Positions 1 through 64,000 of a stretch of 64,000 nt of DNA are shown piece after piece; position 1 is the first letter of the stretch; each line of letters starts with the position of its first letter. Both the position numbers and the translations under genes were made by a program. The notes under the pieces are model-generated. The model was not told the origin of the DNA, did not search any database, and worked only from the letters and a program-made list of their open reading frames with translations. The stretch is from assembly GCA_913057945.1 (NCBI GenBank), contig CAJXOF010000011.1, positions 59,121 to 123,120 on the forward strand, read 5' to 3'. Source of the DNA: an uncultured Hyphomonadaceae bacterium (GTDB lineage Bacteria > Pseudomonadota > Alphaproteobacteria > Caulobacterales > Hyphomonadaceae).

Positions 1-2
1 TC

Positions 3-752
3 GCCAAGGGCTGCCAGCTCGTCCTGATCGAAAGCCCGGCCAACCCCCTGCTCGACGGGGTCGACATCGAGGCGGTTGCCAAGCTCTGCAAGGCTGCTGG
101 CGCGATTCTGGTGGTCGACAATGTGTTCGCGACCCCCATCCTCCAGAAGCCTCTGGAACTCGGCGCGGATGTGGTCGTCTACTCGACCACCAAGCATATG
201 GATGGCCAGGGCCGGGTCATGGGCGGCGCCATCCTGTGCGATTCGGCGCGGATGGAAGAAATCTACGATCCGTGGCTGCGCCATCTCGGCCCGGCCGCCT
301 CGCCATTCAATGCCTGGGTCGTGCTCAAGGGGCTCGAAACGCTGAAACTGCGCGTCGACCAGCAGACAAAAAATGCAGCCCGCCTCGCCGACGTAATTGC
401 CGATCATCCCGCGATTGCCGCCGTGCGTTACCCGCATCGCGAGGACCATCCGCACTACGAAATCCACAAGCGCCAGATGAGCGCCGGGGGCACGATGATT
501 GCCCTTTCGGTGAAGGGCGGACAGGAAGAAGCGTTCAAGCTTCTGAATTCATTGGAGCTTGTCGATATCTGCAACAATCTCGGTGATACCAAGTCGCTCG
601 CCTGTCATCCCTCCTCCACAACGCACCGCGCGCTCAGCGATGAGGAGCAGGCCTCGATGGGACTTGACCGCAGCTGGATCCGGATGTCGGTTGGGTTGGA
701 AGATTCTGACGATCTTGTAATGGATTTGACCCGCGCCCTTAACAGTGTGTGA
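3..752 (+). CDS. metZ: O-succinylhomoserine sulfhydrylase (Cys/Met metabolism PLP enzyme), 5'-truncated by the window edge
   Basis: Frame is open from base 3 (…LIESPANP…VVDNVFATP…). PLP-lysine motif YSTTKHMDGQGRVMGG; C-terminal NNLGDTKSL…HPSSTTH…RMSVGLED. Confidence 0.85.
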   Translation, partial: AKGCQLVLIESPANPLLDGVDIEAVAKLCKAAGAILVVDNVFATPILQKPLELGADVVVYSTTKHMDGQGRVMGGAILCDSARMEEIYDPWLRHLGPAASPFNAWVVLKGLETLKLRVDQQTKNAARLADVIADHPAIAAVRYPHREDHPHYEIHKRQMSAGGTMIALSVKGGQEEAFKLLNSLELVDICNNLGDTKSLACHPSSTTHRALSDEEQASMGLDRSWIRMSVGLEDSDDLVMDLTRALNSV

Positions 753-776
753 ACGAATTGGATTGAATTTCATCTA

Positions 777-1193
777 ATGGGCAGACGGGTTCCTCCTCCA
801 CAGTACGAACATATCACCGACGGTGTTCGCATCCGCGTGCGTCCGAAATTCATGCATGATGAATCCGAGCCGGCGCGCGCCCGCTTCATGTGGTCCTATA
901 CGGTCGACGTGGAGAATGAGAGCGAGCAGACCTGGACCATCGTGCGCCGTCACTGGCGTATCGTGGACGCCGAAGGCCGGCGTCAGGAAGTCGAAGGCGA
1001 AGGCGTGATTGGCCAGACCCCGACCCTCGGGCCGGGCGAACGGTTCAGCTATACATCAGGCGCGCCTCTGGCCGCGCCGTCCGGCATCATGGGCGGCACC
1101 TATGACCTCAAGGGCGATGATGGCCGCGTGCTGATCGCGACCATCCCGATGTTCTCGCTGGACAGCCCGTACGAGACGTCGCTGCCCAGCTGA
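777..1193 (+). CDS. apaG: ApaG (Co2+/Mg2+ efflux-associated, DUF525)
   Basis: F-x-W-S-Y-T-V…RHWRIVDAEG…VEGEGVIGQTP…FSYTSGAPLAAPSGIMGGTY signature. Confidence 0.92.
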   Translation: MGRRVPPPQYEHITDGVRIRVRPKFMHDESEPARARFMWSYTVDVENESEQTWTIVRRHWRIVDAEGRRQEVEGEGVIGQTPTLGPGERFSYTSGAPLAAPSGIMGGTYDLKGDDGRVLIATIPMFSLDSPYETSLPS

Positions 1194-1209
1194 TCCCTGC
1201 GGGTATTCG

Positions 1210-1956
1210 CTAGCCCTTGATCTCTGCCTTGATCAAATCGTTCAGGCGGGTGCGATCCGCGCCCTCAATGAACTCATTGCCGATCAGGAAGCTGGGCGTG
1301 GCCTCGACCCCGATGGCACGGGCGAGTTGCTTGGACTCCGACAGCTGGCGCTGGATCTCGATGGAGCGCATGTCGGCGCGCATCTTCTTGACGTTCATGC
1401 CTACATCCTTGGCCACCTCGTCGAGCTTGGCTTCGGTCAAATCATCATTGTTCTTGATCGCCATCAGGGCGAGGTGGAACTCGCGATACTTGCCCTGCTT
1501 GCCAGCGGCCAGCGCGGCGAGCGAAGCGGTTTCGCTGATGCCGCCGAAGATCGGCAGTTCCTTGAACACGACCTTGACGTTGCCATCATAGTCTTCCGGC
1601 AGTTCCTGCACCCACTCGACCGAGCGCTTGCACCAGCCGCAGCGATAATCGAAGAATTCCACGACCGTGATCTCTGCATCGGCCGGGCCGATGAAATAAT
1701 CGCCCTCATTATTGTAGATCGCATCGAAATTGCTCGCGATGGCCTTCTGCGCTTCCTGGGAGGCGTCGGCTTTCTGCTTGGCGGCGAGCTTGATCAGCGC
1801 TTCCTCGATGACTTCCGGATTGTCGAGAATGTATTCCCGGACGACCTGCTCCATGGCTTCGCGATCGGCGGCCGGCGCCGATTTGCTCTCGGCGCAGGCG
1901 GGGGTCAGGGCGAGCGCGGCCATGGCGGCCGTCATCATGGTCAGTCTGAAAGTCAT
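1210..1956 (-). CDS. DsbA-family thioredoxin-fold protein (Com1-like), probable lipoprotein
   Basis: EFFDYRCGWCK (CxxC), cis-Pro motif GVEATPSF, VREYILDNPEVI helix. Start moved to ATG 1956 (AGGAAG RBS). Confidence 0.88.
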   Translation of the reverse strand: MTFRLTMMTAAMAALALTPACAESKSAPAADREAMEQVVREYILDNPEVIEEALIKLAAKQKADASQEAQKAIASNFDAIYNNEGDYFIGPADAEITVVEFFDYRCGWCKRSVEWVQELPEDYDGNVKVVFKELPIFGGISETASLAALAAGKQGKYREFHLALMAIKNNDDLTEAKLDEVAKDVGMNVKKMRADMRSIEIQRQLSESKQLARAIGVEATPSFLIGNEFIEGADRTRLNDLIKAEIKG

Positions 1957-2056
1957 GCGAGGGGCTTCCTGTCGTGTCACGTCAATATCGATTCAGATCA
2001 GATATACGGCCTGATGGGCGCGCGTCCATTGGGCCTGACACAAAGTTGATCGGGAA

Positions 2057-3439
2057 CTATTGAACCGTGAACGAGAAACGCGGTCTGCGGCGATACATGT
2101 CGCGATTGTCCGGATTGTTGGCATCCGTCACCAGGAGGATGTCATCTGCGCGGCGATAATCCGGTGTGCCGGGTTCCAGGCTCTGCACGGCGAAGTGTGC
2201 AAACCGGTTCGCCCGCACAATGTCGCCAACAGCATAGGCCGACTCGGCCGTGGCCAGCTGGGCGTCTGCCCGGCGTCCCTGCTTCTCGTACGTGATAGCC
2301 AGTTGCGCCCAGGCGAACGCATTGTTCGGCTCGGCGATCAGCGCGTCATGCAACGCCTTTTCAGCCGCCTCGACATCACCCGGCTCGTCCCGTGCATTCA
2401 ATGAGCGGGCAAGGTTGATCAGCAACAGGGGCTGGCCCGGCTTCAATTCGAGCGATTTCTGGTGCGGCTCCACCGATTCGGCGGCCCGACCGCTTTCAAA
2501 CAGGATCTGGCCTTTCAGTTCCCAGAAATACGGGTTCTTCGGATCATCCTCCAGCAAGGAGTTGATCTCGATCAGCGCCCTGTCGATGTCGGACGCCTGC
2601 ATGGCCGCGATCGAGCGGGCATAGCGAGCGGGCTGGCTCTGGTCACTGGCCGGATATTCCCGCGCCACCTTGTTCGGCGTATCGAGGAAGCCGATCAGCT
2701 TGGCGCGCATCATCTGGTACTGGCGCAATTCGCGATCCGTTTCCGGCGTGTCCATCATGCCGGAATCCTCGGCCAGTTGGCGCACGGTGCGGATCCGGTC
2801 CGAGGCGAGCGGGTGGGCGCGGAAATAAGGATAGCGACGCGCGCTGGACAGAACTTCCTGATAGCGGAAATTCTCGAAGAATTCGACGATGCCGCGCGGC
2901 GACTGGCCAAGCTGCGTCAGGTATTCAACCGCCGCCGCATCGGCCGTCGCTTCTTCCGACCGTGTATGCGTGAAGAAGTTCAGCGCCGCGAATTGCTGGG
3001 ATGAGCCGATCAGGGCCGCGCCGGCCCCGCCCTCGCCGGCCGCCATGGCCAGGATGCCGAGACCGATGGAGAGCAGCGCCGGGCGCATCGCGACCCCGGC
3101 GGCGCGCGAGCGGCTGACCGAGTGGCCACAGGCGATGTGACAGGTCTCGTGCCCGATCACGCCCTTGATCTGCAGCGAGGAATCCGCCGCGATGATCAGG
3201 CCGGTATGGATATGGATGTTCTGGCCGTTCGCCACGAAGGCGTTCAGGGACGGATCATTGATCAGGTACAGGCCGACATCATTCGGCTTCAGGCCCGCCA
3301 CGTCGAGAATGGGGTCTGTCCATTCCCGCAAGGTCTCCTCGATCTCCGCATCGCGGATGAGGCTCTGGGCCGTGGCGCTAGCCGCCATCATCGCGGCGAG
3401 CGCGGCGGTTGCGGCCAGTTTCAGGAAATTCCGCGCCAT
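2057..3439 (-). CDS. M48 family Zn-metalloprotease with TPR region (BepA/YfgC-like)
   Basis: Signal peptide; GVIGHETCH (HExxH), TRSEEATAD, HPL motif; C-terminal TPR-like helices. Confidence 0.9.
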   Translation of the reverse strand: MARNFLKLAATAALAAMMAASATAQSLIRDAEIEETLREWTDPILDVAGLKPNDVGLYLINDPSLNAFVANGQNIHIHTGLIIAADSSLQIKGVIGHETCHIACGHSVSRSRAAGVAMRPALLSIGLGILAMAAGEGGAGAALIGSSQQFAALNFFTHTRSEEATADAAAVEYLTQLGQSPRGIVEFFENFRYQEVLSSARRYPYFRAHPLASDRIRTVRQLAEDSGMMDTPETDRELRQYQMMRAKLIGFLDTPNKVAREYPASDQSQPARYARSIAAMQASDIDRALIEINSLLEDDPKNPYFWELKGQILFESGRAAESVEPHQKSLELKPGQPLLLINLARSLNARDEPGDVEAAEKALHDALIAEPNNAFAWAQLAITYEKQGRRADAQLATAESAYAVGDIVRANRFAHFAVQSLEPGTPDYRRADDILLVTDANNPDNRDMYRRRPRFSFTVQ

Positions 3440-3531
3440 GCAAAGCGCCTCCTGTTGATTGCATCTACATCCCTGATTTTATGGGACGCCTACACGATTG
3501 GCGAGGGGTTCCTCGCACTATAACGCATTTG

Positions 3532-4542
3532 TCAGGAATCAGCTGACTGGAAGATGAATGTCAGGGCCGGATCGAGGCGGATACCGATATCGGCCCCTGT
3601 CTGCGGCGCCGTGATGCGTGGCACCAGCGCCGTCAGGGCCTGTCCCTGGCAATCGAGCAGCAGGCGGCAGAGCGGACCCGTCAGCTGGCTGGCGGTGACT
3701 CTTGCGCGAATCGGCGAGTCCTCATCCTGCACCACGCCTTCCGGGCGTACGATCAGTTCCGCTCCGGCCGGCACGGCCTGCCCGGCAAGCCCCTCTGGCA
3801 AATCGGCCGCGCGAATACGGCTGACCGGCCCGAGCGCTGCAGCAATCGCAGCACTTTCCGGCTTCATGTAGACGTCTGCGGCCTTGCCCTGTTGCAGCAG
3901 GCAGCCGCCCTGCAGGATGGCGATACAGTCGGCGCTTTCCAGCGCTTCGGTCGGGTCATGCGTTACCAGGAGCGCCGGAATACCCGCCTCCCGGATCGCC
4001 GCCAGCGCCGTATCGCGCACACTGCCCCGCAGTGCCGGGTCGAGGCCGGAGAACGGTTCGTCCATCAGGATTGCTGCCGGTTCGGGGGCGAGCGCGCGGG
4101 CAATCGCGACGCGCTGTTGCTCTCCGCCGGAGAGTTCATGCGGGAAGGCGTCGGCCCGGCCCGTCAGGCCCAGTCGCTCCAGCCATTCTGCGGCAATCGT
4201 GCGCGCAGCTTCCTTCCCGCGCGATTTGAGGCCGAAGGCAACATTCTGCGCTGCGGTCAGGTGCGGGAACAGCGCGAAGTCCTGGAAGATCAGGCCGATC
4301 CGGCGCTTTTCGGCGGGCACCGTCTTGCCCGGCCTCGAAAGCAATTGCCCCCCTAACCGGATCTCGCCCTCGTCCAGCGGCTCCAGGCCGGCAAACAGGC
4401 GCAGCAAGGTCGACTTGCCCGCGCCCGACCCGCCGAGCAGCGCGGTGATATCTCCCGGCTCAAGATCGAGGCTGACCCCTTCCACCACGGCGGTGGGGCC
4501 GTAGCGGCGGGTCACATGGGTGGCGATCAGGTGGGCGCTCAT
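3532..4542 (-). CDS. Fe3+ ABC transporter ATP-binding subunit (FbpC-like)
   Basis: GGSGAGKS, LSGGEQQR, ILMDEP, C-terminal TOBE-like region. ATG 4542 overlaps the permease stop (ATGA). Confidence 0.9.
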   Translation of the reverse strand: MSAHLIATHVTRRYGPTAVVEGVSLDLEPGDITALLGGSGAGKSTLLRLFAGLEPLDEGEIRLGGQLLSRPGKTVPAEKRRIGLIFQDFALFPHLTAAQNVAFGLKSRGKEAARTIAAEWLERLGLTGRADAFPHELSGGEQQRVAIARALAPEPAAILMDEPFSGLDPALRGSVRDTALAAIREAGIPALLVTHDPTEALESADCIAILQGGCLLQQGKAADVYMKPESAAIAAALGPVSRIRAADLPEGLAGQAVPAGAELIVRPEGVVQDEDSPIRARVTASQLTGPLCRLLLDCQGQALTALVPRITAPQTGADIGIRLDPALTFIFQSADS

Positions 4543-6152
4543 TGGGTGTCCCCCGGACGCGAATGGCTGAGCCGCCACGATAGCAGGATCACGGGCAACA
4601 GGCCCGCCAGCGTGATCAGCAGGGATGGCAAGGCCGCCGCCGCCAGCCGCTCATCCGTGGCATAGGCATTCGCCCGCACCGACAGCGTATCCCAATTGAA
4701 CGGTCGCAACATCAGGGTTGCGGGCAATTCCTTCAGGGATTCAACAAACAGGATCAGGGCACCAGCCATGGCGCCTGATAACGCGACCGGCAGGTCGACG
4801 GAAACCGCGCGGCGCAGCGGCGAGGCGCCAAGGCTCTCGGCGGCATAGCCCATCGAGGCGGGCGCCCGGCCAAGCGCCGCCACCATCGGCTCCGCCCCGG
4901 AGGTCGTGAACCGGCTGGCATAGACCCAGGCGAGTGCGATGATCGCCCCCGCGCCGGTCAGTGTAATTCCGAGATAGCCCATCACCAACAGTGCGCCGAG
5001 CGCGAGAACGGCGCCCGGAATGGCATAGCCGGTCGAGGCCATCAGCCGCGCAAAGCCGGCAATCAGTCCGCTCTGCCGGGCCGTCAGCGCAATCACCATT
5101 GCCAGCACGAAGGCCAGCGCCGCGCCTGAACCGGCGAGGATCAGCGTGTTCACCAGCGCCCGGCCAATCGGCGCGATCTGGCCCTGCGATTCCATGACCA
5201 GCCAGATGAGGCGCGACATGGGCAGGACAAACGTCGCGAGGAACAGGAGCGCGCAGGCCGCCATCGCCCCCAGCCCGGTCCAGCGGGGCAAGCGCGTCCG
5301 GGACACGTTGCGCCAGCGGGTCGAGCTTTGCTGGCTGCCGGCGCGGCCCCGTGTATGACGCTCCGTCAGGATCAACGCGATCACGATCACGACCAGAACC
5401 AAGGCGAGTCGCGCCGCAGCGGCCGGTTCGCCAAAGCTCTGCCAGGCGCGCACGATGCCGAAGGTCAGGGTCGGCACACCGAGATACTCGGCAGCGCCAT
5501 AATCTGCGGCCGCTTCCATCAAGGTCAGCGCGAGCCCCGCCGCAATCGCCGGGCGTGCAGCCGGCAATGCCACCTGCCAGAACCGGCGCGCACTGCTCGC
5601 CCCCAGGCTGCGGGCCGCTTCCAGCGCGCAGACCGATTGCGACACGAACGCCGCCCGCGCCGTCAGGTAGACATAGGGGTACAGCGCGCAAGTCAGCACG
5701 AAGGCGAGCCCCGGCAGGCTACGCATGTCCGGGAACCAATAGTCGCGCGCCGTCCAGCCTGTCGCCTCGCGGATCGCCACCTGAAACGGGCCCATCAGGC
5801 CCATCAAATCGGCATAGGCATAGGCAAGCACATAGCCCGGCGCGGCCAGCGGCAGGATCAGCAACCATTCAAACATGCCCCGTCCCGGGAACTGGTACAT
5901 CGTCACCAGCCACGCCGCTGGCACCGCAATGGCCAGGGTCATGATGGCGGTTAATGCCAGCGTGCCGAGCGTGCCGGTCGTGTAGCCCGTCAGCAGGGTG
6001 TCGCGGATATGGCTCCACGCCTCGCCGCCGCCATTCACGACCCCCGCCAGCAGCGTCACGACAACCGGCACAGCAATGATCAAGCCCGCCAATAAGGCGG
6101 GCCCGTCAATGCTCCTGAAACGGAAGCTGCGTATGGCGGTGTAGGCGCTCAA
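4539..6152 (-). CDS. Fe3+ ABC transporter permease (FbpB-like, two TM modules)
   Basis: Duplicated EAA loops (LEAARSLGAS; AAESLGAS), YPYVY motif, many hydrophobic segments. Confidence 0.9.
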   Translation of the reverse strand: MSAYTAIRSFRFRSIDGPALLAGLIIAVPVVVTLLAGVVNGGGEAWSHIRDTLLTGYTTGTLGTLALTAIMTLAIAVPAAWLVTMYQFPGRGMFEWLLILPLAAPGYVLAYAYADLMGLMGPFQVAIREATGWTARDYWFPDMRSLPGLAFVLTCALYPYVYLTARAAFVSQSVCALEAARSLGASSARRFWQVALPAARPAIAAGLALTLMEAAADYGAAEYLGVPTLTFGIVRAWQSFGEPAAAARLALVLVVIVIALILTERHTRGRAGSQQSSTRWRNVSRTRLPRWTGLGAMAACALLFLATFVLPMSRLIWLVMESQGQIAPIGRALVNTLILAGSGAALAFVLAMVIALTARQSGLIAGFARLMASTGYAIPGAVLALGALLVMGYLGITLTGAGAIIALAWVYASRFTTSGAEPMVAALGRAPASMGYAAESLGASPLRRAVSVDLPVALSGAMAGALILFVESLKELPATLMLRPFNWDTLSVRANAYATDERLAAAALPSLLITLAGLLPVILLSWRLSHSRPGDTQ

Positions 6153-6158
6153 GCGGGG

Positions 6159-7223
6159 TCAGTTCCATCCTGCGCGGTCATAGATCGCCTGCGCCTCGGC
6201 CTGGTTTTCCCCAAGCCTGTTGAGAGAGAATTCGCTTTCCTTGAAATCGGGCGGAAGCCGGTCGAGTCCTTCAGGCATCTCGGCCCCGGCAACCAGCGGG
6301 ATTTCCTTGGTCTCGGTGGTCAGCAGGAACTGGCCTTCCTCGGTGGCCAGCCATTCGATGAACTGGATGGCGGCCTCCTTGTGCGGGGCATGGGCGGCAA
6401 CGCCCGCGCCGGTGACGTTCACATGCGCGCCCCAGCTATCCTGCTGCGGGAAGGAGAGCATGGTCTTTTCGACCGATTTGCGCTGGGCATCGGAGCCTTG
6501 CGTCATGCGTACCCAGTAATAATGGTTCACCAGCGCCACCGAGCACTGGCCGGCGGCAATGGCCTCGATCTGGCCGGTATCCCCGCCCTGCGGAGGCCGC
6601 GCGAAATTCGCCACGACACTGCGCGCCCAGGCTTCAGCCGTGTCCTTGCCCAGCCGGTCGATCAATTCGCCCATCAGGGAGAGATTGTAGATGTTCGTGC
6701 TGGAACGCATGCACACGTCGCCCTCGAAATTCGCGCTGGCGAGGTCGGCATACTCATCCACCTGTTCCGGCTCGACGCGGGCCGGATCGTAGACGATCAC
6801 GCGCAACCGTTTGGCCAGGCCATACCAGTTATGATCGGGATCGCGGAAATGTTCGGGAATGCGATCCAGCAGGATCTCGGACTCCATAGGCTGCATCAGC
6901 CCTGCCGCCTTGAACCGGTAAAGTGTGCCAGCATCGGACGAAATGATGACGTCAGCGGGGCTTTTGTCGCCCTCGGCCTTCATCGCTTCGAGCAATTCGG
7001 CGGCACCGGATTCGCGGAACCGGACCCGGATTCCGGTCTCGGCCTCGAAACGTTTGTAGAGGTTTTTGTCAGAATCGTAGTGCCGCGCGGAATATACGTT
7101 CAGCAGGCCCGTTGGCTCGGCTGGCGGTGTAGCCGCAGCTTCAGGCTCCCCCGAAGTCCCCGACGGCCCTCCACAGGCAGAAAGGATAACGCAGGCGGCG
7201 GCCAGGGGCACATACCATTTCAT
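6159..7223 (-). CDS. Fe3+ ABC transporter substrate-binding lipoprotein (FbpA/FutA-like)
   Basis: Lipobox LSAC; YSARHY, IYNLSL, GGDTGQI and VNHYY iron-ligand motifs. Confidence 0.92.
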   Translation of the reverse strand: MKWYVPLAAACVILSACGGPSGTSGEPEAAATPPAEPTGLLNVYSARHYDSDKNLYKRFEAETGIRVRFRESGAAELLEAMKAEGDKSPADVIISSDAGTLYRFKAAGLMQPMESEILLDRIPEHFRDPDHNWYGLAKRLRVIVYDPARVEPEQVDEYADLASANFEGDVCMRSSTNIYNLSLMGELIDRLGKDTAEAWARSVVANFARPPQGGDTGQIEAIAAGQCSVALVNHYYWVRMTQGSDAQRKSVEKTMLSFPQQDSWGAHVNVTGAGVAAHAPHKEAAIQFIEWLATEEGQFLLTTETKEIPLVAGAEMPEGLDRLPPDFKESEFSLNRLGENQAEAQAIYDRAGWN

Positions 7224-7268
7224 GGAACAAACTCTCTCTCAGCGGCATTGGTCTCTTGTTCAATCACA

Positions 7269-7287
7269 GTTGAGAATGGATCGCAAC
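7269..7287. promoter_or_regulatory. Fur-type iron box upstream of the Fe3+ ABC operon
   Basis: 19-bp imperfect palindrome GTTGAGAATGGATCGCAAC resembling alphaproteobacterial Fur boxes (TGCGA/TGAGA-N-TCGCA), about 45 bp upstream of the iron-binding protein gene. Confidence 0.7.
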
Positions 7288-7364
7288 AAACGAGATGCGC
7301 GACCTTTTTGCCCGATTTTTGCACAGACCGACGGAAACGACCGTAAAGCGCATGAATCTCATGT

Positions 7365-7376
7365 TGCATTGCACAA
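7365..7376 (+). promoter_or_regulatory. Putative PhaR-type box
   Basis: TGCATTGCACAA matches TGCRNYGCASMA; the same motif lies upstream of the phasin gene (32748-32759). Confidence 0.45.
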
Positions 7377-7455
7377 AAAACGGTAACGATATGAGCCTAC
7401 AAAATGTGTCCGCCAAAATGGACCGAAAAAATAATAAGGTGGTTGAGGGATAACA

Positions 7456-7704
7456 ATGAGTGATATCGTGGTGAATCTGCATCTCGGCTCCCCGGAAGAA
7501 GATGCACTCCTGTCAGCAACGCTGGACGCCTTCGTCATCGAGCAGCTTGATCGGGAAGCCGACGAGGGCCCGGAAATGATGGTGCGAACCGCCGTCCGGC
7601 CGACGGGAGAATTCTGCAAGGAAGTCGTCTTCCAGAGCCAGAAATGGGCCGAAGCCTTCCAGACCTATTGGGAAAGCCAGAAAATGCAGGTCTCCGCCGC
7701 CTGA
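7456..7704 (+). CDS. Small acidic hypothetical protein (82 aa)
   Basis: GAGGG RBS, typical codon usage, fills the gap between fbpA and thiO. Confidence 0.8.
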   Translation: MSDIVVNLHLGSPEEDALLSATLDAFVIEQLDREADEGPEMMVRTAVRPTGEFCKEVVFQSQKWAEAFQTYWESQKMQVSAA

Positions 7705-7742
7705 GCGTTCTATTCCGCTGCGGGATAGCCTAGATAGCGCAC

Positions 7743-8903
7743 ATGACCTGCGCCGCCCGTCCCACCTTGTCCGCCCCCCGCATCGCAATTGCCGGGGCTG
7801 GCATCATTGGCCTCAGCTGCGCGCTGGAACTTGCCCGGCGCGGCGCGACCATCACCCTTTACGACCCCAACACGCCCGGACGCGGCGCCAGTTGGGCTGC
7901 TGCCGGCATGATTGCGCCTGCCTTCGAAGCCGCCTCCGAGCCGGGGGTTCACCCGAAACTGTTTGATCTCTGCCTCGAAAGCGCACGGCTCTGGCCGGAC
8001 TTTGCCGCCCGTCTGGAAGCCGACAGCGGCGAAACGGTGGGCTATGCGCCGGGACCGTCCCTGGCTGTTGCGGCCGACCCGGACACGGCCCGCCATCTGG
8101 ACGGCATTCTCGACACACTGGCGAAGCGCGGCCTGCCAGGTGATCGGCTCGACGTGGACGGCGCGCGCGCCATTGAGCCCTCCTTGTCGCCGGACCTGCT
8201 TGGCGCCCTGCGGCTCGAAACCGATGGGCATGTGAACAATCGCGCCGTGGTCTCCGCCCTGCTTGGTCTGTGCGAACGCCACCCCTCGATCACGCTGGAG
8301 CCCACGCCTCCGCCGCTGCACTCGTACGGCAGCACGCTGGACAGTGACGGCCATGACCTGATCCTCGTCACAGCCGGCTGGCAGAGCAGTGCCCTGAAAG
8401 TCACCGAGCATGGCCAGCCAGTCAGCCTCGCGAACTGGGACACGTCACTGGGCGAGATCGACACCTATGGCGGCCAGATGCTGTCGGTGGCGCGCCGGTC
8501 CGATCATCCCGCCACCACGCTGCGCGCCGGCCCGATCTATATGGTGCCGCGCGGCAGCGAACTCGTCATCGGCGCCACGATGGAACCGGGCCGCACGACA
8601 GGCATGCCGAATACGGATGATATTGCGGGCCTGTTGTCAGATGCGGCGCGGATTGTGCCCTCACTGGCCGATGCCCGCATCACCTCCACCTGGTCCGGCG
8701 TACGCCCCGGCACGCCCGACTTCGCGCCCTTCCTCGGCCGCACCCGCCAGCCCAACATGTTCATCGCGGCCGGGCATTACCGGAATGGCATCCTGCTGAC
8801 GCCGATCACGGCGCAGATCATCGCAGACCAGATGCTGGGGGCGGCGCCCGGCGACCTTGCCGGTGCCTTCGCGCCGTCCCGCGCGCTTCCGGCCCAGGCC
8901 TGA
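7743..8903 (+). CDS. thiO: FAD-dependent glycine oxidase (ThiO/DAO family)
   Basis: GAGIIG Rossmann motif, GASWAAAGMIAP, WSGVRPGTPD, GHYRNGILLTP. Confidence 0.75.
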   Translation: MTCAARPTLSAPRIAIAGAGIIGLSCALELARRGATITLYDPNTPGRGASWAAAGMIAPAFEAASEPGVHPKLFDLCLESARLWPDFAARLEADSGETVGYAPGPSLAVAADPDTARHLDGILDTLAKRGLPGDRLDVDGARAIEPSLSPDLLGALRLETDGHVNNRAVVSALLGLCERHPSITLEPTPPPLHSYGSTLDSDGHDLILVTAGWQSSALKVTEHGQPVSLANWDTSLGEIDTYGGQMLSVARRSDHPATTLRAGPIYMVPRGSELVIGATMEPGRTTGMPNTDDIAGLLSDAARIVPSLADARITSTWSGVRPGTPDFAPFLGRTRQPNMFIAAGHYRNGILLTPITAQIIADQMLGAAPGDLAGAFAPSRALPAQA

Positions 8904-9035
8904 ATTTCCTGGGACTCAGCGCAGGAATGCGTATGTAGGCGCTTCGATCCGCAGAGGAACCAATGGAGGCCAAAGACATGGATTACGCAAAGCCCAATGC
9001 TTCGCGGACCCTTTCCATGATCCTCCGGCCTTCCC

Positions 9036-9560
9036 ATGTCTTCCTGTCTCACGCGCGATTCCCTTTCCCTCACCACGCCTGACGGCATGCCGCTTTTTGA
9101 CGGCCTGACCCTGTCCGTGCACGGCCGCCTTGGCCATCTCGCCCAGATCGCGGACGAGGCTCAGACGGTTACCGAAGCGCTCGGCGCGGCAGACGGGCTC
9201 GCCCGGCTTGCCCGCATGGCGGCGGGAGAGGGCACAGTCGAACGCCTGACATCCCGCATCTCCCGGCTCAACCAGCGGGTCAGCCTGCTGCCCTCGGGCG
9301 GCTCGATCCTCGACGCGATCCGGGCCGTCCAGACGCTCAGCGGCGGCGAACGCCTGCGCGCCGGCCTCGCATCCATCTTCGCGGCGCCGGAACCGCCTGA
9401 ATTGCTGTTGCTGGATGAACCGATCAATCATCTCGACATGGACGCGATTGAAACGCTGGAGACCGCCCTCAAAGCCTATGATGGCGCCCTCCTCGTCATC
9501 AGCCATGACCCGGCCTTCCTGGACGCCATTGGCCTTACGCACTGGATTGCGCTCCCCTGA
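9036..9560 (+). pseudogene. Internally deleted ABC-F family ATPase relic (174-aa open frame, no Walker A)
   Basis: N-terminus (TPDGMPLFDGLTL) and C-terminus (LSGGERLRAG…LLLLDEPINHLD…VISHD) of the alphaproteobacterial two-domain ABC-F family are joined. Both Walker A motifs and most of the roughly 500-aa body are missing. Confidence 0.7.
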
Positions 9561-9627
9561 CGCAGGGCAATCGCTGGACGGGCCTGCATGGCCGCCTTAA
9601 GTCTGGCCCTCAGGAGGACTACGTCAC

Positions 9628-10800
9628 ATGCACCAGATCGCGCCGATGAGTGAAGATCAGGCCGCCATCAAGGCCGCCGTCGAAAAAACGCTTGAACCCT
9701 TTGGGGACGAGTACTGGGCGAAGACGGACGAGACCGGCGACTGGCCGGAGGAATTCTGTGACGCCATGGCCGCGGGCGGCTGGCTGGGCATTGCCTTCCC
9801 TGAGGAATATGGCGGCGCGGGCCTCGGCCTGACGGAAGCCGCGCTGATGATGCAGACGGTCACGCGCACCGGCGCGGGCTTCTCCGCCGCCTCCGCCATC
9901 CACCTCAACATCTTTGGCCCGAAGCCGCTCGAACGGTTCGGCAATCCGGAACAGAAGCGCGAGAATTTGCCCAAGATCATCTCGGGCCAAGAGAAGATGT
10001 GCTTCGCCGTGACCGAGCCGAATTCCGGCCTCGACACATCCAGCCTGGAGACCAAGGCCGAACGGACGAATACCGGCTACACCATCAATGGCCGCAAGAT
10101 CTGGACGACCGGGGCCCAGCGCGCCGACAAGATCCTGATCATTGCGCGCACCACGCCCAAGGACCAGTGCGCCAAGCCGTATCTGGGCCTCTCCCTGTTC
10201 TACACCGACCTCGACCCGAACAAGATCGAGCGCCAGCCGATCCCGAAAATGGGCCGCAAGGCGGTCGAGTGCAACATGCTCTACATTGACGGGCTGGAAG
10301 TGCCGAAGGACCACCTCATCGGCGAGGAAGGCGAAGGCTTCAAATATTTGCTTCAGGGCCTGAACCCGGAGCGCGTCCTGTTCGCCGTGGAATCCATCGG
10401 GCTCGGCTTCTCCGCGCTGGAGCGGGCGGCGAATTATGCCAAGGAGCGCGTTGTCTTCGGCCGCCCCATCGGCCAGAATCAGGGCATCCAGCATCCGCTG
10501 GCGAAATCCTGGGCAGAATTGTCCGCTGCCGAGCTGCTCGCCTACAAGGCGGCGGGCCTCTACGATGCCGGACAGGATTGCGGCGCCGAGGCCAATTCCG
10601 CCAAATACCTCGGCACCGAAGCCGGCTTCCGCGCCTGCGAGACCGCCGTCCTGACACATGGCGGCATGGGCTACGCGAAAGAATACCATGTCGAGCGCAT
10701 GATGCGCGAAGCCATGCTCGCCCGCATCGCCCCGGTCAGCCGTGAGATGATCCTCAACTTCATCGCCGAACGCGTCCTCGGCCTGCCGAAAAGCTACTGA
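9628..10800 (+). CDS. Acyl-CoA dehydrogenase
   Basis: GWLGIAFPEEYGGAG, FAVTEPNSGLD, INGRKIWTT, FGRPIGQNQGIQ, THGGMGY; AGGAGG RBS. Confidence 0.93.
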   Translation: MHQIAPMSEDQAAIKAAVEKTLEPFGDEYWAKTDETGDWPEEFCDAMAAGGWLGIAFPEEYGGAGLGLTEAALMMQTVTRTGAGFSAASAIHLNIFGPKPLERFGNPEQKRENLPKIISGQEKMCFAVTEPNSGLDTSSLETKAERTNTGYTINGRKIWTTGAQRADKILIIARTTPKDQCAKPYLGLSLFYTDLDPNKIERQPIPKMGRKAVECNMLYIDGLEVPKDHLIGEEGEGFKYLLQGLNPERVLFAVESIGLGFSALERAANYAKERVVFGRPIGQNQGIQHPLAKSWAELSAAELLAYKAAGLYDAGQDCGAEANSAKYLGTEAGFRACETAVLTHGGMGYAKEYHVERMMREAMLARIAPVSREMILNFIAERVLGLPKSY

Positions 10801-10846
10801 TTGATCCGGGGACATCCCCCCGGCCTGTCCCCGGCCCTGAAACGTC

Positions 10847-10882
10847 AAAAACCCCTGACCTGCCGCGCAGGTCAGGGGCTTT
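10847..10882. terminator. Intrinsic terminator-like hairpin, A-run and T-run flanked
   Basis: CCCCTGACCTGC-CGC-GCAGGTCAGGGG perfect 12-bp stem. A second hairpin (CCGGGGACA…TGTCCCCGG) lies at 10806-10834. Confidence 0.75.
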
Positions 10883-10930
10883 TCCTTGGCCCTATCCGAC
10901 CGGACGGGGCGCTGTGGCAGGATTGGCAGC

Positions 10931-11296
10931 ATGGACACGCTGTTTGCCCCCGTCGGCCCGCTCAAGCCGCATCTGGAACCCTACCGGTTCTGGATCTGGC
11001 TGCAGACGGTCGCCCTGCGCCTGTATGTGCGGGCACTGAAGGGCCGGGGCGTTCCCTTCATGACCGTCATCGACCATCGCGGCACCGTGTACCTTCAATG
11101 GATCGGCGACGCGCCGCATGAGCGCGAACCGGACCCGCTGGCCTTCACATGGTCAAAGGCTTTCCGCCTGGCAATCGGCGACCTGGACTCCGGCCATCCC
11201 GGCGAAAGCCGGAACCTCGTACAGATTGATGCGGACGGACAAACGTGCCCGATACAGTTCACCCCGACCTATGCCCTGCCCCGGCCAGATCCCTGA
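10931..11296 (+). CDS. Hypothetical protein (121 aa) containing an in-frame REP-like hairpin
   Basis: Open frame with plausible composition from ATG 10931; no recognisable domain. Confidence 0.55.
   Translation: MDTLFAPVGPLKPHLEPYRFWIWLQTVALRLYVRALKGRGVPFMTVIDHRGTVYLQWIGDAPHEREPDPLAFTWSKAFRLAIGDLDSGHPGESRNLVQIDADGQTCPIQFTPTYALPRPDP
11195..11218. repeat. REP-like palindromic element (HPGESR/IPAKAG type)
   Basis: CATCCCGGC-GAAA-GCCGGAACCTC with a GAAA tetraloop. It translates as HPGESRNL or IPAKAG, as do the short palindromic repeats widespread in proteobacteria. Confidence 0.6.
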
Positions 11297-11372
11297 CCGC
11301 GCCACATCTCACGAAAATTCAAGCTCCCCCGAAGCGCCCTCACAGGCGTCGCCAATGCTGGCGAGGCCAGCC

Positions 11373-11999
11373 CTACATATCGTCGGCCTTGGTCATGTGC
11401 TGGAAGAATTCTTCCTTGCTGTTGGTACGCGGATAGGGTGTGTCCGGAACCGGCTTGCCGAGGAAGGCGCAGAGCGGCTCCCAGCCATCCTTGGCCGAAT
11501 GCACCAGAAGGCGCTCAGCCGGGAGGGTCGCCTTCACGTTGGCTTCGTGCGCGTTGAAGGCGGCGATCAGGCTGTCTTTGTCTTTCGCGCCGCCAAAGCT
11601 GCGCTCCAGCACTTTCGTCACCATCCTGAACCATTCGGTCGCTTGTGGGGGCCAGGTGTCCGGCGCCCAGACGGTGGCAAGAATGGTCTCGGAAATACTG
11701 CTGTACCAGCTCTCGGCGGATCGTGTGGAGAGGATGATCTTGGCCTCCGGGTAGGCTTCGGCCGTCTCCTGCCAGAAGGCCGCTGTCGGCCAGTCCACGG
11801 CGGAGTTGTAGCCATCATAAATGGCACTGAAGTCAGGCTTGCCTGCCAGCGCGTCATTCCAGAGCGGAACCTGCGCCTCGCCCTTCTCGATCACTTCGAT
11901 CATGTGATGGCACGGCCCAAAGCCGAGTTGCTCAAGCGCCAGTTTCAGCGACATTGTGCCTGTGCGCCCGAACCCGGCGCTGATAACGGATAGTGTCAT
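11373..11999 (-). CDS. Sulfotransferase-like P-loop protein (Sulfotransfer_4 type)
   Basis: VISAGFGRTGTMSLKLALEQLGFGPCHHM, AVDWP, GWEPLCAFLGKPVPDTPYPRTN. Confidence 0.85.
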   Translation of the reverse strand: MTLSVISAGFGRTGTMSLKLALEQLGFGPCHHMIEVIEKGEAQVPLWNDALAGKPDFSAIYDGYNSAVDWPTAAFWQETAEAYPEAKIILSTRSAESWYSSISETILATVWAPDTWPPQATEWFRMVTKVLERSFGGAKDKDSLIAAFNAHEANVKATLPAERLLVHSAKDGWEPLCAFLGKPVPDTPYPRTNSKEEFFQHMTKADDM

Positions 12000-12146
12000 T
12001 GGATTTGTTCCCTCTACAGCCTTTTAGGCGTCCCTGCTTTTCCCTTAGCATGACTATGAGGAGGGCGGTAACAAGAAATCCGCCTTGCAGGCCGAAGTCT
12101 CATTCATGGAAACAGGCAGGACCGAACACAGTCAGTCCGAAGCCGA

Positions 12147-14159
12147 TCAGGCAACCACTTGGGTCGGGACCGACAGCATGGACCCCATGCCGTCGAATTT
12201 CAGCTCGCCGGTCAGGTAAGGCAGCATCTTGTCGGCCATCAGGGGCTTGGTGAAGATATAGCCCTGAACGAGGTGGCACCCGGCGGTGCGGACATGATCG
12301 AGTTCCTCGCGGGTCTCCACGCCTTCCGCCACACAGGCAATCGACAGCGACCGGCAGAGACGACTGATCGTTCGCACAAGGCCAAAACTCTTCTGGTTGT
12401 ACTCGATCGACGAGATAAAGCTGCGGTCGATCTTGACGATGTCGAATTCCAGTTCCTGGAGGTATCGCAGGGAGGAGAAGCCCGTTCCGAAATCATCGAG
12501 GGCGATCTTCACACCCAGTTCGCGGAACTTCAGGAGGTTGTTGTGCACTTCCGAGAAGTCCGTCAGCAGCGAGGATTCGGTGACTTCAATCGAGATGCGC
12601 TTGCGCAGGCTCGGCGACTGACGGATCAGCATGGAGGCCAGCAGGTCCGTACACTGCCGGCTGTTCACGTCCTGCGCGGACAGGTTCACGGCAATGCGGG
12701 CGGAGTCCGGCCACACTTTCAGTTGGGCAATCACCTTGCGGAACACGGCCAGTGTCATTTCCTGGGTCATGCCGGCTTTTTCAGCAATCGGCACGAATTC
12801 GCCCGGCGGCACCATGCCGATTTCCGGACTGTCCCAGCGCGCCAGCGCTTCGCAGCGGCGGATGGCGCCATCCCGCGTGTCGATGATCGGCTGGTAGACA
12901 AGGTGGATTTCCTTGTCGAGGTCGGCATTCTTGAACGCCTGGTGCACCAGCACTTCGCGCCGTTTGCTGGCGGCGTGGTGCGAGGAGAATTCCACCACCG
13001 GACCGGCCGCGGATTCCTTGGCACGGAACAGGGCGAAATCCGCCTGCTCCAGAAGATCCTTTGCCGAGGCAACTTCAAAGCTGCGGGACGACATACCCAC
13101 AGAGGCTGACACCCGGCTGACGTCGCTGCTGGGCAGGACAACCGGATTGCTGATCGACGCAACCAGTTCCTGGGAGAATTTCATCGCATCGTCCCGCGAC
13201 GTATTCCACGGCAGGACATAGGCAAACTCGTCTCCGCCAAGGCGCGCCACAGCGCCGCCATACCGGGTCGCGGCCAGCTTCATCCGGTTCGCGGTTTCCA
13301 CCAGAACAGCATCGCCCGCGGAATGGCCAAACACGTCATTCAGCGGCTTGAAGCCATCCAGGTCGACCAGGCCGACAATCGGCAGCTCGCCATCCGGGCA
13401 GCGCTCGAAGAAGAGATTGATCTGCTCGAAGAAGCGGCGCCGGTTCGGCAAGCCGGTCAGCGTATCGGACAAGGCCAGGAACCGGTTGGATTCCGCGAGG
13501 CCCGAAGCCCGCTCGTTTTCCGAGAGGAGTTCATTGTGCAGCCTCACCGATTCCACGATGCGCTGCTTGTAGCTGAAGGACACTTTGAAGAAGACGCCAT
13601 ACGACACCGCCATCGGCACGGCCATGAAGCCATAGAACTGCGGATCATGCAGCACGAACACGAGACAGAAGACGAGCAGCGTCCCCGCCAGTCCGATGGC
13701 CACTATCCTCGGCCGAGGCATCGAACACATCATGGCGACGGGACCGATCAGGCACGTGAACAGCGCCAGCTGGGCCTCCTGGCGACCGATGGCGTAGGGC
13801 CACAACATGGCAATCCAGGCGCCCAGGATCGCAAAGATGATCAGCGAGCCGTATTCCATGACGGCGAAATCGCGTTTGGCCCGCACCGGATTGGTAAACT
13901 CGACCTGGGAATCCCGCCAATGATTGATCCGCAGGATACTGCCCACAATGAACAGGCAAGGCAGGCCCAATGTCAGGTAGAGCGGCGCATATTCGAGGAA
14001 GCTCATACCCAGCGACAGCGAGGCCACGCACAGCATCGCATACAGTGAGGAGAGGTTCCTGGATGTTGCGCGCATCTGCTCCATCACGACCGCCTCTTCC
14101 AGCGTTCGAGCATTCTGGAGCATGGTCCGATAGTGCTTGATGTCGGAGATATTTCGCAT
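12147..14159 (-). CDS. Membrane-bound GGDEF-EAL diguanylate cyclase/phosphodiesterase
   Basis: N-terminal hydrophobic helices; DTLTGLPNRR, DLDGFK, intact GGDEF; EAL, EVTES, DDFGTGFSSL, AEGVE. Confidence 0.92.
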   Translation of the reverse strand: MRNISDIKHYRTMLQNARTLEEAVVMEQMRATSRNLSSLYAMLCVASLSLGMSFLEYAPLYLTLGLPCLFIVGSILRINHWRDSQVEFTNPVRAKRDFAVMEYGSLIIFAILGAWIAMLWPYAIGRQEAQLALFTCLIGPVAMMCSMPRPRIVAIGLAGTLLVFCLVFVLHDPQFYGFMAVPMAVSYGVFFKVSFSYKQRIVESVRLHNELLSENERASGLAESNRFLALSDTLTGLPNRRRFFEQINLFFERCPDGELPIVGLVDLDGFKPLNDVFGHSAGDAVLVETANRMKLAATRYGGAVARLGGDEFAYVLPWNTSRDDAMKFSQELVASISNPVVLPSSDVSRVSASVGMSSRSFEVASAKDLLEQADFALFRAKESAAGPVVEFSSHHAASKRREVLVHQAFKNADLDKEIHLVYQPIIDTRDGAIRRCEALARWDSPEIGMVPPGEFVPIAEKAGMTQEMTLAVFRKVIAQLKVWPDSARIAVNLSAQDVNSRQCTDLLASMLIRQSPSLRKRISIEVTESSLLTDFSEVHNNLLKFRELGVKIALDDFGTGFSSLRYLQELEFDIVKIDRSFISSIEYNQKSFGLVRTISRLCRSLSIACVAEGVETREELDHVRTAGCHLVQGYIFTKPLMADKMLPYLTGELKFDGMGSMLSVPTQVVA

Positions 14160-14329
14160 ATGCGCCCGTTCTGTTAGGCCATATCCATTATAGGTAGTTC
14201 CATAAAGCTCGGTTTAGTCACCCTAAAATTCCACTACTTTCAATTAACCCTGTCTTCATTCCCAAAAAGGGCCTGCCCGTTTGCGCCTGGCCTCTTGCAA
14301 TTCCCGGATTCGCTGGCAAAGAGCTTTTC

Positions 14330-14578
14330 ATGACCGACACACTTCCCGACCGCCTCGCCCTGGATCCCGACAGCAAGTTTCATGATGCAGACCTGCTGCA
14401 GCGTGAGATCGGTGTCCGCTTCAATGGCGCCGAAAAGACAAATGTCGAAGAGTATTGCGTCTCCGAAGGCTGGATCCGCGTCGCCGCCGGCAAGGCGCTC
14501 GACCGCAAGGGCAAGCCCCTCACGCTGAAGCTCAAGGGCAAGGTCGAGGTCTGGCTGAAAGATCAGCCTGAGGGCTGA
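14330..14578 (+). CDS. DUF3297 family protein
   Basis: LPDRL…IGVRFNGAEKTNVEEYCVSEGWIRV signature. Confidence 0.88.
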   Translation: MTDTLPDRLALDPDSKFHDADLLQREIGVRFNGAEKTNVEEYCVSEGWIRVAAGKALDRKGKPLTLKLKGKVEVWLKDQPEG

Positions 14579-14642
14579 GGCGACCTTCCCGCTTTCCCAC
14601 ACCCCGGACTCCGCCTAGACTTCCAGCCGGGAGGAAATCGTC

Positions 14643-15227
14643 ATGCCATATCTGATCGCCGGGCTGGTCCTGTTCTTTGGGGCCCATCTGTTTTCCGCAT
14701 TCCGCAGCCGTGCACCGGGCAAGGATCTGCGCCAGCGCATCGGCTATGGCCCCTATATGGGCCTCTATAGCCTGGTGGCCGTGGCCGGGTTCGGCCTGAT
14801 CATCTATGGCTATGATGCCGCGCGCTGGATGGGCTCGCTCTATTTCGCGCCCAGTTGGGGCCCCCACCTGAACATGACGCTGATGCTGCCCGCGATGATT
14901 ATTCTCGTGGCAGCCTATCTGCCCGCCGGCCGCATCAAGAAAACCCTGAAACACCCGATGCTGGTCGCGGTGAAGCTCTGGGCGCTCGGCCATCTCCTCG
15001 CCAATGGCGAGTGGAATTCCGTGATCCTGTTCACGAGCTTCCTGGCCTATGCCGTCATCGACCGGATTGCCGTGAAGAAGCGCGGCGATAATGGCCCGCC
15101 CGCCGATGTCGCGCCCTCAAATCTCGGAGACATTGGCGCGCTGGTCATCGGCATTGGCGTTTATCTCGCCTTCTTCTTCCATCTGCATGAATTTCTGATC
15201 GGCGTGCCGGTCCTGGCGGGAGTCTAG
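14643..15227 (+). CDS. NnrU family membrane protein
   Basis: GLVLFFGAHL…KHPMLVAVKLWALGHLLANG motif. Confidence 0.88.
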   Translation: MPYLIAGLVLFFGAHLFSAFRSRAPGKDLRQRIGYGPYMGLYSLVAVAGFGLIIYGYDAARWMGSLYFAPSWGPHLNMTLMLPAMIILVAAYLPAGRIKKTLKHPMLVAVKLWALGHLLANGEWNSVILFTSFLAYAVIDRIAVKKRGDNGPPADVAPSNLGDIGALVIGIGVYLAFFFHLHEFLIGVPVLAGV

Positions 15228-15231
15228 GAAC

Positions 15232-15633
15232 ATGGACGCACAATGCGCCTGTGGCAGCCTGAAAGTGGACTTGCCGGACGACATCACGCCGACCGTTGTG
15301 GCCTGCCATTGCACGGCCTGCCAGCGCCGGACCGGATCCCCCTTCGGGGTCGGGGCCTATTACCTGCTCGCTGCCCTGACCATTACAGGGAACGCCACAT
15401 CCTGGACGCGCAAGACCGACAGCGGCGGCGCCTTCACGATCCATTTCTGCCCGACCTGTGGCTCCACCGTCTACTGGACCACGGGGAATCACCCCGAAGC
15501 CGTCGGCATAGCCGTGGGAGCGATCGCCGATCCGCACTTCCCGGGGCCGGTGCGCTCGGTCTGGGAAGACACCCGGCATGAGTGGGTGGACATACCGACC
15601 GCCCTGCATCACTTCCCCAAGAGCCGCAGCTGA
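15232..15633 (+). CDS. GFA/CENP-V family Zn-binding protein
   Basis: CACG…CHCTACQRRTG…HFCPTCGS. Confidence 0.9.
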   Translation: MDAQCACGSLKVDLPDDITPTVVACHCTACQRRTGSPFGVGAYYLLAALTITGNATSWTRKTDSGGAFTIHFCPTCGSTVYWTTGNHPEAVGIAVGAIADPHFPGPVRSVWEDTRHEWVDIPTALHHFPKSRS

Positions 15634-15702
15634 TCCTGCGCGGGCGAAGCGACCGTTCACACGCGCTTGCCCGCCGGTCTGAGGCAGGCTAAGTCGCTGG
15701 CC

Positions 15703-16539
15703 ATGTCGAAACAAACCCGCATTTCCCGCAAGACCGTCAAGGATATCGCCGCCGCCAAGGGGGGCAAGCCGCTGGTCTGCCTGACCGCCTATGACGCGCC
15801 GATGGCCGAGATCATGGACCCGCATGCCGACCTTATCCTCGTCGGCGACAGTGTCGGCATGGTGGTGCATGGCCTGCCCTCGACGGTCGGCGTGACGATG
15901 GAAATGATGATCCTTCACGGTCAGGCCGTGATGCGCGGCAGCCAACAGGCCTTTGTCGTCGTGGACATGCCCTTCGGCAGCTATGAAACGAGCGAAGACC
16001 AGGCCTTCCTGAATGCAGCCCGCATCCTCAAGGAAACCGGCTGCCAGGCCGTGAAGATCGAGAGCGGCGCCTATGCCGCGACCCAGATTGCCCACCTTGT
16101 CGAGCGCGGCATCCCCGTCATGGGCCACATCGGCCTGCGCCCTCAGGCGATCAATGTCGATGGCGGTTTCCGGGCCAAGGGACGGACCGAGTCCGAACGC
16201 GATATCGTGATCAACGAAGCCCGCGCAGCCGACCGCGCCGGGGCCTTCGCCATCGTCATAGAGGGCGTCGCCCGCGATCTTGCCGACGAGATCACGAAAG
16301 AAGTCAGCTGCCCCACAATCGGCATTGGCGCCTCGGCCAGTTGCGATGGCCAGGTCCTGGTCACCCAGGACATGCTCGGCCTGTTCGACTGGGCGCCAAA
16401 ATTCGTGCGCCGCTATGGCGATCTGCGCACCGAGATCGACAGCGCCATCAGCCAGTTTGCCGCCGATGTCCGGTCCCGCGAATTCCCCGGCCAGGCCGAG
16501 ACCTATTCCCTGCGAAAACCTGAAGCGAAACAGCCCTGA
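15703..16539 (+). CDS. panB: 3-methyl-2-oxobutanoate hydroxymethyltransferase
   Basis: LTAYD, ILVGDS, VVDMPFGSYE, AVKIESG, MGHIGL, CDGQVLV. Confidence 0.96.
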   Translation: MSKQTRISRKTVKDIAAAKGGKPLVCLTAYDAPMAEIMDPHADLILVGDSVGMVVHGLPSTVGVTMEMMILHGQAVMRGSQQAFVVVDMPFGSYETSEDQAFLNAARILKETGCQAVKIESGAYAATQIAHLVERGIPVMGHIGLRPQAINVDGGFRAKGRTESERDIVINEARAADRAGAFAIVIEGVARDLADEITKEVSCPTIGIGASASCDGQVLVTQDMLGLFDWAPKFVRRYGDLRTEIDSAISQFAADVRSREFPGQAETYSLRKPEAKQP

Positions 16540-16608
16540 CACGTTGCAGCAGGGCGCAGGCGCGTCTAGGTTCCCCCCGAAGTCAGATTACCCGATCGGA
16601 GCGCCCCG

Positions 16609-17343
16609 TTGAGCGACATTTTTGACGAAGTCGAAGAAAGCCTGCGCCAGGACAAGATGGAAGGCCTGTGGAAACGCTACAGGCCCTTTATCTATGGTGC
16701 GGCGGCGCTGCTCGTGGGAGCGGTGGCCCTGAACGAATTCGTGCTGCGTCCGCAGGCCGAACAGGCCCGCGCCGAACGTGCGCTCGCCTTCGAAAACGCC
16801 CTGACCCTGCTTGAAGAAGACAATTACACCGAGGCCGAAGCCGCCTTCCGTGAATTGGCCGAAGGCAATGGCAAGATCGCGCCCCTGGCGGCGCAATATC
16901 TGGCCCAGACCCAATATGAGGGCGGGGGCGACTCCAATGGCGCCACCCGCACGCTCTCTTCCGTCGCCGCCGTCGAGGGCAGCCCGTTCGAGCGCCTCTC
17001 CATCCTGAAGACAGCCTATTATTCGGTCGACACCCAATCCATGTCGGACCTCGAAGCGACGCTCGGCAGCCTGGTCGAGGATGAAGGCCCGCTCGGCGCG
17101 CTCGCCCGTGAACTGATCGCCGCCAAGGCTTTCGAGACCGGCGATATCGCCCGCGCCCGGACCGAGTTCAACCGCCTCCGCTTTGATGCAGCCGCGCCCG
17201 AAGGCGTGAAGCGCCGCGCCGAAATCGCGCTTGCAGCCATCCCGGCAGCGCCCGCCGAAGAGGCCGCCGCCAGCGACACAGAGACATCAGTTGAGGGCGA
17301 CCTGCCCGCTGAAACTGCCGAAATCGAGGAGACTGGCCAATGA
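16609..17343 (+). CDS. YfgM-like TPR/ancillary SecYEG protein
   Basis: DIFDEVEESLRQD…W N-terminus, one TM helix, TPR-like helices; conserved position upstream of bamB-der; TTG start. Confidence 0.8.
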   Translation: MSDIFDEVEESLRQDKMEGLWKRYRPFIYGAAALLVGAVALNEFVLRPQAEQARAERALAFENALTLLEEDNYTEAEAAFRELAEGNGKIAPLAAQYLAQTQYEGGGDSNGATRTLSSVAAVEGSPFERLSILKTAYYSVDTQSMSDLEATLGSLVEDEGPLGALARELIAAKAFETGDIARARTEFNRLRFDAAAPEGVKRRAEIALAAIPAAPAEEAAASDTETSVEGDLPAETAEIEETGQ

Positions 17344-18689
17344 GGCTTTCCCGCCCACTCAAGCTGACCGCAACCGCAACGGCGTTCGTCGCGCTGACGG
17401 CGTGCAGCAGCATTCCGTTCTTTGGTGGTTCCGGCAATGACGACAAGGAACAGCTCGACAAGGCTGGCCGTGTTACAATGGTGCTGGCGGAAGAAGCCAT
17501 TGAGGCCAAGCCGGAACTGGCAACCGAATCCATCGACCTGCTGCCGGCCGTGGACATGCCATCCTGGCCGGAAGCCGGCGGGACGCCTGCCAAGGCGCCG
17601 GGCCATGTGAACGCCGCGCCTGAGCTGAAAGTCGCCTGGCGCAATTCCGTCGGCAAGGGCTCCAGCAACAAATCGGCCGTCAGCACGCCGCCAGTCGCCA
17701 GCGAAACGGCGATCTATACGCTCGACGCCGACCAGACGATCTATGCAACCGACCTCTCCAACGGCCGCACGCTCTGGAAGAAGGAACTCAAGGGCCTGAC
17801 CAAGCGGGACAAGACCGCGCTCGGTGGCGGCCTCGCCGTGAATGACGGTACGCTGATCGTTGCCAGTGGCTTCGGCTATGTCACGCGCCTCAACGCCCAT
17901 GATGGCAGCGAGATCTGGAAGCGCGAACTCGGCGTCCCGATGACCGGCGCGCCGACCGTCAAGGACGGCAAGATCTTTGTCGCGTCCAACAATAATGAAA
18001 TCTTCTCACTGGACCTCCAGACCGGCGAAACCGACTGGAGCGACCAGGCGATTGCCGAATCCGCCCGTGTGCTCGGCAGCCCCAGCCCGGCCGCCATCGA
18101 AGACTTCGTGATCGCGCCCTACTCGTCCGGTGAGATTATCGCCTATCTTGCCAATAATGGTCGCCGTCTCTGGACGGACGCCATTTCGCAGGCCGGCCGC
18201 TTCACCCCGATTTCCGAGATCAATGATATCGGCTCCCGCCCGGTCCTGGCCGGCGGTCTCGTCTTTGCGTCCAGCCAGTCCGGCATCACCGTCGCGATTG
18301 ACGGGCGCAGCGGCAACCGCGTCTGGGCCCGTCCCATCGGCTCGACCCAGGCGCCGACCCTGAGCGGCAAATTCCTGTTCGTCATCGGCACGAATGCGAC
18401 GCTGGCGGCCCTCGATGCGGGCACCGGAGACGCCTATTGGGTCACTGACCTGCCCCAGTACAAGAATGAGAAGAAAAAGAAGAAGCGGATCAGCTATTCC
18501 GGCCCGCTTCTGGCGTCAGGCCGCATCCTGATCGTTTCCTCGTATGGGGAAGTCCTCGCCTTTGATCCGCAGACGGGTGAACAGACCGCCTCTCTGAACG
18601 TCAAGGATACAACATATATCGAACCCATCGCCGTGCAGGGCAAAGTCTTCCTGCTGACCGATGATGCAAAACTGGTTGCGATTCAGTAA
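17340..18689 (+). CDS. bamB: BamB-like PQQ-repeat beta-propeller lipoprotein
   Basis: Lipobox LTAC; repeated A-x-D-x-x-x-G-x-x-x-W motifs; yfgM-bamB-der synteny. Confidence 0.75.
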   Translation: MRLSRPLKLTATATAFVALTACSSIPFFGGSGNDDKEQLDKAGRVTMVLAEEAIEAKPELATESIDLLPAVDMPSWPEAGGTPAKAPGHVNAAPELKVAWRNSVGKGSSNKSAVSTPPVASETAIYTLDADQTIYATDLSNGRTLWKKELKGLTKRDKTALGGGLAVNDGTLIVASGFGYVTRLNAHDGSEIWKRELGVPMTGAPTVKDGKIFVASNNNEIFSLDLQTGETDWSDQAIAESARVLGSPSPAAIEDFVIAPYSSGEIIAYLANNGRRLWTDAISQAGRFTPISEINDIGSRPVLAGGLVFASSQSGITVAIDGRSGNRVWARPIGSTQAPTLSGKFLFVIGTNATLAALDAGTGDAYWVTDLPQYKNEKKKKKRISYSGPLLASGRILIVSSYGEVLAFDPQTGEQTASLNVKDTTYIEPIAVQGKVFLLTDDAKLVAIQ

Positions 18690-18743
18690 CAGGCTGCGCC
18701 GGGCTGGCGCGCCTCGCCTGAACGCATTGGAGCAGGCCCCGCC

Positions 18744-20291
18744 ATGCCTTTGAAACTCGCCATTGTCGGACGCCCCAATGTGGGCAAGTCGACCCTGTTC
18801 AACCGCCTCGTCGGCAAGAAGATCGCGCTGGTCGATGACCAGCCGGGCGTTACGCGCGACCGGAAACAGGCGGAAGGCTATCTGGCCTCCCTGCCGCTGA
18901 TCCTGATCGACACGGCCGGGTATGAGACGTCCTATGATGACAGTCTCGAATCCCGTATGCGGCAACAGACCGAGGCCGCCATTGCCGAGGCAGAGCTGGC
19001 CCTCTTCCTGATTGATGCGCGCGTTGGCGTGACGCCGGAAGACGAGAATTTTGCCGCCCTGCTCCGCAAGGCGAACATCCCGATCGTGCTGGCGGCCAAC
19101 AAGGCCGAAGGCAAGCAGGGCACTGTCGGCGTAATGGATGCCTGGTCGCTCGGCCTCGGCGAGCCGGTCGGACTGTCCGCCGAGCATGGCGAGGGCATGG
19201 CCGAACTCTACGAAGCGATCCGGCAGGCGCTCGGCGAGGAAGCTTTTGAACTCGCCCTGCAGGTAGCCGAGCCGGACTATGATCCGCGCGCGGCCGAGGA
19301 CATTATCGAGAAGCTCGCCCATATCGATATTGACGATCTCAGCGTCTCCGATGACGATCTCGTCGCGGCCATCGAGGCCGCCGATGTGGATGTGGCGCCC
19401 GAGCCGCCAAAGGATGACAAGCCCATCAAGCTGGCCATTGTCGGCCGCCCGAATGCCGGCAAGTCCACCCTGATCAACCAGCTGCTGCAATCCGACCGCC
19501 TGCTGACAGGCCCAGAAGCCGGCATCACGCGCGACTCCATTTCCATCGACTGGGAATGGGAAGGCCGCCGCATCCGGCTCGTCGACACGGCGGGCCTGCG
19601 CCGCAGGAGCAAGGTGCAGGAGCGCCTTGAACGCATGTCGACCGGCGAGACGATCCGTTCGCTGAAATATGCCGACATCATCGCACTCGTCATGGACGCG
19701 CATGAGGCGATGGAAAAGCAGGATCTGCTGATTGCCGACCTCGCCTTGCGCGAAGGCCGCGGTGTCGTGCTGGTCATTTCCAAATGGGACACGGTGAAAA
19801 AGCCTGACGAAGCCGCCAAGCACATCCGCGACCTCGCCAATCGGCTGATGCCAAATGCGGGCGGCGCGCCGGTGGTCTTCCTGTCCGGCCTGACGGGTCG
19901 GCATACCGACAAGCTGATGCCCGCCGTCGCGAAAGTCTATCAGGACTGGACCGCACGGGTGAAGACCGGCGACCTCAATCGCTGGCTGCGCCACACGGTC
20001 GAGCGCCACCCGCCGCCAAGCGTTCAGGGCAAGCGCATCAAGCCGCGCTACATGGCCCAGATGAAGGCGCGCCCGCCAACCTTCGTGCTGATCGCCTCGC
20101 GCGGTGACCAGATGCCGGAGACCTACAAGCGGTATCTGATCAACAATCTGCGCGATGCGTTCGACATGCACGGCGTGCCGATTCGCCTGTTCGTCCGGCA
20201 GGGCAAGAACCCCTATGCCGACAAGGCCGATGGCGCCCGCAAGCCGCACGGCAAAGGCCCCTACAAGGGCAAGCCGAACAAGAAGGGCTAG
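18744..20291 (+). CDS. der: Ribosome biogenesis GTPase Der (EngA)
   Basis: Two G domains (GRPNVGKS/DTAG/NKAE; GRPNAGKS/DTAG/SKWD) and a KH-like C-terminus. Confidence 0.96.
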   Translation: MPLKLAIVGRPNVGKSTLFNRLVGKKIALVDDQPGVTRDRKQAEGYLASLPLILIDTAGYETSYDDSLESRMRQQTEAAIAEAELALFLIDARVGVTPEDENFAALLRKANIPIVLAANKAEGKQGTVGVMDAWSLGLGEPVGLSAEHGEGMAELYEAIRQALGEEAFELALQVAEPDYDPRAAEDIIEKLAHIDIDDLSVSDDDLVAAIEAADVDVAPEPPKDDKPIKLAIVGRPNAGKSTLINQLLQSDRLLTGPEAGITRDSISIDWEWEGRRIRLVDTAGLRRRSKVQERLERMSTGETIRSLKYADIIALVMDAHEAMEKQDLLIADLALREGRGVVLVISKWDTVKKPDEAAKHIRDLANRLMPNAGGAPVVFLSGLTGRHTDKLMPAVAKVYQDWTARVKTGDLNRWLRHTVERHPPPSVQGKRIKPRYMAQMKARPPTFVLIASRGDQMPETYKRYLINNLRDAFDMHGVPIRLFVRQGKNPYADKADGARKPHGKGPYKGKPNKKG

Positions 20292-20369
20292 CGCAGTCCA
20301 CACACATCCGTGACTGGAAACGCGCCTGCGCGCCCCCTAGGGTCGGGCGCAGTCAATACGGAGATCGAC

Positions 20370-21434
20370 ATGAACCAGATGCAGGATGTGGTGAAGACCT
20401 ATTACGGGGAAACCCTGACCAGCTCGTCCGATCTCAAGACCGACGCCTGCACGACGGAGTCCCGCCCGCCAGCCCATGTCTCTGCCGCCCTTGCCGCCGT
20501 GCATGATGACGTGGCCGCGAAATATTATGGCTGCGGCCTTGCCATTCCGGCCGCGCTGGAAGGCCTGAAAGTCCTGGACCTCGGCAGCGGCGCCGGACGC
20601 GATGTGTTCGCCCTTGCCAAGCTGGTTGGTCCGACCGGCCACGTCACCGGTGTCGACATGACGGATGAGCAGCTGGACGTCGCCCGCGCACACGAGGCCT
20701 GGCATGCCGAGCAATTTGGCTATGACACGCCCAATACGCGCTTTGTGAAAGGCGAACTGGAGAAGCTCGGCGAGCTTGATCTTGAGCCCAATTCCTTTGA
20801 CCTCATCATTTCAAACTGTGTCATCAATCTCTGCACGGACAAGCCGGAAGTCTTCCGGCAGGCCCACCGCCTGTTGAAGCCCGGCGGGGAACTCTATTTC
20901 TCGGACGTCTATGCCGACCGGCGCATTCCGCAGGAGCTGATCGACGATCCCATCCTCTATGGCGAATGCCTGTCGGGCGCCCTCTACTGGAACGATTATG
21001 AAGCCATCGCGATGGCGGCGGGCTTTGCCGATCCGCGCGTGGTCAGCCATCGCCGCCTTGCCATCATCGACCCGAACCTGAAGGCCAAGGTCGAGCCAAT
21101 CCGCTTTGCCTCGGTCACCGCGCGCCTGATGAAGCTGGGCGGGCTGGAGACGGCTTGCGAGGATTATGGCCAGGCCGTCATTTATAAGGGCGGTGTCGAA
21201 GGCATGGAGCGCGTCTTCATTCTGGATGCGGAGCATGAGATTGAAGCCGGCCGGGTCTTCCCGGTCTGCGGCAACACGCTCGCCATGCTGATGGAGACAC
21301 GCTTTGCGCCCTTCTTCGATGTGGTCGGCGATGGCAAGACCCATTTCGGCGTCTTTCCCGGCTGCGCTGCGCCGGACGTGTTCACAGAGACGCAGGACGC
21401 CAGCGGCCCCGCGCCGGTGGGTGGCTGCTGCTAG
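20370..21434 (+). CDS. Arsenite methyltransferase-like SAM-dependent methyltransferase (ArsM/AS3MT family)
   Basis: YYG…LKTDAC, YYGCG, VLDLGSGAGRD, SNCVINL, GECLSGALYW; ends in GGCC. Confidence 0.8.
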   Translation: MNQMQDVVKTYYGETLTSSSDLKTDACTTESRPPAHVSAALAAVHDDVAAKYYGCGLAIPAALEGLKVLDLGSGAGRDVFALAKLVGPTGHVTGVDMTDEQLDVARAHEAWHAEQFGYDTPNTRFVKGELEKLGELDLEPNSFDLIISNCVINLCTDKPEVFRQAHRLLKPGGELYFSDVYADRRIPQELIDDPILYGECLSGALYWNDYEAIAMAAGFADPRVVSHRRLAIIDPNLKAKVEPIRFASVTARLMKLGGLETACEDYGQAVIYKGGVEGMERVFILDAEHEIEAGRVFPVCGNTLAMLMETRFAPFFDVVGDGKTHFGVFPGCAAPDVFTETQDASGPAPVGGCC

Positions 21435-21440
21435 CGCGCC

Positions 21441-21875
21441 CTAGTCCGTCGGATCGACATTGCCGCGCAGAGATTTGATCTCGCCCCGGCGCTTCTTGGT
21501 CGCGATCCGGCGCTTCACGCTGCCATAGGTCGGCTTGGTCTTGATGCGCCGCTTCGGCTTGCGGCTCGCCCGCAGGATCATGTCTGCAAGGCGCTTGCGC
21601 GCGGCCTCCCGGTTCAGGGCCTGGCTGCGATGCTCGGACGCCTCCAGCATCAGGCGGCCATCCTTGGTGATCCGGTTGGCATAGAGCTTGGCGAAGCGCG
21701 CCTTCACGTCCGGCGGCAGGGAAGAGGCCTCGACATGCCAGGTCAGCTGCACGGCAGTCGACACCTTGTTCACATTCTGCCCGCCCGGCCCGGACGCGCG
21801 CACGAATGCTTCTGACACTTCCCAGGCGGGCAATGTCAGCTCGTCATTGATACGGATGTCCCCGAACTCAGCCAT
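21441..21875 (-). CDS. arfB: Alternative ribosome-rescue peptidyl-tRNA hydrolase ArfB
   Basis: ASGPGGQNVNKVSTAV, RSQALNRE, basic tail RIKTKPT…KKRRGEIKSLR. Confidence 0.95.
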   Translation of the reverse strand: MAEFGDIRINDELTLPAWEVSEAFVRASGPGGQNVNKVSTAVQLTWHVEASSLPPDVKARFAKLYANRITKDGRLMLEASEHRSQALNREAARKRLADMILRASRKPKRRIKTKPTYGSVKRRIATKKRRGEIKSLRGNVDPTD

Positions 21876-22015
21876 GGAGTTTCCTTAACACGGCGTTCAG
21901 CGAGAGTTCAGCCCCGCAAGACTAGCGTCACTGTCATAAGCCCGCACTCTGCGGGATCTGGTTTCGCCCATGCGGATGCGTCCGTCTGGGCCCCAAGTCG
22001 GAGGCTTTGCCCGCC

Positions 22016-22618
22016 ATGAACCTGTTCAAGACCCTTACCACCCTGATCGCCAGTACGGCCACGCTCGGCCTCTTGGCTGCTCCCGCCGCCTATGCGGAAC
22101 GGGGGCGCGGCGATCACAATCGCAGCGGCGGCTACCATGATGGCGGCCAGCGAGGCGGAGACCGTGACCACAGAGACCGTGGACGCCGCGATAATGATCA
22201 TCGCGGCGACTACAATCGTGGCAATCGCGGCTACAACAAAGGTCATTCCAATAATCGCAACTACAATAGTGGCCATCATGCCCAGAGGCCTCATTACCGA
22301 CCGGCGCCGCGCCCTGTTTACCGCGCTCCGCCGCGCGCCCATCGTTACTATGCGCCGCCGCGGCACAATTATGTCCGCTACAGCCGCGCCTACGGCCCCT
22401 ATTATCGCCAGGGCTATGTCCCGCCCTACCATGTGGGCGGCTGGTATCGGCCGCATCACCAGACGGTCTACATCACGAATTACTCCACCTATGGCCTCTA
22501 CGCCCCGCCGCCCGGACATTACTGGGTCCGCGACCATCATAGCGGTGACGCCATCCTGGCATCAGTCGCAACCGGCGCAATCATCGGATTGGTCGTCGGT
22601 GCCCTCGCCTACGACTAG
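22016..22618 (+). CDS. RcnB family periplasmic protein
   Basis: Signal peptide, R/D/H/Y-rich low-complexity region, YGLYAPPPGHYWVR…DAILASVATGAI. Confidence 0.85.
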   Translation: MNLFKTLTTLIASTATLGLLAAPAAYAERGRGDHNRSGGYHDGGQRGGDRDHRDRGRRDNDHRGDYNRGNRGYNKGHSNNRNYNSGHHAQRPHYRPAPRPVYRAPPRAHRYYAPPRHNYVRYSRAYGPYYRQGYVPPYHVGGWYRPHHQTVYITNYSTYGLYAPPPGHYWVRDHHSGDAILASVATGAIIGLVVGALAYD

Positions 22619-22643
22619 TCTGGCCCAAAATCAGAAAACAGAG

Positions 22644-22673
22644 AGCGCCCGGCCCCGTCGTCCGGGCGTTTTT
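22644..22673 (+). terminator. Intrinsic terminator after the RcnB gene
   Basis: GCGCCCGG-N9-CCGGGCGT followed by a T-run. Confidence 0.65.
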
Positions 22674-22809
22674 CATGCGTCATGAAAATGTCGTTCAAAA
22701 AAGCCCTGAAGTTAACTTTGTAATGGCGCAAATCATGCTTAACTCTGATTCGTCCGGGATGGTTCTGGACAAAGTCCGTGCCTGTTGCACGCTTGAAAGG
22801 AGGTGATTC

Positions 22810-22890
22810 ATGTCGAGTGAGAAAACCAGAGGGATCAACAAGTTTATATCCTGTGGTGCCCGGCCGGAGCAGCCTCCTGTCGGCGCATAG
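22810..22890 (+). CDS. Putative small ORF, 26 aa (MSSEKTRGINKFISCGARPEQPPVGA)
   Basis: Preceded by GAAAGGAGGTGAT (extended complement of the 16S 3' end) at canonical spacing; followed by a terminator. Below the ORF-track cutoff. Confidence 0.5.
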   Translation: MSSEKTRGINKFISCGARPEQPPVGA

Positions 22891-22948
22891 AGATATTTGA
22901 AGGCACGCTGAAACGCTGCCAGACTTTGTTGGGTCCCGAGGACTCACG

Positions 22949-22977
22949 GAAGCCGCCCCAGAGGGCGGCTTCTTTGT
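22949..22977 (+). terminator. Intrinsic terminator upstream of kdsA
   Basis: GAAGCCGCCC-CAGA-GGGCGGCTTC then TTTGT. Confidence 0.75.
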
Positions 22978-23062
22978 ATTCGGAGACAGCCTGAACGGAC
23001 CGGGTTACCTTTTGCGCGAAACAGCGTTATTTGCTGGCGAACGCGAAAACGGAGTGATCCCC

Positions 23063-23911
23063 ATGAACACGCTGACCCACAAGACATCCGGCTGGACTAT
23101 CGGCGCAGGCAAGCCGCTTTCAGTGATTGCCGGCCTCAACGTGCTGGAAGATGAAGGCCTCGCAATGGAGGTCGGCAGCGAACTGAAACGCATCTGCGAA
23201 CAATTGGGCCTGCCCTATGTGTTCAAGGCGAGCTTCGACAAGGCGAACCGCTCCTCGATCAAGTCCTTTCGCGGCCCCGGCCTCGAAGACGGCCTGAAAC
23301 TGCTCACGAGCGTCAAGGCCAAGCTGGGCGTGCCGATCTGTACCGATTTGCATGAAGCCGACCAGGCCGAAGCCGTCGCAGACGTGGCCGACATCGTCCA
23401 GATCCCGGCCTTCCTGTGCCGCCAGACCGACCTCGTCGTCGCCACCGCCAAGGCCACCGCAGCCGCTGGCGGCATCATCCAGGTCAAGAAAGCCCAATTC
23501 ATCGCGCCGTGGGATACCAAGAACATTGTTTCCAAGATTGGTGAAGCCGCAGATGTCGGCGTGATCCTGTGCGAGCGCGGCTCCAGCTTCGGGTACAACA
23601 ATCTGGTCGTCGACATGCTGGGCATTCCGGAAATGCAGAAACTCGGCTGCCCGGTCACCATCGACGCGACCCATGCCGTCCAGCTGCCGGGCGCAGACCC
23701 ACGCACGGGCGGCGCGTCCACGGGCGGTCGCCGCGAGGGCGTGGCCATCATTGCAAAGTCCGCGATTGCTGCCGGCGCGGATGGGGTCTTCCTCGAATTC
23801 CACACCGATCCGGACAAGGCGCTGTGTGACGGACCGAGCTGTCTGCCGCTTTCCTCGGCCGAGGGCCTGCTGAGCACGCTGAAATCACTGCATGAGGTCG
23901 TGAACGCGTGA
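23063..23911 (+). CDS. kdsA: 3-deoxy-8-phosphooctulonate (Kdo8P) synthase
   Basis: FKASFDKANRSS, QIPAFLCRQT, VKKAQF, ERGSSFGY, DATHAVQ, CDGP. ATG 23063 follows GGAG. Confidence 0.95.
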   Translation: MNTLTHKTSGWTIGAGKPLSVIAGLNVLEDEGLAMEVGSELKRICEQLGLPYVFKASFDKANRSSIKSFRGPGLEDGLKLLTSVKAKLGVPICTDLHEADQAEAVADVADIVQIPAFLCRQTDLVVATAKATAAAGGIIQVKKAQFIAPWDTKNIVSKIGEAADVGVILCERGSSFGYNNLVVDMLGIPEMQKLGCPVTIDATHAVQLPGADPRTGGASTGGRREGVAIIAKSAIAAGADGVFLEFHTDPDKALCDGPSCLPLSSAEGLLSTLKSLHEVVNA

Positions 23912-24378
23912 TCCGGGAGGGTATGGCATCAGACCGGGAGGCCCTTGCCAGCATCCTCTACCGTGCCAGCCGGGACGTGTTCCCGCTGGCCGGCATCGAG
24001 CGCGTTGATGTGGCCGAGTTCGACCGCCAGACCGAAGGCGAGAGCATTCTGATTGCTGAAAAGGACGATCGCCCGGTCGGCTTTTCCAGCGTCTGGGATC
24101 CGGACCATTTCCTGCACCACTTCTTCATCGACCCCGATTATCAAGGCAACGGCATTGGCCGGTCGCTGATGGTGGCCACCATGATGCGCTATGGCAGTGC
24201 CCTGTCGCTGAAGTGCAATACATCCAACACCACGGCCCGGACCTTCTATCAGGCGATGGGCTGGATCGAGACCAATGAGCCGGGTGGCACCAGCGAAGGC
24301 ATCGGCGACTGGATCTGGATCCGGACCCCTGCCGCCGCATCGGCGCTCGGCCTGTTACCGGAAGACCCCACCGAATGA
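23908..24378 (+). CDS. GNAT family N-acetyltransferase
   Basis: [12 protein letters not shown] acetyl-CoA motif, [17 protein letters not shown] overlap with kdsA. Confidence 0.88.
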
Positions 24379-24929
24379 CCCGCCTCGTCGCCTTCAACAA
24401 ACCGTTCAATGTCCTGTCCCAGTTTACCGACAAGAGCACGCTGGCGAGTTCGCGCGAAACGCTGTCGGATTATATGGACATCCCGCGTGTCTATCCCGCT
24501 GGCCGGCTTGACCGGGACAGCGAAGGCCTGCTGCTGCTGACCGATGACGGAAAGCTGCAGGCGCGAATCTCCGACCCGAAGGCCAAGATGGCCAAGATCT
24601 ACTGGGCCCAGATCGAGGGCATCCCGGACGAGACAGCACTGCAGGCCCTCCGCTCGGGCGTAGACCTGAATGATGGGCGCACCGCCCCGGCCAAGGCGCG
24701 CGTGATGGATGAGCCCGGCGATCTCTGGCCCCGCGACCCGCCGATCCGGTTTCGCAAATCCGTGCCGGACAGCTGGATCGAGCTGACTATTATTGAGGGC
24801 CGCAACCGCCAGGTCCGCCGCATGACGGCCGCAGTGGGGCATCCCACGCTGCGCCTCATCCGGGCCCGGATCGGCGACTGGACGCTTGATGGCCTAGCCC
24901 CCGGCGAGTGGCGCGACATCAAGGGCTGA
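24375..24929 (+). CDS. rluE: rRNA pseudouridine synthase (RluE/RsuA family)
   Basis: [49 protein letters not shown]. Confidence 0.85.
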
Positions 24930-25005
24930 CCCCTAACCCTTCACAGGCCACGTAACACAGATTAGCAAACGGCACTCCACAGGCCCGGTCGCGACCGGAT
25001 GAAAC

Positions 25006-26265
25006 ATGGAGCGCCGCATGGCCCTGACGCAATCATCGAACTGGCTTGACCAGAACGCCCCCGACTGGGCGCGCGAGTCCGCAACCTTCATTGGCAATAT
25101 CTGGAATGATGGGGCGTATGGGCTGACTTATGGCGAGATCACCATTGCTGTGGTGATTATCATGATCGCCCTGATGATACGCGGCCTGTTCGCGCGGCTG
25201 GTCGTTAAGACCATCATGCGCCTCGCTTCCGGCACCAAGTCCGGTTTCGACGACGCGCTGGTCCGGTCCATCGCGACGCCCCTCAAGATTGTCCCGGTCA
25301 TCATCGGTATCTATATCGCGCTGCAGGTCACCAATATTTCCGGCGAGGCAGAAGTCTACGCGACCCGCATCCTGCGCTCGATCATCACGCTCGCCGTGTT
25401 CTGGACGCTCTCGCGCGCTGTGCATGCCTTTGAATACCTGTTCGCGGGCCTGAGAGACGCCCTGTCGCCCGCCGCCGTCGACTGGATGGTCAAGGCACTG
25501 CAGATCATCCTCATCATGTTGGGCCTCGGCGCTGTAGCAGAGCAATGGGGCATTCAGATTGCGCCCTTGCTGGCTGGCCTGGGCGTGCTCGGCATTGCCG
25601 TCGGCCTCGGCGCGCAGGATTTGTTCAAGAACCTCATCTCCGGCCTGCTGATCATATCCGAGAAGCGCTTCGTTCCCGGCGAATGGGTCAAGGCGGACGG
25701 CGTCGTCGAGGGCACGGTTGAGAAGATCAATTTCCGCTCGACTCTGATCCGCCGGTTCGACAAGAGCCCGGTCTATGTTCCCAATAGCGCGCTGTCAGAT
25801 GCAGCCGTGACCAATTTCTCCCGCATGACACACCGGCGCATCAAATGGGTGGTGGGCGTGGAATACCGCACGACCGTGGATCAATTGAAATACATCCGCG
25901 ACGAAATCGAGGCCTGGCTCTGGAATGATGACCGGTTCGCCAAACCGCCGGAAGCCGCGCTGTTTGTGCGGGTCGACAGTTTCAATGCCAGCTCCATCGA
26001 CTTCCTGATCTATACATTCACCCACACCAAGAATTGGGGAGAATGGCTGGCGATCAAGGAAGAGTTTGCCGTCGCCGTGATGGATATCATCGAGACGGCT
26101 GGCACTGGCTTTGCGTTTCCCAGCCGGACGATCTACCTGCAGGAAACCGACCCACCGGAAATCATGGCCCCGCCGGCGCGCAGCGAAGGCGTTGCCCGCG
26201 CGCAGGCCGCCAAGGAAGGCACGCTCCAGGTCGGCGGGATTGGCGAAGCGAGCGACGACGGCTGA
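25006..26265 (+). CDS. MscS family mechanosensitive channel
   Basis: AGLGVLGIAVGLGAQD…NLISG, GTVEKINFRST, VPNS, FAFPS. Confidence 0.92.
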   Translation: MERRMALTQSSNWLDQNAPDWARESATFIGNIWNDGAYGLTYGEITIAVVIIMIALMIRGLFARLVVKTIMRLASGTKSGFDDALVRSIATPLKIVPVIIGIYIALQVTNISGEAEVYATRILRSIITLAVFWTLSRAVHAFEYLFAGLRDALSPAAVDWMVKALQIILIMLGLGAVAEQWGIQIAPLLAGLGVLGIAVGLGAQDLFKNLISGLLIISEKRFVPGEWVKADGVVEGTVEKINFRSTLIRRFDKSPVYVPNSALSDAAVTNFSRMTHRRIKWVVGVEYRTTVDQLKYIRDEIEAWLWNDDRFAKPPEAALFVRVDSFNASSIDFLIYTFTHTKNWGEWLAIKEEFAVAVMDIIETAGTGFAFPSRTIYLQETDPPEIMAPPARSEGVARAQAAKEGTLQVGGIGEASDDG

Positions 26266-26276
26266 TCAGGCCGCGC

Positions 26277-27479
26277 CTATGTCACCCACACGCCCGGTGC
26301 ATTGGTGCGATAGCCAAGCGCGCGGTAGGTCGCATCAATCAGGCTTTGCGCGCGGTCATTGACGAGAATGCCGCTGCCCATCTGGTTCATCGTGTAACTG
26401 AACGCCAGGCCGACCTCCGGGTCGGCGAAACCGATGGAGCCGCCCGCGCCGACATGGCCGAAGGCCTGCTCGCCCATGATGACGCTGGTGCCAGGCCCGA
26501 CATTCAGCCCGCGATTGTCCATGGACTTCATGAAGCCCGGCCCGAACCGGGTCGGAACCAGGAGGGTGGCATCGCGCTGCGTCGCCGTCGTCACCATACT
26601 CATGGCCTTCAGGCGATCAGACGAGACGAGTGTGCCATCATTGAGCGCGAGCGGCGTGTACATCGCCACCTGTCCGCGCGCATTCGACAGGCCGCCTCCG
26701 CCGCCGATCTCGGCCGCTTGCGAGGCGCGATTGTTGAAGTCCCAGCCGCCATTGTTCATGAAGCTCTTGTGCTGGATCGAGTCCGGATCGGTCATCAGCT
26801 TGATGGCGAACTCGGTCGGCACATCGTCCGGCTTCGGCGCATATGGAATGATTGGCGCGATGTGGACATCTTCCGTTTCCGGCAGGCCGAGCCAGAAGCG
26901 CGCGCCCGTCTTGTCGGCCACTTCCTCACGGAAGAATGTGCCGAGCGACTTGCCGGATACGCGGCGCACCAGCTCACCGACCGTCCAGCCGAAATTGATC
27001 ATGTGATAGCCATTGCGGGTGCCCGGCTCCCAGAAGGCTTCCTCATCTTCCATCCGCCGGATCATGTAGTCCCAGTCCTCGAACCCGCCGGCCCGGACCG
27101 GATCGCGCAGCGTCGGCAGTGCGCTTTCATGGTTCAGCATCATGCGGACGGTCGTTTTCTCTTTCCCGTTCTTCGCAAATTCCGGCCAGTATTCCGCGAC
27201 CAGCGCTTCGGGGTTCAGCTCTCCCCGGTCGATCAGGATATGGGCGCACAGCGCGGTCGCCGCCTTGGAACAGGAAAAGACGATGGAAATCGTATCCTCA
27301 CGCCAGGCATCGCCTGTTTCGGGATTGGCCATGCCGCCCCAGAGATCAACCTGCGTCTCGCCGTTCACCGACAGGCAAACCGATGCGCCAACTTCACCGC
27401 GCTCCGCGAAATTTCGTTCGAATTCTTCCTTCACGGCGGCGAATTTTGACTCGCACGCCCCGCCTATGGTTCCCGACAT
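26277..27479 (-). CDS. Serine hydrolase (beta-lactamase/EstA family)
   Basis: FSCSK (SxxK), WEPGTRNGYH, FGHVGAGGS…FADP; start at ATG 27479. Confidence 0.9.
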   Translation of the reverse strand: MSGTIGGACESKFAAVKEEFERNFAERGEVGASVCLSVNGETQVDLWGGMANPETGDAWREDTISIVFSCSKAATALCAHILIDRGELNPEALVAEYWPEFAKNGKEKTTVRMMLNHESALPTLRDPVRAGGFEDWDYMIRRMEDEEAFWEPGTRNGYHMINFGWTVGELVRRVSGKSLGTFFREEVADKTGARFWLGLPETEDVHIAPIIPYAPKPDDVPTEFAIKLMTDPDSIQHKSFMNNGGWDFNNRASQAAEIGGGGGLSNARGQVAMYTPLALNDGTLVSSDRLKAMSMVTTATQRDATLLVPTRFGPGFMKSMDNRGLNVGPGTSVIMGEQAFGHVGAGGSIGFADPEVGLAFSYTMNQMGSGILVNDRAQSLIDATYRALGYRTNAPGVWVT

Positions 27480-27560
27480 GTATTCCCTCCCGAGGATTTT
27501 ATCGGGCCATTGTGCTGAGCCCTCCCCACGGGAAGGCAAGCCCGTTTCGGGACCGCGGGG

Positions 27561-28766
27561 TCAAGGCAGGTCTGGAAGGTATCTTTGCTTCAAGGCTGCC
27601 GCCCCCATCAGGATGGCCAGCGTGACGAACTGGACCAGAACGATAATCGGGCGATTGCCCACCAGACCGCTGGATACGATGAAATAGCTGGCCAGGAACA
27701 CGACCACGACATGACCGCTATACACGAACAGGGAATTGCGACCGACCGTGACGAGGGGTGGAAAACTGAGCACGGCGTCCAGACCTGTCCCGAACCAGGA
27801 CAGCGGCCTTGGCAGGTCTTCCTTGTTCAGCAGGAAATAGACGAGATATGAAAGGGCTGTCAGGCTGACCAGGCCCACGATGGTTATCGTGGTGCGTTGC
27901 GGCTCAACCAGCCATTCCGGCGCTCCGAGCAGATCCTGCCCGAGCCCCGCCACCGCAAAAGCCGCCGAGACCGCCAGCGCGGCGTAAAAGGCCGGATAGC
28001 TCAGCGGCAGGATGGAGGACTTGAACCGCTTCCAGCCCTCCGTCTTGTACAGGTAGCCGAGATAGAACCCGCCATAGAAAATGACCGCATAAGACAAGGG
28101 ATTGAATGTGCCGGTCAGTGCAAAATAGGGCCGTGTGTCAAACACGTTCACACGGAACCAGGTCACCAGCGCCTTGTCCCAGCCGAATGCCGCAACCAGC
28201 CAGCAGGCGACCAGAATGGCAAGGTACAGTCCCGTCCGCTTTTTTTCCAACAGCCACAGGCCGACTGGAATGAACAGCATCAGGGCCATGTAGAGAATGA
28301 GGATGTTCAGATACAGCGGCTGCTTTGCAAACGTGAAGACCTGTAATGTCTGCACCAGCAAGGGCGTGTCCTGATCAGGCACGTAGAGAGCATCGAGCTT
28401 CATCGGCCAGGCCGACAGGAACAGGTAGAGCATCGAAAGCGCGACGACGACCTGATAGAGATAAACCCAGCGCAACCGCCTCAGGATCGCCAATTCGCAG
28501 CTGATCATCCCACCCTTGGAGAAGGCTCTGAGATACGAGAGCGCACACACAAAGCCGGACAACAGGACAAAGAATTCTCCATCCCAGACCGCTGAAAAAT
28601 TCCCGTGGTGAAATTTGAGGACAGGCGTCCAATGGGTGAAATTGAAGTGCGCGATGAACATCGCGATGAGGAGATAGCCCCGCGCGCCGTCAATATGGAC
28701 CAAACGCGCCGTCTTTTTGGCCGGAGCGGAGATCGCCGGGCTCGTGGTAAAAGCTGCCTCGCTCAT
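27561..28766 (-). CDS. OpgC-like membrane acyltransferase (glucan/polysaccharide modification)
   Basis: HIDGARG…H, GEFFVLLSGFV, NILILY, FNPLSY, VGRNSLFVY; about 10 TM segments. Confidence 0.78.
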   Translation of the reverse strand: MSEAAFTTSPAISAPAKKTARLVHIDGARGYLLIAMFIAHFNFTHWTPVLKFHHGNFSAVWDGEFFVLLSGFVCALSYLRAFSKGGMISCELAILRRLRWVYLYQVVVALSMLYLFLSAWPMKLDALYVPDQDTPLLVQTLQVFTFAKQPLYLNILILYMALMLFIPVGLWLLEKKRTGLYLAILVACWLVAAFGWDKALVTWFRVNVFDTRPYFALTGTFNPLSYAVIFYGGFYLGYLYKTEGWKRFKSSILPLSYPAFYAALAVSAAFAVAGLGQDLLGAPEWLVEPQRTTITIVGLVSLTALSYLVYFLLNKEDLPRPLSWFGTGLDAVLSFPPLVTVGRNSLFVYSGHVVVVFLASYFIVSSGLVGNRPIIVLVQFVTLAILMGAAALKQRYLPDLP

Positions 28767-28839
28767 ATCATCTCCTGAATTCAGTCACTTCCAGCAAGGG
28801 CTGAAGGCGATTTTGCATTTGCGCCCTGGCAACACGCAC

Positions 28840-28871
28840 AAAAAAACCCGCAACAATGGTTGCGGGTTTTT
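28840..28871 (-). terminator. Intrinsic terminator after clpA (bidirectional shape)
   Basis: AAAAAACCCGCAAC-AATG-GTTGCGGGTTTTT. Confidence 0.8.
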
Positions 28872-28893
28872 CTGCAGACTATGTGCCAAGACC

Positions 28894-31215
<2,322 letters not shown>

Positions 31216-31242
31216 GTGACTGGCCTTCCGGGGTGAGTGTTT

Positions 31243-31641
31243 CTAGTCTTCTTTCTCCATGACACATTGGAGAGGATGTTCATGGCGTTTGGCAAGGTCC
31301 AATACCTGCGCGACCTTTGTTTCGGCCACTTCGTAAGTATAGACGCCGCATAGCCCCACGCCCTTCTGGTGGACATGAAGCATGATGCGCGTGGCCTGTT
31401 CCCGGGAACGATTGAAGAATTGTTCCAGGACGTAAACGACAAACTCCATCGGCGTGTAATCGTCATTCAACAGGAGCACACGATAGAGCGACGGTTTCTT
31501 GGTTCGCACACGCGTTTGCGTGGACAGGCCAAAATTGGTTCCGTCATCATCACCGGTCTGCCCGCCCCCCGGTGGGTTGCCGGATCCCGGCTTGTTCAAC
31601 CGTGCTGGATCCATGCTGGAATGATTCAGGTCGCCGCTCAT
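31243..31641 (-). CDS. clpS: Clp protease adaptor ClpS (start uncertain, 31641 or 31614)
   Basis: [17 protein letters not shown]…MLHVHQKG…AETKV…HPLQC. Confidence 0.95.
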
Positions 31642-31712
31642 AGTTACCAAGATATACGTTCTTGCCCGACTTTGAAGAGCGGATGCACGGCAAAAGCACA
31701 AACTGCCTGAAT

Positions 31713-32105
31713 TCAGGTCACCTTGAGACTGGCAAGAATCTCTTTCACGCGCTTCGCGTTTGCGCCCAGATCGCTATAGCCGACGCGGGATGCGGAATAG
31801 ATGGCGAGGGTGGATTTACCATCAACCGGCAGGATCGCCACGTCGATGTCATCCTTGAACTTGAACAGTTTCGACACCGCGATGAAGCTGATGCGGCCGG
31901 TCTGGGCGTCGAGGGCCTTCAGCTGCCAGTCCTTGCGCATGGCCACAAGGGCCTCGACCTGACCGAACAGGTTCTCGGGACTGCAGTCAAAAACCGGGCC
32001 TGCCTCATCGGGGCCCGCCTGGTCGGCAAACCCGGCCGGGGCCAGAAGAAAGGTGTTCGGCGATTTGGGCCGGGTGAGGGCCTGGAAATCAAGAAAGTCG
32101 CTCAT
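31713..32105 (-). CDS. DUF1499 family protein
   Basis: SPN…[11 protein letters not shown]…[17 protein letters not shown]. Confidence 0.82.
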
Positions 32106-32163
32106 GGGCTGTATGTAGGATCAGACCTGTCCATTTCGCCAGCGCTATCTGTGCCATCCTGGC

Positions 32164-32196
32164 AAAAAAAGAACCGGGCCAAACAGGCCCGGCTCA
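32164..32196 (-). terminator. Intrinsic terminator after the phasin gene
   Basis: A-run, then GAACCGGGCC-AAACA-GGCCCGGCTC. Confidence 0.6.
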
Positions 32197-32254
32197 AAAC
32201 TGTCTACGCCACTCTACGCCCCAGCCCGCTAGCACGACCGGGAAACAGCGAAAC

Positions 32255-32683
32255 TTACTTGCCTGCGAACGCCATGAACGGCTTGGCTGCATTGCGCCAT
32301 GCGGACATGCAGAGCTCTGCCTGTGCGCTGACTTCGGACGTGTAGGCGGAGAGAAGGTTCTTGGCGAAACCGGACTGGATCTCCATCGCCTGGCGCGGGT
32401 CTTTCGCGCTGGTCAGCGATTGGGTCGCTTCAACGCCCTGCTCAAGCGTGCGCGCGAAGAAATCCATGTTGCGGGCACCGATCGTGCGCATCACTTCGGA
32501 AGAAGAAGCGGCCTGCTCTGCGAAGGCTTTCATACCGCCTTCAGCATAGTTACCGAATTTGCCTGCCATACCTGTCATTTGCTCTACGCCTTCATCAATC
32601 ATCTTGGTTGCGGAATCGGCCACATGGGCTTCCGCTTTGGCTTTCGGAGAAGACTTGGGAGCGGTCTTTTTAGCTGTTGCCAT
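32255..32683 (-). CDS. Phasin family protein (PHA granule-associated)
   Basis: Ala/Lys-rich N-terminus, AKDPRQAMEIQSGFAK motif, PhaR-type box upstream. Confidence 0.85.
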   Translation of the reverse strand: MATAKKTAPKSSPKAKAEAHVADSATKMIDEGVEQMTGMAGKFGNYAEGGMKAFAEQAASSSEVMRTIGARNMDFFARTLEQGVEATQSLTSAKDPRQAMEIQSGFAKNLLSAYTSEVSAQAELCMSAWRNAAKPFMAFAGK

Positions 32684-32747
32684 GGGGAGGATCCTTTCAC
32701 GCTGGATGCCCTAACGTAGCGTAAAATATGAGCATTTGCAACAATTA

Positions 32748-32759
32748 TTGTGCGGCGCA
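32748..32759 (-). promoter_or_regulatory. PhaR-type box upstream of the phasin gene
   Basis: Minus strand TGCGCCGCACAA matches TGCRNYGCASMA, about 65 bp upstream of the start. Confidence 0.65.
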
Positions 32760-32830
32760 GCATTTTTAAATTCGCATGAAAATTGCAAAGCTTGAAACCT
32801 GATTACAGATTTGTGAGGCTGGGGCCTGCG

Positions 32831-32846
32831 TTAAGATGTGGTCAAC
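32831..32846 (+). promoter_or_regulatory. CtrA-like box upstream of the carboxypeptidase gene
   Basis: TTAA-gatgtgg-TCAAC (one mismatch to TTAA-N7-TTAAC), plus a GTTAAC half-site near 32885. Confidence 0.45.
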
Positions 32847-32910
32847 CGATTTGACGGACTCTAGTTTAGACCTCGGGGCTCGGGGTTAACTCATTTTTGG
32901 AGAGAACAAG

Positions 32911-34017
32911 ATGCGGCTCACGCTACCACCTGTCCTGAAAGCACTCACTATAGCGGTGGCGCTGATGGCGGCAGGCCTGTTTGCCCAATCTGCTCACGCC
33001 GAGAAATACGCCTCCATCGTGATCGATGCGGACACGCATGAAGTGCTTCATGCCCGCAACGCCGATGAGGCGCGCTATCCGGCCTCTCTCACCAAGGTGA
33101 TGACCCTCTATATGCTGTTCGACGCGCTGAAGGCGGGCGAGGTCTCGCTGGACGAGCGCCTTGTGGTCTCCCGCCACGCCGCCAGCCAGCCTCCTTCGAA
33201 CCTCAAGCTCCGCACCGGCTCCACCATGACCGTACGCGACGCCATCGGCGCGCTGGTCACCAAGTCTGCAAATGATGTTGCCGTCGTCGTGGCTGAGCGC
33301 CTCGGGCGCACCGAAAGCCGCTTCGCCCAGCTGATGACCGTGAAAGCCAAATCACTCGGCATGGAGAATACGCGCTTCATGAATGCGTCCGGGCTGCCCA
33401 ACAGCCAGCAGCTGACCACGGCGCGCGACCTGGCCATCCTGGCCGACGCCATGCTGACCGATCATGCCGACTATTATCACTACTTCTCCTCCAAAAGCTT
33501 CCAGTGGGCCGGCCGCACCTACAAGAACCATAATGAATTGCTCGGCGAAGTTGCGGGCGTGGATGGCATCAAGACCGGCTATACGCGCGCTTCGGGCTTC
33601 AATTTGATGACGTCTGCCAAGCGCGACGGAGATCGCATCATTGCGATCATGCTGGGGGGCAATACGTCCCGTTCCCGCAACGCCCATGTCGAAGACCTGG
33701 TCGAAGCGGCGTTCACGACCCTGAACGATCCAGCACACGATACCCAGCTCGCCTTCGCGGGTGTGCTTCAGCCCGTCCATCCGAATGATGCCGCCGAGCC
33801 GATGCTGAATGGCAAGCGGATCAGCGTGATCATCGCCGAAGGCGGCAGTGACGACGATGAGCCCGAAGCGGTTGATGCCGAGCCGGCCCCCGCTCCGGAA
33901 CCGGAACGGGCCGAACATGCGAAGATGGAAACGCCTGTAGAGCCCTTCGTACAGCCTGAAACCCACATCATGAGCGTTTCGGAATATGAAGCCCGCCAAA
34001 TGGGCCTGGCCAAGTAA
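32911..34017 (+). CDS. D-alanyl-D-alanine carboxypeptidase (peptidase S11)
   Basis: PASLTK (SxxK), SAN (SxN), KTG triad. Confidence 0.93.
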   Translation: MRLTLPPVLKALTIAVALMAAGLFAQSAHAEKYASIVIDADTHEVLHARNADEARYPASLTKVMTLYMLFDALKAGEVSLDERLVVSRHAASQPPSNLKLRTGSTMTVRDAIGALVTKSANDVAVVVAERLGRTESRFAQLMTVKAKSLGMENTRFMNASGLPNSQQLTTARDLAILADAMLTDHADYYHYFSSKSFQWAGRTYKNHNELLGEVAGVDGIKTGYTRASGFNLMTSAKRDGDRIIAIMLGGNTSRSRNAHVEDLVEAAFTTLNDPAHDTQLAFAGVLQPVHPNDAAEPMLNGKRISVIIAEGGSDDDEPEAVDAEPAPAPEPERAEHAKMETPVEPFVQPETHIMSVSEYEARQMGLAK

Positions 34018-34125
34018 GCCCTTGCTGCCCATTGGCGATACCCACATGCGGATATCCCGACTTTATGGCTTGTCAGCCCGAGACTCCTGACCCAGAACGC
34101 GGGGTGCATATCAGGAGCTTGGAAA

Positions 34126-35088
34126 TTGAATTTTGAACGCGACCTCGACCTAGCCCGGAACGTCATCCGGATTGAGCGGAATGCGCTGGAGCAACTCGAA
34201 GCCGGCCTCGATGAGTCGATTGACCGCGCGGCGGACCTGATCATGGGCACTGACCGTCACGTCATCGTCGCAGGCGTCGGGAAGTCAGGACATATTGGCC
34301 AGAAGATCGCTGCCAGTCTCGCCTCGACGGGGACACCTTCCTTTTTCCTTCATCCGACCGAAGCCAGTCATGGCGATCTTGGCATGGTCGTTCCCGGCTC
34401 GGTGGTGATCGCGATCTCCTATTCCGGAGAAAGCCGCGAACTCGTCGATTTGCTGAGATATTGCCGTGGAAACAAGGTGCCCGTGATCGGCATGACCCGT
34501 GCCCCGGACTCCACGCTCGGACGCCATTCAAGCGTCCTGCTGGCCCTGCCGATCGTGGATGAGGCGTGCCCGAATGGCTTGGCGCCGACCTCATCGACCA
34601 CCATGTCGCTCGCCCTCGGCGACGCGCTCACAATTGTCCTGATGGCCCGGCGTGGCTTCTCTCGGGAAGAGTTTGGCTTCCGGCATCCCGGCGGCAAGCT
34701 CGGCCGGTCGCTCCAGACCGCCGCAGATTACCTGGCTGGCCATCGCGACCCTGTTCCCAGCGTCCCGGCCGAGGGTGACCTCCACGAAGTCATCATGGCG
34801 ATTTCGGAAGGGCGCAAAGGCTGCGTCGCGGTACTCGATAAAGACGGGTGCCTGATAGGGATGGTGACCGATGGAGACCTTCGCCGCGCCATGCTGGCGG
34901 GAAAGCTCGCGGGCAATGCCGAATCCATCATGACGCCTTCTCCGCGGACCATCTCTCCGGATGAACGGATGTCAGCGGTCATCAAGCGGCTGACCGAGCA
35001 TCGCATCTCCAACGCCTTTGTGGTCGAAGATGGACGCCCGGTCGGGATTGTGGACCTGAAGGACCTTCTTGCTGAAGGCTATGTCTGA
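34126..35088 (+). CDS. kdsD: Arabinose-5-phosphate isomerase (KdsD/KpsF/GutQ; SIS plus CBS domains)
   Basis: GVGKSGHIGQK, HPTEASHGDLG, APTSST, HPGGKLG, TDGDLRR. Confidence 0.92.
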   Translation: MNFERDLDLARNVIRIERNALEQLEAGLDESIDRAADLIMGTDRHVIVAGVGKSGHIGQKIAASLASTGTPSFFLHPTEASHGDLGMVVPGSVVIAISYSGESRELVDLLRYCRGNKVPVIGMTRAPDSTLGRHSSVLLALPIVDEACPNGLAPTSSTTMSLALGDALTIVLMARRGFSREEFGFRHPGGKLGRSLQTAADYLAGHRDPVPSVPAEGDLHEVIMAISEGRKGCVAVLDKDGCLIGMVTDGDLRRAMLAGKLAGNAESIMTPSPRTISPDERMSAVIKRLTEHRISNAFVVEDGRPVGIVDLKDLLAEGYV

Positions 35089-35093
35089 TCAGA

Positions 35094-35891
35094 TTACTTG
35101 GTCAGCTCGAACTGGATGTTGACCATCGCCGAATAACTGATCTCGCCCCCGGAAATCGGGGTCGACGCCATATCGGCGGATTCGCTCATCGCCATCATCC
35201 GCCCCATCGGGGCCGGGGATGGCTCGAAGCCGCCGCTTTCAGAAATATTGATGATACGCGAGACCCGCATGCCTACGGCGTCGGCATAGAGTTCTGCGCG
35301 CGCCGTGGCATCGGTCACCGCCTTGCGCCGGGCTTCATCGCGCGCCTCGCTCGCATCTTCCAGCGCGAAGTTCAGACCGGAAAACGTGTTGCCACCGGCG
35401 GCGACCAGACTGTCCAGCGTTTCTCCGAGCGTATCGAGATTGGTCACTTTCACGGTCAATTGGTTGGAGGCCGAATAGCCGCGCAGAACCTGTTTGCCAC
35501 TGCGGCGGCCGCTGCGGTCCGTTTCCTCGACATAATCATAGACCGGGTTGAGGGAGAGATTGGAGGTCTGCATGTCCTTGTCGGCAATGCCGGCCGCCTT
35601 CAGCGCATTCATCATGCTGGTCATTGCCTTCGCCTGCGCCGCCATGGCCGCAACAGCCGTTTCGGCTTCCTCATTCACACCGGCGGTGATGTAGGCAATG
35701 TCTGGCGACCGCTTGACCTTGGCATTGGCCGAAATGTCGAGCGTGGTTTCAGGCTGGATCGAATTGGGGTGATAGGTCATCTGGCTTGTCCCGCTTGGAA
35801 CCGACTGGGACGGCATCTGCGCACAGGCAGACAGGGTTCCTGCCAGGGCAATGGCACTGGATGCGATGAACAGATTCCGGAAAATGCGCAT
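35094..35891 (-). CDS. SIMPL/DUF541 family lipoprotein
   Basis: Lipobox LSAC, PDIAYITAGV, GYSASNQL, ARRKAV…A…RAELYA. Start moved to ATG 35891. Confidence 0.85.
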   Translation of the reverse strand: MRIFRNLFIASSAIALAGTLSACAQMPSQSVPSGTSQMTYHPNSIQPETTLDISANAKVKRSPDIAYITAGVNEEAETAVAAMAAQAKAMTSMMNALKAAGIADKDMQTSNLSLNPVYDYVEETDRSGRRSGKQVLRGYSASNQLTVKVTNLDTLGETLDSLVAAGGNTFSGLNFALEDASEARDEARRKAVTDATARAELYADAVGMRVSRIINISESGGFEPSPAPMGRMMAMSESADMASTPISGGEISYSAMVNIQFELTK

Positions 35892-35952
35892 GAGGTCTCC
35901 TCGGTTTATTGATCGAGACCGATGGCTACCAGCGCATTGTGTCAAACCTGCG

Positions 35953-37002
35953 TCAGGCGGCTCCCACTTCGCGTTGCGGATACCCTTCCGGATTTCCACT
36001 CTGCCAGGCCCATTGGTCTCGGCACATGTCTTCCAGCGTCAAACGGGTCTTCCAGCCAAGAAGTTCCATCGCATGGGTCGGGTCGGCCCAATAGGCTGGC
36101 AGGTCGCCGGGGCGGCGGGCGGCGAATTCGAGCGGGATATCCCGGCCGCTGGCCTTCTCGAATGCCTTCACGACATCCAGGACCGAATAGCCATTTCCGG
36201 ACCCGAGATTGACTGTAAAGCTGTCCGGGCTGTCGAGCAGCTTCTCAAGCGCGACGATATGGGCTTCGGCCAGATCCACGACATGGATATAGTCGCGCAC
36301 GCCGGTGCCATCGGGCGTGTCATAATCATTGCCAAACACGTTGAGATGCGGGCGGCGGCCAACGGCCACCTGCGCTACGAACGGCATCAGATTGTTCGGC
36401 ACACCATTCGGGTCCTCGCCGATCAGGCCGGTCGGGTGCGCGCCGATCGGATTGAAGTAGCGCAGGATACCGGCATTGATCCCGGCGCCCGAGGCGACAA
36501 GGTCGTTCAGCATCAGCTCGACCGCATATTTGGTCATGCCATAGGGATTGGTCGGGGCCAGCGGATGGCTTTCGGTATAGGGCAGGAAGTGCGGCGTTCC
36601 GTAGACCGTGGCCGAAGACGAGAATACGATATGGCCGACCCCGGCCTGCTTCATCGCCTCCAGCAGGCTGAGCGAGCCATGCACATTATTGCTGTAATAA
36701 TCGAGCGGCTGGGCCGTGGATTCGCCCACAGCCTTCAGACCGGCAAAGTGGATCACCGCGGAACAGTCATATTCGCGCAGTATCCGGGTCATGCTGCCCG
36801 TGTCGCGAATATCGGCCTCGATGACCGGTACGTCGTTCGCCCCACTGATCTGGCAAATCCGGTCGACGGCTGCCAGGCTCGAATTGACGAAATTGTCGAC
36901 AATAACAGGGGTATATCCCCGTCTCAGCAGCTCGACACAGGTGTGCGATCCGATGTAACCGGCGCCACCCGTTACCAGAATCCGCTTTGAACGGCCCTGC
37001 AT
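35953..37002 (-). CDS. galE: UDP-glucose 4-epimerase (start 37002 or 37023)
   Basis: GGAGYIGSH, HFAGLKAVGES, SSSATVYG, YGMTK, LRYFNPIGAH, DGTGVRDYIHV. Confidence 0.95.
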   Translation of the reverse strand: MQGRSKRILVTGGAGYIGSHTCVELLRRGYTPVIVDNFVNSSLAAVDRICQISGANDVPVIEADIRDTGSMTRILREYDCSAVIHFAGLKAVGESTAQPLDYYSNNVHGSLSLLEAMKQAGVGHIVFSSSATVYGTPHFLPYTESHPLAPTNPYGMTKYAVELMLNDLVASGAGINAGILRYFNPIGAHPTGLIGEDPNGVPNNLMPFVAQVAVGRRPHLNVFGNDYDTPDGTGVRDYIHVVDLAEAHIVALEKLLDSPDSFTVNLGSGNGYSVLDVVKAFEKASGRDIPLEFAARRPGDLPAYWADPTHAMELLGWKTRLTLEDMCRDQWAWQSGNPEGYPQREVGAA

Positions 37003-37156
37003 GAAGTTTGAAACTCCTGTCATCGTCCCCAACCTTTCGTCTAAGTGTTGGCGACACACCATGCAACTCGTCTGCCAGAAATCACGACGGAAACTCGCTT
37101 CATTGGCACAGACAGCTCATTGCCAAGGCAAAGAAGCACGCTAAAACAGGCGGTTG

Positions 37157-37233
37157 GGGCCTGTAGCTCAGTTGGTTAGAGCGGACCGCTCATAACGGTT
37201 TGGTCGCGGGTTCAAATCCTGCCGGGCCCACCA
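37157..37233 (+). tRNA. tRNA-Ile2 (CAU, lysidine type)
   Basis: GGGCCTG/CGGGCCC acceptor stem, anticodon arm GACCG-CTCATAA-CGGTT, GGTTCAAAT T-loop, encoded CCA. Sequence pattern fits Ile2 rather than fMet. Confidence 0.85.
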
Positions 37234-37328
37234 TTTTCTGCTGGTGCGCCCTGGGCGCGCAAATCGCTCCAATGGAGCGATTTGAAGCGGTAAATGACCG
37301 AAGCGACAGCAAAGACCTTCCACGCGAC

Positions 37329-38285
37329 CTAACCCAGCATTGCCCGGACTTCTTCCTCGAAATACGCAATCGTCGGCCTGAGGCCTTCTTCCAGCGCAAT
37401 CGTCGGGGCCCAGTCCAGCGTTTCGCGAGCGCGGGTAATATCCGGCTGGCGCTGGCGGGGATCGTCCTGCGGCAGAGGTTTGTGGATCAATTTGGATCGC
37501 GCGCCGGTCATCTCGATGATCTTCTCGGCCAGCTGGCGGATGGTGAACTCGCCCGGGTTGCCGAGATTGATCGGCCCCGTCACATCGTCACCCGTGTTCA
37601 TCAGCCGGACAAGACCATCGACCAGATCAGACACATAGCAGAAACTGCGGGTCTGCTCGCCATCGCCATAGAGCGTGATGTCTTCACCTTTCAGCGCCTG
37701 AACGATGAAATTGGACACCACCCGCCCATCATTCGGATGCATGCGCGGTCCATACGTGTTGAAAATCCGCGCGACCTTGATCTGGACTTTGTGCTGGCGG
37801 TAATAGTCGAAGAACAAGGTCTCCGCGCAGCGCTTGCCTTCATCATAACAGGCGCGCGGGCCGAGCGGGTTCACATTGCCCCAATAATCCTCGGTCTGGG
37901 GATGGATTTCCGGATCGCCATAAACTTCAGACGTCGAGGCCTGAAGGATCTTCGCGCGGGTCCGCTTGGCCAGGCCCAGCATGTTGATGGCGCCATGCAC
38001 GCTGGTCTTGGTCGTCTGAACCGGATCGAACTGGTAGTGTACCGGGCTCGCCGGGCAGGCCATGTTGTAGATCTGGTCGACTTCGACAAAGAGCGGCACG
38101 GTCACGTCATGGCGCATCACTTCGAAACGCGGATTGTCGAGCAGGTGCGCGACATTGGTTCGGCGGCCCGTGAAGAAATTATCGACACAGAGCACTTCTG
38201 CGCCCGTATCGAGCAGGCGCTCGCACAGGAAAGAGCCGATGAATCCGGCGCCGCCGGTGACGAGAATTCGGGGGACATAATGCAT
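37329..38285 (-). CDS. UDP-glucuronate decarboxylase (UDP-xylose synthase family)
   Basis: [56 protein letters not shown]. Confidence 0.92.
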
Positions 38286-38374
38286 TCCCCAGCGATCCCT
38301 GCTTTTCCCTATGGGGTCAAGACTCTTAGACATTTCCGGGCCTTGTGACAGACTGCTCATGGGAGGCCTGACAG

Positions 38375-39046
38375 ATGAATCCTTTTGATCGCATCATCGA
38401 TTTCGCCGCGCAGCATCATGGAGGTCGCGCCGCTGTTCTGGAGATGTCGCAGAATGCCCATCAGGCAAAATCCCTGAAGAAGGTGCCCGATGATCGTTAC
38501 CTCGCCACGATGACGCGCTGCGTGTTCAATGCCGGGTTCAACTGGAAAGTCATCGACGCGAAATGGGACGGGTTTGAAGCGGCCTTCGAGGGCTTCGATC
38601 CGAACAGGCTCGCCTTCCTTGGCGACGAGATGCTGGGCCAGCTCGTCTCGGATACGCGCATCGTGCGCAATGGCCAGAAGATCAAGGCGACGCTTGAGAA
38701 TGCGAAATTCGTGGCAGACACCGCCAAGGAACATGGCAGCTTCGGCGCGTTCCTGAGACAGTGGCCAGCTGACGACCAGGCCGGCCTTCTCGCTCACCTG
38801 AACACAAACGGCTCCCGCCTTGGCGGGGCGACAGGGCAGTATTTCCTGCGCTTCTCAGGCTGGGATGCCTGGATCACGTCCCGCGATGTTTGCTGCGCCC
38901 TGGTCCGGGAAGAGGTGCTGGACAAGCCAGAGGCCAAATCCAAATCCGCACTGAAGAAAGTGCAGGCGGCCTTCAATCACTGGCGGGCCGAGAGCGGCCT
39001 GCCCTATGCCCAGACCAGCCGTATCCTCGCCCTTAGCGTTGGCTAG
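38375..39046 (+). CDS. DNA-3-methyladenine glycosylase I family protein
   Basis: DDRYL…VFNAGFNW…KW…FE.AF..FDP…IVRNGQKI. Confidence 0.8.
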
Positions 39047-39912
39047 ACTTGGGCCTTCTTGCGGAAATAGTCGAGCGATCCACGCTGGATCAGCCCGTCC
39101 TCCGACACGGTTTCGTGTGCCTCGATGTCCGGCTTGCTTTTCACCTCATCATAGACGCCGCCGAAATCCTGGTAGCAGGCATCCAGCAATGCATCGAAGC
39201 TGTCGATCACGAAATAGGTCTGCTGGAAATCGTCGATGATATATTTGGTGCGCATGATGCGCTGCAGGTCGAAGGCGACCCGGTTTGGGCTGTCATCTTC
39301 CAGCGCGAATACGGTCTCGTTGGGGCTGGAGAGAATGCCGGCGCCATAGATGCGCAGGCCGCCTGCTTCGCGGATCAAGCCAAACTCGACCGTGTACCAA
39401 TAGAGCCGAGCCAGATTATGCAACTGGTTGAGCTGCATGGCCCGCTGGCCGCCCTTGCCATAGGCCTCCATGAAGTCGGCGAAAACCGGATTGGCCAGCA
39501 TCGGCACATGGCCAAAGATATCGTGGAAGATGTCGGGTTCCTGAAGGTAGTCGAACTCCTCTTCCGGCCGAATAAAGGCCCCTGCCGGAAAGCGGCGGTT
39601 AGCCAGATGATCAAAAAAGACCTCGTCCGGCACGAGTTCAGCGACCGGAACCACCCGCCACCCGGTCAGCTTCTCCAGCTTGTCGGAAAGTTCGCCCATA
39701 TGCGGAATGCCAGAGGCCGACAGCTCCAGATCTGCCATCGCCGTCAGCGCCGTCTCGCAGGCGCGACCCTTGGCAATCTCGCGCTGGCGGCGAAACAGGC
39801 GATCCCATCGGTCATGCTCTACCGCAGAATAGGAATCCCACGCCTGGTCGATGGTGAAATCAGCCGCTCGTGGCGCGTCATGATACCTGTTGTTTCGATT
39901 TTCGCTACTCAT
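39043..39912 (-). CDS. phhA: Phenylalanine 4-monooxygenase
   Basis: YLQEPDIFHDIFGHVP iron-binding motif, YWYTVEFGL, YGAGILSS. Confidence 0.95.
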   Translation of the reverse strand: MSSENRNNRYHDAPRAADFTIDQAWDSYSAVEHDRWDRLFRRQREIAKGRACETALTAMADLELSASGIPHMGELSDKLEKLTGWRVVPVAELVPDEVFFDHLANRRFPAGAFIRPEEEFDYLQEPDIFHDIFGHVPMLANPVFADFMEAYGKGGQRAMQLNQLHNLARLYWYTVEFGLIREAGGLRIYGAGILSSPNETVFALEDDSPNRVAFDLQRIMRTKYIIDDFQQTYFVIDSFDALLDACYQDFGGVYDEVKSKPDIEAHETVSEDGLIQRGSLDYFRKKAQV

Positions 39913-40018
39913 TCAGGAAGTCTACCACAACACCAAAATTGGTTCCATATGAAACTAATGGGCTGGGTCTTCGCCTAATTCGTTGATGGAACAGAGCTGC
40001 AGCTGCGAATATTGGCCG

Positions 40019-40624
40019 TTATGGAAGGTGCTCACGTTTAGGGGGCCTGCGATGCCATTCAACGTTCTCGCTGACCTGCCTTGCCGGTACGCCGGCCAGC
40101 GCCGAAAACGGCACATCATGAGACTTGGTAACCAGTGCACGTGTTCCCACGATGACGTTGTCGCAAATCGTAACGCCCTGCAGGATGCACACTTCCTTTC
40201 CTATCCAGCAGTGGTCACCTATCGTAATGTCTGCAGGCGGATTAAGTAACTCACCCGATGCTCTGTTCAGAATTGAATGGGCGTCGGTCGTACGAAATTC
40301 GATACCGTACGAAAGAAGGCAATCGTGACCGAGGGTGATCGTAGTTCCTCCATCACACAGAAAGTAGGCGCCATTGATTGTTGTTCCAGCTCCGATCTCT
40401 ATCTTGCTTCCTTCACCTGAAATCCGATAGTGCCCGGCTTTGATGACCGCGCCTTCGTGGAGTATGAAAGTGTTGTTAGAGCCAAGAAATTCGATCCTCG
40501 GGGCAACGCGTTTTCCAAGAGCAGCACGCGCCTTTATCACAAGGCGGTTGCCATCTCCATCAGTGCGGATATTCGCCTTTGGATGCAGAAAGCCATCATC
40601 AGCGATTTCCATTTCAATGTCCAT
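40019..40624 (-). CDS. Hexapeptide-repeat O-acyltransferase (capsule modification)
   Basis: Left-handed beta-helix repeats, RTTDAHSI, ITIGDHCWIG, AGVPAR. ATG 40624 follows AGGAG. Confidence 0.85.
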   Translation of the reverse strand: MDIEMEIADDGFLHPKANIRTDGDGNRLVIKARAALGKRVAPRIEFLGSNNTFILHEGAVIKAGHYRISGEGSKIEIGAGTTINGAYFLCDGGTTITLGHDCLLSYGIEFRTTDAHSILNRASGELLNPPADITIGDHCWIGKEVCILQGVTICDNVIVGTRALVTKSHDVPFSALAGVPARQVSENVEWHRRPPKREHLP

Positions 40625-40724
40625 TGATCTCTCCTGACCCACTTCCAAGTATTCAGAGCAGCTTTGCCGGACTAGCTCGATATTGAAAATTTCAATTTAG
40701 ATGAGCATCGGCGAGGCCGGAAAA

Positions 40725-43346
40725 TCAGGTGCGGACAGGCGCGGTGTGCGGGCGCAATTGCAGAACCCGGTCCAGACACTGTTCCACTTCACACTCCGTA
40801 TGAGTCACCGGATCGAACCAAAGCGTCTGGCGCAGAAAGACGGCTGAGACAATCTCCTCAAGCGTACGGGATGTACGCGGGTTGGCAAACGGCTGCATGT
40901 CGGTGGTCAGGCCCCAGCCAGCATAGAACGGCACCCCGAAACAGGTCACCTTCTTGCCTGCCATAAGAGCCTCAAGCCCTGCGCCCGAAGTCATCACATA
41001 GACCTCATCCATCTGCTTGATCAGATGCATGGCATTGCAGTTCTCGGAAATGAGCGTCAGGTTAGGATGCTCTTTCAGCCTGTCCAGGTCAAAATTCGCA
41101 CCTTTGACACCCTGCACCGTTTCCGGGTGCAGCTTCAGGAACACATGCGCGTCCTTCTGGTCGAGCGCGTGCTGTAACATGCCTTCGAACGTATAATTCT
41201 CACACTGGCCGAGCGAGATGGAAAGATCACCGGACGTCTGGTCCATGACCAGGATACGGCGCTGGCCCGCGCCCTCCTTGAAATCGACCATAGGCGCGTC
41301 ATTGTATTTGACGATATTGTGGTCGACAATCTTGTCGATCAGAGCCTTCGCCCGCGTCAGCATATCCTTGTCTGGCTCGCCGTCCAGGATCAGTTGTTCC
41401 GCACGGGATCGTTTCGTGGTGTCAAAGAAAATACCGAGGTCGTCCAGCATCAGCGAAAACTTGAACCCGGACTTGCTGGGAATGTTGAGTCCGGAAATCA
41501 GCCCGTATTCAGCCAAGGCTTTATCCACGCCCTGCGTTTCGGCGACGCTCAGAGCCTTTTTCCCGGACCCGCGCAGACCAAACCCGATAACAAGGGCATT
41601 GTCGGAGGGCTCGAGTGCCTTCTGAACTTCTGGCGTCAGCTTCAGGAAACTCTTGCCACCAACCATGTACTCCGTCAGACCTTCAGACGTGGTGAAAATT
41701 TGGTCATAGCCCTGAAGAAATTTTCTGGCCGTCCAGTCGGATGCCGTAGATTTTGTTGTCAGGTTCATGGTTGCAGCAGCAGGCGCGATCGTGCGGGCGC
41801 CTGCACGGACAGGCGTGTAATAGGTCTTCCGATCATCCAGCCTGACAAGTTTCTGAAAGAAATCCTTCTCGCGTGCAACCGCATGCCGCTTGGACCAGCC
41901 TGACCTTGCATCGGAATAGTGATAGAGGTCGCTCTGATTCTCCTCGGGATTTACGAAAGAACACCCAAGCACCTGATCACGCGACAGCGGGCCCGTCAGC
42001 TTGTACAGCATGTAGGAGAGCAACAACCCCGACGTCGGAATACTGCCGAGCTTTTCCGCCAGCTCGACATAGGGACGAGAGGGTGTAAAGCCCAGACCGG
42101 GCAACCGGTTGATATTCACACGGAACCAGTCCCAATTGTTGTAGTTCCTGTACAGTCGGTTTGCCCCGGTAATCATGACCTGCTTCAGCGAACGAGGGTC
42201 TGGCGCGAATCGCACATACGGGTGCGGCACCATCCTGACCCAAACATCCGTTTTTGTGCCATAGTCTTCCGAATACGGATATTCTGTGGAGAATGTGTTG
42301 AACCGGACAACAAGTCCAGCGGAATCCACTTCCGCGCCCCTGCCCTTGCCGACCTCTTGCGGCCCATTCCCTACAATCAGGACCGAGCCCTCAGCCTCAT
42401 GCACGAGGCGTTCGAATAGGCGCTCATTTTCCTGCAGCCTGTTAAGCAGGTTCTTGTCCCCGTCGTCCTTGGCACTCACGATATCGAGGTCGCTCAAAGC
42501 CACCCGCAAGCCAAGATATCCATCCAGGTTTGCCGTTGTGGGCAGCATCTCTATTGCTGAGCGCATCCGGTCATACTGTCCGGATGATGCAAGCATCGCG
42601 GCAAACGTCGCAAAGAAATTATTTGGCGCGACCAACCCCTTTTCCCGGACCTTCTGAAAGGCACTATTGTACGTTTCAAACATGTCCTCAGAGAAGGGCT
42701 CGCCTTCCCAGCGATAGTTCATGTACCGGCGCAACCAGGTGAGGAAGGGAGAATTGTCGGGCTGCCTCAGGATCTCAAAAACAATGGTCTTGAACACCTC
42801 AAGGAATTCAGGTTGCCGGTTACCCGCCTTGATCTGTTCCTCAACAAAAGCCAGCTTTTCGCTCAGGGTAGCCCCGGCATCTTCTGTACTGACGTGGACC
42901 GTGCCCGCAGGTGCAAACAATTCCTCCATATCCACATCTGCGTAGGATTTGACCTCTGCCAGCGAAGTCTTGAGCACCAGATGCAGGCTGTAAGTTTCAA
43001 TACCGGCCTCGGCGGCCTGATCGAGAAGGTCCTGATTGCGATACTCCATGTTCATGATCAGGGAGTCGCAAGGCGGCAATTTGATATTGTCGGGAGGAAG
43101 AAACTTCCGGAAGGAGAAATGCTCGAAAGTGACATCAGGATTGAGCCGCTGCAATCGGCTGCGCTGCTTGTGCGACACGCCGACCGTGCATACTTTCCTG
43201 GCCTTTGTTGCGTGCCCCCCGTCCGCTTCGTTGGCCGCGTGTGCAGTCAGAATCCGCCGTGCTTTCCGCACTGCCCTGACCGCCAGAGGCGGGACTTCCT
43301 GATACTTCTCGGTCAAAACGTCCTCATTCTTTTGCGAGCCTGCCAC
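40725..43346 (-). CDS. 873-aa multidomain capsule glycosyltransferase: unknown N-domain + GT29 sialyltransferase-like domain + KpsC-like (Capsule_synth) module
   Basis: aa about 321-497 carry sialylmotifs L, S, III and VS; aa about 585-873 carry SLMLDDLGIFFD, KYN, DQTSGDLSI, KLHPE, TSGAGLEAL and PFYAGWGLT. Confidence 0.8.
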   Translation of the reverse strand: MAGSQKNEDVLTEKYQEVPPLAVRAVRKARRILTAHAANEADGGHATKARKVCTVGVSHKQRSRLQRLNPDVTFEHFSFRKFLPPDNIKLPPCDSLIMNMEYRNQDLLDQAAEAGIETYSLHLVLKTSLAEVKSYADVDMEELFAPAGTVHVSTEDAGATLSEKLAFVEEQIKAGNRQPEFLEVFKTIVFEILRQPDNSPFLTWLRRYMNYRWEGEPFSEDMFETYNSAFQKVREKGLVAPNNFFATFAAMLASSGQYDRMRSAIEMLPTTANLDGYLGLRVALSDLDIVSAKDDGDKNLLNRLQENERLFERLVHEAEGSVLIVGNGPQEVGKGRGAEVDSAGLVVRFNTFSTEYPYSEDYGTKTDVWVRMVPHPYVRFAPDPRSLKQVMITGANRLYRNYNNWDWFRVNINRLPGLGFTPSRPYVELAEKLGSIPTSGLLLSYMLYKLTGPLSRDQVLGCSFVNPEENQSDLYHYSDARSGWSKRHAVAREKDFFQKLVRLDDRKTYYTPVRAGARTIAPAAATMNLTTKSTASDWTARKFLQGYDQIFTTSEGLTEYMVGGKSFLKLTPEVQKALEPSDNALVIGFGLRGSGKKALSVAETQGVDKALAEYGLISGLNIPSKSGFKFSLMLDDLGIFFDTTKRSRAEQLILDGEPDKDMLTRAKALIDKIVDHNIVKYNDAPMVDFKEGAGQRRILVMDQTSGDLSISLGQCENYTFEGMLQHALDQKDAHVFLKLHPETVQGVKGANFDLDRLKEHPNLTLISENCNAMHLIKQMDEVYVMTSGAGLEALMAGKKVTCFGVPFYAGWGLTTDMQPFANPRTSRTLEEIVSAVFLRQTLWFDPVTHTECEVEQCLDRVLQLRPHTAPVRT

Positions 43347-43357
43347 CTAACAGACAA

Positions 43358-44041
43358 TCACGTCATAAATGTAAACCCGACGTCTGACATTGAGCCAAAA
43401 TCACTCATCAGGGTTTCCCGTTCCTTTTCAAGGATATCCTTGCCAATCTTCCAGTCGCTGCGACCGTACACGAAGACAAACTTCATACCAAACTCTCTCG
43501 CCAACTCATAATCGAGTTGGGAATCCCCAAAATACACACCCCGGCGGCCAATCATCTGGTCAGCCTTAAGGCGCAGCATATTGTCCCTCTTCGTTGCCGG
43601 AGACCCCAGCACGGTGTCGAACTTTTCCGCGATGTTCCGTGCCGTGAGAACGCGGCGAACTTCGTCCTGATCACCGCCTGTATTGACACTGCATGGAACC
43701 ACTCCGCTGACTTGGTCGAGAAACTCCGGAAAACCGCCGATATAATCGCAGCTCAACAACCCCTCGAACACGATTGCGGCGAAGCGCTCAAGCGCCCGTT
43801 CCAAATGCGCATCCCTGTCGTCAACCTGGATGTAGCTGGTGAAGAATTCCTCGAACTTCCGGTAGCGCGACACTCCGCCCGTATTCCTGTGCCACTCGAC
43901 AAAACGCTCAATGGCGTCCGGATCATACCCCTCAAGGGCGCGCCCGAAGGCATCCGACTTAAGCCGATTGGAATCCAGAATGACCCCGTCACAATCGAAG
44001 ACGATGGAATCGAAGACGATGGAATCGAAAACCTGTTTCAT
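43358..44041 (-). CDS. HAD-superfamily hydrolase (phosphatase-like)
   Basis: FDCDGVILDSN motif I, VNTGG motif II, K, FGDSQLD motif IV. Confidence 0.88.
   Translation of the reverse strand: MKQVFDSIVFDSIVFDCDGVILDSNRLKSDAFGRALEGYDPDAIERFVEWHRNTGGVSRYRKFEEFFTSYIQVDDRDAHLERALERFAAIVFEGLLSCDYIGGFPEFLDQVSGVVPCSVNTGGDQDEVRRVLTARNIAEKFDTVLGSPATKRDNMLRLKADQMIGRRGVYFGDSQLDYELAREFGMKFVFVYGRSDWKIGKDILEKERETLMSDFGSMSDVGFTFMT
43993..44029. repeat. 15-bp tandem repeat (about 2.5 copies) in the HAD 5' end
   Basis: AATCGAAGACGATGG x2 + AATCGAA, encoding FDSIV-FDSIV-FD. Confidence 0.9.
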
Positions 44042-44775
44042 TGCACCAGTTGATCCCGCACCCTTTCGAGATCTTCAGGTGTATCAACCGAGATAAAATC
44101 CGGATCGAGCTCGATCATCTTCACCTCGTATCCCATTTCGACAAAGCGGAGAATTTCGATGTCCTCGACCATTTCGTGTTCAGTCTTGCGGGCCCGTGCA
44201 GCAAACTCGGCCAGAGCCGCAGCCGGAAACGCATAGACGCAGACCTGACGGCGGGAAAAATGGAACTCATCGGCCTTGTTGCCGGGAATTGGGGCCCGAC
44301 TCATATACATCAGGCGGCCATCCTCACGGATCACGACCTTCGGTACATTCGGGGAACGCCAATCGGCCTCGTTGTTGATCCACGCCCAACCATTGATGAT
44401 GTCATCTGGCTTCTCCAGGGCAGCATCAATAATCGCACGTATGTTGCCTGTCGGCATGAACGGCTCATCGCCCTGAACATTTATATAGGTCCGCGCCGAG
44501 ACCTTCTCTGCAAACTCCGCGATCCGGTCTGTGCCGGTCAGACAGTCTTCCGATGTCATGACAACCTTGGCGCCGAAACTCCTGCAGACATCGGCAATCT
44601 TGTCGCTGTCCGTCGCGATATAGATCCGGTTTTCCTCAACAGCCCCAAGCGCGCGCTCGTATGTGCGCTCAAGCATTGTCTTGCCGCCTATGTTCGCAAG
44701 CGGCTTTTCTGGCAGGCGGGAGGATTTCAGACGGGCCGGAATGACGACCACATAATCCCGAACCGTCTCAGACAT
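44038..44775 (-). CDS. kdsB: CMP-Kdo synthetase-like cytidylyltransferase
   Basis: IPARLKSSRLPEKPLA, IATD, TGTDRIAE, NVQGDEP, YMSRAPIP, EDIEILRF, SVDTPED. Confidence 0.85.
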   Translation of the reverse strand: MSETVRDYVVVIPARLKSSRLPEKPLANIGGKTMLERTYERALGAVEENRIYIATDSDKIADVCRSFGAKVVMTSEDCLTGTDRIAEFAEKVSARTYINVQGDEPFMPTGNIRAIIDAALEKPDDIINGWAWINNEADWRSPNVPKVVIREDGRLMYMSRAPIPGNKADEFHFSRRQVCVYAFPAAALAEFAARARKTEHEMVEDIEILRFVEMGYEVKMIELDPDFISVDTPEDLERVRDQLVQ

Positions 44776-44776
44776 G

Positions 44777-46405
44777 TCAGGCGACGCCATACAACGAGGC
44801 CATCGGTACATGGAAATGCGTTTCCGTCAGAGAGCTGATCTGGCACCCTGCCTCGGCCGCCTGATCCAGGAGCGACTGCATTTCCCGGTACTCGCGCGCC
44901 ATTCCATCAAATCCGTCAAACCCGGCGAGGAACACCTGGCTGGCATTTGCATCAAGCGCCATGGCCAGCGCCACCCCTGCCGCCAGCGGCGAAGGAATAT
45001 AGCAACCATCGCCGAGCGTCTCGAACCGGTCGGCTTCAACACAGACGCCATAGTCCACCACTTCGGTACGCTTTTCGATGTCACCTGCCACATCGTCCGG
45101 CATCGCTGCAAGGGACGTGTAAAGGGGCACATGAGCCCAGTCCTTCTTGCGCAAATAGGACAGGAGCCTGGCTGGATGGACACACACGATACCGTCAACC
45201 TGTGACGGGTCGTAGAAATCGTTGGCATTGACAGCCAGTTTCAGCGCTTGGTTCCGATGAGCAAACGCCTCGATCGCCTTGCTATGCCGCCGGGCATTCG
45301 GGCCGCCTGCAATAAGGACGACAGGTCGCCCTGTCCAGCGACCCTTCATCTCTGTTGTACCGTGCGGCTTGTTGAGGAAGCTCGCAAAGGCCGATTCAAT
45401 ATTCTTTTCACTGTAGGAAAGATTGTGATCGGAATCTCCGAGCGTGGAGATCATTGACAGGATGTCGATCGGCTCGAACCGATCAGTCTGGAGCATTTGC
45501 TGCACATAGCTCGGGTGAACGGCGCGCAGGCCCGCCTCATAGTAATAGAGATTCGTGCCCCACCCGTAATCCTTCTGCATTGCGGAAAACTCACCGGTCG
45601 CCGCCTGGTGGATATGCAGGCACTTCAGATCTGACAGTCCCCGATTCTTCAGCTCGATCGCCAGGTATTCTGTCTGTGTATTGCCAGCCCCGCGCCCCAT
45701 GCCGGTAATGGTCGCGTCGACCCAAGTCGCCCCAGCCTCAATGGCACAGAGAGAGTTCGACACGCCAAGGCATATATTGTCATGCCCATGAAAACCGATG
45801 GCTTTGTCGCTCTGCTCACGGAGCAGCTCCACTACGCGCCGCACGTCTTCCGGACGCATATTGCCGAGGCTGTCGGCAAAATAGAGAGCTTCAAAATCCA
45901 CGAAGTCTTCTTCGATGGTGCGAACCAACTCACGGACTTTCTCGTCGTCTGCCTGACTGATCTGCATGATGTTGAGCCCAACCATGTAGCCAAGCTCCTT
46001 GAGCCGGGCAATCAGCGGACCACACTCCGGGATTTGGCGGATATGGGCTGCGATACGGACAAGGGAGATAGGGGATTCAGAAGCCGGAACAAAGTTGCGG
46101 TGAATGTCATCTTCCATCGCATCTGTAAGATAGTCCGAAGCGTTCAACATCACGCCATAGGTCGGCCCTTCGGGCAGGTTCAGCGTCGCCAGGAACTCTT
46201 CCGATGTGTGGGCGAAGGGACCGTAAAATTTCGACTGGTCAGTAAAGCGAAAGCCAATTTCGATAATGTTCACGCCGCCGAGCGCCAGTTGCTCGAAGTA
46301 GGATTCAGCAAGATCGGCGTCAAAATCCCAAGCATTGTAATAACCACCATCCCTGAGGGTACAGTCGAGCAGATTCACAGATCCTGTGGTCATCGTTTGC
46401 TCCAT
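44777..46405 (-). CDS. DRE-TIM metallolyase (HMGL-like; 4-hydroxy-2-oxovalerate-aldolase-like) with a C-terminal Rossmann-like domain
   Basis: LDCTLRDGGY, FADSLG, HGHDN, GMGRGAGN; C-terminal VVLIAGGPN…AVN…FLAGFDG. Confidence 0.82.
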   Translation of the reverse strand: MEQTMTTGSVNLLDCTLRDGGYYNAWDFDADLAESYFEQLALGGVNIIEIGFRFTDQSKFYGPFAHTSEEFLATLNLPEGPTYGVMLNASDYLTDAMEDDIHRNFVPASESPISLVRIAAHIRQIPECGPLIARLKELGYMVGLNIMQISQADDEKVRELVRTIEEDFVDFEALYFADSLGNMRPEDVRRVVELLREQSDKAIGFHGHDNICLGVSNSLCAIEAGATWVDATITGMGRGAGNTQTEYLAIELKNRGLSDLKCLHIHQAATGEFSAMQKDYGWGTNLYYYEAGLRAVHPSYVQQMLQTDRFEPIDILSMISTLGDSDHNLSYSEKNIESAFASFLNKPHGTTEMKGRWTGRPVVLIAGGPNARRHSKAIEAFAHRNQALKLAVNANDFYDPSQVDGIVCVHPARLLSYLRKKDWAHVPLYTSLAAMPDDVAGDIEKRTEVVDYGVCVEADRFETLGDGCYIPSPLAAGVALAMALDANASQVFLAGFDGFDGMAREYREMQSLLDQAAEAGCQISSLTETHFHVPMASLYGVA

Positions 46406-46652
46406 TTCCTTGTAAATACCGCTAAAAGATTCACTGACTTCCGCCCGCAGGTTTCAGATAATCCGGACAGTCTCGCTTAGCACATCCTTGCAAATTTCCA
46501 AGGAACAGCCCGCCCTTTAACTCAGTAATACTCAGACACCTCTGCTGTGAGGCAGTCATACGCAGGCAGCAGGCCAATCGGCCGTCCTCAACAAATGAAC
46601 TGGGGCGTGGCCCATCAATTTGCCACCATCATGCACCACGCTGGCGCGTCCG

Positions 46653-47822
46653 TCACTTCAGGCAAACAAGAGCGTCTATAGCTTCCTCTACCGAGTAGTG
46701 GTGATTGCCTACAAACAGGCCGTTCACGTCGATATAGTCGGCATTTTTCAGCTCGCCATGGATCTCGTAATCGAAATACTTCATGACCTCATTCTTGGCA
46801 AAGTTGCCGGCAACGATGGGGCGGCATTCAAAGCCTTGTTCGATGAGGGTTGCCACAAACTCTTTTCTGGAAACGCCCGCCATTGGCCGAAGCACTAGCG
46901 AAAATCCAAACCAGCTACTTTCCCCGATCTCCCTTTGAATAATGAATTTCGGATGGTTGGAGAGCTTTTCCTGTACGATTTTACCATTCGCCTGACGACC
47001 AGCAATCAGGCTCGGCAGTTTCTTCAACTGCTCGGCCCCCAACGCCCCAGACATTTCCAGCGGGCGTAGATTGTAACCTGGCAGTACGAACCGGAATGAC
47101 TCCTCGAAGGGATCGTCGCTCTTGACCCCGGTAACCTTGTTCTCCTTCGGCAGGTTCCGCGTCCAGCCATGCGCGCGCAGGGCCAGCATGATGTGATAGA
47201 GTTCCTCGTCATCAGTGACGACGACGCCACCCTCCATCGTCGAGATATGGTGTGAGAAGAAGCTGGAAAAGCTACCGAGCAGGCCGAAAGTACCGGCCTG
47301 TTTGCCTTGATATGTCGCCCCCATCGACTCACAATTGTCCTCGATCATGACGATGTCACGGCCACCGATAATGTCGTTGATGACTGCAAAATCGTTCGGA
47401 TTGCCGAGCAGGTTCACAACCATGATAGCCCGCGTCTTGTCGGTCACTGCCTCACGCAGGGCATCGAGATCGTAGTTCAGCGTCTCGACATCGATGTCCA
47501 CGAATTTGAGCTTCAGCCCATACTGCGCCAACGGATAGTAAGTCGTGCTCCAGGAGACAGCGGGCACGATGATCTCGTCGCCCCGGTTCAACCGGTGGCG
47601 CGGATTGCTGGTGAAGAACAGCGCCGCGGTCATGAGGAGGTTCGCCGACGATCCGGAGTTGACCATAAGGGCATATTTCGAACCGAAGAAGTTGGCAAAG
47701 GCGCCCTCGAACCGCTCCACTTCGGAGCCCATTGAGTACCGGTCCGAGTCAATCACGCGCTGGAGCGCCGCCATTTCAGCCTGGTCCCAGGATGAAGTCG
47801 CAAGGGGGTATTTCACAGTCAT
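46653..47822 (-). CDS. colD: GDP-4-keto-6-deoxymannose 3-dehydratase (ColD-type PLP enzyme)
   Basis: NSGSSANL, IEDNCES, FSSFFSHHISTMEGG (His at the position where aminotransferases have the Schiff-base Lys); downstream of gmd and the reductase. Confidence 0.85.
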   Translation of the reverse strand: MTVKYPLATSSWDQAEMAALQRVIDSDRYSMGSEVERFEGAFANFFGSKYALMVNSGSSANLLMTAALFFTSNPRHRLNRGDEIIVPAVSWSTTYYPLAQYGLKLKFVDIDVETLNYDLDALREAVTDKTRAIMVVNLLGNPNDFAVINDIIGGRDIVMIEDNCESMGATYQGKQAGTFGLLGSFSSFFSHHISTMEGGVVVTDDEELYHIMLALRAHGWTRNLPKENKVTGVKSDDPFEESFRFVLPGYNLRPLEMSGALGAEQLKKLPSLIAGRQANGKIVQEKLSNHPKFIIQREIGESSWFGFSLVLRPMAGVSRKEFVATLIEQGFECRPIVAGNFAKNEVMKYFDYEIHGELKNADYIDVNGLFVGNHHYSVEEAIDALVCLK

Positions 47823-47823
47823 A

Positions 47824-48750
47824 TCAAAGCCCGCTGAGATAATGTTCGTAAGTGAGTTTCAGGCCATCATGGAGCGACGTGGCCGGCTGCCATCCCCATG
47901 TCTCCTGCCGAGAGGTGTCAGTGAGTTTCTGCTTCATCCCAACCGGCTTGCTGGTGTCGTAGGTGAAGCGCCCAGCCCAGCCGACAGTTTGCGCGACTGC
48001 CTCATAATACTCGCGAATGGAATAGTCGTGTCCGAGGCCGATATTCATGAGATCGGGAATGGCCTCAATATCGTTAGCCGCCTGGAAGATCGCGTGGGCG
48101 AGGTCGGCGGCGTACATGAACTCGCGCCGAGCCGAACCGTCCCCCCAGATCTCAACCTCCTCCTGCCCGTTCGCCCGCGCTTCATGGATCTTGTGGATAA
48201 CGGCGGGAACGAGATGGGAATGCTTCGGATCGAACTTGTCATACCGGCCATAGAGATTGCACGGGATCAATGTCTTGAACTGTGCGCGCTCGTCTTCGCG
48301 GCGGATATACTGGCACAGTCGCAGCGCCATGATCTTGGCGAGCGCGTAGCCTTCATTCGTCGGCTCCAGTTCCCCGGTGAGGATCAGCTCTTCGCGTAGC
48401 GGGTTATGGCCGTTGCGTGGATATATGCAGGTGGAAGCGAGGTTTATCAGCCGCCGCACCCCGGCCTGATGCGCCCCCAGGATCACGTTCCGACCGATGG
48501 AAACGTTACGGTCCAGGAACGCGACCGGATGCGCGATGTTCGCCTGAATGCCGCCCACCTGCCCGGCCGCATGCACGACCAAGTCAGGCTTGTTGGCCTC
48601 GTAGAAGGCACGCACCGCCGCCTCATCCATCAGATCGAGGTCGCCGCTTGACGGGGCAAGTATGGTCCAGTCAGCCGCTGCCGGATGCTCCAGCACGTTC
48701 CGGCCGACCATGCCGGACCCGCCGGTCAGGAAGAGGACGCCTTTGGACAT
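47824..48750 (-). CDS. GDP-L-fucose/GDP-colitose synthase (epimerase-reductase, Fcl/ColC type)
   Basis: GGSGMVG, VHAAGQVGGI, STCIYP, YALAK, PCNLYG, WGDGSARREF. Confidence 0.9.
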   Translation of the reverse strand: MSKGVLFLTGGSGMVGRNVLEHPAAADWTILAPSSGDLDLMDEAAVRAFYEANKPDLVVHAAGQVGGIQANIAHPVAFLDRNVSIGRNVILGAHQAGVRRLINLASTCIYPRNGHNPLREELILTGELEPTNEGYALAKIMALRLCQYIRREDERAQFKTLIPCNLYGRYDKFDPKHSHLVPAVIHKIHEARANGQEEVEIWGDGSARREFMYAADLAHAIFQAANDIEAIPDLMNIGLGHDYSIREYYEAVAQTVGWAGRFTYDTSKPVGMKQKLTDTSRQETWGWQPATSLHDGLKLTYEHYLSGL

Positions 48751-48756
48751 GGGCGC

Positions 48757-49884
48757 TCAGCCTTCCTCCCGTGAAACCGGCAGTTCGAGGCCGTGCTCAC
48801 GCAGCAGCCGTCCGCGCAAGGCGGATTTGAGATCCTCCGCCACCATCTCTGCGCACATCTCGCGGGCCGTAATCAGCGGTTCCCAGCCGAGATCCTTCAT
48901 CGCAAGGCTCGGATCGCCAAGCAGCGTTTCCACTTCCGCCGGCCGGAAATAGCGCGGATCGACGCGCACGACCACGTCGCCGGGCTTCAAGTCCGTTTTC
49001 GTTGACCCGTCCACGGCGTCCACGATCCCGATTTCCTCGACACCCTGCCCCTCAAACCGGATCTTCAGGCCCAGTTCCGCAGCGGTCCATTCGATGAATT
49101 CGCGTACCGTATACTGCTTGCCAGTGGCGATGACATAATCCTTCGGCTCGTCCTGCTGCAGCATCATCCACTGCATGCGGACATAGTCGATGGCGTGCCC
49201 CCAGTCGCGCAAGGCATCGAGATTGCCCATGTAGAGACAGTCTTCCAGACCCTGCGATATATTCGACATGCCGCGCGTGATCTTGCGCGTCACAAATGTC
49301 TCGCCACGGCGCGGGCTCTCATGATTGAACAGGATGCCATTGCAGGCATAGATGCCATAGGCTTCGCGGTAGTTCACCGTGATCCAGTAAGCATAGAGCT
49401 TGGCTACTGCGTAGGGTGAGCGCGGATAAAAGGGCGTGGTTTCGGTCTGCGGGGTCTCCTGGACGAGGCCGTAAAGCTCAGAGGTCGAGGCCTGGTAGAA
49501 GCGCGTCTTCTTTTCCAGGCCGAGGAAGCGGATCGCCTCAAGCAGGCGCAGCGTGCCGAGGGCGTCGACATCTGCGGTGTATTCCGGCGACTGGAAGCTG
49601 ACCGCAACATGCGACTGCGCGCCGAGATTGTAGACCTCATCCGGCTGCACTTCCTGCAGGATGCGGGTCAGGTTCGAACTGTCACTCAGGTCGCCATAGT
49701 GCAGCTTCAGATTCACGTTCTTCTTGTGCGGATCTTCGAAGATATGGTCGATCCGCTGGGTATTGAACAGCGAGGACCGGCGCTTTATTCCGTGCACTTC
49801 GTATCCCTTCTCGAGAAGGAATTCAGCCAGATAGGAGCCATCCTGCCCCGTGATGCCGGTGATGAGCGCAACTTTCTTCGTCAT
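48757..49884 (-). CDS. gmd: GDP-mannose 4,6-dehydratase
   Basis: [53 protein letters not shown]. Confidence 0.97.
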
Positions 49885-49983
49885 GACAACGATCCTTCTA
49901 TTCCTGATTCTATAACCGGCAGGTATTGCAACTGCAGGAGCATGACTTCACGAGAGGCCGGTTCGGGTCGAAATGCTGACCTT

Positions 49984-51012
49984 CTAGGCAACCATTTGCG
50001 CTCTCATTTGCAGCAGACGCTCCCTTGATTCGTTCAGCAGGGACATCGGAATATCCAGCCCGGCTATGACTTCGAGATTGAAATAGTTCTCCAATTCGGA
50101 CGGAGTCGGATCGAACACAACGTCGATGAATTCGCTGCCTCCGAAAATGGAAGCATACTTACCATAGACGCTACCTCTAGTTCCAATGATTCGCTGAGCA
50201 CGAACAAAAATCAGGAAGTCAAAGAAGTCACGCTGAATCTTGTGCCCCTTGAACTTAAAATCTGAAACACGCTTGCATTTGTCTTCGCCAAGTCTGAGTT
50301 GAATTTTCTTGGCAACGGTTGGATCGTCTGAAGATACCAGAACTCTACTGTCCTTCAGCACTCCGTGCTCTTCGATTATGTCCAGATAGTGTTGCACAGG
50401 CGCCGTGCGCTTCAGGAGTTGTTGCAGATCGTCGTCGCCGACGCAGCCTGCCTCCAGATTTGACCTCAGCACACGCATGACATCGCCACGACGGACATGA
50501 ACAATCGTGTAGGGCTCGCCAGACAGTTCGGATGATATGGCATCTAGCTGCTTGGTGATGGAGGGTTCGATCGGCAGGGACTTAAACTGCCGGCTCAGGT
50601 CCGAAAGCATATCCCACCGGGACTCATTGTCGAATCTATACCCTACAAGGTCATCAGTAATGAACGTGTCCCCATGCTTGTAGAGGGCTTCCTTCGTTTC
50701 CTCAGGCGTCCTCGCCGGATCGAGCGAAAGCACATCCTTCACAACCCGCAGGTCATGGTTCAGCCACGTCTTGCCGTTCATAATTCTCAGGTCAGAGAAT
50801 TCGTCTCGGGAGTTCAGCTGGAAATAATCGAAAAGCAGGCCGATATCAAAGTCGGTTCCATCGTCGGCGATGTATTTCTTGGTCGTAGGAAGCCAGAGCA
50901 TTACGGTCTGAGCGTCGACTTTTCTCCCAAACCGCCACGCATACATCATGTGACGGATTCTCGATATCAGCCGATCAGTCCGATAAACAAATATCGTTTT
51001 CCGGTGTTGCAT
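49984..51012 (-). CDS. Fucosyltransferase-superfamily glycosyltransferase (GT11/GT23/O-FucT-like), candidate colitosyl/fucosyl transferase
   Basis: VHVRRGD (motif I), LVSSDD (motif II), DFLIF…IIGTRGSVY (motif III); next to the GDP-deoxysugar genes. Confidence 0.72.
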   Translation of the reverse strand: MQHRKTIFVYRTDRLISRIRHMMYAWRFGRKVDAQTVMLWLPTTKKYIADDGTDFDIGLLFDYFQLNSRDEFSDLRIMNGKTWLNHDLRVVKDVLSLDPARTPEETKEALYKHGDTFITDDLVGYRFDNESRWDMLSDLSRQFKSLPIEPSITKQLDAISSELSGEPYTIVHVRRGDVMRVLRSNLEAGCVGDDDLQQLLKRTAPVQHYLDIIEEHGVLKDSRVLVSSDDPTVAKKIQLRLGEDKCKRVSDFKFKGHKIQRDFFDFLIFVRAQRIIGTRGSVYGKYASIFGGSEFIDVVFDPTPSELENYFNLEVIAGLDIPMSLLNESRERLLQMRAQMVA

Positions 51013-51220
51013 TTGACCTCTACAAATCCACCGCCCGTCTCAGACCGCGCACAACTTGGTGTCCAAGTGCGGGCGAGGTCATACGAGCATTTGCTAGAGC
51101 ATGCCGCGCCCTTCGATGCGTGGCTAACGGCATACTGATCGCTAGTCAATCTGGCCGACTGTCGTTCCGACTACGAATGCAGCACCTGCTCGGCAGGCTG
51201 TCGGGATTTATTAGTTAACA

Positions 51221-52177
51221 TCATCCTAAAAACCCGAATCTGTAGACGGCTGGGTCCGTCTGCCGGTTTTCGATCTGCACGGCACCGGGCTGGACGGAGA
51301 TGGATGTCTTGCCGCCTGGACCGGTCGCGCCGGTGAGAGCACCGGTCCCCGCGCTGCTCACGCCAGAGCCTGCGTAGACCTGCACCAACATGCGGGAGGC
51401 AGCCGAATCGAACAGGAACAGCCCGGCATGCAGGGCATTCGGGAAGGTCTCGTCATGCACATGGAAATAGAAAAAGCCCGACACATTCGGTGTCGGGACA
51501 GAGGCAACCGCGTCGGCTGCGATCAATACCTCTCCCGCGCGCAGGGACGGGACGAGCACACTCTCCTCGTTCGGCGGACAGGTCAGCCGGCTCGTCCATG
51601 CACTGCCATCCGGTGAAGTCCGCAGCGCAACCCCCTCCGCGCCAGACAGGCCGAACTCCGCTTCTTCGCTGAACCCTGTCTGAAACAGGATACTGGCCAC
51701 ATCGGTGTCAGCAGCCCGATTGACTTTCAAGCGGTGGTCCTCGCCATCATGGGAAAACAGGCTCGCCGCAGAGGCAACCGCAAACCGGTTGCTGCTATCC
51801 GTGAGAGCGTTGATGCCGAGTTGGTCGAGACCGGTTGCCGCAGCCGCCTGCCACCCAGAGCTGGCAAGCACATCCAGCCGCTGCGCATCCTCCACCCATG
51901 CACGCCATCCCTGAACGGGGGTCAGGAAGCGCCACACGCCCTGCTCCAGCCATGCAAGCTTTCCATCCTCGCCGCTGAAGGCTCCTGTAGCCTCGGCGGG
52001 CACGAGATAGCGGTCTCCGTCAGCCGCTCCGGCCAATGGTTCCAGCTCACTGCGTGAAACCACCGATAGCTGGATGCTCGAATCCAGTATCTGCAGGGAC
52101 TCATTCACGGTGACGTGTTTCTGAGCCTGGTTCGGCATGAGGAACGGCAGGTCGAGGTGTAGGGTTGTATCAGTCAT
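51221..52177 (-). CDS. DUF2793 protein (GTA head-fibre/phage fibre-like)
   Basis: LPFLMPNQAQKHVTVNESL, GDRYLV…A.GAFSG…W.F.TP..GWRAWV, LGINA..D..NR, ASILFQTGFS..AEFG. Confidence 0.82.
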   Translation of the reverse strand: MTDTTLHLDLPFLMPNQAQKHVTVNESLQILDSSIQLSVVSRSELEPLAGAADGDRYLVPAEATGAFSGEDGKLAWLEQGVWRFLTPVQGWRAWVEDAQRLDVLASSGWQAAAATGLDQLGINALTDSSNRFAVASAASLFSHDGEDHRLKVNRAADTDVASILFQTGFSEEAEFGLSGAEGVALRTSPDGSAWTSRLTCPPNEESVLVPSLRAGEVLIAADAVASVPTPNVSGFFYFHVHDETFPNALHAGLFLFDSAASRMLVQVYAGSGVSSAGTGALTGATGPGGKTSISVQPGAVQIENRQTDPAVYRFGFLG

Positions 52178-52309
52178 GAGGCCTCCGACAGGTTACCTCA
52201 TCATATTAGGAGAAGGCCGGAGGCGGTCGGATTCGCGGCGCCATGATTTCCCGCCCGCCTCCGGTGTTCCAACGGATCCGTCCCGCAGGAGGCCGGGCAT
52301 TCGCCAGCC

Positions 52310-54178
52310 TCAATCCTCCGATCCCACCTCCGCCGCCATCGCGTCAAATGCAGCCGGAAAACTGTCCAGCGTGAAGCTCTGCTCATGGCAGTAGCGATAG
52401 AGATAGGCTTTCACGCGGCAGACCCAGTCCGGATCCGCAGCGCCCCCGGCCGACGCATCCAGCGCGGCGGCAAGCTCCGATACGGAACGGACCGGCCAGC
52501 TCACTTCTTCATATTCGCAGGCCCCCAGAGACATAACGGGTTTCAGCCTCAGCAACGCTTCGATTCCAACGCCGGAATTGACCGTCACAATCGCCGTAGC
52601 CTTTTCGAGCAACACGTGAATGGATGTGCGGCTGATGAAGACGCTATCGGAAGTGGCCAGGCGCTCCAGCCGCCGCCGGGTTGCATGCGACCTGTCAATG
52701 GGATGCGCCTTGATCACGAGCTGAAGCCCACGCGATTCAGCCTCGGCCACAAGTGCCGCAAGCCATGTGTCGAGGTCCATGGACGCAAGGCTCATCACCG
52801 TGTCATCCGGAATTTGCAGGGCGACGAGAACAAAGGACTCCGGCAGCGCCTCATCGCTCTCCTGCTGAGTGTATTTTGATCGGCGCTGGTGGACATACGT
52901 TTCCTGCAAGTCACGAAACGCTGCATCGACGACATCCGCCGGAACAGCGTCCGCGCCTGTCGGAGCGTCTCCCTCCCAACCGGAAAATCCTTCGCGGTCG
53001 AACTTGAAATAGCCCGGCAAGGCGCTTTCCTTGAAGTTCAGGAACCGCTGCCTGCGCCTTGAAACCGTGTGATAACTGAGAGTGGGCTGAACATTTTCGC
53101 CGCTCTTTCGGACGTCAAAGATATTGCTTGCGGCAACCGGACAAAAGTAATCGTACTGCCGCGCCACCTGCTGCGCAGCCGCTTTGAAGGCGCCGACAAA
53201 ACTGGCCTGGATCGCATCATGATCCGCCAGCCGCCAGTAGCCTTCGCCCAGCACGCGCAGGCGGCAGGTATCGTCGGCATGGTCAGCCAACCTGGCCATG
53301 TCCGATTCAGCGCCCTGCAACGGAATGACATGCCAATCTTCCTGCAAGGCATTGAACGTCACGAGGTTCAGGATTGTTTCCCAGCCCTTCACGCTGGAAG
53401 GCAAGGTGATGCCTGCGGGAGCGATTTGCCGGCATAGGTCCGGAGGCAGCAATTCGCGTATCCTGTCATACAGTGCCGAACCGTCACGGATCAGCGGAAA
53501 CCCGATCTGCCACATGGCCCTGTGCCGGGCCTGCGGATTAGGTGCGGGCCAACGGCTCAGCCCCTCCAGCAGCAATCTGTGAAACCCGGTCCGGTCCGTA
53601 TCGGGATATCCAAGCGCGTCCGCAATATCCCGCGCGGCGATCAGCTCTTGAATACCAAGCGGTGCCCCACCGGCAAGTTCTGCCTTGATCCACTCGAACG
53701 CCTCGTCGAGCCGGTCAAGCTTCATGTGCCTGCGGGCGAAATAGTAAAGCGGCAAGAAGGCTATCTGCATGGGCAGGCGCGACAGCCGCTCATAGGCGGC
53801 CGCGTAGTTCTGGGCATCCAGATCAGCATGGTACAGGTATTCGTCAATGTTCAGCTGGTGACGGTCGCAAAAGCCGCGAACCGCAGACTCAGCATCATCA
53901 CCGCGCCGGACCTTATCGACCAGGTTCCTGACCTGACCTGCCGATAGGCTGCCATCCAGTACATACGGCGTCAGCCATTGGCCAAGGGCGGTCTGGTTCC
54001 ACTCTCTCTGCTCCCGCCTTCCGTGTCGGCAGAAATGGAAAATGGCCGCAATGGAATCGGCCGGAACGTCTGCATTGGCTTGTCGATAGAGCCCTGTATC
54101 GAACACGCCGCTGCGATACAGGCTGACGCTGGCCAGGACGTCGCTAAGAAGATTTTTCCGGTTCACGATACTGGCCAT
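52310..54178 (-). CDS. Capsule_synth (KpsS/WcbO-like) glycosyltransferase with a long N-terminal region
   Basis: C-terminal LVALQIPDD, VIKAHP, SIHVLL, VTVNSGVGIEALL; N-terminal FD..LY…N.DV…HF..HG..E.R motif. Confidence 0.72.
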   Translation of the reverse strand: MASIVNRKNLLSDVLASVSLYRSGVFDTGLYRQANADVPADSIAAIFHFCRHGRREQREWNQTALGQWLTPYVLDGSLSAGQVRNLVDKVRRGDDAESAVRGFCDRHQLNIDEYLYHADLDAQNYAAAYERLSRLPMQIAFLPLYYFARRHMKLDRLDEAFEWIKAELAGGAPLGIQELIAARDIADALGYPDTDRTGFHRLLLEGLSRWPAPNPQARHRAMWQIGFPLIRDGSALYDRIRELLPPDLCRQIAPAGITLPSSVKGWETILNLVTFNALQEDWHVIPLQGAESDMARLADHADDTCRLRVLGEGYWRLADHDAIQASFVGAFKAAAQQVARQYDYFCPVAASNIFDVRKSGENVQPTLSYHTVSRRRQRFLNFKESALPGYFKFDREGFSGWEGDAPTGADAVPADVVDAAFRDLQETYVHQRRSKYTQQESDEALPESFVLVALQIPDDTVMSLASMDLDTWLAALVAEAESRGLQLVIKAHPIDRSHATRRRLERLATSDSVFISRTSIHVLLEKATAIVTVNSGVGIEALLRLKPVMSLGACEYEEVSWPVRSVSELAAALDASAGGAADPDWVCRVKAYLYRYCHEQSFTLDSFPAAFDAMAAEVGSED

Positions 54179-54468
54179 GTTTCACACTTGCCCCAGCGCT
54201 GCGGCGTCCGCCGGGCCTCCGGCGAATCCCTCCCCGACCGCGAATCGCCTTCAAGATTCCGATTGCGAGTAAAGTCACTTCGCCCTACTGAAGGCAACCT
54301 GCCTGCTGAAGTGTACGGTATTACCGCTCCGGTGGGCCGGTTCACTTGCCATGAGTCGGGGAGTTCATTAGGCGAAGATCAAGGCAGGGTATTTTCGCAC
54401 CGGCATCAGGCAGGACCTGCGTCGGAAGAATATGGGCCCACAGATGTGAGCATCATAATCGGATTCGC

Positions 54469-55479
54469 ATGACCAGTTCCCGACACTCCCCAAAATTCAG
54501 CGTTATTATCGTGAACTACAATGGCGGAGCCTATCTTCAGGCTGCGCTCGACTCGCTAAAAAGGCAAACTGTCCAGGACTTCGAAGTCATCTGCGTGGAC
54601 AATGACAGCACGGATGGATCTGCGGACGGGCTCAACAGCGAAGCTCTGCCGACCTTCGAATTGATTCACGCCGGTGCTAATCTGGGCTTTGCGGCAGCGA
54701 ACAATCTCGCTGCGAAGCAAGTGTCGGGCGAATGGCTATGCCTGCTCAATCCGGATGCCGTAGCTGATCCCGACTGGCTGGAGAAGATAGCAGACGGCAT
54801 CAGCCGCCACCCGGACTGCAACGTGTTTGCCTGCGCGCAATTCGTGCTGGAAGACTCCGCCCACCTGGATGGCGTCGGCGACGCCTACCTCGTCTTCGGC
54901 ATCCCGTGGCGGGGGGGATTCGAACGGCCTGCCACGGAACTTCCCGCCGAAGGCCGATGCTTCAGCCCATGCGGCGCCAGCGCCATCTATCGGCGGGAGA
55001 CATTTGAGACCTATGACGGGTTTGACGAGCGCTTCTTCTGTTATTGCGAGGATGTGGACCTTGGCTATCGCATGCAGCTCGGCGGGGAAGATTGCATCTT
55101 CCTTCCAGATGCCCGGATTGCCCATAAGGGTAGCGGCACATCTGGCCGATACAGCTATTTTACAACCTTTCACGGCAACCGGAACCGAACGTGGACCTAT
55201 CTGAAGAATACGCCATTGTCGTTGCTCATCCTGACGCTGCCGGGACATCTGGCCCTGCTTGGATATATCTATGTCCGGAACCGCGGGGCATTGCCGAATA
55301 CCGGCCTGCAGGATGGCATCCGCGAAGGTTTCAAGACCGGCTGGTCCCTCAGGAAATCAAACGAATACAGGGTGAAAACCCGCCGCAGACCCTTACCCAG
55401 CCTGCTCGCGTCCATGGCCTTCAATCCCTTCCGGATGGCCCACCGAAAATGTCACGTTCGGCCATTGAAGCGCAAGTGA
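54469..55479 (+). CDS. GT2 family glycosyltransferase
   Basis: SVIIVNYN, VDNDSTD, NLGFAAANN, LLNPD, YCEDVDLGYR. Confidence 0.92.
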   Translation: MTSSRHSPKFSVIIVNYNGGAYLQAALDSLKRQTVQDFEVICVDNDSTDGSADGLNSEALPTFELIHAGANLGFAAANNLAAKQVSGEWLCLLNPDAVADPDWLEKIADGISRHPDCNVFACAQFVLEDSAHLDGVGDAYLVFGIPWRGGFERPATELPAEGRCFSPCGASAIYRRETFETYDGFDERFFCYCEDVDLGYRMQLGGEDCIFLPDARIAHKGSGTSGRYSYFTTFHGNRNRTWTYLKNTPLSLLILTLPGHLALLGYIYVRNRGALPNTGLQDGIREGFKTGWSLRKSNEYRVKTRRRPLPSLLASMAFNPFRMAHRKCHVRPLKRK

Positions 55480-55644
55480 AACACCCTCCCTGCACCATGC
55501 TTCGAGAATGTCAGCGGCATCTGATTGAAGACTTGCACTGGCTGGCAAAAACCTTCTAGGAGATACACTTGAGTCTGGGGATATGGTCCTCTTTACGACG
55601 CAGCATAATATTGGCTGGTCGCAGCGAGGCAGTAGAGGTCTTGA

Positions 55645-56469
55645 ATGACGACGACAGTTGAAGGTCTGACACTCCGACGAAAGAATATATTCGCCGAAGC
55701 CTTTGAAGACGTCTTTAGGGGCGCAGGCTATTGGAGGCTGTGGACGGCGCTTGCCTGGCACGCCATGCGCCAGCGTTACAGGCGCTCCTGGATCGGTATA
55801 GGCTGGCTGGGTGTCTCGTTCGCGGTATTCATGACTGTGAAGATCTTTATCTTCGGTGGTTTCATGTCGTCAGACATGGGCTATTATGCCGGACACCTCA
55901 CGATCGGGTATCTTATTTATCGCCTTATCTCGAACGCCGTCACCGGCAGCTGCGCGGTGTTTGTCGGTGCTCAGACATGGATCAAGTCGGAACCGCTGCC
56001 GCTTTCGGTTCATGTCTACAAGATGATGATGAACAACTTCATTATCTTCGCCATCACCGCCGTTCCCGCCCTGGCGATCTGCGCCTATGTGGGCGCCTAC
56101 AATATCATGGCGCTTGTCTGGCTGCTCCCTAGCCTTGCACTTTATGCTTTTACTACGGTGTGCATCGGTTTGTTGCTTGGGGTCATCAGCGCCCGCTACC
56201 GGGATATCATGCACTTTTCACAGACTGCCATGCAGGTAGCCTACTTTCTCTCGCCCATTCTCTGGATTCCTCCGGAAACTGGCCCTCGTGCGATGGCAGC
56301 GTTCCTGAACCCGATCACCCACTATGTCGCCCTGCTGCGCCAACCCATGCTGGAAGGAACGATTCCATTACTGAGCTGGGTTATCAGCCTCTCCTGCTCG
56401 CTTGTTATCGCGCTTCTGGCGATCCTGTTTTTTGCGACGTCCCGCCGCAAGCTGATTTTCTGGTTGTAA
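55645..56469 (+). CDS. Polysaccharide ABC exporter permease (Wzm/KpsM)
   Basis: RYRRSWIGIGW, RYRDI…YFLSPILW, LNPITHY; about 6 TM segments. Confidence 0.9.
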   Translation: MTTTVEGLTLRRKNIFAEAFEDVFRGAGYWRLWTALAWHAMRQRYRRSWIGIGWLGVSFAVFMTVKIFIFGGFMSSDMGYYAGHLTIGYLIYRLISNAVTGSCAVFVGAQTWIKSEPLPLSVHVYKMMMNNFIIFAITAVPALAICAYVGAYNIMALVWLLPSLALYAFTTVCIGLLLGVISARYRDIMHFSQTAMQVAYFLSPILWIPPETGPRAMAAFLNPITHYVALLRQPMLEGTIPLLSWVISLSCSLVIALLAILFFATSRRKLIFWL

Positions 56470-56472
56470 TCC

Positions 56473-57195
56473 ATGGTCTCAATTACCGCGAGAAATGTCA
56501 GCGTAGTCTTCCCAATGGTCGGGTCAGACTCCCGCCATGGCAGCAAGTTGAAAAAGAAAACCGGAAGAGCCGCGACGAGTGTTGGTGGCAAGATCATCCT
56601 GGAAGATGACCACCCCGTCGGTATCCTGGCCCTCGACCATCTTAACCTGAATGTTCGGCCTGGCGATAGAATTGGCATCTTCGGTCCCAACGGATCCGGC
56701 AAGTCGACCCTTCTACGGGTCCTTGGCGGCATCTACCCGCCAACGGCGGGTGAGGTCGAAGTTACCGGTAAGGTATCGGCCATGTTCAGCCTCAATCTCG
56801 GCGTCAATGTTGAGGCGACCGGGCTGGAGAATATCGAGCTGAAGGGGCTGATGCACGGTCTCAAACGGCGCGAGATTGTCGAGCTCATTCCGGAAATCGC
56901 CGATTTCTCAGAACTCGGTGATTATCTGCACCTACCCGTGAAGACCTATTCTTCCGGGATGAGGATGCGGCTCCTCTTCTCTATTGCCAGTGCCCTGAAC
57001 CCGGAGATCCTGTTGCTGGATGAGTGGGTGTCCACGGGCGACAAGAATTTCCGCGAGAAGGTCGATGAGCGTCTTGAAAAGATGCTGGACAATACCCCCA
57101 TCGTGATTATCGCGAGCCACAATGAGAAGCGCATTGAGAACTGGGCTAGTCGCCGGATCCGGATGGACAGGGGAAAAGCCCATATCGAAAGCTAG
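56473..57195 (+). CDS. Polysaccharide ABC exporter ATPase (Wzt/KpsT, no C-terminal CBM)
   Basis: GPNGSGKS, YSSGMRMRL, LLLDEW, ASH. Confidence 0.92.
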   Translation: MVSITARNVSVVFPMVGSDSRHGSKLKKKTGRAATSVGGKIILEDDHPVGILALDHLNLNVRPGDRIGIFGPNGSGKSTLLRVLGGIYPPTAGEVEVTGKVSAMFSLNLGVNVEATGLENIELKGLMHGLKRREIVELIPEIADFSELGDYLHLPVKTYSSGMRMRLLFSIASALNPEILLLDEWVSTGDKNFREKVDERLEKMLDNTPIVIIASHNEKRIENWASRRIRMDRGKAHIES

Positions 57196-57200
57196 ATCTG

Positions 57201-58340
57201 TTGATTGATGCTGACAATTCATCGCGGAATTTCCGGCCGAGACGATTATTCAGGGGCCTCCTGAACTCGCTTTCGGGCGTTCCGGTTTTCAGTGAACTCA
57301 TCTACGGCGCCCGGGATCTGTTGTTGCCCAAGACGCATGGCACATGGTTTGTTTGCAATGTCGCCAGCTGGAAACAGCCCTTCCTGGAGACTTACCTGAA
57401 AGACCTTGGCGCCCGCCGCGTCGAATTTGTCAGCCGGGAAGCGGACAAATATGTCCTGCGCAATCAGTTTTGCACCCATCGCGATGAACAGATCATCATC
57501 TGGGGCGCGGTGGAACCACCGGCGCTTATGGATCATATCCAGCGGCGCAAACTGAAAATCTGGCGCCTGGAGGACGGATTCATCCGTTCGATCGGTCTGG
57601 GCGCCCGCCATATCCCGCCAGCCAGCCTGATGCTGGACCGGACGGGTGGAATCTACTTCCGTTCGGACCGGCCCTCGGCACTGGAGGCATATCTTGCCAG
57701 CCATGAGTTCACCGACACGGAAATTGACGCCGCAAGCAAGGCTCTTGACGCGATCCGTTCTGCCAATCTGACAAAATACAATCTCGCTGAGGACGAGACC
57801 GATTTCGGCATCAGGCCGGAAGACAGGAATATTCTCGTCTTCGGTCAATGCGAGGATGACCAGTCCGTCATTCATGGTAGTCCGAAGATCAAGCTCAATT
57901 CGGAATTGCTGGAACAGGTCCTCCAGGACTATCCGGGCTGCCGGATATTCTTCCGCCCGCACCCGGACGTAGTAGCAGCGCTGCGACCGCAGCTTTCAGA
58001 TATCAGTGTATACGCAGACAGAGTGACCATCATGGACGGCCCCTTTCCCGTCTGGAAGAAGATCAACCTGTTTGAAAAAGTCTGCGTCCTGACATCGCTT
58101 GCCGGTTTCGAAGCCCTGATAAGGGGTGTCGCTGTCCAGACCTATGGTATTCCATTCTATGCCGGCTGGGGCCTGACGGACGATCATGTCACCACGAAAC
58201 GCCGGAACCGGAAGCTCAGCCTTGAGGAAGTTTTTTACGGCGCCTATCTGGCTCAGCCGCACTATATCGAGCCGCAGACTGGTCATTTGTCCAATTTTGA
58301 AGCCATCGTCAGGCATTTGAAAGCAGCGCAGGCCGACTAG
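57201..58340 (+). CDS. kpsC: Single-module KpsC-like beta-Kdo transferase
   Basis: LEDGFIRSIGLG, SLMLDRTGGIYF, KYNL, GQCEDDQSV, RPHPD, TSLAGFEAL, PFYAGWGLTDD. Confidence 0.8.
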   Translation: MIDADNSSRNFRPRRLFRGLLNSLSGVPVFSELIYGARDLLLPKTHGTWFVCNVASWKQPFLETYLKDLGARRVEFVSREADKYVLRNQFCTHRDEQIIIWGAVEPPALMDHIQRRKLKIWRLEDGFIRSIGLGARHIPPASLMLDRTGGIYFRSDRPSALEAYLASHEFTDTEIDAASKALDAIRSANLTKYNLAEDETDFGIRPEDRNILVFGQCEDDQSVIHGSPKIKLNSELLEQVLQDYPGCRIFFRPHPDVVAALRPQLSDISVYADRVTIMDGPFPVWKKINLFEKVCVLTSLAGFEALIRGVAVQTYGIPFYAGWGLTDDHVTTKRRNRKLSLEEVFYGAYLAQPHYIEPQTGHLSNFEAIVRHLKAAQAD

Positions 58341-58449
58341 CGCGCATCCAGTCCTGCGGCTGAAGCAATTTGCAAAATCTGTTGATTTGCAGACCTGTAG
58401 AAAGCCCGTCTATTGCCCCTGATCCCAACATGTAGTCCAGAGTAGTTTC

Positions 58450-59610
58450 ATGTCCCTTCCCTTCATCGACCTTCAGGCCCAGCGCAAGCGCATCGAGTCC
58501 GAGATCAACACGGCGATCCAGTCGGTCGTTGAAAGCGGCCGCTATGTGCTCGGCCCGGAAGTCACGGAGCTGGAGCAACAACTCGCGGACTGGTGCGGCG
58601 CGTCGCATTCGGTCAGCTGCGCCAACGGCACGGACGCGCTCGCGCTCGCCCTGATGGCGTGGGAGCTGAAGCCCGGCGACGCCGTGTTCTGCCCCTCCTT
58701 CACCTTCGTCGCGACGGCTCAGGTCGTGCCTTGGCTCGGCGCTGCGCCGGTCTTCGTCGACATTCTGCCCGACACCTACAACATGGACCCGGCACATCTG
58801 CGCAAGCAGATCGAGGCTGTGAAGGCCGAGGGCAAGCTGACACCGAAAGTGGTGATCGCGGTCGACCTGTTCGGCCAGCCTGCCAACTATCCCGAGATCA
58901 AGGCGATCTGCGACGAGTTCGGCCTGAAGCTGATCGCCGACACGGCGCAGGGCTATGGCTGCACATTGAACGGCAAGCACCCTTCCGACTGGGCCGATAT
59001 CGCAACGACCAGCTTCTTCCCCGCCAAGCCGCTGGGCTGCTACGGCGATGGCGGCGCTATCATCACCAATAACGCCAAGCTCGCCGAGCGGATCGAATCC
59101 CTGCGCGTCTATGGCAAGGTCACGCCGACAGACGCCGCCGAACGCAATTTCCATCACGATCCGAAATACCTGTCGCTGCGGGTTGGCATGAATTCCCGTC
59201 TCGATACGATCCAGGCGGCAATCCTGCTGGAGAAGCTGAAGATCTTTGGCGACGAAATTGAGAAACGCCAAACCGTGGCTGACCGCTATGCGGCGGGCCT
59301 GAGCGGCCACGTCAAACGCGTGCCGAGCGTCATTGAAGGCGGCAAGAGCGTCTGGGCACAATATGTGATTGAGCATGAGAACCGCGACGGCCTGCAAGCA
59401 CACCTCTCCGCGCAGGGCATCCCGACGGCCGTCTACTATCCAGTGCCGATCCACGAGCAGGATTTCTGCGCACAATTCAAGCCTGCCGACGGCACCTTGC
59501 CCGTCACCGAAGCGGCCAGCAAATATGTCGTGGCCCTTCCGATGCACCCTTATTTCGAAGAAGCTGATCAGGCGCGCGTCATCGACGCGATCCGGGTGTT
59601 TAACGGATAG
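58450..59610 (+). CDS. DegT/DnrJ/EryC1/StrS family sugar aminotransferase
   Basis: CANGTDAL, DTAQG, SFFPAKPLGCYGDGG (PLP Lys present), GMNSRLDTIQAA. Confidence 0.92.
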   Translation: MSLPFIDLQAQRKRIESEINTAIQSVVESGRYVLGPEVTELEQQLADWCGASHSVSCANGTDALALALMAWELKPGDAVFCPSFTFVATAQVVPWLGAAPVFVDILPDTYNMDPAHLRKQIEAVKAEGKLTPKVVIAVDLFGQPANYPEIKAICDEFGLKLIADTAQGYGCTLNGKHPSDWADIATTSFFPAKPLGCYGDGGAIITNNAKLAERIESLRVYGKVTPTDAAERNFHHDPKYLSLRVGMNSRLDTIQAAILLEKLKIFGDEIEKRQTVADRYAAGLSGHVKRVPSVIEGGKSVWAQYVIEHENRDGLQAHLSAQGIPTAVYYPVPIHEQDFCAQFKPADGTLPVTEAASKYVVALPMHPYFEEADQARVIDAIRVFNG

Positions 59611-59670
59611 TCTCCGGACTTTACCGGACCTTTTACGAACACTTTCCGGTCTCCTTTCCGGACCTCGCAC

Positions 59671-59700
59671 AGGCAGCGCGCACTTCGCGCGTTGCCTTTT
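59671..59700 (+). terminator. Terminator-like hairpin after the aminotransferase gene
   Basis: AGGCAGCGCG-loop-CGCGTTGCCT followed by TTT. Confidence 0.55.
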
Positions 59701-59730
59701 CGCGTGTAGCGTGGTAGCCGCGATACAAAC

Positions 59731-59750
59731 ATATAAAGGATCATTGATAT
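59731..59750. promoter_or_regulatory. SahR-type operator overlapping the ahcY start
   Basis: ATATAAAG-GATC-ATTGATAT, a near match to the ATAT(C/A)AAG-N4-CTT(G/T)ATAT palindrome of the SahR methionine-cycle regulon. Confidence 0.7.
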
Positions 59751-61143
59751 GACCGAAAACTACCGCGTCGCCGATATGTCCCTCGCCGAGTATGGCCGCA
59801 AGGAAATTGCCATCGCCGAGACAGAAATGCCGGGTCTGATGGCCGCGCGCGAAGAGTTCGGCCCGTCTCAGCCACTCAAGGGCGCAAAGATCGCCGGCTC
59901 CCTGCACATGACCATTCAGACCGCCGTGCTGATCCAGACGCTCGAAGCGCTCGGCGCGGACGTGCAGTGGGTCTCCTGCAACATCTACTCGACGCAGGAC
60001 CACGCTGCGGCCGCCATTGCCGACAATGGTACACCGGTCTTCGCCTACAAGGGCGAGACACTGGAAGAATATTGGGAATTCACCGACCGCATGTTCCACT
60101 GGCATGATGGCACCGGCGCAAACCTCATTCTGGACGATGGCGGCGATGCCACCATGTATCTGATCCTCGGCGAGCGCGCCGAGTCCGATCCGTCCTTCCT
60201 GGAGAAACCAGGTTCTGAAGAAGAGAAATTCCTCTTCGCCCAGATCAAGAAGCGCCTTGCGGCCTCCCCAGGCTGGTTTGCCAAGACCAAGGCGGCAATC
60301 CGCGGCGTGTCGGAAGAAACGACAACCGGCGTGAACCGCCTCTACCAGCTCGAGAAAAAGGGTGAACTCCCCTTCCCGGCCATCAATGTGAACGACTCGG
60401 TCACCAAGTCGAAATTCGACAACAAGTATGGCTGTAAGGAATCCCTCGTCGACGCGATCCGCCGCGGTACCGACGTGATGATGGCCGGCAAGAAAGCCTT
60501 CGTCGCCGGCTATGGCGATGTCGGCAAGGGCTCTGCCGCTTCCCTGTCCGGCTCTGGCGCGCGCGTCGCCGTCTCCGAAGTCGACCCGATCTGCGCCCTT
60601 CAGGCCGCGATGGACGGATTTGAAGTCCTGACGGTCGACGAAGCTGCCCCGAAATTCGACATCTTCGTTACGGCGACCGGCAACAAGGACATCCTGACCG
60701 TCGACCATATGCGCGCGATGAAAGACATGGCGATCGTCTGCAATATTGGCCACTTTGACAACGAAATTCAGGTCGAAGGCCTGCGCAATTTCGAATGGAC
60801 GAACATCAAGCCGCAAGTCGATATGATCACCTTCCCGGATGGCAAGCGGATCATCCTGCTGTCGGAAGGCCGTCTCGTGAACCTTGGCAATGCCACGGGC
60901 CACCCATCCTTCGTGATGTCGGCGTCCTTCACCAATCAGACGCTCGCCCAGATCGAACTGCACGCCCGCGGCGAGCAGTATGAGAACAAGGTCTACACGC
61001 TGCCGAAGCATCTCGATGAGAAGGTTGCCATGCTCCACCTCGAAAAACTCGGTGTCCAGCTGACCGAGCTGTCGAGCGAACAGGCAAACTATATCGGCGT
61101 TGAGACAACCGGCCCGTTCAAGCCTGAACATTACCGCTACTAG
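59749..61143 (+). CDS. ahcY: S-adenosylhomocysteine hydrolase
   Basis: [63 protein letters not shown]. Confidence 0.98.
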
Positions 61144-61157
61144 GGCGGCGCAGAACA

Positions 61158-62012
61158 GTGGCACGCAATCACATTCTCACGCTTTCCTGCCCCGACCGGG
61201 TGGGCCTCGTCGCCGGGCTTGCGAAGCTCATGGAGCGGCATGATTGCTTCATCGAGTCTTCGCGCACCTTCAGCGACCCGGAAACCAGCCGGTTCTTTGC
61301 CCGGCTGGTTTTTCACGGTCCGAATGACATCCTCCCTTCGGCCCTGACCGAAGATCTCGCAAGCTTGGGAAACGATCTCAATGCGGAATGGGCAACCCAT
61401 CCCGAAGGCGAAACGGTCAAAGCCCTGTTGTTGGTCTCAAAGTCCGACCATTGCGCAAATACGCTACTGTATGGCGCGCGGCGCAAGGAACTCCCCATTG
61501 AGGTCGTCGGCATTGTCTCCAACAATGAAACCTTGAAGGACAATTTTGCCCATTGGAACCTGCCATGGTTTCATGTGCCGGTGACGAAGGACACAAAGCC
61601 GGAAGCCGAAGCGCGCCTCTTCGAGATCATCGAACAGACCGGCGCCGACCTGGTCGTACTTGCGCGGTACATGCAAGTCCTCAGCAATCAAGCCTGTCGC
61701 CAGCTTGAGGGGATGTGCATCAACATCCACCATTCCTTCCTGCCGGGTTTCAAGGGAGCCCGCCCCTATCATCAGGCCCATGCCCGCGGCGTGAAGGTTA
61801 TTGGAGCAACCGCGCATTATGTCACTGCGGATCTTGATGAAGGTCCGATCATTGCTCAGGTCACGGAAGTTGTCGATCACACCTTCAGCCCGGCCGACAT
61901 GATCGAGACTGGTCGCCACCTCGAAGGCAACGCCCTTCTGCGAGCGGTCAAGGCTCATGCCGAGCATCGCATTTTCGTAAATTCCGGAAAGACCGTTGTT
62001 TTCGCCCGGTAG
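61158..62012 (+). CDS. purU: Formyltetrahydrofolate deformylase
   Basis: N-terminal ACT (CPDRVGLVA), VLARYMQVL, INIHHSFLP, GATAHYVT.DLDEGPII. Confidence 0.95.
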   Translation: MARNHILTLSCPDRVGLVAGLAKLMERHDCFIESSRTFSDPETSRFFARLVFHGPNDILPSALTEDLASLGNDLNAEWATHPEGETVKALLLVSKSDHCANTLLYGARRKELPIEVVGIVSNNETLKDNFAHWNLPWFHVPVTKDTKPEAEARLFEIIEQTGADLVVLARYMQVLSNQACRQLEGMCINIHHSFLPGFKGARPYHQAHARGVKVIGATAHYVTADLDEGPIIAQVTEVVDHTFSPADMIETGRHLEGNALLRAVKAHAEHRIFVNSGKTVVFAR

Positions 62013-62036
62013 AAGAACACCCAAAGAGAGCCAGAC

Positions 62037-63218
62037 ATGAAACTTGCCAGCCACGAATTTACCAGCGAAAGCGTTTCCGAAGGCCATCCGGACAAGGTCG
62101 CAGACCAGATTTCGGACGCCATCGTCGATCTGTTTCTCTCGCGCGACCCGACTGCAAAAGTTGCCGTTGAAACCCTGACGACCACGAACCGAGTCGTCCT
62201 CGCCGGCGAAGTTCGCACCAATAATGGCGCCGTCATCACACATGAAGAAATGAACCAGACCGCACGCGATGTGGTCAAGCGGATCGGCTATGAGCAGGAC
62301 GGCTTCCACTGGAAGAACATGGAAATTACAAACCATGTCCACGGCCAGTCCGTAGAGATTGCGCAAGGTGTAGAGGCCGGACAAGGTCTCTACGCCGAAG
62401 AAGGCGCAGGCGATCAGGGCATCATGTTCGGCTATGCGACGAACGAGACGCCTGAACTGATGCCGGCCACGCTCGTCTATTCCCACCAGATCTTGCAACG
62501 CCTTGCACAGCTGCGCCATGACGGCACGCATCCGGAACTTGAGCCCGATGCGAAAAGCCAGGTGACGCTTCAATATGAAGGCTCAAAGCCTGTCGGTGTG
62601 AACGCGCTTGTCGTGTCCCACCAGCACAAGGACAGCGCTACCCTGGAACAGCTCCGAGAGATCATCCGTCCTGTAATCAAGAAGGTGCTGCCGGAAGACT
62701 GGTTCCCTGCTGAGGACAAGTTCTATGTGAACCCGACCGGACGTTTCGTCATTGGCGGACCTGATGGCGACGCCGGTCTGACCGGCCGCAAGATCATCGT
62801 CGACACATATGGGGGTGCTGCGCCTCATGGTGGCGGCGCATTCTCTGGCAAGGACCCGTCTAAAGTTGACCGGTCGGCCGCATACGCCACGCGCTACCTG
62901 GCCAAGAACATCGTGGCTGCCGGCCTCGCCGACCGCTGCACCATTCAGGTCAGCTACGCGATTGGCGTAGCCCAGCCCCTGTCAATCTATGTCGATACGC
63001 ACGGTACGGGCAAGGCGGACGAAGAGCGTATCGCCAAGGCGCTGCGCGAATTGTTTGACCTTTCACCGAGAGGCATCCGGACTCACCTCAACCTGAATCA
63101 GGCGATCTACAGCCCATCAGCTGCTTACGGGCACTTCGGCCGGACCCCGACCGAGAATGGTGGCTTCAGCTGGGAAAAGACAGACCTCGTGGACGAACTG
63201 AAACGTCTCGCCAACTAA
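62037..63218 (+). CDS. metK: S-adenosylmethionine synthetase
   Basis: [56 protein letters not shown]. Confidence 0.98.
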
Positions 63219-63225
63219 TCACGCA

Positions 63226-63600
63226 TCAATAAGCGACAGTGATTTCGTCAATGAATGCCACGGCCGTGCCGTGGCATTCTAGTTTGATCCGCTGCGGCAA
63301 GGGCTTGCGCGACTGCTGATAGGCAGCTGTTCCGGGAACGGATGGGCCACCTTCGGAGAGGCTCAACACGAGCAGGCCCTCTTCCTCCGTCGGAACGGGG
63401 CTCAACTTCCAGGACTGGTCATCTGCCAGTCGCACGACCACGTGCAGCTTTCCGCCCGACTGGCCAGGGCCGGGCATCCGATTAATCCAGGCTGACGTAT
63501 CGGTGATCTCCGGGCACGAATTGCCGCCAAAAGGCAGCCATGCACAGCCAGACAGGACCAGCCCGCAAGCGAGCGACAGGAAGGATGTCTTGCCTACCAT
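63226..63600 (-). CDS. Hypothetical lipoprotein
   Basis: Lipobox LSGC after a hydrophobic stretch; ATG 63600 overlaps the upstream gene's stop region. Confidence 0.65.
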   Translation of the reverse strand: MVGKTSFLSLACGLVLSGCAWLPFGGNSCPEITDTSAWINRMPGPGQSGGKLHVVVRLADDQSWKLSPVPTEEEGLLVLSLSEGGPSVPGTAAYQQSRKPLPQRIKLECHGTAVAFIDEITVAY

Positions 63601-64000
63601 GGCGTCGACAACCGCATCCACAGCGCCTCCTGGTCTTCGGCTTTGTAAATATGGTTCGGCGATGTGGAGACCACGGCCGCCGCCTCACCCGACCATGTGT
63701 CGGTCAGTCCGAATGTGTAACGCGTCTCGAAATCGATCTGGCGACCACTTGGCGTCAGGTCCGCTTGCACCAGGTCCCGGATCAACTGGCTATTCAGATC
63801 TACCCTGATCGGAGCATCAAGATTCAGATATCCCGTCTCCGCGCGACGCGGCTGGGCCATGATGAAATGCACCCGCCCTTCGCCGAGCGCCCGGTCTGCG
63901 CCAACCGACCAGCGACTGGTCCAGATGCCTTCGGCGTCCACGCCCGGCAGGTCGACACTGGCAAGTTCCAGTCCCGAAGAGACGATCCAGCCAGCCCCGG
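63594..64000 (-). CDS. C-terminal part of a hypothetical protein running off the window; beta-strand-rich with terminal Trp (outer-membrane/autotransporter-like end)
   Basis: Frame is open from the window edge to TAG at 63594; alternating hydrophobic pattern. Confidence 0.55.
   Translation of the reverse strand, partial: GAGWIVSSGLELASVDLPGVDAEGIWTSRWSVGADRALGEGRVHFIMAQPRRAETGYLNLDAPIRVDLNSQLIRDLVQADLTPSGRQIDFETRYTFGLTDTWSGEAAAVVSTSPNHIYKAEDQEALWMRLSTPW

Follow-up and report, generated by a model that had tools for sequence, protein, structure and literature searches.

The 873-aa protein described here, from the capsule gene cluster of a marine bacterium, joins a GT29-like (sialyltransferase-fold) domain and a KpsC-type GT107 module in one chain, and it probably functions as a bifunctional CMP-ulosonic-acid transferase or polymerase, pairing an inverting GT29 with a retaining GT107 activity, in an ABC-transporter (group-2-like) capsule pathway. 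Animal glycans receive their sialic acids from GT29 enzymes, and almost no work has been done on the bacterial relatives of this family; this fusion and its relatives suggest that a key role of bacterial GT29-like domains is to partner retaining Kdo transferases in the assembly of acidic capsules.

Architecture of the fusion protein

The fusion gene lies on the complementary strand of the window, that is, of the whole 64-kb stretch of DNA that was analysed. An AF2 model of the product (pLDDT 84.2, pTM 0.71) gave the following layout, from the N-terminal alpha/beta unit through the helical region, GT29-like domain and linker to the GT107 module:

40725..43346, minus strand: whole fusion ORF, 873 aa, GTG start (ORF list)
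42972..43205, minus strand: small alpha/beta unit, aa 48-125 (AF2 strands and helices, pLDDT >90)
42396..42929, minus strand: all-helical TPR-like region, aa 140-317, before the GT29-like domain (AF2)
41847..42389, minus strand: GT29-like (sialyltransferase-fold) domain, aa 320-500 (HMM, family alignment, Foldseek, profile search)
41748..41837, minus strand: interdomain linker, aa 504-533 (disordered, AF2 pLDDT <50)
40737..41729, minus strand: single KpsC-N-type GT107 module, aa 540-870 (sequence and fold match to KpsC, residue mapping)

Seven full-length orthologues (44-57% identity) conserve residues from aa ~48 on, and the long N-terminus of the fusion is therefore supported. The initial annotation had regarded the ~320 residues preceding the GT29-like domain as having no known domain, and no family match was indeed found for them, the AF2 model resolving them into the alpha/beta unit and the TPR-like helices. 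A Pfam scan gave no match to the aa 48-125 unit, and hhalign detected no relation of this unit to GT107 or GT29. Relatives of the fusion have Pfam or Gene3D TPR matches at the position equivalent to aa 140-317, and in the Cps3D/Cps7D polymerases linker elongation requires a TPR domain (PMC11666461); by analogy, the TPR-like region and N-terminal unit may position the acceptor. The linker is poorly conserved, differing in length and sequence among orthologues. The AF2 model has no evident N-terminal transmembrane segment, and the fusion is a cytoplasmic protein without a signal anchor.

The interval 41847-42386, in which four sialylmotifs had been claimed, corresponds to aa 321-500, the compact alpha/beta domain of the AF2 model, and all four motifs could be located there: the L motif at aa 321-366 (S321-VLIVGNGP...GLVVRFN350...DYGTKT366), the S motif at aa 437-464 (P437-TSGLLL...G461-CSF464), motif III at aa 474-479 (L474-YHYSD479) and the VS motif at aa 488-493 (H488-AVARE493), in which His488 is the putative catalytic residue. 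The match to Pfam PF00777 (25.1 bits, E 1.4e-5) is above the gathering score of 23 but marginal, and comes solely from aa 323-370 in the L motif; precomputed PF00777 matches are also found in the fusion orthologues and family members, and NCBI labels the relatives 'glycosyltransferase family 29 protein'. A profile built on the family of this domain matched the solved GT29 enzymes ST6GalNAc2 (1.4e-6), ST8SiaIII (1.8e-5), ST6Gal1 (2.8e-5) and ST3Gal-I (2e-4), with sub-threshold second stretches in the same order, the S motif with ST6GalNAc2 and motifs III and VS with ST8SiaIII. Foldseek searches with the AF2 model returned the same four enzymes (ST6Gal1, ST6GalNAc2, ST3Gal-I and ST8SiaIII; 4js1, 6apl, 2wnb and 5bo8) at probability 1.00 over 188-251 columns, and no GT42 structure appeared in the top 50; the target-normalised TM of 0.40-0.49 is low because the bacterial domain has ~180 aa against ~270-320 aa. 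A family alignment of 63 sequences shows conservation of at least 90% for residues N327, P329, G337, D341, R348, N350, D361, G363, G440, G461, F464, H488 and E493. The L motif is thus significant by itself by sequence, and the S, III and VS motifs, each weak singly, draw their support from their collinear order, the predicted fold and conservation across the family. Judged by its model, the fusion carries a GT29-like domain with the GT-A variant-2 sialyltransferase fold.

The description of this domain as 'eukaryote-style' did not hold. Ser321 occupies the L-motif Cys position, and the L/S-motif cysteine pair of the Golgi enzymes is missing; these cysteines and the type-II Golgi topology are hallmarks of the eukaryotic clade and do not define the CAZy family, and GT29 membership stands. 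Petit et al. 2018 (PMC5811610) had reported the bacterial clade in which the domain falls; this GT29-like clade has 4,863 cluster representatives at E<=1e-3, and a TPR-like region usually stands in front of the domain. The view that bacteria have few GT29 members no longer holds.

The GT107 module and the apparent split of KpsC

The presence of a KpsC-like module in the same chain, also proposed in the initial annotation, was borne out by a PF05159 (Capsule_synth) match at E 2.4e-25 and by phmmer against 6mgc (E 6e-45 over aa 583-857; ~30% identity to KpsC). By sequence, the module scored 157 bits to 6mgc and 113 to 6mgd; by fold, Foldseek gave 6mgb at 2.5e-23 and 6mgc at TM 0.87 (rmsd 2.7 A), with TM 0.85-0.87 for 6mgb/6mgc against 0.78 for 6mgd. 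Sequence and model thus favour KpsC-N, the 2->4 enzyme, over KpsC-C as the nearer relative and as the guide to the predicted linkage. The catalytic set is intact and invariant in all seven orthologues (Glu613, Gln703-x3-Asp707 and His740-Pro741), and Lys680 and Tyr681 map onto sugar contacts of KpsC, in which the Glu is the general base, the Asp of QxxxD the nucleophile and the His of the HP motif the acid (PMC10148158). Phe640 replaces Tyr93 of KpsC-N, which contacts Kdo O4, and is Phe in six of the seven fusion orthologues. Since canonical KpsC has two tandem modules (N and C) and the fusion only one, it belongs to GT107 without being a canonical KpsC.

A second KpsC-like gene was found in the window:

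57201..58340, plus strand: stand-alone KpsC-C-like beta-Kdo transferase, one module, 379 aa, adjoining kpsT

This protein scored 178 bits to 6mgd, the beta-2,7 transferase, and 132 to 6mgc, and it keeps the catalytic residues and the Tyr93 equivalent; counterparts of its gene occur in loci L001 and L002/3. In the fusion loci for which DNA was available, each had exactly one KpsC-N-type and one KpsC-C-type module, and none had a dual-module KpsC. KpsC therefore appears to be split at this locus, with its N-type half in the fusion and its C-like half in a separate gene. Separate KpsC N and C modules are known from Thermosulfurimonas dismutans (PMC10148158). The KpsC-N-like type of the GT107 module, the separate KpsC-C-like gene and an aldolase gene upstream of the cytidylyltransferase (see below) are points that go beyond the initial annotation.

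It is conceivable, although we consider it rather unlikely, that the fusion GT107 performs only the housekeeping linker step together with the KpsC-C-like protein, while the GT29-like domain acts as a 'transition' transferase (for the concept see PMC11666461) or as one specific to the serotype, placing on poly-Kdo only the initial residue beyond the linker, or else a cap or a branch, the bulk polymer being made by a GT2, a 342-aa protein and the products of the colitose genes. The reciprocal matches of the two proteins to KpsC-N and KpsC-C and the precedent in T. dismutans are consistent with this, and the fusion GT107 may carry out the linker step because it is the only KpsC-N-type module seen per locus. 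A complete KpsC-like region is moreover joined to TPR and GT29 in Oceanobacillus and in many metagenomic relatives, and GT29 is therefore tied to the linker machinery. However, among the ORFs annotated at the Oceanobacillus locus, which encodes a KpsC+TPR+GT29 protein and all of the KdsA/B/C/D Kdo pathway, no further gene for sugar supply was seen, leaving Kdo as the sole candidate polymer sugar, and the E. coli K6 polymer appears to be poly-Kdo; the GT29/GT107 pair there therefore seems to build the polymer itself. The change of Tyr93 to Phe in the fusions, where the stand-alone module has Tyr, hints at non-canonical substrate recognition, and the inventory covers the 64-kb window, so that a canonical kpsC may lie elsewhere in the genome.

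Gene neighbourhood, distribution and the donor sugar

Directly before the fusion gene lies a cassette of three genes; a canonical KdsA gene is found elsewhere in the window:

44777..46405, minus strand: cassette gene 1, two-domain 542-aa protein, N-terminal half of the DRE-TIM (HMGL-like) pyruvate-aldolase type
44038..44811, minus strand: cassette gene 2, KdsB/KpsU-like cytidylyltransferase, PRK13368 subfamily (NF009905)
43358..44041, minus strand: cassette gene 3, HAD-IA-type phosphatase (HAD_2 1.6e-12)
23012..23911, plus strand: canonical Kdo-8-phosphate synthase KdsA (DAHP_synth_1; NF003543 376 bits, cut-off 242)

The first cassette protein matched 3dxi in the PDB (2e-43), and its AF2 model (pLDDT 93) placed DmpG/BphI-type aldolases at TM ~0.8; its C-terminal half is a ~240-aa alpha/beta domain without family assignment, and the two-domain family has more than 2,264 members. 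The cytidylyltransferase scored 280 bits to NF009905 (cut-off 255), the model to which all cassette copies score best, and its best PDB match was the CMP-Kdo synthetase 1gq9 (133 bits). Reading frames throughout the aldolase-cytidylyltransferase-HAD-fusion block overlap or nearly abut (the cytidylyltransferase and HAD genes overlap by 4 nt, and the HAD gene ends 11 nt upstream of the fusion start codon); the cassette is translationally coupled and directly precedes the fusion gene. The block is kept in L001, L002/3, L006 and L007, and the cassette in L004 with an unfused GT29.

Other genes of the window fit a capsule locus:

40019..40648, minus strand: hexapeptide-repeat O-acetyltransferase, directly downstream of the fusion (family matches)
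46653-47822, minus strand: ColD, GDP-colitose (structure match 2gms, 5e-174)
47824-48750, minus strand: ColC/Fcl-like reductase, GDP-colitose (family matches)
48757-49884, minus strand: Gmd, GDP-colitose (family matches)
52310..54178, minus strand: 622-aa protein, weakly KpsS-like in its Capsule_synth region at aa ~426-557 (PF05159 1.5e-14)
55645-56469, plus strand: KpsM-like ABC-2 permease (family matches)
56473-57195, plus strand: KpsT-like ATPase (family matches)
34126..35088, plus strand: KpsF/KdsD-type arabinose-5-phosphate isomerase (TIGR00393 269 bits, cut-off 204)

The hexapeptide-repeat enzyme, with similar genes in L006 and L008/L009, probably O-acetylates the polymer. The GDP-colitose genes (46653..49884) are a variable side-chain module, absent in L002, and the isomerase gene is also present in L001, L002, L007 and L008. 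The 622-aa protein is tentatively a candidate lipid-priming Kdo transferase; it scored 24 bits to the KpsS model, far under the cut-off, and a PDB search gave no relative. No KpsE/KpsD export genes turned up in the 64-kb window.

The architecture is not unique to this locus, as the initial annotation had implied: in the survey, 14 of the 17 long close relatives tested carried both GT29 and GT107. The seven fusion orthologue clusters come from independent assemblies, and the DNA of the window is present in several marine metagenome runs, indicating that the fusion is real and under selection. A second fused subfamily is represented by a 1,355-aa protein of an uncultured Nioella (L007), which shares the GT29-before-GT107 order with P0250, P0252, P0253, P0255 and P0256. 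In L004, L024, L025 and L027 the two genes are unfused neighbours, and the GT29-GT107 partnership is thus recurrent.

Because canonical KdsA is present in the window, the aldolase cassette is not needed for Kdo, and the coexistence of the two suggests that the locus supplies a second CMP-activated 3-deoxy-ulosonic acid besides Kdo. It is probably the pyruvate-aldolase-type enzyme that defines this donor. Two cytidylyltransferase paralogues at one locus need not mean two donors; the E. coli enzymes KdsB and KpsU both make CMP-Kdo. It is possible, and we propose it tentatively, that the cassette is a PEP-independent route, with an aldolase in place of a KdsA/NeuB-type synthase, to an undescribed CMP-activated 3-deoxy-2-ulosonic acid, whose dedicated transferase would be either the GT29-like domain or the GT107 module with its Tyr93 to Phe change. 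Kdo and the new sugar would in that case be joined by the fusion into a mixed alpha/beta polymer, and half of the KpsC linker apparatus would be physically tied to the polymerising step; the cassette product might differ from Kdo in its C4 configuration or in chain length. If this is true, there is a widespread unrecognised branch of acid-sugar metabolism, as more than 2,000 members of the aldolase family adjoin cytidylyltransferases in many phyla.

That the fusion is a primer-extending or polymerising enzyme using a non-sialic ulosonic acid, as first proposed, is still the best reading of the gene neighbourhood in at least five independent loci. A true sialyl- or nonulosonic-acid transferase, for which another part of the genome would supply CMP-Neu5Ac, CMP-Leg, CMP-Pse or CMP-Kdn, is very improbable, even though sialyltransferases are what GT29 classically contains and what the domain matches in fold and motifs, and although many stand-alone GT29-like genes of bacteria have neither GT107 nor Kdo genes in their loci. 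The earlier statement that the window has no neuABC genes held for its larger ORFs, which were scanned with Pfam: no NeuB, NeuC or Pse/Leg-type gene was present among them or among the called genes of the orthologous loci. Because of this, and because the conserved adjacent cytidylyltransferase is KdsB-type and not NeuA-type, a sialic acid donor is very unlikely here, and the closest relatives are overwhelmingly joined to Kdo-transferase modules; across the wider family, the loci without GT107 or Kdo genes make other donors likely. An inactive GT29-like domain, serving as a CMP-sugar- or acceptor-binding scaffold that regulates GT107, for example in chain length, has very little probability: strong conservation relative to eukaryotic GT29 is confined to the nucleotide-binding L motif and the domain is compact, but conservation of His488, Glu493 and the glycines of the S motif is at least 90% among 63 diverse members, and its occurrence as the sole GT domain in hundreds of stand-alone proteins argues for catalysis.

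Proposed function and comparison with known systems

The domain identities, conserved catalytic residues and gene neighbourhoods of the fusion are direct observations; for the bifunctional transferase or polymerase we infer the donor, the anomeric outcome, a processive alternation and the N-terminal roles as follows. The GT107 module would act in the manner of KpsC-N, with Asp707 attacking a CMP-beta-sugar, aided by His740, to form a covalent enzyme-sugar adduct, after which Glu613 would activate the acceptor hydroxyl to give a beta-linked (retained) Kdo-type residue. The GT29-like domain would hold its CMP-sugar through motifs L and S and, with His488 of the VS motif as general base, would add an alpha-linked ulosonic acid by single displacement with inversion, while the TPR-like region and N-terminal unit would place the growing lipid-linked acceptor. 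At least one donor would come from the cassette, in which the aldolase would join pyruvate and an aldose phosphate, the HAD phosphatase would strip the phosphate from the product, and the KdsB-like enzyme would form the CMP-sugar. Together with the stand-alone KpsC-C-like protein and the KpsS-like primer enzyme, the fusion could thus convert a Kdo glycolipid into an acidic Kdo or Kdo-like polymer, which would bear colitose and O-acetyl groups and be exported via KpsM/T.

Characterisation of one fusion would provide the first bacterial GT29 activity, and could test whether alternating inverting and retaining modules yield alpha/beta ulosonic-acid polymers, including the putative poly-Kdo of K6. 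Such enzymes could serve in the synthesis of Kdo-containing glycans, and the linked cassette could bring a new route to CMP-activated acid sugars to light. A split KpsC would indicate that the 'conserved' machinery of the capsule anchor is open to rearrangement and to fusion with enzymes specific to a serotype.

The initial annotation knew of no characterised GT29-GT107 fusion, and none has been characterised enzymatically, but a dual GT29-GT107 ORF has been reported in E. coli K6 (K6_8), with K126_10 as a second such protein (PMC13171606, Nat Microbiol 2026; preprint 2025). Like the present fusion, K6_8 and K126_10 combine a KpsC-type GT107, TPR-like helices and a GT29-like domain in one polypeptide, and K6_8 is encoded in the serotype-specific part (region 2) of an ABC-transporter capsule locus and is proposed to transfer Kdo from CMP-Kdo; the evidence for poly-Kdo in K6 consists of MALDI masses consistent with a Kdo homopolymer (PMC13171606). 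The order in K6_8 is GT107 (aa 80-340, cd16439 KpsC_2, C-module type), TPR and GT29 (577-781), whereas the present fusion has the opposite order of N-terminal unit, helices, GT29 and then a KpsC-N-type GT107. In addition, K6 retains a canonical dual-module KpsC, whereas KpsC appears split here, and the part of the E. coli K-locus table that was available lists no HMGL-like aldolase, whereas the present locus has a tightly linked cassette. What was already known is therefore a dual ORF of the other order with a KpsC-C-type module; the split KpsC and the conserved, coupled aldolase-KdsB-like-HAD cassette before the fusion are new here.

KpsC of E. coli and T. dismutans (6MGC, 6MGB, 6MGD, 8FUW, 8FUX) has the same GT-B-like fold and identical Glu, QxxxD and HP residues and Lys/Tyr sugar contacts, and in T. 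dismutans, too, a C-type module is found on its own. Unlike KpsC, the fusion has its one module behind a GT29-like domain, with Phe at the Tyr93 equivalent, and it ends at the GT107 fold (aa 870 of 873), so that the C-terminal membrane-anchoring region appears to be missing. With the eukaryotic GT29 enzymes ST6Gal1, ST6GalNAc2, ST3Gal-I and ST8SiaIII it shares the GT-A variant-2 fold and the order L, S, III, VS; these enzymes use CMP-activated 2-ulosonic acids, the donor class predicted for the fusion, and plant RCKT1, a putative RG-II Kdo transferase, is a precedent for a GT29 that appears to use CMP-Kdo (PMC11288761). The fusion differs from the eukaryotic enzymes in being cytoplasmic, in lacking the L/S cysteine pair, in its ~180-aa domain and in being joined to other GT modules. 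Among multidomain group-2 capsule polymerases, Cps3D/Cps7D would resemble it in having two alternating catalytic modules per chain and a TPR region needed for engaging a lipid-linked primer, and KrkA (GT140, E. coli K13) resembles it in that a retaining module for Kdo transfer is combined with another transferase, but these systems belong to the TagF-like/GT4 and GT140/ribosyltransferase families, respectively, and do not involve GT29.

Domain layout and identity of the fusion protein

A minus-strand ORF of 873 codons lies at 40725-43346 in the window, and an AlphaFold2 model of its product (pLDDT 84.2, pTM 0.71) was divided into the following units:

aa 48-125, small alpha/beta unit
aa 140-317, all-helical, TPR-like region
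aa 320-500, GT29-like domain
aa 504-533, disordered linker
aa 540-870, GT-B-like module

In one database gene call, the identical protein (P0001) is only 776 aa long and starts approximately 97 codons 3' of the GTG used here, leaving out 43056-43346. The longer form was favoured since aa 48-97 are conserved in all orthologues. An origin of the N-terminal alpha/beta unit (aa 20-135) as a remnant of a GT107 acceptor subdomain was ruled out (hhalign probability 0.2).

The initial annotation had placed a sialyltransferase domain of family GT29 at 41847-42386, which corresponds to residues 321-500 of the fusion. Pfam searches matched both halves of the protein, Capsule_synth (PF05159) strongly at aa 690-839 (E 2.4e-25) and Glyco_transf_29 (PF00777) at aa 323-370 (E 1.4e-5), the latter at 25.1 bits, where the gathering score is 23. 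Judged by its score and extent, the PF00777 match is marginal and restricted to sialylmotif L. A GT29 domain profile built from ten bacterial homologues matched the sequences of solved mammalian GT29 enzymes, namely ST6GalNAc2 (1.4e-6), ST8SiaIII (1.8e-5), ST6Gal1 (2.8e-5), and ST3Gal-I (2e-4), with collinear, sub-threshold alignment of the S motif to ST6GalNAc2 and of motifs III and VS to ST8SiaIII. Foldseek comparison of the AlphaFold2 model returned ST6Gal1, ST6GalNAc2, ST3Gal-I, and ST8SiaIII with a probability of 1.00, and N327, P329, R348, N350, D361, G363, G440, G461, F464, H488, and E493 were at least 90% conserved in a 63-sequence alignment. Because the profile matches to solved enzymes, the predicted fold, and the conservation of motif residues are three independent lines of evidence, the GT29 assignment is confident, and the domain proposed in the initial annotation was confirmed. 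A GT42 (CstII-like) identity was ruled out, as PF06002 gave no match at E<=0.1 and GT42 structures were absent from the top 50 fold matches.

The last module of the fusion is a single KpsC unit. A phmmer search with the fusion matched E. coli KpsC-N (6mgc) at E 6e-45 versus 9e-32 for the T. dismutans beta-2,7 enzyme 6mgd, and Foldseek gave the module a TM of 0.85-0.87 to the beta-2,4 transferases 6mgb and 6mgc versus 0.78 to 6mgd. The KpsC residues found essential by Doyle et al. (PMC10148158) mapped to the fusion, with the general base Glu66 at E613, the QxxxD motif and its nucleophile Asp160 at Q703/D707, the HP-motif His at H740, and the Kdo contacts Lys133/Tyr134 at K680/Y681, all of which are invariant in 7 of 7 orthologues. 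Tyr93 of KpsC-N hydrogen-bonds Kdo O4 (PMC10148158); its equivalent (aa 640, nt 41427-41429) is Phe in six of the seven fusion orthologues, and a stand-alone KpsC-C-like protein retains Tyr at this position. The Tyr to Phe change may relate to a donor or adduct with a difference at C4.

A 379-aa Capsule_synth protein adjoining kpsT was considered as a KpsS, which was ruled out since it is a single KpsC-C-type module (178 bits to 6mgd versus 132 to 6mgc). Using tblastn, the window and the fusion loci L001 and L002/3 were each found to have a single N-type module, which is part of the fusion, and a single C-type module encoded on its own, and no dual-module KpsC was found in the DNA of these three. 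As each locus has one module of each type and no dual KpsC, KpsC appears to be split, with its N-type half fused behind the GT29-like domain. Separate KpsC modules have been described as unusual, and are known from T. dismutans (PMC10148158).

Capsule locus and putative donor-supply cassette

By gene content, the fusion gene is located in an ABC-transporter (group-2-like) capsule cluster that includes:

55645-57195, KpsM and KpsT
34126-35088, KpsF-type isomerase
GT2
622-aa protein with weak KpsS similarity
GDP-colitose genes: Gmd, ColC-like reductase, and ColD (5e-174 to 2gms)
O-acetyltransferase

Among the larger ORFs scanned throughout the window, none was an export gene of KpsE or KpsD type, and the periplasmic and outer-membrane components of the exporter must therefore be encoded outside it. 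In the uncultured Nioella locus (L007), YjbH and YjbF genes flank the cluster in place of KpsE/KpsD.

Directly upstream of the fusion are three genes, with overlapping or nearly abutting frames, encoding a 542-aa two-domain protein, a KdsB/KpsU-like cytidylyltransferase of the PRK13368 subfamily, and a HAD-IA phosphatase. The N-terminal half of the 542-aa protein has a DRE-TIM fold, is nearest to the uncharacterised 3dxi (E 2e-43), and is also close in fold to DmpG/BphI-type pyruvate aldolases (AF2 pLDDT 93). In this family the N-terminal domain alone has a structure (3dxi), and the second domain is an alpha/beta unit of approximately 240 aa with no visible PDB match in the top 50 fold hits. 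A GT29/DUF115-like identity for this C-terminal half ('VVLIAGGPNA') was ruled out by an hhalign probability of 0.1 against the GT29 profile and the lack of a Pfam match. The two-domain aldolase (approximately 540 aa) was located at:

44777-46405 (-), window
6948-8570, L001
3395-5017, L004 (Thermodesulfobacteriota contig)
10001-11632, L005 (Magnetospirillum)
12756-14405, L007 (uncultured Nioella)

The block of three genes lies beside the fusion in L001, L002/3, L006, and a second fused subfamily from uncultured Nioella (L007), and in L004 it occurs with an unfused TPR-GT29 gene between two Capsule_synth genes. More than 2,264 proteins from many phyla belong to the aldolase family, which nearly always adjoins a KdsB-like cytidylyltransferase and a HAD phosphatase. 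The family is also seen in other contexts such as Magnetospirillum, where a B12-radical-SAM enzyme and a DHDPS-like aldolase are further parts of the block.

A bona fide KdsA is encoded in the window at 23012-23911 (376 bits versus a cut-off of 242), the Nioella locus has KpsF, KdsB, and KdsA alongside the cassette, and L001 has a second KdsB of canonical type; the cassette thus probably feeds a second sugar, which would be another CMP-activated 3-deoxy-2-ulosonic acid. It is possible instead that the cassette is a dedicated extra Kdo supply. The Oceanobacillus locus, in which a KpsC+TPR+GT29 protein occurs with canonical KdsB, KdsA, KdsD, and KdsC, gave rise to the idea that the aldolase and HAD phosphatase merely replace KdsA and KdsC, which is weakened by the KdsA in the window and by the co-occurrence of KdsA and aldolase in Nioella. 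A phosphonate pathway, which would combine an HMGL-like enzyme with a cytidylyltransferase, was ruled out by the absence of a PEP-mutase-type gene from the locus. A literature search found no relevant publication on the aldolase cassette, and it is absent from the accessible part of the E. coli K-locus table.

The Oceanobacillus loci (L008 1-13200 and L009; O. saliphilus / O. salinisoli, Gram-positive relatives of Bacillus) hold a complete Kps-like system of a KpsS-like protein, KdsB, KdsA, KpsF, KdsC, KpsM, and KpsT, along with the KpsC+TPR+GT29 protein (1,135 aa), a further Capsule_synth protein, and an acetyltransferase. This gene set points to a polymer based on Kdo, although the organism has no LPS.

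The G+C content at 40001-48000, over the fusion, cassette, and ColD genes, is 0.54-0.56 versus 0.58-0.68 in most of the window, which is in keeping with horizontal exchange of a serotype-specific region. In L006 (8600-10606), the fusion and cassette have a phage-type integrase and an HTH_17 gene within a few kb, a hint that the module can be mobile. A DUF2793 protein of approximately 318 aa (51221-52177(-)) is conserved within three capsule loci (also L001 11-973 and L002 1637-2593). Between it and gmd is a 342-aa protein (49984-51012(-)) with no relative in Pfam, NCBIfam, or PDB, which by position is a candidate colitosyltransferase. In L001 this position is taken by a different 458-aa protein, and a search there detected no counterpart. 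A 951-aa ORF (58309-61164(-)) without a Pfam match is antisense to a well-supported S-adenosylhomocysteine hydrolase gene (59749-61143, +) and is probably spurious, of a kind common in high-GC DNA; several further long antisense ORFs in the window resemble it.

Distribution of the fusion and of the GT29-like domain

Only 7 full-length orthologue clusters of the fusion, one of them from a Henriciella MAG, were found among 5.8 billion proteins, with 38-51% identity over aa 1-560, and a GTDB scan using full-length patterns gave no match. The window DNA is present in seawater and marine metagenomes.

Unlike the full-length fusion, the GT29-like domain is by no means rare. With a word-indexed search, 423 bacterial proteins with this domain were retrieved, many titled 'glycosyltransferase family 29 protein', and the cluster representatives found in an exhaustive HMMER search numbered 4,863 at E<=1e-3, 1,378 at <=1e-10, and 229 at <=1e-30. 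The genes occur in genomes of Alphaproteobacteria, Bacilli, Actinobacteria, Melainabacteria, Spirochaetes, Planctomycetes, and others. The earlier description of the domain as eukaryote-style, with sparse bacterial members, does not hold in view of these numbers, and bacterial GT29, mostly alphaproteobacterial, had already been reported by Petit et al. 2018 (PMC5811610). About a third of the top 150 representatives are longer than 600 aa, and GT29 and Capsule_synth occur together, in either order, in 14 of the 17 long closest relatives scanned, some of which add an FkbM methyltransferase. In two metagenomic proteins, P0250 and P0252, a GT29 to GT107 fusion carries a C-terminal FkbM-type methyltransferase domain, suggesting O-methylated ulosonic-acid polymers.

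Proposed function and comparison with known proteins

The GT107 module would follow a double-displacement mechanism that yields a beta (retained) linkage. Single displacement with inversion is the established chemistry of GT29 enzymes, and the GT29-like domain would use His488 as the base, giving an alpha (inverted) linkage. By analogy with the TPR domains of other capsule polymerases, which engage a lipid-linked primer (PMC11666461), the helical region may do the same. Acting alongside the KpsS-like and KpsC-C-like enzymes, the fusion would lengthen a Kdo glycolipid to a polymer rich in ulosonic acids, to which colitose and acetyl groups would then be added. In the main rival explanation, the GT107 half does no more than the housekeeping linker step of KpsC-N, and a single transition residue is added by the GT29 half; this view overlaps with that of polymer extension. 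The original proposal of a transferase of a non-sialic ulosonic acid was judged reasonable.

A 2025-26 survey of E. coli kps loci reported that K6 holds 'an ORF encoding a dual GT29-GT107 domain protein', which agrees with the MALDI species of a Kdo homopolymer (PMC13171606). This combination of domains was thus already on record, as an uncharacterised one, and the framing of the fusion as one of a kind not known before does not hold. The K6 protein, K6_8, consists of a KpsC_2-type GT107 (80-340), a TPR region (380-575), and a GT29-like domain (577-781), and K126_10 is similar (PMC13171606 supplement). What adds interest to the present finding is the division of KpsC and the linkage to an aldolase cassette. 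Compared with K6_8, the fusion has a different domain order, a different type of GT107 module, and different genomic partners, and it is a new architectural variant within a recently noticed, widespread, and biochemically unexplored class.
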